Below are positions 1 through 64,000 of a DNA stretch of 64,000 nucleotides, one piece after another (the stretch's first letter is position 1; the number at the start of each line of letters is the position of its first letter). Source of the DNA: Octopus vulgaris (lineage: Eukaryota); assembly GCA_951406725.2 (NCBI GenBank), contig OX597820.1, positions 11,532,001 through 11,596,000 on the forward strand, written 5' to 3'. A model generated the notes under the pieces. That model was not told the DNA's origin and did not search any database. It saw nothing but the letters and a program-made list of their open reading frames with translations. A program made the position numbers and the translations under genes.

Positions 1-684
1 GAACGATCACAAAGTTCAATATAAGGAAAACATCAACAAGGAAGAGAAAAGGAAAACAGAGGCATGGAATAAGAAAGGAAAAGAGAAACGAATCGAAGAA
101 GAGAGAAAAAGAGAAGCAAAGAGAAAGAATATCAAAGAAATATATTCAAATGACTCCACAGCATTTGGCAGAAAGATACGCACGGTATCGTTCCGTTTCT
201 CGTTTCTTTTATCTCGCTTCTTATTCTACTTTGATAAAGAGTTCAGTCGGAAAGCCAGTCTTCTTCTCTTCCTCCCCCCCCCACCTTTTAAGCATACAAT
301 TCACTGAGCGCAAATTTTCTTGCTTTGTTTGAGTGTGTTTAAATTTTGTCATCACTTTTCAAATTTTTGTCTATCCGTTTCCAACCTCACACGTTATCCG
401 CCTCATATTTCCCTCGATCTATTTGTGCTAATTCACCACTGAATTCAAGATAAGCATATCAAAGCATATAAGAAGTGAACAGCATTTGATTTTAACAGTT
501 ATGGACGAGCATCAGTGATAAGCGCAGAGGTGTATGACTGAAGACTATGGAATATATAATATATATTATTATTACAAATCCATTAAAAAGTATACTCATA
601 CATACTATATATATATATATATATATATATAATAAATATTGAATTTTCTAAATCTCTCGTAGAGACATGTACGGTGGTGGGGCG

Positions 685-868
685 ATAGAATGGTTGTATA
701 CTGTCAATCTAACAAGAACGTGACAGTAGGGGTCACCACCGCTGGCCTAGGAAACATCGAACGCCTCCTAGCTATCAGGAGGCGTTCGATGCTTCCTAGG
801 GCTATACAGCGGTGGTGTACCCCCTACTGTCACGTTCTTGTTAGATTGACAGTATACAACCATTCTAT
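685..868. repeat. ~184-bp near-perfect palindrome (foldback) abutting a (TA)n/(TACA)n tract
   Basis: atagaatggttgtatactgtcaatctaacaagaacgtgacagtagggg (685-) is the reverse complement of cccctactgtcacgttcttgttagattgacagtatacaaccattctat (-868); pairing continues inward to a short loop near 770-776. Confidence 0.9.
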
Positions 869-929
869 ATATATATATATATATGTACATACATACATAC
901 ATACATACATACATACATACATACATACA

Positions 930-960
<31 letters not shown>

Positions 961-1486
961 GTATATATTATCTGTCTCTCCCCTCTTTCTCTTTTTCTCT
1001 CGTTGCTCACGCGTAACCATCGTCCATCTTTCTTTTCCTCACGTCGCCATCTTTCTTTCCTGCACGGACTTCTAAGGACTGAACGTCTCCTATCTCTCTC
1101 TTCTATCTTTTCTCTTTTCAAAGAAAATATTTCTCTCAGCGTTCACTAATTTTCCTCTCGTTCAGGTCTAACGTCCCTCCATGTTTGCTTCCGTTCGGTT
1201 TCCCTGTATGCCTCCACTGTCCTATTTTTGTTCCTAACTTTGAACCTCCATAAATCCAAAATATTATTTCGATATTTATGGGAGAAACTGTCTTCCAAGA
1301 TTCATATTGTCGTTGATTGCTCAAATGGGGAGTAGATAGACAGCCGACAACTGATGAACGGTCATTCTTTGTATTATTTCTCGTTTTTTCTCTCTCGTTA
1401 TTTGCGTATTTAACGCATTTGTTTTCGTATTCCATGTTGTTTACTGTTGGTGATGTCCTGTACCGATATATGCGCTAAGCAGTGTT

Positions 1487-1775
1487 TACATATAATCACA
1501 GTTTAGGTTAGTTGAAGTATGTTTGTCACATATTTCAACTGCTAAAGGCAAACACACTGCAGTTAGCGTAGAGAAAAAAATCCCTCTTATGGTAAGAAGG
1601 TGTGTGTCGCTCTCGAGAGAGGGCGACGAGGGCGACACTGAACGAACGGGGTTGTTTTCACACCCTTTTACCATAAGAGAGGATTTTTTCTCCCCGGTAA
1701 CTGCAGTGTATTTGCCTTTAGCAGTTGAAATACGAGATAAACATACTTCAACTAACCTAAACTGGGATTATATAT
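1487..1775. repeat. Inverted repeat with ~115-bp arms (foldback/MITE-like)
   Basis: cagtttaggttagttgaagtatgttt...ctcttatggtaa pairs with ttaccataagag...aaacatacttcaactaacctaaactg. Confidence 0.85.
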
Positions 1776-1829
1776 ATGTGTGTATGTGTGTGTGGTGTGT
1801 ATACATATGTGTATATATATATATATATA

Positions 1830-2075
1830 TTTAATAATATCAAAGGGTAATCAGAAATATTAGAAATTGCCATTACCAGTGGCCTAGTGTGTAAAAATTT
1901 AGTCAATAGATTATATATTATTTATATAAATGTTTTTATTTTCATTCCCTTCGAAATTTTATCCCTAATAGTGGTTGGGAATTTAACTGTTCTCTCTAGC
2001 GTGCAAGGAGTCCTATGATGGATGCCTCTTATGTGTTTAAATGTACACTGTATTTATGTGAATAATATAGATTAA
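1830..2075. mobile_element. Short interspersed element as a (-)/(+) pair, next to (TA)n; same family at 54045-54480
   Basis: aatatcaaagggtaatcagaaatattagaaat and cattcccttcgaaattttatccctaatagtgg both recur at 54052 and 54360; the latter occurs reverse-complemented at ~54175-54210. Confidence 0.7.
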
Positions 2076-2140
2076 TATATATGCATGTATGTATGTATTA
2101 TGTAGCGATGTACATTCGTTTGTATGTTTAGTGTATATAT

Positions 2141-2365
2141 ATTTCTTTACTACCCACAAGGGGATAAAAACAGAGGGGATAAACAAGGACAGACAAACGG
2201 ATTAAGTCGATTACATCGACGCCAGTGCGAAACTGGTACTTTATTTATCGACCCCGAAAGGATGAAAGGCAAAGTCGACCTCGGCGGAATTTGAACTCAG
2301 AACGTAACGGCAGACGAAATACGGCTACGCATTTCGCCCGGCGTGCTAACGTTTCTGCCAGCTCA
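2141..2365 (-). mobile_element. tRNA-derived SINE family A
   Basis: Reverse complement of consensus gagctggcagaa..cgttagcacgccgggcgaaatgc..gttctgagttcaaattccgccgaggtcgactttgcctttcatcctttcggggtcgata; B-box-like gagttcaaattcc; >15 copies in window. Confidence 0.9.
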
Positions 2366-2699
2366 CATATATATATATATGTATATTGTATGTAATCCAA
2401 CGGGAATTTTTTTTTTAAACAGACGTAACTTTTAATGTATTAATTGATTAATATTTTACAGATAATCATTTACCCTTGGTATTTTGACTCTGTCCTTCTC
2501 TATAAGCTATTTTTGATTTAAGGTTTTCTTCGATTTTAAAATATGATGATTTTGTACCGAAATTTGTTCATAGCATGCAACCCGTCATTGTAAAGACAGT
2601 TAGTTGAAAGAACTAATGAAGTAAAACGATTTTAAATGTGTATCTATTAAACTAATTGTGTATGTTTGCTTATAACCGTATTTTTGTTCCATTCTAAAC

Positions 2700-2746
2700 A
2701 AAACTGCTCGATGAACGGGAACGTGAAACTCTGAGTAACAGTTTTT
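2700..2746 (+). ncRNA. Degenerate type I hammerhead-like motif
   Basis: aaaactg-c-TCGATGA-acg(ggaa)cgt-GAAA-ctctgag-TA-acagtttt; stems I, II, III present but CUGAUGA core altered; relative at 53427. Confidence 0.5.
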
Positions 2747-2839
2747 GTTATCATTTTGCTGTTTTTTAATACATACACACACGCACATACATATATATAT
2801 ATATAACATGAATCATGTTGATTCGCTAGCCTCTGCACG

Positions 2840-3259
<420 letters not shown>

Positions 3260-3268
3260 TATATATAT

Positions 3269-3370
3269 ATGGAAATATTGTTTGCAGAATCAACTTTATA
3301 ATTGCTATTAGCAAATGAAACACGTGTAAAGGAGAATAAATAATTCCTAAAAAATTTCAATTTCCTGTTT

Positions 3371-3416
<46 letters not shown>

Positions 3417-3520
3417 CAAAACAGGAAATTGAAATTTTTTAGGAATTATTTATTCTCCTTTACACGTGTTTCATTTGCTAATAGCAATTATAAAGTTGAT
3501 TCTGCAAACAATATTTCCAT
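3269..3520. repeat. Perfect 109-bp inverted repeat with (TA)n spacer
   Basis: 3269-3377 is the reverse complement of 3412-3520 with no mismatch seen. Confidence 0.95.
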
Positions 3521-3683
3521 AATTCTCCTCATTCTATATCGAGTGAAAAACGGTATGGACGCTTTGTTTTTGTTTTGGTGTCTCGCTCTGCTGTATACGA
3601 CTATGAGGATTCGCATCCTGAAAGAAACTCGTATTTTTCCTAAACTTATAATGTAATACATGTCTTTGGTGTGGTAATTGTGC

Positions 3684-3770
3684 GCGGCTGATGAAGGCTA
3701 TTGACATACATATTACATCAATTATGCATTGATATAAACTGTCTAATAAAGCCAGAAACATATGTACCGT
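3684..3770 (+). ncRNA. Type I hammerhead ribozyme with long stem II and palindromic stem III
   Basis: gcgg-CTGATGA-a-ggct...agcc-a-GAAA-catatg-TA-ccgt; stem I gcgg/ccgt, predicted cut after GUA at 3766. Confidence 0.75.
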
Positions 3771-3803
3771 TAAATCCTTTGCATCCTGTTTTTCTTTTGA
3801 TAA

Positions 3804-3901
<98 letters not shown>

Positions 3902-4153
3902 TTAGATAGATAGATAGATAATACATACGTACATACATACATATATATATATAACGGGAAGCTTTATGAAAATAAACGAAAGACGAAGGCAGGTTGAATA
4001 CAAACAAACAATTGTATTAGTAAGGCGCTCAGGAATATATATGTACATATATATTGTAAATGTATGCATAGATACAGCTATCTATATGTATGTATACGTA
4101 TATATACATACATATATAAACATATATTTACATATATATACTTGCATACACTT

Positions 4154-4212
<59 letters not shown>

Positions 4213-4654
4213 AACTTTGAAGGATAGGAAGTATGTGTGTGTACAAATGTGAAATGCGTGTGAGTAGGACTAGAGTGACAGAATGTGAATGACAGAGATA
4301 ATCTTTTTTTCCGTTTCACACAAGATTAAATGTATTAATGGAAATGTAACGCAGGATATACATTAGAGCCCGTTTCCATTATCTAAGACACATCGCTTCG
4401 TACATTAATAATTAATATATCTGACCCAGTTGTCAGCGAAGCATTATTTATGCAGATCAGATATACCGATTTGGTGAAGTTGTTATTTATAGTGATTACA
4501 TAGATATACGTAGAGTTTATTTCTCCAAAGATAAAGGCCAGTATATGATTTTTTTAAGAGGGTTCCACCAAGGACCGAAACCGATCCAAGTTATCTCTTT
4601 TTTTAGTCCAATGATAGTATTTATTATATTTGTCTGTGGTGTGACGACATGCTA

Positions 4655-5215
4655 GGAGAGTCATTAGCACGCGGGACGAAATGCTTAGCGGTATTTTGTT
4701 AATCCTTACGTCCTGTGTTCAAATGCCGCCGAGTTCGATTTTGCCTTTCACCCTTTCGGTGTCAATGAAATAAGTAGTGACTATGTAATTGGCTGGTGTC
4801 CTCTTCTAAACTTTCAGGCTTTGAGCCTATCACAGAAAGGATTATATTTGTCCAGCATAATAAGCGGCCAGCTGGCAGAAGCGTTAGCATGCCGGGCGAA
4901 ATGCTTAGCGGTATTTCGTCTGCCGCTACGTTCTGAGTTCAAATTCTGCCGAGGTCAACTTTGCCTTTCATCCTTTCGGGGTCGATAAATTAAGTACCAG
5001 TTACGCACTGGGGGTCGATATAATCGCCTTAATCCGTTTGTCTGTCCTTGTTTGTCCTCTTTGTGTTTAGCCCCTTGTGGGTAGTAAAGAAATAGGTATT
5101 TCGTCTGACTTTACGTTCTGAGTTCAAATTGCCAGTCATCCTTTCGGGTTCGATAAATTAAGTACCAGTTGCGTACTGGGGTCGATTTAATCGACTGGCC
5201 TCCTCCCTCAAAATT
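4655..5215 (+). mobile_element. SINE family A cluster (degenerate copy 4655-4845; copy with tandem second unit 4864-5215)
   Basis: Matches family A consensus; second unit restarts at ggtatttcgtctg (~5095). Confidence 0.85.
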
Positions 5216-5329
5216 ACTAATATGTCCAGCATGTTTGTTTATACATCGCAGCGCCAGCTTGTATTGCTTTAGAAGTTATAAAGGTTAATGGATAAAGCTT
5301 CCACCCGAGTCGTATACACACGTAGGGTC

Positions 5330-5530
5330 GAATCTGCTCCCCGCTGGATGGGACGCCGGCCATTCGCAGGAATACTTATTTTTGACAGCTGAATGAATGA
5401 CCGGTCGGGAGAAACGTGAAATGAAGTATTTTGCCCAACAACACAACGCATCACCCGGTCCAGGAATCGAAACCATAATCTTACGATCATGAGTCCAACA
5501 CTCTATCCACAGAGCCACAGGCCTCCACTT
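5330..5530 (-). mobile_element. tRNA-derived SINE family D
   Basis: Reverse complement of the 47931-48180 element (catgatcgtaagat..ggtttcgattcctggaccggg..ttcatttcacgtt). Confidence 0.8.
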
Positions 5531-5679
5531 AAGAAGGGATACTATACAGTATAGTTCCGCTACCCAATAACGTACTGCTGACTCGTGTCTGTCAGATACC
5601 AAAGCAATGGCACTTCTGGGTGGTAATCCCTATTTTTAAAAAAGGGAAGGAGGCAAGAGAGGGTGTTCTAATTATAGAG

Positions 5680-5941
5680 AAATCTCTTGCTGAGCACCTC
5701 CAGGGTGTCTAGGAAAAAGATGGAGGGAAATTGATGAGGTCAAGCTTGCTGATGAGCAATGAGGTTTTCGTCCTTATGCGACGGTGGAGGCTTCGCTGCT
5801 GTAGGCCGTGTCAATTTGGTGTCAATGAATCTACCATTTGTTCCATTTACAAAGTGTATGGTGATGATTCGTGTATCACTGATTCATGTATCTCGCTGTT
5901 GTTTTTAAACCAAAACACCGTGATAAACGAGGCTAGAGGTA
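5680..5941 (+). mobile_element. pogo/Tigger-like DNA transposon relic (HTH fragment plus putative 3' end)
   Basis: Frameshifted translation GFAAVGR / QFGVNESTICSIYK (5789-5852) resembles the CENP-B/Tigger psq-type HTH. Confidence 0.5.
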
Positions 5942-6286
5942 TTAACCCATAATGTAGCTTGAAACAATTTGGTGGAGAAAGGGAAACAAAGTGTGTGCTT
6001 GGTTCTTGCATTTTGTGCAGCCGTGATCCACTCATGGAGTCCGCACATGAACTTGCCACACGTTAGAAATAGCAGCCAAATATCCGTCAAATTACTCTGC
6101 TATCTTTAAAATGGAATGAACACAGTGACGATGTAGTTGCTGATACACAAAAAAGTCATGGCGGTCACTGCTGGAACGCCTTTGATGACAGGCCTGCAGA
6201 GGTTACTTGGAATTAAACAAGAAGGCGTATTAGTGGGCGTGTGTGTATGTATGTATGTGTGTGTGCGTGTGTGTGTGTGTGCGTGC

Positions 6287-6325
<39 letters not shown>

Positions 6326-6984
6326 TGTGTGTGTGTGCACTTCAGCATGGTTATGCATGTACTCGAACGTGAGTGTGTGAGTGTGTGGTAGTGGGGTACT
6401 CGTGTTTTTGTAGGTATGATGTAAAAATGCTTGTTCAGTGGGTGGGAAACAGTTGTTCATTAGGAACTTCCTGTGTACTGGGAGAAGACCACAGGAGACT
6501 GTCCCAGTGTAACCCACCCTTTCTGAAAAGACACGACTAGACCGTCATGTGACTTCAATCACACTCACGGGTGGGCAACTTGGCATAGTCATAAAAATCA
6601 CCGGAAATGATAGCAATAATTTATAGACAAAAAAGAGATCAAAAGATTTTTGAAAACGTTGTGTGTGATAAATTCTGTTTGTTACACAATATTCGACCTA
6701 TCTCAGCGGTGCATTTCTTTTGATTTCTTCACCGCTGAAAGAGTTTGATCTTTTCTGTTGAGACAGTTAGAGACAGTGATGTCACGGTGACTTCTTGGCA
6801 TAAAATATTTTTAGATATACACTTTTAAAAGTATTTTTGCTTAGAACTTTAAAAAGGATGGCCGCTATTGAATGGAAATTAACTTTACTCATGTGAAATA
6901 CACTCTACCATTATGTATTTTGTTACTATTATATTACGTCATTCCTAACACTTTTTTAAATGTATCATTGTTTATTCAGGTCGA

Positions 6985-7090
6985 GTAGCCTTCAATCTTT
7001 TCGATGTCGATAAATTAAGTACCAGTTGTGTACAGGGGTCGATCTGATCGACTGGCCCTCCACCCTCAAATTTCAGGCCCATTAGAAAGG

Positions 7091-7152
<62 letters not shown>

Positions 7153-7465
7153 CATCATCATCATCATTATTAGCATTATTATTATTATTATTATTATTTA
7201 AGGCGGCGAGCTGGCAGAATCGATAGCACGCTACGCGAAATGCTTAGTGGTATTTCGTTTGCCGCTAGGTCGATTTTGGTTTTCATCCTTTCGGAATTCG
7301 ATAAATTAAGTACCAGTTGCGTACTGGGGTCAATCTAATCGTCTGGTCGATTCTGCCTTTCATCCTTTTGGGGTCGATTAAATAAGTACCAGTTAAACAC
7401 TGGGGTCGAAGTAATCGACTCATCCCTGCCTCCCTCAAGCTGCCTTTGTGGCAAAAATTTGAAAT
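6985..7465 (+). mobile_element. SINE family A fragments interleaved with (ATT)n
   Basis: gtcgataaattaagtaccagtt repeats; ggcggcgagctggcagaatcg head at 7202. Confidence 0.8.
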
Positions 7466-7495
7466 AATAATAATAATAATTATTATTATTATTAT

Positions 7496-7552
<57 letters not shown>

Positions 7553-8133
7553 AAAAATTTCGTTTTAAATCTGCCTTTTGATTATTTTTGTGAAATGGTT
7601 TATGTCAGAAAGAATAATGATTAACAATTCATGAACAGTTTTAAGTTACTAAATGTTATAGTTCGCTTAGCTGATAACATATGGATGTTTAATAGACAAA
7701 TGGTGATGGTTAAAACTAATGTAGAACAGTCGCTGCGCAGGAAAATATCCAATGATCGCAAACTATAAGTTTTTAATGTCAAGAGATGAGAATATTGACG
7801 TTTCGAGTAATGCCCGTCATTAAAGGGAGAGAACGTTATTTTTAATAAAGAATGTTATCAGTCATCACTATCGGTAATACTACCACTACCACCACCGTCA
7901 CAATCACTACCATTATCACCAGCAACACCCCATCCACTCACACACACACATACACACCTCAGTGTTACGTTCATCACTTTTAATACACCCCCCCCTCTTA
8001 ACAAGAATCACTAGCATCATCAACGATAATTTAACCACAGTTATCTTCACCTTTTCTGCCATATATATATATATATATATACATATCTTCGCCATGCTGG
8101 ACCGCTGAAATTTACAAGTCTTTCTCTCTGTTT

Positions 8134-8575
<442 letters not shown>

Positions 8576-8938
8576 TGTGTGTAGTGGCTACCGATCTATC
8601 ATGGCGACTGCCGGACAGAAGGATCACACTGGAGAGCGAAGAAGTAGGGGAGATAACAAAGTAAAGATGACCTCGAGCACGAAGGTGCGTGTGTGTATAA
8701 GAGAGTATGCATGTGCGTGTGAAAGAGAGCTGGTGGTCTGGACGTGTGCGTGTATGTATGTGTAGGTGTGAAAATGTGGGGATGGAAATTGTTCAGTGCT
8801 GGTATGTGGATGGTGTGTAATGTTGTATGGTGTAGTGTGGTGTGGTGTGAGAGTGGGGAAGCACGGGTGGGGTGTGGGTTCGGCTGAGCGTTTCATGCTG
8901 GACAAGTCCAAGGATATAGACCAGACTACTATGAACTA

Positions 8939-9101
8939 CTGCATTTTAACGTGTATAAGGAACCCATTTTTGCCAAAAATTAGATTAAAAAAATATGGGA
9001 CTTTCTTATACATGGATAGTATTATAATCCTTTACAAAACCTTTTTTTCCAAATTTTAAGCCTCCAAAATTAAGGGGTTCCTTATACACGTTAAAATATG
9101 A
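8939..9101. mobile_element. MITE of Tc1/mariner-pogo type with TA target duplication
   Basis: ta|ctgcattttaacgtgtataaggaaccc ... gggttccttatacacgttaaaatatga|ta. Confidence 0.75.
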
Positions 9102-9119
9102 TACTTCTTGCCAGAGGTC

Positions 9120-9341
9120 AAACTGGGTTTGTATAGGACCAGCCTAAGAAAAAAGCCAAGTTACAGAAGCATTGATGATTATTCAAAACTAACGAGACCT
9201 AGAAGAGAAAGACCTTTTTGCTGGGCCAACTGGAGCGAAGCAGAAAATCGGGTGAAGGATCATGAAGAAAGTCGTCGATGACCTATGCTCCATAGGAAGC
9301 AAAAGGGCTTTAGTAAGTTAGTAAATCAGTTAGATCGTTAA

Positions 9342-9378
<37 letters not shown>

Positions 9379-9380
9379 AG
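9120..9380 (+). mobile_element. 3' end of an RTE-clade LINE (decayed) with (TTAG)n tail
   Basis: gcagaaaatcgg (AENR) ... gtcgatgacctatgctcc (VDDLCS) followed by tagtaagttagt repeats, like the RTE C-terminal A.DR..W...V..LC motif. Confidence 0.55.
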
Positions 9381-10354
9381 GAATGTATGTGAGCGAATGA
9401 GCATAGGCACATTAATACGCACGAGGATGTGAAAAGGTGTAAAAATCACGAAAAGGAAAGGCGAATTAGGAAAAGTAAACCACTCGTTTATGCTTTGTAA
9501 AGAAACTTCGCCAAGCGTAAAGAAAGTTAAGTGACAACTTATGTTAACGGACAGTGCGATAATCCGTGGTGTGCGGTGGTACCAGACAACCATTGGTGAT
9601 CGATCGAGTGGCTTCATGAACTGAAACAGACGGCCATCTTTTTGTAGAGGGGCTAATTGTCGTGGCGGGAATCATAGAAATGCTCACAACAGCGTCTGGA
9701 TGGAGGATGTCGCACTTTGCCAGCTATATTTTCCTACAATCCAACAGATGGGATTTGCTGAGGTACCGGTAAAGTCTTGAGTGACATGGTGTTTGAATTT
9801 CGCTTTATTCGTAGTTGTGGTAATGATCGCGAAGGGACAGTATCATTAAGTCGTCGGACAAAATACTTCGCAGCATTTCTTCTGACTCTTTACGTTCTGA
9901 GTTCAAATGCCGCCGATGTCAGTTTTGTCTTTCACACCTTCAGGGTCGAAAAACTAAAAAACGCCAGTCAATTATTAGGATCGTTGTGATTCATTTGTGA
10001 TTCACTTATTCTCTCCCCTCAAAACTGCAGGCCTTGGACTCTGCAGCAGACCGACGTCCCGTTCAAAGAGGGGATGTTGTGATCCCGGTAACTTATACAC
10101 CACAGAAATCGGATAAACGGTCTTGTCAACCCTGGGTCTCAAGGAAAACGAAACAGTTGTGATAGTTGAACGCAAGATAAAAGCATGACAACCTACAACT
10201 AGAGCATTTGAAGATGATTGGCTGGATGCAATAAAACGTCGTGAAAATAATTAATAGCCACAGAATCAGTATTTATACCAATCAGTATTTATCTCCACTT
10301 AAAGTGGATGACCCGATTGATAAAGCAAGAGAAGTGGAGCACAGAATGCGATTA

Positions 10355-10510
10355 GTTCGTCCGTCGTTGTCGACGATGACCAAGGGCTTCACATGTGTGT
10401 CCAACTACAGCCGATCAGTTCGATGCGTGCTGAAGGCTCTTTCGCGGGTCGGGCGCTGCTGGTCTGCTGGAATTGAGTACAGAATACTGCGACGGTTACC
10501 GTGAGCTTAT
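10355..10510 (-). mobile_element. Probable RTE-LINE 3' end (decayed)
   Basis: Minus strand ARIELIG..THM resembles the RTE zinc-finger tail, followed by ggtcatcgtcgacaacgacggac stem-loop. Confidence 0.45.
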
Positions 10511-11032
10511 GGTAACTATCGCAGCCATTTTGTGGTCTAACACAACATCCGCTTCTAAGCAGAGATAAATAATGCGTCGTGAAAATATCTCTCTCTTTTG
10601 AAAGAGACAAGAAATGACGCGGGAAAGTTCACGCGAAAAAAAGAAAATGGAGATTATGGAGTAGCGAGCATTTCAAGGAAAATGTGATTATGTGGAAAGT
10701 GAAATTTAATGTTGTGCATTAGCATAAATCTAATAAAGGTTCTAGGAGCGTGGATGTTATTTATAGGAATAAAATGGAGAATAAATTATAATCTGCATAC
10801 ATTGTATACAGCCTCTTTCCATTTCAGAGGTGGAATTGTCAGGTGAGTGACTTGATCTGAGGCCGTGCGTTGAATCTACAGAAAAAGAGAAAGGAAGAAG
10901 ACATGGTATGTGAAATACAGTCAAATGCCAAGTTACCTAACCACTTTTTTTTTTCAATATGTGACCGCGTGTGTATCGTTGGCGATTTTTTTTCCTCCGT
11001 CTTCCCTTCCTTGGACCTTTCCTTTTTCTATG

Positions 11033-11065
11033 TTTCTGACGAAGAGCTCCGCTCAAAACGTTAAA
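11033..11065 (+). ncRNA. Minimal hammerhead-like motif (one core substitution) in a family F relative
   Basis: ttt-CTGACGA-a-gagc(tcc)gctc-aAAA-cgtt-aaa. Confidence 0.55.
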
Positions 11066-11434
11066 TCCTCCTTCTTTCTTTTCTTTCCTGAGCGTCCAAT
11101 AATACTATATTTGTTCCACGTCCTCTCGTTGTTGTGTTTTCTCTTTGTTCATGTTTGGATTAACTAACCAGCTATGACGACATGACCTGAACGAATGACC
11201 TATATAAATAAGAAAAATTATATTTATAACACGGAAATTTATATATGCTGACCAACAGCCCCACCCCAAACCAGATGCACTGAAACCATGTCAGTGATCA
11301 GGTCGTCATTAGTCCAACGAAAATTTTAACACCAAGCAATAAAGGTTCAAGTGAAGTGAACAGTTTCCGTGTGTGTTTTAATGGCTAACATGTGTCTTCC
11401 ATGCTGTAATTGTTCTGCTTTCATATCTGATTAG

Positions 11435-11735
11435 TGGACGCACATGGCCTAGTGGTTAGAGCAGCGGGCCGCGGTCGAGGGATCGCGGGTTCGAGTCTCA
11501 GACCGGGCGATGTGTGTCTTTATGAGCGAAACACCTAAGCTCCACGCGGCTCCGGCAGAAGGTAATGGCGAAACTTCTGCTGACTCTTTCGCTACAACTT
11601 TCCCTCCCTCTTTCCTCCTGCATCTTGAAGCTCACTTGCGACGGACCGGCGTCCCGTCCAGGTGAGGAACCTATACGCCAAGGAAACCGAGAAACCGGCC
11701 CTTATGAGCCTGGCGTGTCTCGGGAAGGAACAAAC
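11435..11735 (+). mobile_element. tRNA-derived SINE family C
   Basis: A box tggcctagtgg, B box ggttcgagtc, then tttatgagcgaaacacctaagctccacgcggctccggc; repeated at 12633 and 20090. Confidence 0.85.
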
Positions 11736-11754
11736 ATCTCTGACTAATCAATAT

Positions 11755-12137
11755 TGGTTTCAAACATTGGCACAAGGTCAGCAATTTTGAAGGAGGGGGC
11801 AAGTTGGCAGTACGTAACTGGTACTTAATTTATCGACCCCGAAAGGATGAAAGGCAAAGTCGACCTCAGTGGAATTTAAACTCAGAACGTAGCGGCAGAC
11901 GAAATACCTATTTCTTTACTACCCACAAGGGGTTAAACACAGAAGGGACAAACAAGGACAGACAAACGGATTAAGTCGATTATATCGACCCCAGTGCGTA
12001 ACTGGTACTTATTTAATCGACCCCGAAAGGATGAAAGGCAAAGTCGACCATGGCGGAATTTGAACTCAGAACGCAACGGCAGACGAAATACCGCTAGGCA
12101 TTTCGCCCTGCGTGCTAACCATTCTGCCACCTTGCCA
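11755..12137 (-). mobile_element. SINE family A with tandem second unit
   Basis: Two copies of atcgaccccgaaaggatgaaaggcaaagtcgacc. Confidence 0.9.
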
Positions 12138-12469
12138 CTTTACTCTGACTAAATATATTCATAGCTGAACAAACATGGAAACGAAATCTTAGCTGCTGCT
12201 TCTCGCGCAGCTGCTCCTACTGCTGACATTGCTACTGCTGCTGCTCGGTCGTTCAACTAAGCGTTGCGGACGTTTAAAAACCGTATTTATAGAAACATTC
12301 ATACATTATTCTCTGTTGCAGTATTCTAGATGATAAAAATCTTTCTTTGTGACAAGAACTCCAGTAAGCTCTTTCACCGTGGGCGTGATAAATCTAGATT
12401 TGATGCGGTTTTATCTTATTAAAAAATATCCGATGTTCTTTAAGACGCACTTTTGATATTAGATTTGTA

Positions 12470-12905
12470 GCTAAGATGGTGAGCTGATTGAATCGTTGGC
12501 ACGCCGGACAAAACGCTTAGCGGCATTTCGTTCGGTTCTTTACGTTCTTAGTTCAAATTCCACCGAAGTCAAATTTGCCTTTCATTGTTTCGAGGAAGAT
12601 GAGATAAATACCAGTCAAGTAATGGGGTAAATGTGGAGGCACATGGCCAAGTGGTTAGAGCAGCGATCTCGCGGTTGATGGATCTTGGGTTCGAATCTCA
12701 GACCGGGCGATGAGATTGTTTATGAGCAAAACGCCTAATCTCCACACGGCTCCGGAAGAAGGTAATGGGGAACTTCTGCTGACCCCTTCGCCACAGCTGT
12801 CTCTCATTCTTTTCTCCTGCGACGGTATGGCGTTCCGTCCAGGTGGGGAACCTATGCGCCAATGAAACCAGGAAGCCAGGCATGGCTCAAAAAGGATCAA
12901 ACAAC
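12470..12905 (+). mobile_element. Degenerate SINE A (12470-12630) followed by SINE C (12633-12905)
   Basis: Similarity to 4864 and 11435 copies. Confidence 0.8.
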
Positions 12906-12996
12906 AGCAATGAGGTCAACCAATTACGGCAAAGGAGGTAAATTTGGAAAGGCATTAAATTTGCAGTTGAGAGTTTAACAATAATAATTAACTACA

Positions 12997-13155
12997 GCAG
13001 GTGTTGCTGTGTGGTAAGTAGCTTGATTACCAACCACATGGTTCCGGGTTCAGTCCCACTGCGTGGCATGTCGGGCAAGTGTCTTCTACTATAGCCTCGG
13101 GCCGACCAAAGCCTTGTGAGTGGATTTGGTAGACAGAAACTGAAAGAAGCCCGAC

Positions 13156-13232
<77 letters not shown>

Positions 13233-13440
13233 TGTGTCTGTGTTTGTCTCCCTAGCATTGCTTGACAACCGATGCTAGTGTGTTTATGTCCCCGTCACTT
13301 AGCGGTTCGGCAAAAGAGACCGATAGAATAAGTACTAGGCTTACAAAGAATAACACCCGGGGTCGATTTGCTCGTCTAAAGGCGGTACTCCAGCGTGGCC
13401 GCAGTCAAATAGCTGATACAAGTAAAAGAGTGAAAGAGTA
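12997..13440 (+). mobile_element. tRNA-derived CORE-like SINE family B, full length, internal (TG)n
   Basis: gtggtaagtagctt..ggttccgggttcagtcccactgcgtggca..gggcaagtgtcttct (CORE-like accttgggcaagt) ... cagc(a/g)tggccgcagtcaaat..aagtaaaagagt. Confidence 0.9.
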
Positions 13441-14004
13441 CTCACCTTTTTTAGGAATACTTTTTACAAAGTATTTGAAAAAAAATATTTATTAGCAACA
13501 TAAAATTTTGAAAAATTACATCAATTAATTTAATCACTTTTCTGACGAAAATAGAATGTTTCCCAAATAAGCTGTCAATATTTCTATTTTCTTTTTAAAG
13601 ATTGAGTATGGTATCCTTTGCCATTTTGTTTGTTTGAAAAGACAAGGTGTAAATATCAGGGGAGAGTTTGGCGAATCTCTATTCTCTTCGATTTTCTGTG
13701 ATTGCCACGATCAGGTGCTTAAATAACATCGATAAAATCAACAGGTCATATCTTAACAAAATGTCATGGAGTTAAACTTTGCTCTTCTAAATATCAAAAG
13801 TGTGGAGGATTATCTCAAAGACAGATATCTGAGGTGCTAGAAATATTATGTCTGGCAAAAGCAGAATGGTCATAATTGGAACTCCTTTGATCCTAGTTCT
13901 GTTCACTGTTTATCTGGAACTAAACAACAAGAAAATGACATATATGCAGTCATTTAATCTGTTTTAAATAGCAGCTCTGGAAAACAAAATAAAAGTTCAA
14001 AGGT

Positions 14005-14250
14005 CTCTTCCGAGCCATAGACTCATAAATCCGAATTCTGTGTACCCCACTCATAAGGCCGGATTCTGTGTCCCCCAACTCTAGACGGACGCCCGTCCAC
14101 CATAGAATTACTCATTTTTGCCGGCTGAGTGGATAGGCATAACGTGAAATGAAGTGTTTTGCTCAAGAACATAACGCGTTGTCCGCTCCAAGAATCGAAA
14201 GCACAATCATGAGTACAACATCCTAGCCATTACTAATTCACGTGCCACCA
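14005..14250 (-). mobile_element. SINE family D (degenerate)
   Basis: gctgagtgga..aacgtgaaatgaagtgttttgctcaagaac is the reverse complement of 48017-48062. Confidence 0.75.
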
Positions 14251-14565
14251 CAATAGCAACTCTACCGATCATCTTTCGCCTCTCAAAGCATCTAGACACC
14301 ACTGATAATCTCGTACCGGTACACATAAAAACAAGCGACGTCTCCTCCGTTTTCCCTGTAAATAAACTTTAACCTCGTTCTTTCATATTTCTTATATTCG
14401 TGAGCGTTTGTGGTGAAGTGCACACGCGTACTTAGTCACGCATTCCCATGCATTACATCTCCGAATATACTATCCTTCCCTACGAAGCAATTTTCTTCTC
14501 CTACTTGCCTTATGTATATGTGTACATATTTGTACGTTTACACACATATGTGCGCTTCCCCTTTA

Positions 14566-14616
<51 letters not shown>

Positions 14617-14717
14617 ACTTTCTATCTGTGTATATATTTATATATTTATGTATGTATATATCTATATATCTATATCTATCTATATTTTAATAATTACTGG
14701 TATCTTTATATATTTTA

Positions 14718-15229
14718 CTAGCAGTATCGCCCGGCGTTGCTCGGGTTTGTAAGGGAAATAACTATATAAGCATTTTTAGAGAGTTACTTCCCTTATAGAT
14801 GCCAATTCGGGCTTTCTTAGCCATTTCTGTTTTGGTGTCTTCAAGCCATGAAGTCGTTGTTCTAAAAGAACGCTGGTCTCCTTGACAACGCTTTACGACG
14901 TTGATTTTCTTACACTCCCTTCCCCACAGCTTCACGAGGGAGGGAAGAAGGGGAGAAGCAAACAGGTGCAGGTGTGACCATGGACGCCAACTCCGCCGCC
15001 ATCGACACACGAAAAATTATGCATTAAAATGGAATAAAAAATGATGTTAAATTATTTTTAAAATCGTAGACTCATCGTAGACGCGCGCTAATACTCAGAC
15101 GGGCTCGATATGAATCATGACTATAAGATACCCGAATTTGGTTAAACTGCACCGCAAAATGTGGGAGTAGTTAGGAATCTAAATCGAAGGGGACAGACAC
15201 TCACACAACTACAGTTTTATATATATAGA
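14718..15229 (-). mobile_element. Non-autonomous Helitron
   Basis: Minus strand: 5' TC-tatatatataaaac; 3' cccgagcaacgccggg hairpin then CTAG; lies between A and T. Confidence 0.88.
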
Positions 15230-15368
15230 TATGTAAAGCATAATATGTTATACATGTATGTATATTCTTGTAATTGTCCTTTTAGTAAATAAATAAATAA
15301 ATAAATAGACATACTATAATGTCTATAAGATGATGAACCACTTATTGATACCCCCCATTTTTTTATTG

Positions 15369-15452
<84 letters not shown>

Positions 15453-15859
15453 GACATGTCATAAGAATTAGAGTTCCGTGTCTATGCTACATTAAACTGC
15501 CATACTCCGATTCACAGCTCGCTCGGTTGCGTATATTTGGAGTTTTGTAGTCAGGCTATGACGTAAGGATTGAAATTTCATATGTGTGTGTGTGTGTGTG
15601 TGTGTGTGGAGTGTAATTCTCTATGTCAAATTATATGCAAAAACAACATGACATTAACTCGCTGGATTTCTCAATATTTTTCGGGGTTATACATATAAAA
15701 CTTTGAGAGGGAAAAAGTTAATATCAACTTCGTAGTTTTGACATCCGCGCATTCATGAGACTGTCTGATAAGGACGAGCAAACCCGATACTCTGAAGTCA
15801 CCATCATCCTTTTCTTTGCAAAATGTTAATACACACACGCGCGCGCACACAGAAACAGA

Positions 15860-15910
15860 CAGAGACAGGCAGACAGGCAGGCAGGCAAACATAGAGACAA
15901 ATAGACAGAC

Positions 15911-15982
<72 letters not shown>

Positions 15983-16070
15983 AAAAAAAGAAAGAGATAG
16001 ATAGACAGAGAGAGAGAGAGAGAAAGAGATAGGTAGATAGATAGATAGATAGATACATACATACATACAA
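15860..16070. repeat. (GATA)n/(GA)n compound microsatellite
   Basis: Direct inspection. Confidence 0.95.
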
Positions 16071-16072
16071 AT

Positions 16073-16480
16073 AGGTGCAACCGTGGATGTGTGGTAAGAA
16101 GCTTGCTTCCCGACTACATGGTTCCGGGTTCAGTCCCACTGCGTGGCACCTTCGGTGAGTGTCTTCTATTATAGCCTCGGGCCGACCAAAACCTTGTGAG
16201 TGGATTTGGCAGGTGGAAACTCAAAGAAGCCCCTTATATGTGTGTATGTGTGTGTGCGCGTGCGCGAGCGTCTTTGTGTCTGTGTTCGTCCACCCCACCA
16301 CCACCATCGCTTAACAACCAGTATTAGTTGAAAACTAGCGGTTCGGCAAAATTGACCGATAAAATAAGTCCCTGGCTTGAAAAAAATAAAATTACTGGGA
16401 AATCAATTGATTCGACTAAAATCTCTTCAAGGTGGTGCCCCAGCAAGGCCGCAGTCAAATGACTGAAACATGTGAAAGAG
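16073..16480 (+). mobile_element. SINE family B
   Basis: Matches 12997-13440. Confidence 0.85.
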
Positions 16481-16511
16481 ATAAAAAAAAACATACATAT
16501 CTACACACACA

Positions 16512-16860
16512 CATGTGTGTATGTGTATGTGCGTGTATGTGTATTTGTGTATTATGTATGTGTGTGTATGTGTGTGTATGTGTGTGTGTGTATTTGTGTA
16601 TTATGTATGTGTGTGTATGTGTGTATGTGTGTGTATGTGTATTTGTGTATTATGTATGTGTATTTGTGTATTATGTATGTGTGTGTATGTGTGTGCTTAT
16701 GTGTGTCTATTTGTGTATTATGTATGTGCTTATGTTTGTGTATGTGTATGTGTGTGTATGTGTGTATGTGTATTTGTGTATTATGTATGTGTGTGTATGT
16801 GTGTGCTTATGTGTGTATGTGTGTGTGCGTGTGTGCGTGTGTGTGTGTACATGTGTTTAT
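16512..16860. repeat. Compound TG-rich minisatellite with recurring tatttgtgtattatgtatgtg unit
   Basis: Unit recurs about six times. Confidence 0.85.
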
Positions 16861-17229
16861 ATTCTCCCAACACTCCCTAAATGCATTGTCGTAACCGTTG
16901 TGGACCACTTCGCCTGCGACTGCTCTTCTAAGCTCTGTAGAACTCATTATTGTCCTTTCCCACTTCATCGCTTTGCTTATTAACTCTCTATTACGAGTAC
17001 CCTACCGTCTTCGATAAGGACACTTTAGATAATTTGACATGGGTTTCCTGTACTTAAAAGAAAACAGGAATGGTCATAGCTAGACTACCTTTGATCATAT
17101 GTCTGTTCGATCAAAGCTGACTCGGGGCCAAACAACAGCCACGTCCCTTTGCACCGAGTTAACCCTTCTCACTATTGTACTGTATTCCGTTATCTGGATC
17201 TTTCTGGTTTTCGTAAGTGTTTACAATTT

Positions 17230-17627
17230 TACTCTTTTACTCTTTTACTTGTTTCAGTCATTTGACTGCGGCCATGCTGGAGCACAGCCTTTAGTCGAGC
17301 AAATCGTGCCCAGAACTTATTGTTTGTAAGCCTAGTACTTATTCTATCGGTCTGTTTTGCCGAACCGCTAAGTTACGGAGACGTATACACACCACCATCG
17401 GTTGTCAAGCGATGCTGAGAGGACAAAATCAGACACACACACATATACACACACACATACATATACATACACATACATATATACGACTGGCTTCTTTCAG
17501 TTTCCGTCTACCAAATCCACTCACAACGCTTTGGTCGGCCCGAGTCTATAGTAGTAGACACTTGCCCAAGGTGCCACGCAGTGGGACTGAACCTGGAACC
17601 ATGTGGTTGGTAAGCAAGCTACTTACC
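17230..17627 (-). mobile_element. SINE family B
   Basis: Reverse complement of family B consensus. Confidence 0.9.
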
Positions 17628-18284
17628 AAACACCCAAAAAAATTTTAATGTATAATATAGATATGATTTTTTGCCACTGAATCCGAAATTGTAATTTATT
17701 TATTCCAGAAAAATTTTGCAAAAATGTTATAGATGTTCACAGTTTGATAATTTTCGGAATTTTCAGCCAATCAGAAAACAGCGCGTTCGCTGCCTCTTCC
17801 ATCATCAGGGTATGGGGCATTAGCTACAGTAAACAAACCAACAGGAGTTGCTAGAAATAACAGACAAAACATTAAAATATACACGAGCAAACTTAACATT
17901 AAAACATTCTCTTTCTCTCCCTTTCTTAAAAAATATCTGTCAAGATCTAAATCTTCGAAATCCTCTATACTAAGTGCAAAGTCTTGTGATTGCTTTCATC
18001 TCTGCCCTCAGCGTTATTTGGGTTTTCGTGTGCCCCGGTCAGTTGGTGAAACCTTGACCCTGTATAAATATGTATTATGCAATACATAAAAGAATTTGTC
18101 TCTAAACACATGCGCGCACTCACTCATGATCTGTTGGAGCAGTTGTTTATTTATTAGGTTCGGCTTAAATTTCCATCCTTTCGGTGTTTATAAAAATAGC
18201 GAGTCACTTAAGTTCTAAGATCGATTTTTACGACGAATCGGCTCTTCTTAATATTGTTGATTTTTGGTCTAAATTAGAGACCAT

Positions 18285-18991
18285 GGATTTCATCTCTACT
18301 AAATGTCACCACTCTATTCTATTCGTATGGCAAGCGAAGACGATGTCACCATCTTTTCTTCCATCCTAGTCAGCACCGTGCATTCCTTATTCTTTCCCTC
18401 CCTTTTACACCATCAACTAGCAACCAGCGAGCGAACTTGTCACTGCCACATACAATTACCGTATTTCCCGGTGTATAAGCCGCTATTTGTTTCGTTTTAC
18501 CTTCAATGTTTTGATAATGTTATTTTTTTTTATCTAATAAAGACTTTTATATTGGCGAAATGTGTTTGTTGTTGATTATAGTAAGATAAGATCATGACAA
18601 TAACAACACATCTCATAGTTGTAAAATAAGGCATTTTGAAACTAAATATACGTCAACAACAAAAACGCTAGCTGCGGACTCGTTGCTCTATGGTGTTGAT
18701 TTATCGAACAAAGTGGTGACATTTAGCAGAGATGACCCGGAAGTTGTTCCTCTTCGATTACTATCACAAGCAGCAGTAGCTTTCTTCAACTGAATACATG
18801 TCGTTGATTGGTTGACATTACCCAAATACGACAACTTTAACACAAAATAACTTCTAAAATAAGAAATTTTGTCAAAAATGTTCAGAGTAAACCGTGTTCT
18901 AAGTGAGAAATTCTACCAGTATTCGAAGTTTCAAACTGTTTAATTAAAAGAAAAATTAATTAAAAAATCTGTGATTGAGATGGAATAGATC
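18285..18991. mobile_element. Decayed GGATC-ended TIR element (relative of 56651 MITE)
   Basis: attctaccagtattcgaagtttcaaactgttta...gatcc right end; internal inverted pair catctctactaaatgtcaccact (18291) / agtggtgacatttagcagagatg (18712). Confidence 0.5.
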
Positions 18992-19151
18992 CGAGACCAT
19001 TATTGCTTAATCTTTAAGGCGGCACGCTGGGCAAAATGCTTAGCGACATTTCGTCCCGTCTTTGCGTCTGAGTTCATATTCCGCCGGGATTGATTTTGCT
19101 TTTCCTCCTTTCAGAGTCGACAAAATAAGTACCAGTTGAACGCTGGGGTCG

Positions 19152-19478
19152 ATGTAGTAAAGATTGTTTACCAGCATAACATGCCGTCTTGGTTGCCAAC
19201 ATAACATGGCCGTCCTGGTTTATATCTAGCCGAGTAATTATTCTGTGCTGATGAAGAGAAATAAACCAGAAATCGCGACACACAGGTATTGTTTTGAGCT
19301 GAGTGGGGGTGCTAGATTCCCTTGTTCGAAAATATAAGGACACAGATCGTGTCGTATAGCCAGCTGGAGACGTTGTCTCCTGGGGCTAAATTACAGCAAC
19401 ATTAGTCCTAAAACCAGGACTGCCATGTTATGTTGGCAAACAATCTTTACTACAAAGTACTGTTGCTGAATATCTCAA
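19152..19478 (+). mobile_element. Short element family G with inverted 5' segment and hammerhead-like motif, inserted in a SINE A (19017-19550)
   Basis: tgtagtaaagattgttt..ccaacataacatggc is the reverse complement of gccatgttatgttggcaaacaatctttactaca; ctgtg-CTGATGA..GAAA-tcgcga-ca-cacag at 19243-19285; same family at 48447-48660. Confidence 0.75.
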
Positions 19479-20089
19479 AAAAGAAAAAACTAGGGTCGAT
19501 ATAATCGACTTACCCATCCTCTAAACTGCTGACCTTGTACCAAAATCTGAAAGCACTTAGTTATAGGTTACTCCTCTTTAAGAAGCGATCTGATTTGTTT
19601 AACCTGTAACACGATTGCAAGACCGTGGTTTCGATTCTCGGACAAGACAGTGTTTTGTTTTCTTGAGCAAAACACGTCATATCACATTTCTGGAATCCAC
19701 ACTCAGCTTGTAAATGATAAACTTTGCGAGGGACAGGGGTCCCATTCAGGAGTACTATTGGGATCTTGGTCCCCTTTATAGGCTACGAAAACCGGGTAAC
19801 CGGCTCGTTGAGTTCTAGAATACTAGACAGTCCGTACGTCCAACACTAACAAATATATTCTTCATGTTTTTTTTTAATACGACAGGCTGCTACTTGAGGG
19901 AATTTGACTGTTGTTTCTAACATGTCAGGCAGTCACATAGACTCCCTCGTAGGTTCACCAAATATTCTGTTTATTTTTATACTTGTTCTGATCATTGATC
20001 TATGGCGATGGCGAGGAACTGTGTTCTTGAGATTTTAAGCAATCCTAGCGGCCCACAGTACTTTTATCACTTTGGTACTTATTTTGTCG

Positions 20090-20480
20090 GTGGAGGCGCA
20101 ATGGCTCAGTGGTTAGGGCAGCGGACTCGCGGTCGTAGAATCGCGATTTCGATTCCCAGACCGGGCGTTGTGAGTGTTTATTGAGCGAAAATACCTAAGG
20201 CTCCACGAGGCTCCGGCAGGGGGTGGTGGCTATCCCCGCTGTACTCTTTCGCCACAACTTTCTCTCACTCTTACTTCCTGTTTCTGTTGTACCTGTATTT
20301 CAAAGGGCCGGCCTTGTCACTCTCTGTGTCACGCTGAATATCCCCAAGAACTACGGTAAGGGTACACGTGTCTGTGGAGTGCTCAGCTACTTACACGTTA
20401 ATTTCACGAGCAGGCTGTTCCGTTGATTCGGATCAACCGGAACCCTCGTCGTCGCAACCGACGGAGTGCTTCCATCCATC
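20090..20480 (+). mobile_element. tRNA-derived SINE family C variant, full length
   Basis: tggctcagtggttagggcagcggactcgcggtc..tttcgattccc head; tail ccctcgtcgtcgcaaccgacggagtgc also seen reversed at 43873 and 44200. Confidence 0.85.
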
Positions 20481-20825
20481 CACTTATTTTGTCGATCATT
20501 ATTTATTGAACGGCTAAATTACAGGACATTTAAGGTCACAGCGTAGCAGTGTAAACATAAATGCATACATACACATCCGCTCATCCATACATACGCAAGC
20601 ATGCATGCATGTACTCACTCATACATACATACATACATACATACATACATGCATACATACATACATACATACATACATACATACATACATACATGCATAC
20701 ATACATACATACATACATACATACACAGTCATACATAAGCACGCACACTAGCACACACATGCATAAGCACGCAGGCACATACAAATATGCATATATACAT
20801 ACATACATACATACATTCATATATT

Positions 20826-20857
<32 letters not shown>

Positions 20858-20862
<5 letters not shown>

Positions 20863-21249
20863 ATATATATATATATATATAAACGGCAGTTTGTCTGTGC
20901 GTGTTTCTGTGTGTCTGTTTGCTTGTACCCTCACCCTGACCACGGCTTTCAACCGATTCTGATGAAACTTGACACACACATAGCCCAATGTCATAATTCA
21001 AAACTAACGCAGCGAAAATTTTGAAAAGTTCCCACAATTCTGAAAAAAATCGATAAATTCGACATGGGGTCGAGAATCAGAAACACAAACCGCAAACTGT
21101 CTAGGGGACACAACTCCACCTTTTTTTACTCTCAAAAAAAATTTACCATAATTTTTTCCATTTTTTTGCTATTTTTTTACTATAACTCTCTAAAAATGCT
21201 TTATAGTTATTTCCCTTACAAACCTGAGCAACGCCGGGCGATACTGCTA

Positions 21250-21250
<1 letters not shown>
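20858..21250 (+). mobile_element. Non-autonomous Helitron
   Basis: TC-tatatat..aaacggcag 5' end; cctgagcaacgccgggcgatactgCTAG|t 3' end. Confidence 0.85.
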
Positions 21251-21301
<51 letters not shown>

Positions 21302-21659
21302 GAGTATATATATATGTATATATGTATATATATATATATATCTATCTATCTCAGAAAGAAAAAAAATAAAATTTCTTTCTGTGATACACGATCCTTTTGA
21401 TCATCTTTTTACTCTGATCCCTTTTGGTCGGAATTTTACATTTGTTCCCTTTCTTTTTTCCTTTTTCTTTTTCCATCTTCGAAAAGAAAAGTTCTACATC
21501 TGTATTTGTCCCCTCTATGTTCAGCCCTGTATGGCCAATAAATAAAGTCATCTATCTGTCTCTCATCGAAGATACATCAAGTTACGGTAACCACGGATTT
21601 GGAAACAGAAAAAATAAATTAGAAATAAAGGGATTTTCTAAGAAAAGCTTGAAGTTTTG

Positions 21660-22580
<921 letters not shown>

Positions 22581-22907
22581 ATATATGTAGGTATATACGT
22601 GTCCACAAACATTCGCACACTACGCAACAGGCGCGCGCGCGCTCTAAGCTAGACAAAACCAAAGCAACCAAACTTGGAATTAATTTAAAGTGAGCGTGAA
22701 AATTGACTTTGATAGCTTTAGAATATTCTAGTATTTACATTTGAAACGTGTCTAGACATCAAGGTTGAAACTATTAAACAATTAAGTCGAGGTGAAACTA
22801 GTATTGTTTGAGCTTTACTTTGGGGAATAGACGGCGGTGGGGAAAGTGTAGTCGTTGACGAGGCAGTGGGGGGGAGGGGGTCGTCGATGGTGATTAGTGA
22901 TACAAAC

Positions 22908-23112
22908 GGTGGTGGTGCTGGTGGTGCTGGTGTTGTTGGTGGTGGTGGCGGTGGTGGTGGCGGTGGCGGCGGCGGCAGAGGCGGCGGAGGCGGAGGCGGC
23001 GGCGGCGGCGGCGACGGTGGTGGAGGTAGTGGTGGTGGTGGTAGTGGTGGTGGTGGTGGTGGTGGTAGCGGCGGCAGCGGGGGTGGTGGTGGAGGTAGTG
23101 GTGGTGGTGGTG
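22908..23112. repeat. (GGT/GGC)n trinucleotide tract
   Basis: Direct inspection. Confidence 0.95.
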
Positions 23113-23259
23113 TTAATGGTTGTACTAGTTATGGCGCTGATTATTCTTGTGTTGACGAGTAAACATCCAGATTAGCTTCAATCAAACAGATCTCCTCTGA
23201 TCGAGTGGCGTTCCAGCCGTAACCCCTATGCCTTGTTCTGTTTTTTTTTTTTTTTACAC

Positions 23260-23410
23260 CGGCGTAGCTGTGTGGCAAGAAGCATGCTTCCCAACCACAT
23301 GGTTCCGGGTTCAGTCCCACTGCGTGGCACCTCGGGCAAGTGTCTTCTACTATGGCCTCGGGCCAACCAAAGCCTTGTGAGCGGATTTGGTAGACGGAAA
23401 CTGAAATCCT
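23260..23410 (+). mobile_element. 5' half of a SINE B, ending at the left TIR of the large element
   Basis: Family B sequence stops at ggtagacggaaactgaaa immediately before tcct|ggatc. Confidence 0.85.
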
Positions 23411-23776
23411 GGATCTTTTCGTTTTGAAAGCCAGATTTTCCTAGTTAACTAAACAATTTGAAACTTCGTATACTGGTAGAATGTGTCAAAAGAAAGCATA
23501 ATTGTAAACCAAAATGAAAACGGAATTGTAATTTCTAAGTTTAACGTTGTTTAAAAATTCGAATTTTAACCAATGATATTCTTTCTTTCGACCTCATATT
23601 ATTTACTACTTCTCAAAATATTGTTACTGTGACGTAAACAGCTATTTTGTGACGTAGTTAACGTAAACATGTAAATAGCTAACTAAAATGTAAACATCTC
23701 CGCTTATAAACTTCGTGGAGTATATATAAAATTTGTGTAGATCCTAAATAGCTAAACACACATGTATACAAACATA

Positions 23777-23821
<45 letters not shown>

Positions 23822-23890
23822 CTATACACACATATTCTAATGCATATGCATATATTTGTATATATTTATAATGTGTGTGTATTATAGATG

Positions 23891-23932
<42 letters not shown>

Positions 23933-24494
23933 GTTTACATACAATATATATATGTTATATACATCTACATGTATATGTATGTATGAATATATAAGACCCA
24001 CAGAATTTGAATCAAACTGTTTTGATCCATACATACACACACACACCAACACTACCATCCATGAGACATTCTAACATAATCAATGCTACTACTACTACTA
24101 TCATCATCATTATCATCATCATCCACTGCCGCCGCCACCACCACCTCTACAAAAACACCAACACTATAATTGCTGCCATCATACACATCCACTGTCACCA
24201 CTACCACCACTGCCATGATAACCACATCTACCACAGCTGTTTGCTTACTGCTTACCCACTCACAAAATAGCTATCTACGTCACATTAACACTATGCAGCT
24301 AATAATTTCAAATGAAAACAGACAATATGATTGGCTAAGGATAGAATAAGTACTGGGCTTACAAAAAGAATAAGTCCCGGGGTCGAGTTGCTCGATTAAA
24401 GGCGATGCTCCAGCATGGCCGCGGTCAAGAGTAACATTAAAAGTAAAATATGTTTTATATGACACATTAGGGTTAGGGTTAGTGTCCGAAGGTT

Positions 24495-24553
24495 GAAAGT
24501 GTTTAGTTACAAAAAATATATTTCTCGATCTGCCGTTGAAAGGGTAAAGATCC
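24495..24553. mobile_element. Isolated right-hand TIR of the GGATC family
   Basis: aaagtgtttagttacaaa..atctgccgttgaaagggtaaagatcc resembles 56895-56953; preceded by ttagggttagggttag. Confidence 0.65.
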
Positions 24554-24810
24554 CTTATATTATTTATTTAAACCCTTTACAAACTAGAAGGGTTATGGGT
24601 CAAGAGGAAAATACATCAATCAAATGTTTGGAAGGCCATCGGTTGAATAAAACAACATTGTTCCTCAACAGAACAATAAGGCTCTATAGTTAGGGGGAAA
24701 TTTACCCATTCAGTTTCAAAACTCAGGTGGAGCCAAAAGAGGTCTCTACACATACATACGTATACACACACACACATACATACATACATATATCCAGACA
24801 ACTTCAGCTT

Positions 24811-24840
<30 letters not shown>

Positions 24841-24841
<1 letters not shown>

Positions 24842-25685
24842 TAGCAGAATTGCCCGGCGTTGCTCGGGGCTGAATTGCTTGAAAGTACTGTTAATGATTG
24901 CACTGAATTATGATGATTATTCAGGCAAATATTGATATAAGTTTACGGTGGGAGATAAGGACTTAACGATCAAACGTGTGCCATTGCATTGTTTTGGGAG
25001 AACCAAATTTCTGATGAGCATTATAGGGGCACCAACTTTAAGTTTGAGAAAGTGTGGTGGTAGTCCGGGGTGCTCAAAGGAATTGAGTACCTCTATTGGA
25101 TAGTTGATGACGTCCTCTGGGTCAGGAGTTGTATCGATAGACTGATATACATAGACTTCCCCAGGAATGAGTTTTAGCATTTCATCATTAATATGGTGAA
25201 CAGTTTTATTCCTCGGGGCCAGTATAGCCTTTTTGCCAATCCAATCCATATTCTGATAATTAGCTTGTAGATCTGGGAACACTGCATCTCTGAGATCAGG
25301 AGGCGTCTTAACAATGGTACAAATGGAATCGATGGCAATATTACCATTTTCATACCCTGGTATTTTGCCTTCGCCAAGTGCAAGGAGGGTGTGAGGAAAT
25401 GCTGCTGATGTGATATTACGTCGCATATGAGCACGCATATTGGTGTGAAGTTTGAGTGTTACTTCCCTTTATTAAAAAAAATATGCATTAAAATGGGAAA
25501 AAATGATGGTAAATTATTTTTAAAATCGTAGACTCATCATAGACGCGCGCTAATACACAGAAGGGCTCGATATGAATCACGACTATAAGATACCCGGTTT
25601 TGGTTAAACTGCATCGCAAAATGTGGGAGTAGTTAGGAATCTAAATCGGAGTAGAGACACACAACCTTTCTTTTATATATAAAGA
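24841..25685 (-). mobile_element. Internally deleted Helitron with both termini
   Basis: Minus strand 5' TCtttatatataaaag; 3' cccgagcaacgccgggcaattctgCTAG; A|T insertion site; 5' module shared with 14718 and 41100 copies. Confidence 0.9.
24917..25450 (-). pseudogene. Helitron RepHel PIF1-family helicase fragment
   Basis: Open 173-aa frame with AILAPRN..V..IN, YQSID, YPIEVLNSF..PGLPPH.LKLKVGAPIMLIRNL..CNGTRLIV, characteristic of Helitron helicases; truncated at both ends. Confidence 0.9.
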
Positions 25686-25689
25686 TTTT

Positions 25690-25970
25690 CGTCCGTCCTA
25701 AAAAACTTTGTGCGGAGTGAATGGTTACCTCTATGGAAATATATACACACACGTTATACATACATGTGTGTATAGATGAATATATAAATACATTTAAATA
25801 TCTATACACACTTTTGGGCGATCTTTCTGCTACTTGGATATACTTGGATATACTTATATTCGACCAATTCGTCCTAAATAACTTTGTATGGAGTGAATGG
25901 TTACCTCTATGGAAATATATACACACACATTATACATACATGTGTGTGTCTATATACACTTTTGGGCGAC
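25690..25970 (+). repeat. Imperfect ~170-bp tandem duplication
   Basis: cgtcctaaa.aactttgt..ggagtgaatggttacctctatggaaatatatacacacac..acttttgggcga occurs twice. Confidence 0.85.
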
Positions 25971-26782
25971 TGCTACTTAGAGATAACTTTAGATGTTAGG
26001 TGATCTAGCAAAAAGGATGACCAGTTTGACTTGCTCATCCCTGTCACACACTCACACACACGCACACACACACACAGACACACACGCACCCTCACACACA
26101 CACAGACGCACACACAGACGCACACACAGACGCACACACAGACGCACACACACACACACACACACGCACACACACACACACATTTATATATTTGCGTGTC
26201 TATGTGTGTAAAGAGGAAGTGGGAGTAATATGCAGAGTGAAATGTTAAAATATTGAGTTTTCTCGAATTTTGTCTTAATTGGGGGTAAAATTGAAAGAAA
26301 TTTTGTATGGCATGACCCAATGGAAGTACTTTGAAAAATCATGGGTAAACTCTAATTGAAGAAATTGTGTGAGGAGTAAATCGTTATGTACTTATTTGTT
26401 TCTGTTTGCTGTGTTTTTTTTTAGTAGTGGTTTAAGGTACACTTCTTTCGTTTTATAGAAATAGTTTCACTTTAATCGTTGCACACTTGCAAAGAGAAAG
26501 GAGTAGAAATTAGAGTGATAGCGTGAGTGAATCAGATCGCTCCGTTTTTGTGTGTGTGTGTGTGTGCGTGTGCTCTAGCCCACAATAAGAAAAGCACTTG
26601 ACTTACACACCACAATGTGAGTTTTCTCTAAATTTTGCTTAATTGGGGTTGAAATTTTAAAAACTGGACCTGGCATGACCCGATGCATTCTACTCTTAAA
26701 AATGCTAGGTAAATTGTAATTGAAGAAATCCTATATTGTAGATTTCTATAAGAGACAAAGGGAGGCAGATAAAATCTGTCTT

Positions 26783-26864
<82 letters not shown>

Positions 26865-27249
26865 ATATATACCGCTTGGATCGCTCTCAATGCCACTACG
26901 TCCCGTCCGATTCGCTCCAAAATTTACAGGGACATGTAGAAATAGGTGACGAAGCTCGTGGGCTACCTTAGAAATCCCTATCTTAAAAGGTGTGGTTGCG
27001 AGGGGCCATCTTCCTCACTCACGCTATTTCCTCCAGTACCCTCTCACTCCCCTTTATCTATAACTTTGATAGTTCCACTACCGTTATTTAAAGTATCTGT
27101 CACTCTCGCTATTTCCTCTCTTTTTCACTCACTCTGTTTCTTACCTTCCCATTACATCGGCGTTCTTTTACGTATCTGTCTGTCACCAACAACACACGAG
27201 CATGAGAACAAATATTATGAATCAGATATTCTTGCGTTCATTTATATGT

Positions 27250-28580
27250 ATATGTGTGTGTGTTCTATATATGAATATGTATATATAATGTATGTGTGTG
27301 TGTGTGTGTTCTATATATAAATATGTTTATATAATATATGTGTGTGTGTTCTATATATAAATATGTATATATAATGTATATATACAAAGTGTATATATCT
27401 GTAGTTATGTATATTAAACTTTCTCATACTTTTTCATAGTTATATATATTTTTAAACAAATTATAAATATAATTTAATAATTTTTATTTTCAATTTAATT
27501 TAAATTTTTCAATTTTATATTTTCTATATTATATTTTTTTTATGTTTTTGTTTTTGGTTTTTCACTGTTTGATTTGCCTAAAAATTCCATTTTTCACTTT
27601 TATGATTATACCCAGAGTGCTCTAACGTTTGTCTTTTTTATTTTTGAAACGTTTGAACACATTGCCTCTTTCGTTTTAAAACAATAAAACAATACTACCT
27701 TAATACATTGGTCCAACAAACAAAACATCACCCACTCTCATTCTTTTATGTATCTGAGAATGTGTGTCTGTCTGTCTGTGTGTTTCCCTAAAACTTGAGA
27801 ACTACACAACCAATTTCATTCAAATTTTACACATGACTTACTTAGGGTATAAGGAGTGTGTTGAGCTGGGCTCTGGGCTCCATTGGGCTTACTGTCCACG
27901 GCTACGAGACCACAGTGAGCGCTATGGCGACCAGAGCTCGCTCTGGTCGCCACAGCTTCCCGAGGGAGGGAAGAAGGGGGAGAAGTAACACAGGTGCAGG
28001 CGTGAGCATGGACGCCAACTCCGCCGCCATCAACACACGAAAAAATATGCGTTAAAATGGAAAAAAATGATGTTAAATTATTTTTAAAATCGTAGACTCA
28101 TCGTAGACGCGCGCTAATACGCAGACGGGCTCGATATGAATCACGACTATAAGGTACCCGAATTTGGTTAAACTGCACCGCAAAATGTGGGAGTAGTTAG
28201 GAATCTAAATCGTAGGAGACAGACGCTCGCACAACTACAGTTTTATATATATATATAGATATGTATATATAATGTATGTGTGTGTTCTATATATAAATAT
28301 GTATATATAATGTATGTGTGTGTGTTTGTGTTCTATATATAAATATGTATATATAATGTATATATACAAAGTGTATATATCTTTATTTATGTATATTAAA
28401 ATTTTCATACTTTTTCATAGTTATATATATTTTTAAACAAATTATAAATATAATTTAATAATTTTTATTTTCAATTTAAATAATTTCAATTTTTCAATTT
28501 TATATTTTATATATTTTCTATATTATATATTTTTTTAATGTTTTTGTGTTTGGTTTTTCACTGTTTGATTTGCCTATTAG
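27250..28580 (+). repeat. ~320-bp direct repeats (27250-27580, 28260-28577) enclosing fused Helitron fragments
   Basis: ttttcatagttatatatatttttaaacaaattataaatataatttaataa...ggtttttcactgtttgatttgccta repeated. Confidence 0.85.
27755..28259. mobile_element. Two fused Helitron 5' modules: 27755-27920(+) like 34467-34632 and 27948-28259(-) like 14924-15229
   Basis: ccctaaaacttgagaactac..gctacgagaccacagtgagc shared with 34.5 kb; cgtagactcatcgtagacgcgcgctaatac shared with 15.07 kb. Confidence 0.75.
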
Positions 28581-28650
28581 TGGTTTTATCTCTAATTTAA
28601 TTTATACAGATATATATCTCATTTGTATACATTTGTATATATAATGCGTG

Positions 28651-28688
<38 letters not shown>

Positions 28689-29569
28689 CACATATATATA
28701 TATATATAATGTGTGCATTACGTAGTCGGTCGATTCAGCTGAAAATATGCATACCTATGTTAAAAGTGCTGGCTAGTTTGCATGACAACTATTTTTTCCT
28801 CAAATGAAAGGCGTCACCTCTAGGACAAAATTCCTCATCTTATAAAATGTGGCCCCAGTAGACCCGAATGAAATCGGATTATGTTAACCAAAATGTGAAA
28901 AGGGGTCTAAATGGGGCTGGAATGGGATTAAAATTTAAAGGAACGGGTGTTTAGGAATTCTCTGTTACATTAAGCTAAAACATTTGCGCCAGCCTTTTAA
29001 TCGTCAATGTGTTGCCGTCCATGATAAAGAGTCCATGGTGAGTCTACTGTTGTGAGAAAGAATCACTTCAAAACTTGGTGTTTACGAATTTTCTTTTACA
29101 TCAAGATGAAAATTTTACGCCAGTCGTTAAACTGTCACTACGTTGCTGTCCGTCGTTAAGAAATGCCAGCCATGGTGACTCTACTATCCTCAGATTCTAT
29201 CCCTTCAAACTTTGGTTTCCAATATTTTATTTTTTTTCTTCAGCTCGCAAGTCCGTCTGTCCCTTTTAAATGTTAGCATTTTGCTGTCTGCCTTGAAGCA
29301 GACTTTTCCATTATCACTGCCTCATATTTCTGATTGATCTTTCTAAATATTTTATTTCTCAACTTACTCAAGATCTTCTGTTGTTTATAAATGGGAGAGA
29401 GATAGATAAAGATAGAGAGTAAGAGAAAGCGAGGAAGAGTCCGAGAGATAAGAAAACTAAGAGAGTGGGAAAGTGAGAGAGAAAGGAGAGAGAAACAAAT
29501 ACGGAGAATCATCATCATCATCATCGTTTAACGTCCGTTTTCCGTGCTAGCAAGGGTTGGACAGTGTAT

Positions 29570-32500
29570 ACATTGTATACATTTATATATATATAATTTG
29601 TATACATTTATATATATATATATAATATGTATATATATATATATATAAATATATATAATTTGTATACATTTATATATATATAAATATATATAATTTGTAT
29701 ACATTTATATATATATATACATATATATAATTTGTATACATTTATATACATATATATAATTTGTATACATTTATATACATATATATAATTTGTATACATT
29801 TATATACATATATATAATTTGTATACATATATATACATATATATAATTTGTATACGTTTATATACAAATATATATAATTTGTATACATTTATATACATAT
29901 ATATCATTTGTATACGTTTATATACATATATATAATTTGCATACGTTTATATACATATATATAATTTGTATACGTTTATATACATATATATAATTTATAT
30001 ACATTTATATACATATATATAATTTGTATATGTTTATATACATATATATAATTTGTATATATTTATATACATATATATAATTTGTATATATTTGTATACA
30101 TATATATAATTTGTATATATTTGTATACATATATATAATTTGTATATATTTGTATACGTATATATAATTGGGATATATTTGTATACATATATATAATTTG
30201 TATACATATATATAATTCGTATATATTTGTATACATATATATAATTTGTATATATTTGTGTACATATATATAATTTGTATATATTTGTGTACATATATAT
30301 AATTTGTATATATTTATGTACATATATATAATTTATATATATTTATATACATATATTTAATTTGTATATATTTATATACATATATATAATTTGTATATAT
30401 TTATAAACATATATTTAATTTGTATATATTTATATACATATATATATAATTTGTATATATTTATATACATATATATAATTTGTATATATTTATATACATA
30501 TATATAATTTGTATATATTTATATACATATATATAATCTGTATATATTCATATACATATATATAATTTGTATATATTCATATACATATATATAATTTGTA
30601 TATATTCATATACATATATATAATTTGTATATATTCATATACATATATATAATTTATATATATTCATATACATATATATAATTTGTATATATTCATATAC
30701 ATATATATAATTTGTATGTATTCATATATATATATATATAATTTGTATATATTCATATACATATATATAATTTGTATATATTCATATACAAATATATAAT
30801 TTGTATATATTCATATACATATATATAATTTGTATATATTCATATACATATATTTAATTTGTATATATTCATATACATATATATAATTTGTATATATTCA
30901 TATACATATATATACTTTGTATATATTCATATACAAATATATAATTTGTATATATTCATATACATATATATAATTTGTATATATTCATATACATATATTT
31001 AATTTGTATATATTCATATACATATATATAATTTGTATATATATTCATATACATATATTTAATTTGTATATATTCATATACATATATATAATTTGTATAT
31101 ATTCATATACATATATATAATTTGTAGATATTTATACACAAATATATAATTTGTATATATTTATATACATATATATAATTTGTATATATTTGTATACATA
31201 TATATAATTTGTATATATTTATATATATGTGTATAAATATATACAAATTATATATATAATTATATATATTTTGTATATATTTATATACAAATATATAATT
31301 TGTATACGTTTATATACATATATATAATTTGGATACGTTTATATACATATATGTAATTTGTATACGTTTATATACATATATATAATTTGTATACGTTTAT
31401 ATACGTACATATAATTTATATACATATATATAATTTGTATATTTTCATATACATATAATTTGCATATTTTCATATACATATATGTAATTTGTATATATTC
31501 ATATACATATATGTAATTTGTATATATTCATATACATATATGTAAGTTGTATATATTCATATACATATATGTAATTTGTATATATTCATATACATATATA
31601 TAATTTGTATATCTTCATATATATATATATAATTTGTATATCTTCATATACATATATATAATTTTTATATTTTCATATACGTATATGTAATTTGTATATA
31701 TTCATATACATATATGTAATTTGTATATCTTCATATATATATATATAATTTGTATATCTTCATATACATATATATAATTTTTATATTTTCATATACGTAT
31801 ATGTAATTTGTATATATTCATATACATATACATAATTTCTATATATATTCATATACATATATATATAATTTCTATATATATTCATATACATATATATAAT
31901 TTCTATATATATTCATATACATATATATAATTTGTATATATTCATATACATATATATAATTTGTATATATTCATATACATATATATAATTTGTAGTTATT
32001 TATATACAAATATATAATTTGTATATATTTATATACATATATATAATTTGTATATATTTGTATACATATATATAATTTGCATATATTTATATATATGAAT
32101 ATAAATATATACAAATTATATATATAATTATATATATTTTGTATATATTTATATACAAATATATAATTTGTATACGTTTATATACATATATATAATTTGG
32201 ATACGTTTATATACATATATATAATTTGTATACGTTTATATACATATATATAATTTGTATACGTTTATATACGTACTTATAATTTATATACATATATATA
32301 ATTTGTATATCTTCATATACATATAATTTTCATATTTTCATATACATATATGTAATTTGTATATATTCATATACATATATGTAATTTGTATATATTCATA
32401 TACATATATGTAAGTTGTATATATTCATATACATATATGTAATTTGTATATATTCATATACATATATGTAATTTGTATATATACATATACATATATGTAA

Positions 32501-33815
32501 TTTGTATATTTTCATATACATATATATAATTTGTATATATTCATATACATATATATAATTTGTGTATATATATATGTATATAAATATATACAAATTATAT
32601 ATATAATTATTTATATTGTGTATATATTTAGATACAAATATATAATTTGTATACGTTCATATACATATATATAATTTGTATACGTTTATATACATATATA
32701 TAATTTGTATACATACACACATATATATAATTTGTATACATACACACATATATATAATTTGTATACATATACACATATGTATAATTTGTATACATTTATA
32801 TACATATATATAATTTGTATACATATATACATATATATAATTTGCATGCATATATATAATTTGTATATATTTGTATGCATATATATAATTTGTATATATT
32901 TGTATGCATATATATAACTTGTATATATTTACATGCATATATACGGTTTGTATATATTTACATGCATATATACGGTTTGTATATATTTACATACATATAT
33001 GCAGTTTGTATATATTTACATACCTATATGCAATTTGCATATATTTACATGCCTATATACAATTTGCATATATTCACATACCTATATGCAATTTGCATAT
33101 ATTCACATACCTATATGCAATTTGCATATTTTCACATACCTATATACAATTTGCATATATTCACATACCTATATGCAATTTGCATATATTCACATACCTA
33201 TATGCAATTTGCATATATTCACATACCTATATGCAATTTGCATATATTCACATACCTATATGCAATTTGCATATATTCACATACCTGTATGCAATTTGCA
33301 TATATTCACATACCTATATGCAATTTGCATATATTCACATACCTATATGCAATTTGCATATATTCACATACCTATATACAATTTGCATATATTCACATAC
33401 CTATATACAATTTGCATATATTCACATACCTATATACAAATTGCATATATTTACATACCTATATACAATTTGCATATATTTGCATACATATATACAATTT
33501 TTTATATATTTACATACATATATACAATTTGTATATATTTACATACATATATACAATTTGTATATATTTACATACATAATTTGTATATATCTATGTATAC
33601 ATATATATAATTTGTATACATATATTTGAATATAAATATGTTTACATATATATAATTAGTATATATATATGTATACATATATATAATTTGTATATATTTA
33701 TATACATATATATAATTTGTATATATTTGTATAAATATATATAATTTGTATATATTTATATATATATATAATTTGTATATATTTATATATATATATTTAT
33801 TTAATTTGTATATAG
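29570..33815. repeat. ~4.25-kb tandem array of a 29-bp AT-rich unit (ATATATATAATTTGTATATATTTATATAC and variants)
   Basis: Unit read directly; spurious ORFs in the track are offset by exactly 29 nt. Confidence 0.95.
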
Positions 33816-33864
33816 TTATATATATATATATATATATATATATACGAGAGAAGAAAGTCCAAAA

Positions 33865-34210
33865 ATGAATTCCGCTGCAGCTGTCGGCGGGCGCGAACTC
33901 ATTAAAATTAAAATGGAAGAAATACAAACCTTTTTCGGATTGATCAACGAGAAAGACATTGAATCTAAGATAACACCACCAAGCGAAATATAAAATTAAA
34001 GAAAAGACAATCGTCTATAAAGCATACAATGTAGAGAGAAAAAAAAGATTTGAACACCTGGAGGAAAGCACCATCGAAAAGTGTCTTTGTGCGACTATGA
34101 AAGATATCCCCGCAGAAGTAGAGTTAGGCTGGATTGTAGCCACACTTCTACACCAGAGGGAGGACAAAATACAATTGGTTGAAATTGCAAGAGACGGGCC
34201 TACAATTCCA
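33865..34210 (+). pseudogene. Disrupted coding-like relic, possibly LINE ORF1 N-terminus
   Basis: [42 protein letters not shown] then frameshift [30 protein letters not shown]; no diagnostic motif. Confidence 0.3.
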
Positions 34211-34286
34211 GTCTGTTATATATTTTGAGTATTGTTATCACTAGCGATATCAAGATATAACATTGTATTTTGTATTTTATGTGTAA

Positions 34287-34362
<76 letters not shown>

Positions 34363-34406
34363 GTACATGTAATATGAACACATATATATACTCATATATA
34401 CATGGA

Positions 34407-34446
34407 CTAGCACTATGACCCGGCAACGACCGGGTCATAATGCTAG
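34407..34446. mobile_element. Symmetric Helitron-type 3' terminus (CTAG at both ends of one hairpin)
   Basis: CTAGcactatgacccgg-caacga-ccgggtcataatgCTAG. Confidence 0.75.
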
Positions 34447-34637
34447 TATATCGATATATATGAAACTAAGAATGTGTATCTGTCTGTCTGTGTGAATCCC
34501 TAAAACTTGAGAACTACCCAACCAATTTCATTCACATTTTACACACGCCTTGCTTAGGGTCCATGGAGTGTCAGGAGCAAGGCTCTGGGCGCCATTGGGC
34601 TCACTGTCCGCGGCTACGAGACCACAGTGAGCCTTAT

Positions 34638-34701
34638 GGCTTGGCTTGGCTTGGCTTGGCTTGGCTTGGCTTGGCTTGGCTTGGCTTGGCTTGGCTTGGC
34701 T
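34638..34701. repeat. (TTGGC)n pentanucleotide repeat
   Basis: About 12 perfect units. Confidence 0.95.
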
Positions 34702-35554
34702 TTTGAAAGAGAGGAAGAAGAACTATAATTACATAGAGAACTATAGCGTGAAGGCAGCATATAAAAAAAAACAACCCTTCCTCAGTTGTTGGCAGTTTTA
34801 CCTACTCCGCATTGCAACAATATGTGTCTTCGTTAAAGCAATTTAGATAAAATTTGACATACGTGGAATGTCAAAGCTGCTAACAAAATCAGGACAGTCA
34901 AAATTTTCGCTAAGGGCTGTTTAACCCTAACGAGGTGACGTGGTGAACGCTGCAGAAAGAAAGCTTTGTCAAGAGACAGACGGGAGTGCATGAAGGAAAA
35001 GAAAAAGAAATACATTTAGAAATAGATCTATAGTTATTGAGGACAGAATTTCTGTTAGAAATAGAGAACTATGAATATTGAATTATGCATAAAGCGCTGA
35101 CTTACATTCGGGGCTTCCAATTTCTCTGTAAAATATAAGATAGTCGCAAAATCATCGCACATGTCACCATCGATTACAAACGCCGGTGGAAGATAAACGT
35201 TCCAGAGGACATTCTTGTTCTTTCGTTCGTACAAGGATCGTATTATGTTTCGGCTTAAAATAAATTATAGATAGAAATATAATGTATAGAAATATATAAA
35301 AACCAGAATAGAAAATAAACGTCTTAGGCATATAAAATGAGATAACATGAGATATCAAGGTGTTATAAACTTGAAACTTACTAGAATATCATAGATTATA
35401 TATATCAAGTCATCCAGTCAGTTCTGTCCAATTTTACCTGTTTTTTTAGAGTTGAATGAAATTTAATAGTATTTGCAAATGTCTAATTCAATTAAAAATT
35501 ATTTTTATGCATTTGTGTACGTTTAAACTAATTCAATATTGTTTTACAAAATAA

Positions 35555-36235
35555 TAGTCGGTGTCCACAAAGTCTGCGTACATGGGAATTAACACATACT
35601 TTTAAAACAAATCAATTTTATTTAATTATAATAAATAATATTTTCAAAGTGATTTCCATCATTTTCAATGCATAACTTGATGCGCCTTGCAAAATTCAGG
35701 TGAACTTGATTAAATAAGTCTACATTGCCATCAATTTAAGCACACTGACTAGTAATGCGTTCTCTCATGTGTTTCATCTTACAAAGTTAGAAAGACCCCT
35801 CCATGGGGACTTAACAACTACAATTTTGTCATTTTATCTAAGCAAAAATGAATACAGTTGTGCTCTTGGAAGCTGTAGGGTTACCCGAGCATAAAAGATG
35901 AGCATTATTTGTAATTCAATGGTACAACAGTGTAACAGTTTGCTTTGACATACACACTGCATAAATTGTCAAGTAAATGAGAGGCATCTTTGCCTCCACT
36001 GATTCAGTTGCAAAGTGTAGAGTAAAATTTATTTGATTTCAGACCTCCTTTCAGTCTTTTTATTATCACTCGGTCACACATAGTCCCCAGATGGTAACAT
36101 TGATTTCAAGGCCTTCCCAGATGAGTGACTGGTTATTCGAAGACATTTATAGATTTTAAATTTATTCTGTCCAGTTACGTATCAGTATAGTGGTCATTTG
36201 CAAACTACAGAGGTGACACTTTCATTTCTCCTTAG
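35555..36235 (-). pseudogene. Highly decayed Tc1/mariner (DD41D/rosa-like) transposase relic
   Basis: Minus strand 35699-35631 reads LNFARRIKLCIENDGNHFENIIY, like the R...C...G.HFE C-terminus of these transposases; weaker traces near 36080-36230. Confidence 0.5.
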
Positions 36236-36699
36236 CTCTCACGTCAAACAGTTGTTAATGTTGATTTCAGTTGGGTCACGCCCTTCCAATTGCTATAGAT
36301 TTGTAATGCATCTTACGGCTGTGCCTGTCACCTGGATGGTGAGGAATCCTACATTAGGAGTGGTAACGACTAGGGTAGGGTAACTGACTGCTTATTGTGA
36401 TCATTCGTCTTTTGGTTTCCTGTAGCTTTGCTCTCTTTTACAAACCCAGTGAACATATATTTCCTATTTCAAAGAAATTCAAACAATAGATATAAGACCC
36501 AAGTTAAAAAGATTTTCAACAATTCAACTTCTCTGGTTGACATTAAGATGCCCACCCCCAACAGGGGCCTTAACTCTCACATTTTAGAGCTCCATGACCT
36601 TCATTTTTCAGGAACAAAATCTTTTTAACAAGTTAAATAAGACTGGAATTTTGGAATATGCGCATAAAAATCAGGATTATGGGATACATGTGGCACGAT

Positions 36700-36855
36700 T
36701 ACAATTTTTTAGGGTGTGTAAAGATTGAAATAACCCTCATCTGCAATTTTGATGAAATTCGAAACATAGATATTCCAGTTCATCACAGAAGATATAACAG
36801 AAAAATTTAATTCTCCAATTGAATGTAATCGGGTAACGCCGGGTATCTCTGCTAG
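36700..36855 (+). mobile_element. Helitron 3' end
   Basis: tcgggtaacgccgggtatctctgCTAG|t. Confidence 0.65.
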
Positions 36856-36959
36856 TTATATATAAATATAAAAAAGTAAAAATATGCAATAAATATAAAT
36901 ATGTATATAAAAGTAAAAATGTACATATATATATATATATATATTCTTTCTTTTCTTTC

Positions 36960-37224
36960 TTTTATTCTTTTACTTGTTTCGACCCGAACACTTCTTTAAA
37001 GTAATTCTATATATTTCGCAAGAAAGAACAATAATATTATGTATATACATGCCACCATCGGGGGGACAAACACAAACACACACACAGTTTCCGTCTACCA
37101 AATTCACTCACAAGGCTTTGGTTGGCCTGAGGCTCTAGTAGAAGACCAAGGCGTCGCGTAATGGGGCTGAACCCAGAACCATGTAGTTGGTAAGCAGGCT
37201 ACTTACCACACAGCCACTCATGTA

Positions 37225-37264
<40 letters not shown>

Positions 37265-37267
37265 TGT

Positions 37268-37345
<78 letters not shown>

Positions 37346-37810
37346 TTTGACAAGTGTCAAAGAACGAAACTCTCGCCCCCCGAGTCACTCTGTTGCTTCT
37401 GCTAAATATTGATAGACTTATATATGACAAGCTTTTTCAGATTCCGTCAACCAAATCTACTCACAAGGGTTTAGTCGACCCAGGGCTATAGTAGAAACGC
37501 CCGCTCAAAGTGCCACGCAGCTGGACTGAACCCGGAACAGCTTACAACACAGTCACGCCTGCTTCTATTCACATATATACATATATATTTCTTTTGCTAC
37601 CCACAAGGGGCTAAACATAGAGGGGACAAACAAGGACAGACAAACGGATTAAGTCGATTACATCGACCCAGTGCGAAACTGGTACTTTATTTATCGACCC
37701 CGAGAGGATGAAAGGCAAAGTCGACTTCGGCGGAATTTGAACTCAGAACGTAGACGAAATACTGCTAAGCATTTCGCCCGGCGTGCTAACGCTTCTGCCA
37801 GCTCGCCGCC
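36960..37810 (-). mobile_element. SINE cluster: B (36960-37220), B (37425-37562), A (37587-37810)
   Basis: Family consensus matches on minus strand. Confidence 0.85.
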
Positions 37811-38766
37811 TCTTGCATATAAATCTATGTGCGTATATAGACACAGTTATACATACACATACCTAGTCATGGATGGCTACACACACTAACACACACGTAC
37901 ACATACACATGCAAGTAGTCACACGAGTGTACACACAACCACACACATACGCACGCACACACACACACACACATACACACTCGCACGCACGCACATAATC
38001 TCCTTTCCTCTCACCCTTATTCTTCTAAGCAAACACACATCTACACACACATAGAAAGGCATGCATGCACGCAGACATAAGATTAATTCGCGGCCAAATT
38101 TCAGGGCAGACGTTGAAGAGAAAGGACAAGCTATTGAAAAGGTCGCGAAAAATAGCGACGAACGGACTTTCACGATGAAATATAAAATTAGAAAAAAACC
38201 ACCTTTTATCAATTCAAAATGAACAATTAAATTACACCATCTAGAAAATTACATATAATAGAAATATTAAATATAAAATAATAATATACCGATGATTAAG
38301 TAATGTGCAAAATAATAAATAAATCGTATATATCATGAATTGATAAAAGGTGTTTTTTTTTCTAATTTATATATATATATACAGTCTTTTCTGTTGCTTG
38401 ACCATTAATACCTGCTATATATCTCTCTCTTGCTGCCTTCGAAACACACTGCCACACATACATAGACGCACACACACATACATGAAAGCAATTTCTCACA
38501 CTCAAACACTCTAGCACTCATTCTTAAAATAATTCAAATATAAACACCAGTCATACAGAATACATTCACACTCTTTGATTTTCCTGTACCCCCTTCTCCT
38601 AACCGGATTCTGACCTTGAACTATCTTAACGGACATTCTCGTCTGCTTTCACCCAGCCTGGCGTCAACGCATATAGATAGACAGTTTGTGCCATTTATTC
38701 CATGGGCTCCTCGTGAGCGTTTGTGAAAAGCTTGCTGTGCATTTTGTTGCAGAATTAAGTTCCTGG

Positions 38767-38852
38767 ATTTTCCTGAAGAGAAGGCTGCAAAATGGACTCC
38801 TTATTCAATCCGAATTAGGGACTTTGCAGCCTTTGAAACATATGTAGAAAAT
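38767..38852 (+). ncRNA. Type I hammerhead ribozyme, canonical core, extended stem II
   Basis: attttc-CTGAAGA-gaaggctgcaaa...tttgcagccttt-GAAA-catatg-TA-gaaaat; 6-bp stem I, 12-bp stem II, palindromic stem III ACATATGT, predicted cut after 38846. Confidence 0.85.
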
Positions 38853-38893
38853 AATAAAAAGGAATTTTGTTAAATCTTCGTTTCTTCCTACAC

Positions 38894-38936
<43 letters not shown>

Positions 38937-39819
38937 TACACACATGTGAGTGAGAACACTTTGAGATATTTTTGGTATCTAACATATGTCAGATACTGCG
39001 AGCGCTGCTTCTGATTGGTCAATCCATGGTGATGACCGACGTCACGGTGACCCTTGTGGTATGCTATATAAAGCTCGTATAAAGTCTTACTCAAAGAAGG
39101 TGCATTTTACACCTTGAATTGGTGATAATGATTACACAACATCTCACCAATGAACAAGTGTAAAAATGTGTAGAAACAATTGTAATGTTTATAGATAATG
39201 TCATATATATATATATATATGTATGCATGTATGTATGTATGTATGTATGTATGTATATACTTACATATATATGTATATACATATGCATATATGGGTACAG
39301 GACGTCACAGAAGGTAAACAACAGGAAATACGAAATACGAAAATATGGAATACGAACTTTTTTGCGAACAGCGAAAGAAACAATAGTATCGATAATGCCC
39401 GAAATTGCGTTTGACTCCTCTTGCTGATAACTGATGAAGAATTTGTGACCTTGTGTGTTTTCTGTTCGCCTGTGCATTTAGTATGTGTTCGTTTGTTTAT
39501 TTACAATACGTTTATTTTTAATTATATATATATAGATATGTCATATTTTCCGTTTGTTGTCTTTTTATTTAATCCTGAAGATAGTATTTATGTAACGCAC
39601 GCACTCATTAATCTTTTACCTATATATATATGTGTGTGCGTGTGTATGTGTGCGTGTGTGTGTGTGTGTGTGAGTGTGTGTGTGTGCGCGCGCGCGTGTG
39701 TGTGTGAGTGTGTGTGTGTGCGCGCGCGCGTGTGTGTGTGTAGTTCAAATTTACAGAAAACAATAGACGAAGACAGGTGAAAGAACAACAAGCAGAGTTT
39801 GAAGGCTTTTTAGTTATAG

Positions 39820-39901
39820 AAATCGACCCCAGGACTTACTCTTTGGAACCCTAGCACTTATTCTATCGGTTTCTTTTTCCAAAACGCTAAGCTACGGGGA
39901 C

Positions 39902-39992
<91 letters not shown>

Positions 39993-40220
39993 CGTAGGAG
40001 TGACTGTGTGACAAGAAGTTTGCTGCCTGGTCACTAGGTCAAATAGATTTGGACGATGGAAACTGAAAAAAGCCCGTCGTATATACGTGTTTGTGGGCCG
40101 GAGGGGGCTAGCTTCGTGCTTGTCCCAGACAACCGCTTGTTGACTTCCTTTCCATCCCCGCAACTTAGAAGTTCGACGAAATTAACCGATAGAATATGTC
40201 GAATGACTGAGACAAGTAAA
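39820..40220. mobile_element. SINE B fragments either side of (TA)n
   Basis: 39820-39900(-) and degenerate 39991-40220(+). Confidence 0.7.
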
Positions 40221-40429
40221 TGTTTTTTTTAGATATATCGTAGTAATATCTAATGTAGTTGTGGTTTACGACCAGTCAGGACGTTACCATTGGTTTCACA
40301 CTTTTTATACTCTTAGCAATATAGACGTCTCCCACGGCTAAGAACGTAAAAGGCGCGAAAGCAAAGGTGACTCCCTGACCGGCCACACCAGCCACATAGT
40401 TTCAGGTTCATTCACACTGCGTGGCACCT

Positions 40430-40595
40430 TAGAACCTAGGGTTGGATTCAAAATTCTACCAGGACACCCGATGAAGGCTGGAGAGTAAATCAGCCGAAAT
40501 TTTGTGGTAGCAACAAACAAGATGAGGACAAATATCCGTCCAATGTAAAAAATGTAAATATTGTACAGAATTCCTCATCTCTAAAATATAGAACA
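40430..40595 (+). mobile_element. 3' part of SINE family E with mutated hammerhead
   Basis: gacac-CCGATGA-aggctg..cagcc-GAAA then caagatgaggacaaatatccgtc..ttcctcatctct.aaatatagaac. Confidence 0.8.
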
Positions 40596-41099
40596 ATTTA
40601 TGATTGTTTCAAAAATTCCATGTTGACTTAATCTTGCATCGTGTTTTTAAACGACTCCACAATTAATGATGTAGTCATATCCGTTGTACAGATACCCCGT
40701 TCATAGAAATGATCCCTCGCAACTCTCTACAAAAAATAATATGCTGAAGTGTTTGTCTATCGCTTAAATATAGGACGTTAATCAATGTTTATAGTGGACG
40801 GCACAGCGGTCACGTTTATAAACATGATTGAAGATAAGTCAAAATGAATTTGTAGAAATAATTGTAAACTATGAAACAAAAATAATAACGCAAACTCCAC
40901 TTTTCAGCGCTTATTACTTCTGTAACCCCTCAGAGGAAACATGACTCCTCCTTCACTCCTCTCCACCCTTCATTTATGGTTTGAGAATAATTCTATAATT
41001 GTTGTAAACTGGAATGGAACTTACTCTCTTTCTGCTCACATCCATTCACCATTTAATACTACTTGCTTTGCATCTTTTAGAGAGATAGATTAGATATAA

Positions 41100-41398
41100 C
41101 TAGCATTATCACCCGGCGTTGCTCGGGTTATGTAAGGGAAATAACTATATAAGCATTTTTAGAGAGTTATAGCCAAAAAATAGCAAAAAAAAATGTATTA
41201 AAAATGGAAAAAAATTATGGTAAATTTTTTTTTAAATCGTTGACTCGTCGTAGACGCGCGCTAATACCCAGAAGGGCTCGATATGAATCACGACTATAAG
41301 ATACCTGGTTTTGGTTAAACTGCACCGCAAAATGTGGGAGTAGTTAGGAATCTAAATCGTAGGAGACAGACACACAACCTCTCTTTTATATATAAAGA
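41100..41398 (-). mobile_element. Minimal non-autonomous Helitron (~300 bp)
   Basis: 5' TCtttatatataaaag, 3' cccgagcaacgccgggtgataatgCTAG on minus strand. Confidence 0.88.
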
Positions 41399-42656
41399 TA
41401 AACTCAAAGAGCAACTAGAAAGTGAAAGTAGTTTCTAACTTAGGATGTCTCATAGATAGTGGTGGCAATTGTGTTGGAGGTGGTAGATGTGGTTATCATG
41501 GCAGTGGTGGTGTAGTGGTGACAGTGGATGTGTATGATGGCAGAAATTATAGTGTTGGTGTTTTTGTAGAGGTGGTGGTGGTGGCGGCGGCAGTGGATGA
41601 TGATGATAATGATGATAGTAGTAGTAGCATTGATTATGTTAGGATGTCTCATGGATGGTAGAGTTGAAGACATTGCAGAGTGTAGTGGTGGTGAAATTGG
41701 TGATTTTGAATATGATGCTGGTATTGATCTTGGGGTTGTGGTTGCAGAAGATGGTTGTGGTGGTGGCATTCGAGGTTGTAGTAATGGTTGTAGTGGTGGT
41801 TGTGAAGATGATTCTGATATTGATAGTCTTTGCATTGAGGTGGTGGCAGAGTCAGAGTAAATAATAAGAGCCGAGTTAACACAAGATTCTTAAATTTCGG
41901 AGATCATAAGATAGAGAGCAAGAAGTTAAAAGTTCCAATACTGGCCCAATACCTACACCCCAGATTCTTCAACTATTTTATAAGAAAGGGGTTAATGGCA
42001 GGATAGGGATTCAGCTTTAAAATAAATTGTATAACAAAAAATACATAAATAAATTACTGCTCCAACGATGTAATTTTAGTATGTGTGTATGTATGTATGT
42101 GTGTGTGTGTAAGCAATGCAAACAATGGAAAATAATTTAAACACTCATTTTCTGATGTCTAAGGATGGATATTTATGCGTATGAATCTTTTTCTTTTTAT
42201 TTTCTTTGAAATATAATTCTAGGGAACTGAAAAAGCTGTGTTCGATGCCAATGAGCGGATGTTTACGTTACAAACGAATCTGTAGGTCTGTTTACATGTT
42301 TACGTTAACTACGTCACAAAATAGCTGTTTACGTCAGAGTAACAATATTTTGAGAGGCAGTAAATAATATGAGGTCGAAAGAAAGAATATCATTGGTTAA
42401 AATTCGAATTATTAAACAACGTTAAACTTAGAAATTACAAATCCGTTTTCATTTTGGGTTACAATTATGTTTTCTTTTGACATATTCTACCAGTATACGA
42501 AATTTCAAATTGTTTAGTTAACTAAGAAAATCTGGCCTTCAAACTGAAAAGATCCGAAATCCTTATGTTGAGGAAGGCGCGCGCGCGCGCGTGTGTGTGT
42601 GTGTATGTGTGAAAAGCAATGCAATTAAAGCAATAATGTAAAGTGTCTGAGAGGAA

Positions 42657-42974
42657 CATTATTTACATTATTTACATTCGACGGATATTTGTCCTCATCT
42701 TGTTTGTTGTTAATACAACTTTCGGCTGATATACGCGCCAGCCTTCATCAGGTGTCTTGGGGAAATTTCGAACCTGGGTTCTCATTCCTAACATATTTTT
42801 TGATGTTGTTGTTATTATTATTATTATTATTATTCAGATCACTGTCTGAAATCGAACTCGGAATCTTGGGGTTAGTAGCCCGCGCTCTTAACCACTACGC
42901 CCGTGGCTAGTGGTTAAGAGCGCGGGCTACTAACGCTAAGATTCCAAGTTCGATTCCGGGCAGTGACCTGAATC

Positions 42975-43049
<75 letters not shown>

Positions 43050-43240
43050 TATAATAATAATATCGAAAAATACGTTAGGAATGGGAACCCAGGTTCGAAA
43101 TTTCCCCAAGAGACCTGATGAAGGCTGGAAGGTATATCAGCCGAAACGTTGTGTTAACAACAAGATGAGGACAAATATCCGTCGAATGTAAATAATGTAA
43201 ATAATGTACATAATTCCTCATCTCTTAAATATAGAACTGT
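42657..43240. mobile_element. Head-to-head pair of tRNA-headed SINE family E carrying hammerhead motifs
   Basis: 42657-42900(-) and 42900-43240(+); head tagtggttaagagcgcgggctactaac..agttcgattcc, (AAT)n, then CTGATGA-aggctg..cagcc-GAAA-cgtt-gtgtt. Confidence 0.85.
43110..43155 (+). ncRNA. Minimal type I hammerhead motif in SINE E tail
   Basis: CTGATGA 43115-43121, stem II ggctg/cagcc, GAAA 43143-43146, loopless palindromic stem III ACGT, GUU triplet; stem I gacac/gtgtt in the family consensus. Confidence 0.7.
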
Positions 43241-43660
43241 ATGGTAAGAAGCTTGCTTCCCAATTATGTGGTTCCGGGTTCAGTCTTACTGCGTGACATC
43301 TTGGGCAAGTGTCTTCTATTATAACCTCGAGTGGATTTGGTTGACAGAAACTCAAAGAAACTCATTGTATATATATGTATTGTGTGTCTGTGTGTGTGTG
43401 CGCGCTTGTAGATGTATGTATGAACTATGTGTGTCCCTTTGTTTCTGTGTTTGTCCCCCACCAACGCTTGACAACCGGTATTGGTGTGTTGACGGTCCCC
43501 TAACTTAGCAGTGCGGCAAAAGAGACCGATAAAACATGTACTAGGCTTAAAATAAAAACAAGCCCTGCGGTCGGTTCGTTCGACTAAAAATTTTCAAGGC
43601 AATGCTCCAACACGGCTGCAGTCAAATGACTGAAACACGTACAAGAATAAGAGAAATAAA
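43240..43660 (+). mobile_element. SINE family B (degenerate)
   Basis: Family B consensus. Confidence 0.8.
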
Positions 43661-43869
43661 AATAGAATAGATTATTCGACAAAAGCAACAATGACGGACA
43701 CAAGTTCACGACGTCTCAAAGAAAATAAATACGAAAGAAATTCTTCGTGGGCCACCAAACAAAATGATACGAGTTCCATTCAACGATACCAAAGCAATTA
43801 AGAGACGTTATTGTTGATGTATAACATCGTCCAACCCCTTGTCGAGCGTGTGTCAGAAGCCAGATCTGT

Positions 43870-44525
<656 letters not shown>

Positions 44526-44879
44526 AAGCCAGCACTACTCATTCGCTCAAGTAACTATCAATTAACTCTTTTGATTCACTGGTAATCTGATTCAGCGTTA
44601 GATTGGCACCAAACCAAAAGAACCCAATGCGTTATGATGAGCGTGTGAGCGCGTATGTGAGTGTGTGTGTGTGTGTTTATACGAGTGTGACTGCGTGTGC
44701 TAGTGTGAATGTATGTATGTGAGTGTATTTATATGAGTGTGTATGTGTTTATACGAGTGTGTGTTAGCGTGTGTATAATAGTGTATGTGAGTATATTTGT
44801 GTATAGTGCGTGTGTATGTTAGTGTGTGTGTGTGTTGTGTGTGTGTGTGTGTGTGTCTGTTAGTGTGAATGCGTGCGTA

Positions 44880-45220
44880 ATCTTTTCTACTCTAGACACA
44901 GAACCCGAAATTTTGGGGGAGGGAGCGCAGACGATTAGATCGACCCCAGTGCGTAACTGGTACTTAATTTATCGACCGCGAAAGGATGAAAGGCAAGGTC
45001 GACCTCGGCGGAATTTGAACTCAGAATGTAAAGACAGACGAAATACCTATTTCTTTACTACCCACAAGGGGCTAAACACAGAGAGGACAAACAAACGGAT
45101 TAAGTCGATTACATCAACCCCAGTCCGTAAATGGTACTTAATTTATCGACCCCGAAAGGATGAAAGGCAAAGTCAACCTCGGCGGAATTTGAACTCAGAA
45201 CGTAGCGGCAAACGAAATAC
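44880..45220 (-). mobile_element. SINE family A, tandem units
   Basis: Two atcgacc.cgaaaggatgaaaggcaa blocks. Confidence 0.9.
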
Positions 45221-45820
45221 ATAATAGTGTGTGTATGAGGGTGTATGTGAGAGTATGTTAATGTGTGTATGCGTGCGCCAGTGTGTATGTGGCATGTGTG
45301 TGTGCGTGGGTATGTTAGCGTGCGTGTGTATGTGACTGTGTGCGTATCTAAGGAAGTGTATATGTGTGTACATGCGCGTGTATGAGTGTTATTGTGTGTG
45401 TATATTTGTGTGTGCGTGTATGTGTGTGTATGAATTAGTCGTGGGGCGCTGGTCCGACGTATTATCGATAATAAGCCGTGACAGGAGCAAAAATTAACCC
45501 GCAAAAGTCGGTGGGCCTGAAGCTCAGCACCTGGAAAAGCACAACATCCAACAACATCATGGAATGCAGGACGGATGGACGGACGGATGGAGCTATTAAC
45601 TACAGGGTGGTCCGAAGGTCTTGTTACCCCCTACATATTGTTTATTATTGTCATTATTATCAGCCTTTTTTTATAACCCCCCCCACACACACACACACAG
45701 GTAATGATTTGGACCGCCATAATACAATACTATAATATCATAATAAATTCATAGCGACCTCCAACCCACTGCCAGGCAGCGGATTGGGTCTGATACACAC
45801 ATTAACACACAAGTAAGAAC

Positions 45821-46270
45821 CTGATAGCACCCTATTTTTTCGAGGGCACTGTTAACCAGCAACCTTACTTGGCCCTGCTAAGGGAGTGGTTTGTTCCACA
45901 GCTCCAGATGTTGAATGTTGTCCTGAGTGATTGTTGGTTCCAACAAGACGGTGCCCGACCGCACTATGCTATCACTGTCCGGGAATACCTAAATAAAGTT
46001 TTTCGGGATAGATGGATAGGGCGAGGATCGCAATAACTTCCAGCACCTGTCGATTGGGCCTCCCAGAAGCCCAGACCTCACGTCTTGCTATAACGCTCTG
46101 TTGGGTATTATCAAGGAGAGAAGTTCACATGAACGATACCAGAATACCCATCAGTTGAAGGACGCCGTTCGGAGAGCCTTTGCACCACGCACTAAAGCAC
46201 AGCCTCGAAAAATATCACACGGGACATGGCGCTGCATCATTTTGTGCCACGAAAATGATGGTTTCACACA
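45821..46270 (+). pseudogene. DD41D/rosa-like transposase catalytic domain fragment (stop and frameshifts)
   Basis: LIAPYFFEGTVN..YLALL..WFQQDGARPHYAITVREYLNKVFRDRWIGRG..W/PPRSPDLTSC..GIIKE. Confidence 0.9.
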
Positions 46271-46344
46271 GACCTTCTCGATGTGTGACAGCGTCAATGA
46301 AAGTGAATAAACTAATTCGAAATCGTGCTTTGGATTACTGTACT

Positions 46345-46505
46345 TGTACATTATTTACATTTGATGGGGATTTGCCCTCATCTTGTTAACACAGCGTTTT
46401 AGCTGATATACCCTCCAGCCTTCTTCAAGTGCCTTGGGGAAATATCGAACCTGGGTTCTCATTCCTAACGAATTTTTCGATATTGTCATTATTATTATTA
46501 TTATC

Positions 46506-46536
<31 letters not shown>

Positions 46537-46830
46537 TCGCTACCTGGAATCGAACTCGGAATCGTGCGGTTAGTAGCCCGCACTCTTAACCACTACGTGG
46601 GCAATTATGGAGTGAATTTTAGGGCTTATAAATCTAATATTTTTCTATCCTTTCTTAATACCGGTTCCCATATACTGCTTATATCTGCACCCGGTCTGCA
46701 TAGGAGGTTGTTGTGTCCTAGCATATGTGCGGCTTCTTTTAGTTTTCGTATTTTCCAGTGGTATAAATGTACAGAATGTAAATAATGTAAATAATGTTCA
46801 TAATTCCTCATCTCTTAAATATAGTTCTGT
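46345..46830. mobile_element. SINE E (-) joined to a (+) segment ending in the family E tail, nested in the Tc1/mariner element
   Basis: 46345-46597 is reverse family E; 46775-46830 aatgtaaataatgtaaataatgt.cataattcctcatctcttaaatatag matches 43186-43233. Confidence 0.8.
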
Positions 46831-46929
46831 ACTACTTGTTCTTCCATTGTTCTCATTATATTTTGGTAGGGGGTAACAAGTCTTTCGGACCACCCTGTAT
46901 ATTTTTCATCTATATTTTGCGACCGAAAA

Positions 46930-47140
46930 CGTTAGTACGCCGGGCGACCTGCGTAGCCGTATTTCGTCTGTCGTTACGTTCCGAGTTCAAATTCCGCCGA
47001 GGTCGACTTTGCCTTTCATCCTTTCGGGGTCGATAAATTAAGTACCAGTTACGCACTGGGGTCGATGTAATCGACTTAATCCCTTTGTCTGTCCTTGTTT
47101 GTCCCCTCTGTGTTTAGCCCCTTGTGGGTAGTAAAGAAAT
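46930..47140 (+). mobile_element. SINE family A
   Basis: Near-consensus copy. Confidence 0.9.
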
Positions 47141-47930
47141 ATATATTTTGCGACCGAACTATCAAATTATTTACTAGTAAATTTTTTTCGATTGTTGATT
47201 GCTTGTATATTTCGTGCAGTTTTCTTTCAGTTCTCTGAGTGCAAGCATGCCGCAGTGTAAGTCCAGGTATTTAAGTTCAGAAACCTTTCGCTGTCCATGT
47301 TTGTACCATCTCACTAAACCGCTAATGACTAACTTGCCGCGGCACAAAGATGTCTAATCTGTTTTCTCAGCTTTGGCTTAAGACTTAGAACTCTGAAGCA
47401 ATCACGTCCCGTGTCACAAACCATCCCAACGGATCCTGTTACCAGGTAATTTCAAGTTGGTTGTTTTGTTTTTTTTTACTTTTCACCTGATAAATATTCT
47501 TTTATTCTTTTCCTTTTATTTATTTCAGTCATTTGACAGCGGCCATGTTGGAGCACCGCCGTTAGTCGAACAAATCAACACCAGGAGTTATTCTTTGTAA
47601 GCCTAGTACTTATTCTATCGGTCTCTTTCGCTGAACTGCTAAGTTACAGAGGTTTAATCCCAGGCAAAGCCGGGTTATACTGCTAGTTCTTGATATTTTT
47701 CATTTTGGCATGAAGATGTTGATATACTGCCTTAGTATGTTGGCTGCCTCGCTATACATGCTGTCGGACTATACAAGCTGTCGGACGGCTTTTCGGTAAT
47801 AATCTATATCAGAGGTTCTCAAACGTTTTGGGCCACCGTCACCCCCTCATGGCCACATAATATCCTCAGCACAACCCTCCACTATTTTTATGTATAAATA
47901 AATATTTTATATTTTACTAATTCATATATG

Positions 47931-48180
47931 TGGAGGTGCGTGGCTTAGTGGTTAGGGTGTCAGCATCTTGATCGTAAGATTGTGGTTTCGATTCCTGGAC
48001 CGGGCGTTGCGTTGTGTTCTTGAGCAAAACACTTCATTTCACGTTGCTCCAGTCCACTCAGCTGGCAACAATGAGTAACGCTGCGATGGACTGGCGTCCC
48101 GTCCCGCTGGGGAACACATACGCCATTGAAACCGGGAAACCGGGCCCATGAGCCTGGCTAGGCTTTAAAAGGGCACATTT
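47931..48180 (+). mobile_element. tRNA-derived SINE family D, full length
   Basis: A box tggcttagtgg, B box gtttcgattcc, CORE-like ttcttgagcaaaacactt, (ATT)n tail. Confidence 0.85.
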
Positions 48181-48446
48181 ATTATTATTATTATATTTTT
48201 TTACTTTATATATACTACGAATCATTTGATATTTAATATAATATTATATAATTTGTATACAATACTATAATAATATCATGATAAATTCATAGAGATCTCC
48301 AATCCACTGCCTTCCTCGAAAAGGAAGGCAGTGGATTGGGTCTGATTTAATCTCATCAATTCTGAAAGACATAATAAAGAATGGAGAATTTAAACATCTT
48401 TAATTAAAATCTTTCAGCGTATAAAATTCCGAAACATGTTTATTTT

Positions 48447-48660
48447 TTGTAGTAAAGATTGTTTGCCAACATAACATGGCAGTCCTGCTTTAGGACGAAT
48501 GTTGCTGTAATTTAGCCCCAGGAGACATTGTCTCTAGCTGGCTATACGACACGATCTGTCTCCTGGGGCTAAATTACAGCAACATTCGTCCTAAACCAGG
48601 ACTGCCATATTATCTTGGCAAACAATCTTTACTACAAAGTACTGTTGCTGAATATCTCAT
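48447..48660. mobile_element. Family G element as inverted pair (hairpin with ~85-bp arms)
   Basis: tttgtagtaaagattgtttgccaa..tttagccccaggagaca pairs with tgtctcctggggctaaa..ttggcaaacaatctttactacaaa. Confidence 0.85.
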
Positions 48661-48867
48661 GCTATGAGATTTAAAAATAGTAATTTTCTAATTTATAAAT
48701 GTTTTCATTTATTTATTTATTTATTTATTGTCTAATGTCTTACAATCCTTAAATGTGAAGGTTTTGTGATTCTAATTGATTTCTATTAGAATAAATATAG
48801 TAAAAATTCCAATCCAAAAATTGATATTCTTATACTCAGGCTCCAACAATCGAAAGGAGTATAACCG

Positions 48868-49256
48868 TAATTCTATATTCTAATATATATTCTATATTCT
48901 ATATTCTAATATATATTCTGTATTCTATATTCTATATTCTAATATATATTCTATATTCTATATTCTAATTCTATATTCTAATTCTATATTCTAATTCTAT
49001 ATTCTAATATATATTCTATATTCTATATTCTATATTCTAACATATATTCTGTATTCTGTATTCTGTATTCTATATTCTATATTCTATATTCTAATTCTAT
49101 ATTTTAATTCTATTTTCTAATTCTATATTCTATATTCTAACATATATTCTGTATTCTATATTCTGTATTCTATATTCTATTTTCTAATTCTATATTCTAT
49201 ATTCTATATTCTAATTCTATATTCTAATTCTATATTCTATATTCTATTTTCTAATT
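48868..49256. repeat. ATTCTAT/ATTCTA 6-7-bp compound tandem repeat
   Basis: Direct inspection. Confidence 0.92.
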
Positions 49257-49364
49257 CGCATATTTCCTGTTATTAGAAACGGTTAACTAAATCTGGATCT
49301 TATCAGAGTGCTAATAAGGTATCTACCTCAACATAAAATCTGTGTTCCTTCGTTACACACGCAT

Positions 49365-49403
<39 letters not shown>

Positions 49404-49906
49404 ATTTACCATTGTTTCTTTTTAACGTTTACAAAATATTTAATTGATTAGTTCTTCACTTTCTTTCGCGTTATTTTCAAATATTAAAAGAAATTTCCAG
49501 AATATTTTGTCTCGAACCTATATTTTCGAACTCAACAACAGTTTGCCATTCGTTGTTATATCCTAAGTCCGTTCTTATTATCTTTATTTCTCTGTTGTTG
49601 TTCGACAGGGGGCGTCGTAAACAATTGAAAATGCGCAATATTTTTTTTTTTTGCGCTGCTTTTTTTAAATTTTATTTTAATGTTTGTTTGTTTCTTTCTT
49701 TGGGTCTTTTGTAAGCATTTTGTATTTCTCTTTTAATTTAATTCTCAGTCTGAATGAAATGCACTCAGTCACTGATCATACAACTTGCCCACACACTCAC
49801 CTTATAATTAATTACAAACTTTGATTAAAACGTTCATTTTCTCTCGATCTTAAATCTTCCACTTTCGTACATATTGCCTGCTTCCATTCTTTCTTTTATT
49901 ATTCTC

Positions 49907-49961
<55 letters not shown>

Positions 49962-50132
49962 AGCACTGATACGTAAAAGCAATCCCATAAACGCCCACAT
50001 ATACATTGATATATATGCGTGTGTATATGTCTCTTTTGCTAGTTTCATAGTTACACACAAACATATAGATACATACATACATTCATACATATATATATCT
50101 ACACACAAACACACACACACATATATATATAT

Positions 50133-50668
<536 letters not shown>

Positions 50669-50927
50669 TGATATATACACGTTAAACTTATCCGTACTTC
50701 CGTGTCTTTATTGCACCATATCTATGTACATATGTAGCCATAAGCTCTATTTCAAAGCAATTGCTCACAAATCCTAGAAAAGATGACGCAAGCTCCGGGT
50801 TCCGCATGTGACCCCACTGCACAATTTCTTCAGAAAAGTATATTCTGATATTAGCCGTAGTATGATCGATTCTTTCCTTAAACATTTTGTACATGCACGC
50901 GCGCGCGCACATACATACATGCATACA

Positions 50928-51340
50928 TTATGGCTGCCCCCTCGTTATCGAGTATGGCCATTGCACGAAGCTTAACTGTTACTGGTGCTGTGATCGAATG
51001 TGACTTTTTAGCCCAGCTAAAGATCTACAATGTCTTGTACAAAATTGGCAACTAAAACCTTTACTGGTAATAGCCGGCTGTAGTTGTAACTGGGCTTGAT
51101 GTACCTTTGCATGTCGTTTAAGTCCTCCTGCCGAATTACACTCTCTTCCACATGCCCGACAGATATGATTGGTATGGTGTGTTACACCACCACCACCAGT
51201 GGCCAGGTTGTCACTCATCTGTCTCGTTTTATGACTAAGAAGATGACTCTTGAGTCCAGCTTTACTGAGCCAGGGTCTTGCACAGACATTGCATGTCAGC
51301 ATCATAGGAAGACCCTTCCCTTCTGGAAGCCTTTTCTTAA
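50928..51340 (-). mobile_element. 3' end of a probable RTE-clade LINE encoding three C2H2-type fingers
   Basis: CNVC..SKAGLKSHLLSH, CRAC..SAGGLKRHAKVH, CQFC..SLAGLKSHIRSQH, stop at 50979, short UTR ggccatactcgataacgaggggcagcc then microsatellite tail. Confidence 0.65.
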
Positions 51341-51414
51341 GGCTTAAGGCGGTATCATGCGCGGGGACATAGAAATAATCGGACATGCATACATACATAA
51401 ATACATACATGCTA

Positions 51415-51827
51415 TTTATTTAATGCCCACAAGGGGTTAAACATAGAGTGGACAAGCAAGGACAGGCAAAGGGATTAAGTCGATTATATCGACCCCAGTG
51501 CGTAACTGGTACTTACTTAATCGACCCCGAAAGGATGAAAGGCAAAGTCGACCCGGCGGAATTTGAACTCAGAACGTAACGGCAGACGAAATACCTATTT
51601 CTTTACTACCAACAAGGGGCTACACACAGAGGGGACAAACATGGACAGACAAGTGGATTAAGTCGATTATATCGACCCCATTGCGTAACTGGTATTTATT
51701 TAATCGACCCCCGAAAGAATGAAAGGCAAAGTCGACCTCGGAGGAATTTGAACTCAGAACGTAGCGGCAGACGAAATACCGCTAAGCATTTCGCCCGGCG
51801 TGCTAACGATTCTGCCAGCTCGCCGCC
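51415..51827 (-). mobile_element. SINE family A dimer
   Basis: Full unit plus second headless unit. Confidence 0.9.
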
Positions 51828-51858
<31 letters not shown>

Positions 51859-52069
51859 CATACATACATACATACATACATACATACATACATACATACA
51901 TACATACATGCCTGCATACATACATACGAACATACACACACATACATACATGCATGTATACATACACACATGACCATACATACATATACATAAACAGACA
52001 CATGCATACGTACACACACACGCACATACAAACATGCATACATACATGTATGTGTGTGAGTGTATTCCG

Positions 52070-52512
52070 TTACTTGTTTCAGTCACTTGACTGCGGTCAT
52101 ACTGGAGCACTAGCTTGAGTCAAACAATTCCACCCCAGGACTTATTCTTTGTAAGTCTAGTACTTATTTAATCTGCATCTTTTGCCGAACCGTTAAGTCA
52201 CGAGGATGTAAGAACACCAACATCGGTGTCAAGCGATGGTGGGAAAACAAACACACATACGTACACAGACACGCACGCACACACACATACACACACACAC
52301 GCACGCACACACAGAGTATGTATGCAGGCGCTGGCGTGGCAGCTTGGTAAGAAGTTTGCTTCCCAACCGTATGGTTCCAGGTTCGGTCCCAGTGTGTGGC
52401 ACACTGGACAAGTGCCGTGTACCATGGCCTCGGGCCAAGCAAAGCCTTGTGAGTGAATTTGGTTGACGGAAACTGAAAGAAGGCCGTCGTATATGTGCGT
52501 ATATATACATAC

Positions 52513-52565
<53 letters not shown>

Positions 52566-52588
52566 ATATGTATATATATATGTATATA

Positions 52589-52635
<47 letters not shown>

Positions 52636-52938
52636 GTATATATATATATGTATATATATATGTATATATATATGTATATATATATATGTATATATATATG
52701 TATATATATATATATGTATATATATATGTATATATATATATGTATATATATATATGTATGTATATATGTATGTATATATATATATGTATGTATATATGTA
52801 TGTATATATATATATGTATGTATATATATATGTATGTATATATATATGTATGTATATATATATGTATGTATATATGTATGTATGTATATGTACGCACATA
52901 TACGACGGCCTTCTTTCAGTTTCCGTCAACCAAATATA

Positions 52939-52979
<41 letters not shown>

Positions 52980-53398
52980 GAATGCAGGAGTGGTTGTGTG
53001 GTAAGTAGCTTGCTAACCAACCACATGGTTCCGGGTTCAGTCCCACTGCGTGGCATCTTGGGCAAGTGTCTTCTGCTATAGCCCCGGGCCGACCAATGCC
53101 TTGTAAGTGGATTTGGTAGACGGAAACTTAAAGAAGTCTGTCGTATATATATATATGTGCGTGTGTGTGTGTGTGTGTGTGTGTATGTGTTTGTGTGTGT
53201 GTGTTTGTTCCCCTAGCATGCTTGACAACCGATGCTGGTGTGTTTACGTTCCCGTCATTTAGCAGTTCGGCAAAAGAGACCGATAGAATAAGTACTGGGC
53301 TTACAAAGAATAAGTCCCGGGACCGATTTGCTCGACTAAAGGCGGTGCTCCAGCATGGCCGCAGTCATACGACTGAAACAAGTAAAAGAGTAAAGAGT
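52070..53398. mobile_element. SINE B cluster: 52070-52250(-), 52325-52495(+), 52900-52933(-), 52984-53398(+), with TA/TATG tract 52500-52890
   Basis: Family B consensus; the (-) copy is split around the (+) insert. Confidence 0.85.
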
Positions 53399-53426
53399 AT
53401 ATATATATATATATATATATAAAGCA

Positions 53427-53473
53427 AAAACTGTCCGATGAACGGCAACGGGAAACTCAGAGCAACAGGTTTT
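53427..53473 (+). ncRNA. Degenerate hammerhead-like motif in a short element between (TA)n tracts
   Basis: aaactgt-CCGATGA-acggcaacgg-GAAA-ctcagag-ca-acaggttt. Confidence 0.45.
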
Positions 53474-53570
53474 GTTGAATTTTCTGCTGCTTTAAATAAA
53501 GCATATTACTCTACCACTGGTATTTGAGTACTCTTTTTTCCACCTTGTTTCACATTTATGTGTTTACTCC

Positions 53571-53640
<70 letters not shown>

Positions 53641-53680
53641 TATGTATACATACATAAAATCAGAGGTACATACACATACA

Positions 53681-53732
<52 letters not shown>

Positions 53733-53981
53733 TTTGTGGCAGTCGTTTCTGATTTTCATACTTTGAGATTTCGAGGTAATGATGTACAACATTTTAAAAG
53801 TAGTTGTACTAAAGAAGTCGGAATATGTCAACTTACACAATACGCTCGATACATGTTACATTCTGTGAATACATTAATCCCTCGGCTATCATGAGTCTTA
53901 CGTCCCAGAAACTCCTGTGATAGGTGAAAATCTGCGAAGTAGAAACAATACTGTACCGTTTCACATTTATGTGTTTACTCC

Positions 53982-54044
<63 letters not shown>

Positions 54045-54050
<6 letters not shown>

Positions 54051-54475
54051 TAATATCAAAGGGTAATCAGAAATATTAGAAATTTCCATTACCAGTGGCT
54101 TAGCGTGTAAAAAATTAGTCAATAGATTATATATTATTCACATAAATACAGTGTACACTAAACACATTCCAAACCACTATTAGGGATTAAAATTTCGAAG
54201 GGAATGAAAAATAAAATTTCAGCTTTACGACGCACTTTCAAATTACAATGGTTCTGTTTGCAAAACGAATGCATTTCTAGATTAGAATATAAAAAAATGT
54301 GGATATGAAAGTCATATAGATGTGTGGCGGTAGCTAATACTACAAATGTTTGTATTTTTCATTCCCTTCGAAATTTTATCCCTAATAGTGGTTATGGAAT
54401 TTAACTGTCCTCTCTAGCGAGCAAGAAATCCTATGATGGATGCCTCTGACGTGTATAAATGTACGCTGTATTTAT

Positions 54476-54480
<5 letters not shown>
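54045..54480. mobile_element. (-)/(+) pair of the 1830-2075 family around a fragment related to 55350-55478
   Basis: 54045-54215(-), 54355-54480(+); spacer 54218-54345 is the reverse complement of 55355-55478. Confidence 0.7.
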
Positions 54481-54523
<43 letters not shown>

Positions 54524-54584
54524 GGGAGTATAACTCCAAACTTACAGGGAAAAATTCAATTTAGTATTAAATCAAATTTCACAA

Positions 54585-54915
54585 TATAAATATATAAAAT
54601 ATAAATTAGAGATAAAACCACTATTATGCAATTCAAACAATGTTAGACATAAACCGAATCAGAAATGAAAAATAAAATATATTTTTATAAAACATATAAC
54701 TAGATCACAAAAAGTATAAAAATGAATAATCAATATATAATAAGTAATAAGTAATAAGTAATATTGATTTTTTTTATTTCTATACTTTTTGTAATCTAGC
54801 TATATGTTTTATAAAAATATATTTTATTTGTTATTTATGTTTTGGTTTATATCTATCATTGTTTGAGTTGCATAATAGTGGGTTTATCTCTAATTCATAT
54901 TTTATATATCTTTTA
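54585..54915. repeat. AT-rich inverted repeat with ~150-bp arms, abutting (TA)n
   Basis: aattagagataaaaccactattatgcaa..tttttataaaacatata.ctagat pairs with atctagctatatgttttataaaaa..ttgcataatagtgggtttatctctaatt. Confidence 0.8.
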
Positions 54916-55001
<86 letters not shown>

Positions 55002-55557
55002 CATGCGTTATACCAAGTATTTTAAATGTTTGCAAGATTAAATGGTTATTTCCAAGTAAGTTCTGGAACGATCGACAACTTAACTGTGAATAAAAATTTT
55101 AAAATGGGAAGAACACTTCTGCTTCCTACTCAGCTAATATTTTGTCTGTGCCGGTTAGTGCCACGTTATATAATTCGTATTTTATCTTTAGGCATTCATA
55201 CTTCTCTCTTTCGCCCGCTGCTTTGCATTGTCACAGACACTGTATCTCGCTTTCTCTCTAAATATAGATGCGAGTTGGTGTGTGGAAGTGTGTTGGGAGG
55301 AAAAGCGGTAGTTTGGCGAAACGATGGGGGTGATATTAATCGTGTTTGTTTGCTGTATTAGCTACCATCACGCATTATCCATCCACATTGTTCTATGTTC
55401 TAATCTAGGAAAGCGTTCGTTTTGCAAGCAGAACCGTTGTAATTTGAAACATTGTCAAAGTGCTTCGTAACGCTGAAGCAAGAGAGTTTATGATTAGGCT
55501 ATTTATCTATTTAGCTGTCGTCCAGCAAATATTAGGAAATTGTGCAGCTGCAAGCAC

Positions 55558-56070
<513 letters not shown>

Positions 56071-56650
56071 CACACACACAAACAGACGTAAGTATACGTG
56101 TGTGGAATGACACAAAGTAACTGACCCAGAGAAGTGATTACTACATCAACTGATAAAGATAAGGCCCAATATGTCGGACGCGTGTTAACCAGAAAAACTG
56201 AAATTTTTAACATTTTTTTCTTATCTGGTCCACACAATTGAGGTCGTGTTAAAATAGCCGTGTATGTATTATACCTAACGCATGTACACTGCTGATAGAT
56301 GTACATAAAACACTTGATTCATCAATGTGAGGGACCCTGGACATCCTTTATTTTGACATCATTGTGTCTCGTCAGCCAAAAGTACTGCGGACTAACAAAT
56401 CTAAAAAATTGTTGCTATCGTTTAAAACTTCAGCAAGCAAATTATTTGCTGATGCGGGCTAATGTCTGCCATTCGATAGAAAATCGTCGTTATGTACGAT
56501 GGGCAGCAAGAACCAACACGATGACTCGCATCTTCTTAACACATACCGACAGATTCGGACGTGAATTCAGGATGCCTTCAGTCAACAAGACACAACGATG
56601 ATGAAACACCGACTGTGCTAAAGACCTTTCGTGCTAATGAACCTTGTGTG

Positions 56651-56953
56651 GGATCTTTTCACTTTGACCGGCAGATTTTTAAAATAATTTCTTTGTAACT
56701 AAACACTTTTAAACTTCGTATACTGGTAGAATGTGTTACATAAACATCTTTTTCTCTTGGTTTTCTTGAGAAAATTCTGTAGTGTGTAAGCTATTTGTTG
56801 TTTAATTTCTTGCATTTCGGCAATTTCAACCAATCAATGACGTCTATTGAGGTGAATACAATATATGTAACACACTACCGGTATACAAAGTTTAAAAGTG
56901 TTTAGTTACAAAGAAATTATTTTAAAAATCTGCCGGTCAAAGTGAAAAGATCC
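56651..56953. mobile_element. MITE with ~79-bp TIRs and 9-bp TSD (Mutator-like)
   Basis: CCTTGTGTG|ggatcttttcactttgaccggcagatttttaaaataatttctttgtaactaaacac ... gtgtttagttacaaagaaattattttaaaaatctgccggtcaaagtgaaaagatcc|CCTTGTGTG. Confidence 0.92.
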
Positions 56954-57829
56954 CCTTGTGTGTTATGGTCACACATTCGTCTGAAAGGAGAAGTTATCTT
57001 CTATAATGAAACATAACAGCGATTAGCACATACAAGTTCGAATTAGCCGTAACGCGTTAGAAATGAATATACAAGTCGTTGGATAAATTAGATCAGCCAT
57101 ATAATCTCTCTTTGTAACCGTTAAATCTAGCAAATGGAAAGTAAGGTTTGGGTAAATCCTCATCCTTTAGTCTAGATCCCTCTTCGGTCATGTCTAACTA
57201 TAGTTCTTTTTTTTTTTTACTCTAGCAAATTCTTCTTCCGGGTGCAAGCCTGGATAACGTTATGTGTGTGTGTCCATGTATGCTAACATGTTATATGAAT
57301 AAAGGTTTAGCTCTAGTTGTATATCCTAGCAAATTTGCCCATCTACGATGGAGGCATAAAATAAGGGAGAGGAGTCATAACAGCAGTATGTATTGAGAAA
57401 TGTGTAAATAGACTTGGTAGATTACTGGGTGATGACTTAATGAAATCACCTTACTGTTGGTGATACAGCATTCTATTGCAGCTATATGACGTGTTTGTGA
57501 CTCAGTGACATGTGAGGACGATTCGCTCTCGAACTGAAATAGGCTCCCAGCCTCTGTATCATGAATGGTTATGTGGACCACTCCTAATGGAAGCCAGAGC
57601 TTCCTTCGGCCACTACATAAAAAGTATTAAGAAAATATATGTTATTTAGATATACTTTTATTTCAGTTGTTTACACTATTTTACGCTTGTTTATACTCTT
57701 AATACATTCAAAGTTCACAAATTTTCTTATTTAAATTATGAATCATAATCCTTTCGATAATATCAATATGATTACAAAACTTCTTTGGAGGCGATATTTT
57801 CTGTTTGGTCTACACTAATTTTCAAATTA

Positions 57830-58285
57830 CTGGACCCCGTTGCTCTACTCATAGCGACGTATAACTGGCCGTGTGTAAAAATACACCTACACGATCTAAA
57901 GTTTGGCCCTGTGCATTGTTTGCTGTGAATGAGCGAACGGAATCTTTAGGAATCTGCCCATCTACAATGGGAAATAAAGGGATAGTTTCGTAAATCTAAA
58001 CCCTCTAAATTCACGAACTATACGGTGGTGGTGGTGGTGGGGGGGTCCACATTTAATGCTCGTCGCCGGAATTTTAACAAAAATAAAATCAAAGGTAATT
58101 TATTAATACAAAACTCAATGTCCACTAAATAATCATACTTTTTCATTTTTTTTTTTTTTTTTCGCTAAAAACCTTCCTGATTACCTCCTTCGTAATCCCG
58201 AAAAATATCGTGACCATTGGTCCAGCCGTTTGACCGTGAAAAGGGAACAGATAGACACACGGACATTACGCCTATTATAGTAAGA
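57830..58285 (-). mobile_element. Probable non-autonomous Helitron of another family
   Basis: Minus strand 5' TCttactataata..tgtccgtgtgtct; 3' hairpin cgtcgcta..agcaacg then CCAG. Confidence 0.55.
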
Positions 58286-58372
58286 TTATATGTATGTGCG
58301 GTGCCGCAACATGGCTACCACCCAATGAATGAAACAAGAAAATAAAGGAAAAAAATATAATCATATATATTG

Positions 58373-58445
<73 letters not shown>

Positions 58446-58678
58446 ACATACACTCACACACACAGAGGTGGTTGTTATTCATTTCCTATAATGGTTTTAG
58501 TTCGGTGTGGTGTAAGACAGAAGCATGCTTACATGTACGTAGGTTAAGAAAAGTAAACAGAAGTGAATGGGTCCTCCATCGATTTCGATGATGACTATTC
58601 AGTTAGCTGTTCGATCCACTGACTACTTATTTAGTCAAGTAGTGAGATCGATATAGTCGTAGAATGCTACGCCGTAAA

Positions 58679-59072
58679 TCTCTCTATATATAAAGCTGAA
58701 ATTGTCTGTGTATGGCAGGTTTGTTAGCTTTCAACTAACACTATCTCCTCCGAGACCCTGCGGCGCAAGTTGACCGAAATTGAGAGTATGATAGAAGAAG
58801 GCTTGCTCTTCCTTCCGTAGAAGAAAAAATTCAAATCGGACCATGTCAACACCAAAGATTATTTACATCAAAAAGGTGCTTTTTTTTCTATGAAAATCCC
58901 TATTTTTTTACGATTTTTTTACTGCTGTGTCGCCATTTTTCGGTGTATTTCAACCAGAAAAATGTTCACTTAAAGAAAATAACAAGCTACATAATGCAAA
59001 ATTTTTACTTTTCAAAAATTCCAATTCTAAAGGGTCGAAACAAACCCGAGCAACGCCGGGCAATACTGCTAG
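58679..59072 (+). mobile_element. Non-autonomous Helitron
   Basis: a|TCtctctatatataaagc ... cccgagcaacgccgggcaatactgCTAG|t. Confidence 0.88.
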
Positions 59073-59429
59073 TAAGTAAATAAATAGATGAGATACATTA
59101 TGCTCGTTCAGTTTCTGGTAAAAGCAGTATTTAAAAAGGGGGGACGTTTAGGAGAAGGCTTAGAAGGAATGAACCTGTGAGGAATGAGGGAATGTTGCTT
59201 TATGCGTGCGTGGTTTGTGGGAGGGGTTGGGTGAGTCGTGTGGGCCTGGTCAGCCATCAGGAATCGAACCATGGTAAATTCTGATATGGCCATTCTTCAC
59301 AACAGGGCCTCACATAGCATCAACATTTCAATCATTCTTTCTAGCAATGGCTTTGCTCGTGTACGAGAAAACAGCTAAGAGTATGTATGTACGTATGTAT
59401 GTATGTATGTATGTATGTATGTATGTATG

Positions 59430-59835
59430 TGTGGTAAGTAGCTTGCTCACCAACCACATGGTTCCGGGTTCAGTCCCACTGCGTGGCACCTTCGGCAAGT
59501 GTCTTCTACTATAGTCTCGAGCCGACCAAAGCATTGTGAGTGGATTTGGTAGACGGAAACTGAAAGAAGCCTGTCGTATATATATGGATATATATATGTA
59601 TGTATGTGTGTGTATATGCTTGTGTGTCTGTATTTGTCCCCCTAACATCGCTTGAAAACAGATGCTGGTGTGTTTACGTCCCCGTAACTTAGCGGTTCGA
59701 CAAAAGAGACCGATAGAATAAGTACTAGGCTTACAAAAAATAAGTCCTGGGGTTGATTTGCTCGACTAAAGGCGGTACTCCAGCATGGCCACAGTCAAAT
59801 GTCTGAAACAAGTAAAAGAGTAAAAGAAAGAGAAA
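59430..59835 (+). mobile_element. SINE family B
   Basis: Near-consensus copy. Confidence 0.9.
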
Positions 59836-60786
59836 GAGTATGTATGTATGTATGTATGTATGTATGTATGTATGTATGTATGTATGTATGTATGTATGTA
59901 TGTATGTATGTATGTATGTATGTGTGTGTATGTATGTGTATGTATGTATGTATGTGTGTGTGTATGTATGTGTGTGTATGTATGTGTGTGTGTGTATGTA
60001 TGTGTGTGTATGTGTGTATGTGTGTATGTATGTATGTATGTATGTATTCCTTGTATATCCTCGTTTATCACGGGTGCTTGGTCTCAAAATCACAGTGTTA
60101 AACGAACCAGCATCAAATGAATAATAGAACATATAGGGACAATTGGTTTCGTTCTGAGACCCCCAAGTTCCCTTGAACATTGTGGATGGCCAGTGAACCA
60201 AGATTTTGTGCTCTAAGCAGATCAATTATGGTAGCCGTTACACTGTTCACAATTGAGCATATTGCGTTATTTCGTATCAGTGATGATTTATACCATCGGC
60301 GATAAATGATGGTATAAATATATATATATGATAGAAAACAATTTCTTAATAATTCATTGTGAAACGATGAAAATAAACAACAGAGCTACTGCTTCGTCCA
60401 TTGGCAAACTTCCTCAAGGAGTGGGAAGGCAGCCAATGTTTTGTTTTGGTGGGGGATCTTCGACGTATTTTCTCTTCTTCGTCTTCTTCTTCTTCGTTCG
60501 TACGGTGATGCATTGCTATTTTAAGAATGATCGAACTGGGGCGAGAAGCAGAAGCAAAAATAATGTGGTCTTCTTCGTCTGCAGGAATATTCGTCTAGTA
60601 TTTTTGCGTGACCTTCAACCAAAACCTACTTTCTATTCTAGTCGTTGTTGTTGTTGTCTTTGTCACATGCTTTTCTACTGCTGCTGCTGCTGCGAGTGTT
60701 GCTATTGCTGCGGTAGCTGCTGCGGCAACAATTGCTGGGAAAGCCGTGAACGTCAAAAACATTGCTTAAATCTAAAATAGTTAAGG

Positions 60787-60835
60787 AACCGAAGATAACC
60801 GAAGATAACCGAAGATAACCGAAGATGGCCGAAGT
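60787..60835. repeat. (ACCGAAGATA)n 10-bp tandem repeat, ~4.5 units
   Basis: Direct inspection. Confidence 0.9.
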
Positions 60836-61129
60836 GCTTTTGATGTTTATTGGTGAAAAATAAATACTATTAAAAAACAGGCTGAATTCGAGGGGCCATA
60901 ACTTCCCACAAAACAGAAGCTACGCCAGTAGTACAAAGCAAAGTAGTGCTGCACAACAAGAACCCATGAAAGTGTATTTTTCATGAGCCCCAGGATTCAT
61001 AAAACCGGCTACCCGTTTTTCATGGCGTATAAGTGACAGGGATCAAAACATCCCCCCCTTAACAGCGTCAAAGCCAGCAATTCTGAGGAGAGAGACGGTT
61101 CGATTTAATAGGCTCCAGAACTTGATTGT

Positions 61130-61520
61130 TGTATGTGTATGTGTGTGTGTGCGTGTATTTGTCACCCACATCCCGCCGCTTGATAACCGGTTTCGGTTTG
61201 TTTACGTTACCATAACTTAGCCGTTCAGAATAAGATAATGACAACATAAGTACCAGACTTAAAAACGCAAAATAAATCCGGGTGGTGGTGGTGGCGGTGG
61301 TGGTGGTGGCTGGTGGTGGCGGTGGTGGTGGTGGTGGTGGTGGTGGTGGTGGTGGTGGTGGCGGTGGTGGTGGTGGTGGTGGTGGTGGTGGTGGTAGTGG
61401 TGGTAGTGGTGGTGGTGGTGGTGGTGGTGGTGGTGGAGGGTGATCTGTTCGACTAAAACCCTTCTAGGCGGTGGCTCCAGCATGACCGCAGTCCAATGAC
61501 AGAAGCAAGTGAAAGAATAT
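61130..61520 (+). mobile_element. 3' half of SINE B with internal (GGT)n expansion (61281-61437)
   Basis: cgcttgataaccgg..taagtacca..aaatcc[ggt]n..gttcgactaaa..ctccagcatgaccgcagtc. Confidence 0.8.
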
Positions 61521-62354
61521 TACAGAAGATATGTTTTGACTCACGGAAACAATTAAGAACCGCCTCCGATTAAAGCAAAATAAAAGGAAAAAAAAGTTCC
61601 ATTGAAACGCTTGACTTTGTCTGAGTGTATTCTACATTAGGAAATCTACGTAGCCAGAACTGGTTTCCCATCGGCATTGGCCCCACTGTTTCCAAAACCA
61701 CCCACGTCAACACACTATGTGATGTGTCAGCATCGTTAAGAATGTGTCAGAACACAAATACGATGTGGTATCCTCGTAAAGAGGGCGTCAGCTTCACAAA
61801 TCGTTTGTCAACGTCGAGACCTTTAAATATTTGCTTTTCTGTTATCTGTTTTAAAGATTTCATTTTTCTCTGAGTACACACAAAGGTGTGTACTTTAGAG
61901 GAATGATGGCGTATATCGTGGGCATATGAGGAAGTGTTAGTGAGAAAAAAAAGAAACTATAGCTTTTGTGAACTTCTACAGGAAACCAGTTACACATATA
62001 ATACTGAGTAAATATGTTAAAGCTTAATTAAATAGCCTGTGAACACTTCCTCTTACCCTGAGATCCTTGGGCACTCATACACACGCTTACATGCATAAAT
62101 TTCTCCTTTTCTCATGATATCTTCTATCTTACAACCTCTTCGTATTTCTTGGTGTCTTCTCCGTCTTTTCTCCTCCATTCTCGTTCATCCTTTTTTTCCC
62201 ATCGCAGCTTCTTTTTCTAAAGGGAAGAAAGGGAGAAGAGAAAGAGAGATAGAGAGACTGGGATAAATGGAGAATTGACAGAACAAAGCTATTCAACTTG
62301 TAGAGTTAAAGTTCGCCGGCAACGAGGGATGAGCATTTTTTCGAGCTTATATGT

Positions 62355-62582
62355 ATTTAATTGCCCACAAGGGGCTAAACATAGAGGAGACAAACAAGGA
62401 CAGACAAAGGGGTTGAGTCGATTATATCGACCCCAGTGCAAAACTGGTATTTTATTTATCGACCCCGAAAGGATGAAAGGCAAAGTCGACCTCGGCGGAA
62501 TTTGAACTCAGAACGTAAACGACAGACGAAATACCGCTAAGCATTTCGCCCGGCGCGCTAACGTGTCTGCCAGCTCGCCGCC
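62355..62582 (-). mobile_element. SINE family A
   Basis: Near-consensus copy. Confidence 0.9.
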
Positions 62583-62889
62583 TTCTTATATGATTTCGAG
62601 CTTATATGATTTCATCAGCAGCATTTTAAGGATTAGAGGAGCTTGACAAATCCTGTGAACATTCTGATGTGAGTGTTAAGGAAATTGAGCCAAGGGATGT
62701 AACTCAGAAAGGCCTGCGGCATGTACGAAGAGATGGTGTAAAGTTCCTGGTTTTAAGGATATCGCGAAAGGCCTGTTTAGGGGCCCAACCTTCTGAGTTT
62801 TTTAATGGGCTTCGAAAAACTGGAGAACCACTGCAGTAAGTGTGTGAATCATAATTAACAGATTCTCCTGTATTTTCTTTTACCAAAGA

Positions 62890-63330
62890 GGCGTAGGAGT
62901 GGCTGTGTGGTAAGTAGCTTACTTACCAACCACATGGTTCCGGGTTCAGTCCCACTGCGTGGCACCTTGGGCAAGTGTTTTCTACTACAGCCTCGGGCCG
63001 ACCAAAGCCTTGTGAGTGGATTTGGTAGAAGAAAACTGAAAGAAGCCCGTCGTATATATGTATGTATGGATTTATATATATATATGTATGTATTTATATG
63101 TGTGTGTGTGTGTGTGTGTGTCTGTGTGTGTATGTTTGTCTGTGTTTGTCCCCCAACATCGCTTGACAACCGATGCTGGTGTGTTTACGTCCCCGTAACT
63201 TAGCGGTTCGGCAAAAGAAACTGGTAGAATAAGTACTAGGCTTACAAAGAATAAGTCCTGGGGTCGATTTGCTCGACTAAAGGCGGTGCTCCAGCATGGC
63301 CACAGTCAAATGACTGAAACAAGTAAAAGG
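62890..63330 (+). mobile_element. SINE family B, full length
   Basis: Near-consensus copy followed by (ATT)n. Confidence 0.92.
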
Positions 63331-63382
<52 letters not shown>

Positions 63383-63839
63383 CTCTTTGCTAGAATTAAA
63401 AACTGAATCTTTTTCATAAGTGCAACTTATTCAGCATTATCGGTTACCATACAAAAATATGACGGGTCAAATAAAAATATGTGAAATATGTATGAGGAAT
63501 GAATGCCATGTAATATAGAAAACCGGATAAAAGCTGGGAATAGAGTTAATTTATCACAGCAAAGGGGAGTGCCCGTTTCCTACTGTTACGGAATGCAGGA
63601 TTGTACAACAAAACAGGCGGCGACAAACACCAACCGCAAAAAATAAACACACATCTAGGTTTTTAACGTCATTTAGGTCTAACCTTTGTCGTATCTTTTA
63701 TCCCATGCGTGTTTCAGTAACTGGATTCCGGTCATACTGGAGCACAGACCTAAAGGGTTTTGATCGAGAAGATCGTCGCCACTTCTTGTTTTTCTTCTTT
63801 TATTTTATTTTTTCTTTTATATATTCCGTACGGTACTTA

Positions 63840-64000
63840 TTCTTTTCTACTCAAGGCAAACGGTTCGAAATTTTCGGGGAGGGGGCCAGTTGATTAGATC
63901 GACTTCAGTACACAACTGGTACTTAATTTATCGACTCCGAAAGGACGAAAGGCAAAGTTAACATCGGCGGAATTTTAACACAGAACGTAAAGACAGATGA
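63840..64000 (-). mobile_element. SINE family A, runs off window end
   Basis: aactggtacttaatttatcgac.ccgaaagga.gaaaggcaaagt. Confidence 0.85.

Follow-up and report, generated by a model that had tools for sequence, protein, structure and literature searches.

The element at positions 23403–42563 of the window, the whole 64,000-nucleotide stretch of Octopus vulgaris contig OX597820.1 that was analysed, is one copy of a young giant family and not a one-off inflated element. The family is non-coding, measures 6–53 kb and has two type-A ends, and it is probably a composite Merlin transposon that was moved whole by a transposase acting in trans. This reading builds on the family itself, its target duplications, its common backbone, the link between the end type and one Merlin clade, and the left arm, which in four of 17 copies is a whole small MITE.

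Ends, Target Site and Interior

The terminal repeats of the element match each other ungapped and in inverted orientation over 265 bp with exactly 13 mismatches, and the match fails from position 266 (Table 1). Both ends start with GGATC and are directly flanked by GAAATCCT; the chance expectation for such an 8-mer flank match is ~3e-5 (36% GC). The first-pass annotation had described these inverted termini with their 8-bp duplication and a second inverted pair inside, and both descriptions hold, the inner pair matching at 92.7% over 193 bp. It had also described a SINE split by the element, a point that proves weaker than stated; on the left side the SINE match stops at 23406. The empty site reconstructed by joining the flanks is GAAATCCTTATGTTGAGG, which differs from the five other SINE copies within the window that run on as GAAAGAAG/AAAAG..GTCGTATA, and the right flank is therefore no clean SINE continuation. 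At the right junction, which a microsatellite adjoins, the signal in contigs and in reads of four runs is swamped by repeats.

Table 1. Features of the element at 23403–42563 and a related MITE in the window.
Feature	Position	Strand	Evidence
Left target site duplication copy, GAAATCCT, 8 bp	23403–23410	+	Directly at left end
Left terminal inverted repeat, type A, 5'-GGATC..., 265 bp	23411–23675	+	Inverted match to right end
Left module: 1.1-kb A...B MITE, truncated within B end	23411–24338	+	Comparison with free MITEs
CCA-rich segment common to both arms (inner inverted pair)	24047–24234	+	Match to about 41480–41666
Inner B end remnant, B positions 167–300	24219–24338	-	B is the end upstream of the L134 Merlin transposase
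Piece of older related end	24481–24553	-	Sequence match, 78% to 303-bp MITE
Putative Helitron-like fragment with Pif1 helicase piece, family backbone	24838–25690	-	Pfam
29-bp AT-rich satellite	29587–33844	.	One sister copy with satellite behind same upstream junction
Family backbone up to deletion junction 35772–35774, TTT microhomology	34703–35774	+	Comparison with sister C6_4.9
Central core, part of older repeat	35950–36850	+	At least 30 copies at >=98%, own copy counted
Repeat with degenerate hammerhead-like core	40447–40556	+	By eye, core 40468–40499; no Rfam match
Backbone marker	40600–41080	+	119 first-look candidates; 40 scored, all 97–100%
Right module: A end and interior in common with 1.6-kb A...B MITE; B end gone	41420–42555	-	
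Right terminal inverted repeat, type A	42291–42555	-	Inverted match to left end
Right target site duplication copy, GAAATCCT	42556–42563	+	Directly at right end
Separate 303-bp MITE, same end clan, 9-bp duplication CCTTGTGTG	56651–56953	.	~76% like the giant's ends

The interior consists of transposable element debris and the unit is non-autonomous, as had been proposed. A Pif1 2B domain in an ORF at 24920–25468 on the minus strand is the only Pfam match among the 25 of 95 window ORFs that were scanned, and no host-gene fragment appears among them, though non-coding exons or genes of an unknown kind would escape such a scan. A tblastn search with the L134 Merlin transposase protein against the window and 31 family regions gave no match, which agrees with the earlier statement that no matching transposase lies inside. 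The 4-kb satellite with its 29-bp unit is likewise present as annotated; it is held in six of the 31 family regions, and the array is not common to sister loci at the >=92% threshold. The hammerhead elements claimed for the cargo are reduced to one degenerate core recognised by eye, since Rfam, searched with the gathering score and also with E<=1 as the limit, yields no hammerhead; below the gathering score it gives only AT-repeat miRNA noise.

The Giant Family across the Genome

At least 26 loci carry both type-A ends, 5.6–53 kb apart, in answer to the search for other copies with both TIRs proposed with the first annotation. The element is one mobile unit, as was read there. An exact duplication of their own surrounds 20 of the 26 (18 of 8 bp and two of 9 bp) and a one-mismatch duplication three more; no duplication is recognisable in the last three, two of which are among the four copies that keep the inner end complete. 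The left type-A end itself gave 1324 first-look candidates, the best 40 of which match at 97–100%. Among the 31 regions examined, 14 showed only one end in the examined span, three of which were later closed. In 13 further pairings, four were without a left end in the stretch taken, and eight of the nine further pairs, those of 39 and 52 kb included, have an interior that was read in part and may have grown after insertion.

Sister copies lie on many contigs and their flanks diverge exactly at the element ends. In the window element, 14,725 of 14,887 non-satellite bases recur in sister loci at >=92%, and in the longest fully read copy 27,134 of 29,908 bases are common to the family. The 30 core copies differ on average by 1.2%, the nearest by 0.33%, and all core copies found at >=98% are in giant-family context. 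The suggestion that the element was inflated by nested insertions at its site is not sustained, because the cargo is an inherited backbone common to sister copies, of which the window copy has lost ~11.5 kb relative to the 29.9-kb sister C6_4.9.

Origin of the Two Arms

The left A ends are at 1.4% distance to free 1.1-kb MITEs versus 3.6% to 1.6-kb MITEs, and both kinds of MITE occur free, each with its own duplications. The A end is ~75% like the B end. Of 17 copies, four keep the inner B end of the left arm complete and 13, the window copy among them, have lost most of it; the 13 partial ends break at one common breakpoint. A 4-bp duplication is present in all 17 left arms and absent from five free short MITEs and eight of the 1.6-kb MITEs; the giants therefore look derived from MITEs, a lineage claim based, as are the others, on distances and diagnostic sites. 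In the right arm, no B remnant was found in any of the 17 copies examined, and the arm matches the free 1.6-kb MITE only in part, being richer in CCA-rich sequence; its descent from a second whole MITE is putative. The resemblance of the termini to the 303-bp MITE at 56651 with its 9-bp duplication, pointed out in the earlier reading, was found again.

Link of the Ends to Merlin Transposases

Merlin elements, which Feschotte 2004 as cited in PMC8101967 relates to the IS1016/IS1595 DDE transposons, have 5'-GG termini, TIRs of 24–462 bp and target site duplications of 8 or 9 bp (PMC8101967). The giant element has a terminal GG and a TIR of 265 bp, with family duplications of 8 or 9 bp at 20 of the 26 loci. 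The B end is 96.6% identical to an end 518 bp upstream of the L134 Merlin transposase gene, which keeps all three catalytic motifs yet has three in-frame stops. Ends of the GGATC type lie 370–670 bp upstream of 11 of 40 Merlin loci of this clade (20 duplicate loci having been removed beforehand), none in the wrong orientation, versus none of 57 other Merlin loci (three clade members removed from this control set; Fisher p 2e-5); at the remaining 29 clade loci no end of this kind lies close by. Merlin transposases of the clade are also flanked, at L143, L163 and L164, by the end type of the 303-bp MITE. The A end would be the 3' end of an autonomous Merlin element; no intact B...transposase...A element with a duplication was found in 20 extended loci, the best candidates scored.

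The partner search covered Merlin and MULE loci. Other Merlin families were rejected as partners on account of their GGCAC or GGTTAA ends, and end-like matches near L059, L070, L124 and L141 face the opposite way and are taken as chance MITE neighbours. Of 66 listed MULE loci, 20 were examined, and none of these has a type-A end. The Mutator/Foldback assignment and the MULE transposase expected with these ends must therefore be abandoned in favour of the Merlin clade, and the Pack-MULE identity is rejected on the same 20 loci together with the lack of a host-gene fragment in the 25 ORFs scanned.

Proposed Mechanism and Alternatives

The family has two features of a composite, namely flanking modules that also live freely and a single duplication around the outer ends of the whole unit. 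In the proposed sequence of events, a block of old, repeat-rich DNA of roughly 30 kb would have become enclosed by two modules in inverted orientation, a 1.1-kb MITE on one side and another A end on the other. A transposase would then pair the two outer A ends and carry everything between them along, by analogy with Ac macrotransposition and bacterial composite transposons. Copy number may have risen by the usual means of cut-and-paste elements, either gap repair or transposition while the DNA is being replicated, in about the last 1–3 million years. With the inner B end deleted in one lineage, the left MITE would no longer have been able to excise by itself, which would have locked the composite. 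Internal gains and losses may have followed, among them the ~11.5-kb loss and the 4.3-kb satellite of the window copy. A donor locus without ends was sought among the best 30–40 matches, all of which are family copies or older repeats.

An origin from a single element, equally dependent on Merlin, is unlikely. In that case an A...A or A...B MITE would have acquired the interior through gap repair, through template switching or through nested insertions that accumulated slowly, and its amplification would have come later; the inner B end would be a by-product of repair copying. The right arm without a B remnant, the CCA-rich internal segment in both arms and an interior made entirely of transposable element debris are in keeping with it, and multicopy Pack-TIRs have been described as arising by template switching and subsequent transposition (PMC8277862). 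However, the pieces captured by Pack-TIRs have a median of only 224 bp (PMC8277862), the arms match two distinct free MITE subfamilies, and in four of 17 copies the left arm is a complete 1.0–1.1-kb MITE that retains its two ends. That another superfamily with 8–9-bp duplications (hAT, P or Mutator/Pack-MULE) moves the ends and the Merlin link is incidental appears quite improbable. The 20 extended loci yielded no intact matching Merlin, and FB4, with long TIRs and 9–10-bp duplications, has been called MULE-like (PMC8277862), but one Merlin clade has the ends at a fixed side, distance and orientation in 11 of its 40 loci, as against none of 57 other Merlin loci, none of the 20 MULE loci has an end match, and 18 of the 20 exact duplications are of 8 bp.

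Three further readings can scarcely be credited: in-place inflation of a small element, a pair of unrelated insertions that happen to share an 8-mer, and segmental duplication. The satellite array is unshared at >=92% and no empty allele is shown at 23403–42563, but the interior is common to sisters on many contigs, the flanks differ exactly at the ends with own duplications for each copy, and at the sister C8_94.4 the joined empty site is a SINE tail that is present at window positions 24380–24395. The duplications at sister loci and the common interior contradict all three. The composite Merlin transposon moved whole is thus the favoured explanation. Tentatively, a broader view may be put forward, in which an animal Merlin transposase repeatedly moved a natural 30–50 kb composite with two like ends and the family matured, as bacterial composites do, by inner-end deletion; MITE-born macrotransposons might then be a hidden route that copies megabases of junk and seeds satellites, overlooked because repeat libraries break such units up into their older constituents.

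Significance and Comparison with Known Systems

A unit near 30 kb has reached dozens of sites recently, far more than the few kb typical of such elements. The available part of a review of eukaryotic giant transposons states that transposition efficiency falls above ~6 kb of cargo, and apart from disputed human cases the one eukaryotic composite named in that part is the fly Ising TE (PMC6431247); the literature searched gave no description of a giant composite Merlin family. The family makes it possible to ask, in a natural setting, how much cargo an IS1016-related enzyme that has been little studied can move, its lineages record MITE birth and inner-end loss, and it is a dispersal route for the 29-bp satellite (six of 31 regions). 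Dispersed blocks of 99% identity could promote rearrangements, and old fragments re-amplified within a young carrier lead to misread repeat ages.

With Merlin elements the family shares the terminal 5'-GG, a TIR within 24–462 bp, the 8/9-bp duplication, internal tandem repeats and ends tied to a PF12762 (DDE_Tnp_IS1595) transposase. Complete Merlins with other end types in the O. vulgaris genome are 1.4–3.3 kb long, and the recently active Merlins of the species comprise 11 insertions totalling 28,998 bp (PMC13282606); unlike Merlins, the giants are non-coding, 6–53 kb long, with two like ends and a whole MITE as one arm. Pack-MULEs and Pack-TIRs are also non-autonomous TIR carriers of captured DNA with multicopy cases that have distinct duplications, but they carry host-gene pieces with a median of 224–305 bp and are rarely multicopy (four of the reference set; PMC6431247, PMC8277862), whereas the giants carry tens of kb of transposable element debris and no host gene was found. 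As in bacterial composite transposons and the mollusc KolobokP (PMC9587614), the internal region lies between modules that are also found as free elements. Unlike bacterial composites, the giants have no internal transposase or selected gene and their arms are inverted and non-autonomous; the composite-like KolobokP elements differ in their long direct repeats and in encoding their own enzyme (PMC9587614). The maize Ac macrotransposons, in which blocks of 10–28 kb are moved (PMC9910405), and the Drosophila foldback-flanked Ising TE, which has moved hundreds of kb (PMC6431247), resemble the family in that the ends of separate elements carry the intervening DNA as one block. The Ac and Ising cases are described as alleles or single units of other superfamilies, whereas the giant family is natural, with dozens of dispersed copies, internal lineages and inner-end loss.

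Family size and surroundings of the window copy

The giant TIR element described by the first-pass annotation is real, but it is not a one-off: it belongs to a family of giant Merlin elements that is young, non-autonomous and present in many copies. Its inverted termini are as reported (265 bp ungapped, 13 mismatches, GAAATCCT beside both ends), as are a second inverted pair inside (193 bp, 92.7% identity) and a nearby 303-bp MITE resembling the ends. The SINE said to flank the left end is present and stops at 23406, but the right flank differs from the usual SINE continuation. The hammerhead elements listed as cargo gave zero Rfam hammerhead matches.

A first-look search of the 2.8-Gb genome for the left end gives 1324 candidates. 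Both ends are present in 17 of the 31 regions read around end matches, spaced 5.9-29.9 kb apart, with exact 8-bp duplications in 13 loci, 9-bp duplications in two (one of them in a CA repeat) and none in two. A second set, in which the interior was read whole in just one of nine pairs, gave nine two-ended loci from 13 further pairings (spacing 5.6-53.4 kb); five have exact 8-bp duplications, three have one mismatch and one has none. The two-ended loci thus number 26, with exact duplications in 20, the 8-bp ones including pairs that span 39,066 and 52,221 bp. At C8_94.4, a sister copy, the rejoined flanks form a SINE tail that is also present at window 24380-24395. Because a backbone marker has 119 candidates, of which the best 40 were scored and are each 97-100% identical, the family probably comprises 40 to about 120 loci.

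Features in and around the family
Feature	Location	Description
303-bp MITE	window 56651	~76% like the giant's ends; 9-bp duplication
Inverted pair	window 42679-43184	directly right of the giant; encloses an AAT tract and a 136-bp palindrome (42835-42970)
Hammerhead-like core	window 43114-43145 (near)	within that pair; intact-looking CTGATGA...GAAA; no Rfam match
Palindrome	window 21962-22597	imperfect, 636 bp; two SINE-like copies, head to head
GGATC-clan end	window 18785-18992	further decayed, 74-76%
149-aa open frame	window 41443-41889, minus	right arm; Thr/Ser/Pro/His-rich
Satellite expansion	G000:C13:49853961-49883960	331 motif matches; spans >14 kb
Satellite expansion	C24:45973000-45992999	267 motif matches
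Private LINE, L045	C10_10.5 copy, 5413-7086	long open frame
Private LINE, L031-L032	C9_110.1 copy, 6801-10921	long open frame
Tandem-ended GGATC MITE	L286:6714-7642	right end four times in tandem; 8-bp duplication at outermost end
Merlin-like gene, L286	G000:C29:22209407	
Merlin-like gene, L287	G000:C21:23751027	

Interior and age

In the window copy, 14,725 of 14,887 non-satellite bases are found again in other family loci at 92% or more, and the shared interior is collinear between copies except for deletions and one invertible block. The cargo was inherited in common with sister loci rather than built up here by nested insertions, as had been proposed. Of the 29,908 bases in the longest fully read copy, 27,134 recur in one or more other loci and 20,660 in three or more, which points to a mobile unit nearing 30 kb. 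The cargo of this unit includes a Pif1 helicase piece, SINEs and fragments that, from reading their ORFs, we take to be mariner, Tc1 and LINE. About 11.5 kb of the shared interior is missing from the window copy, with TTT microhomology at 35772-35774. Six of the 31 regions contain the 29-bp satellite, and in sister copy C15_33.9 it begins at the same junction as in the window copy; in or beside two sisters it is hugely expanded. LINE insertions private to single sisters were also seen.

The best 30 copies of the central core all lie in family context and diverge by 1.2% on average (nearest, 0.33%). At the O. bimaculoides substitution rate quoted in PMC13282606, 0.0036 per site per million years, this gives rough ages of ~1.7 and ~0.5 million years, which any assembly error would push up.

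Construction of the arms

Two free MITE subfamilies, of ~1.1 kb (L004, L006, L007, L010) and ~1.6 kb (L092-L100), are each bounded by an A end and a B end, the two GGATC-type terminal repeats, and have their own duplications. The left arm of the giant belongs to the 1.1-kb subfamily. Four of 17 copies keep it whole, inner B end included; in the other 13, the window copy among them, it is broken at one common point within B. Left A ends differ by 1.4% from the 1.1-kb and 3.6% from the 1.6-kb MITEs, and inner B ends by 2.5% from free 1.1-kb MITE B ends. A 4-bp duplication common to all 17 left arms is missing from 13 free MITEs, which argues that the MITE gave rise to the giants rather than the other way round. 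The right arm has A and another ~900 bases in common with the 1.6-kb MITE, but it lacks B and contains more CCA-rich sequence, which makes its history harder to follow. Right-type terminal bases on three left ends suggest conversion between ends, or an ancestral state.

Just past the inner B end, L002 and L027, copies retaining B, carry a degenerate TTAGGG-like tract. The 149-aa frame, still open in several sister copies and with no Pfam match, probably arose incidentally from the CCA-rich tract.

Relationship to Merlin transposases

As first noted, no matching transposase lies inside the element; its partner is encoded nowhere in the window or the 31 family regions. The genome has 150 scored Merlin (PF12762) matches and 66 MULE (PF10551) loci. 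At locus L134, a GGATC end lies 518 bp upstream of a Merlin transposase gene that has three stops and what we take to be EIDE, SDLW and QIES motifs. This is a type B end, with 96.6% identity to the second end of the family MITEs and ~75% to A. A GGATC-type end lies 370-670 bp upstream in 11 of 40 distinct L134-clade loci, always in the right orientation, against none of 57 other Merlin loci (p 2e-5); L143 and L160 have one downstream as well. Given these clade-specific ends, together with the 5'-GG, TIR length and 8/9-bp duplications listed for Merlin in PMC8101967, the giant family appears to be Merlin-dependent. Neither an intact partner transposase nor a B...gene...A copy was found among the best candidates scored.

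The Merlin-like genes L286 and L287 (63-71% identity to the L134 protein; open frames of 317 and 356 aa; GGATC ends not found close by) are possible domesticated copies or partners. Two more Merlin end clans, GGCAC (L065, L068, L114, L115, L120, L137) and GGTTAA (L129, L132, L136, L149), have both ends and 8-bp duplications at 1.4-3.3 kb; several members have open frames near 300 aa, and some may have been recently active.

Origin of the giant elements

The giants are most likely composites, and we think it probable that a trans-acting Merlin transposase moved them. The transposase would pair the two outer A ends, macrotransposition of junk DNA lying between ends would be the origin, copies would be gained through gap repair or replication timing, and deletion of the inner end would lock the composite. 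Capture of the interior by a single element, set beside a MITE-type left arm that keeps its inner B in some copies, seems unlikely.

Movement of the ends by another superfamily is a good deal less plausible. The Mutator or Pack-MULE assignment once suggested by long termini and target duplications finds no support, as the giant's ends occur at none of 20 MULE loci and no host gene was found as cargo. Local inflation or chance is scarcely credible for recurrent duplications around a collinear interior. A Merlin-moved composite is our preferred reading.

Comparison with known systems

In their accessible text, PMC8101967 reports many Merlin sequences in O. bimaculoides, the word 'composite' being absent, and PMC13282606 divides Merlin into 18 families and counts 28,998 bp in 11 recently active insertions, with giant or composite Merlin absent from the accessible part of its supplement. 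No description of such elements was found in the literature searched, which mostly excluded subscription journals; the MITEs may already be catalogued in the Zenodo library of PMC13282606, Repbase or Dfam. Related systems are the Ising TE (PMC6431247), Pack-TIRs (PMC8277862), KolobokP (PMC9587614) and Ac macrotransposons (PMC9910405). Macrotransposition itself is already known; what is new is that the superfamily is Merlin, together with natural amplification at such size and the visible birth from MITEs.
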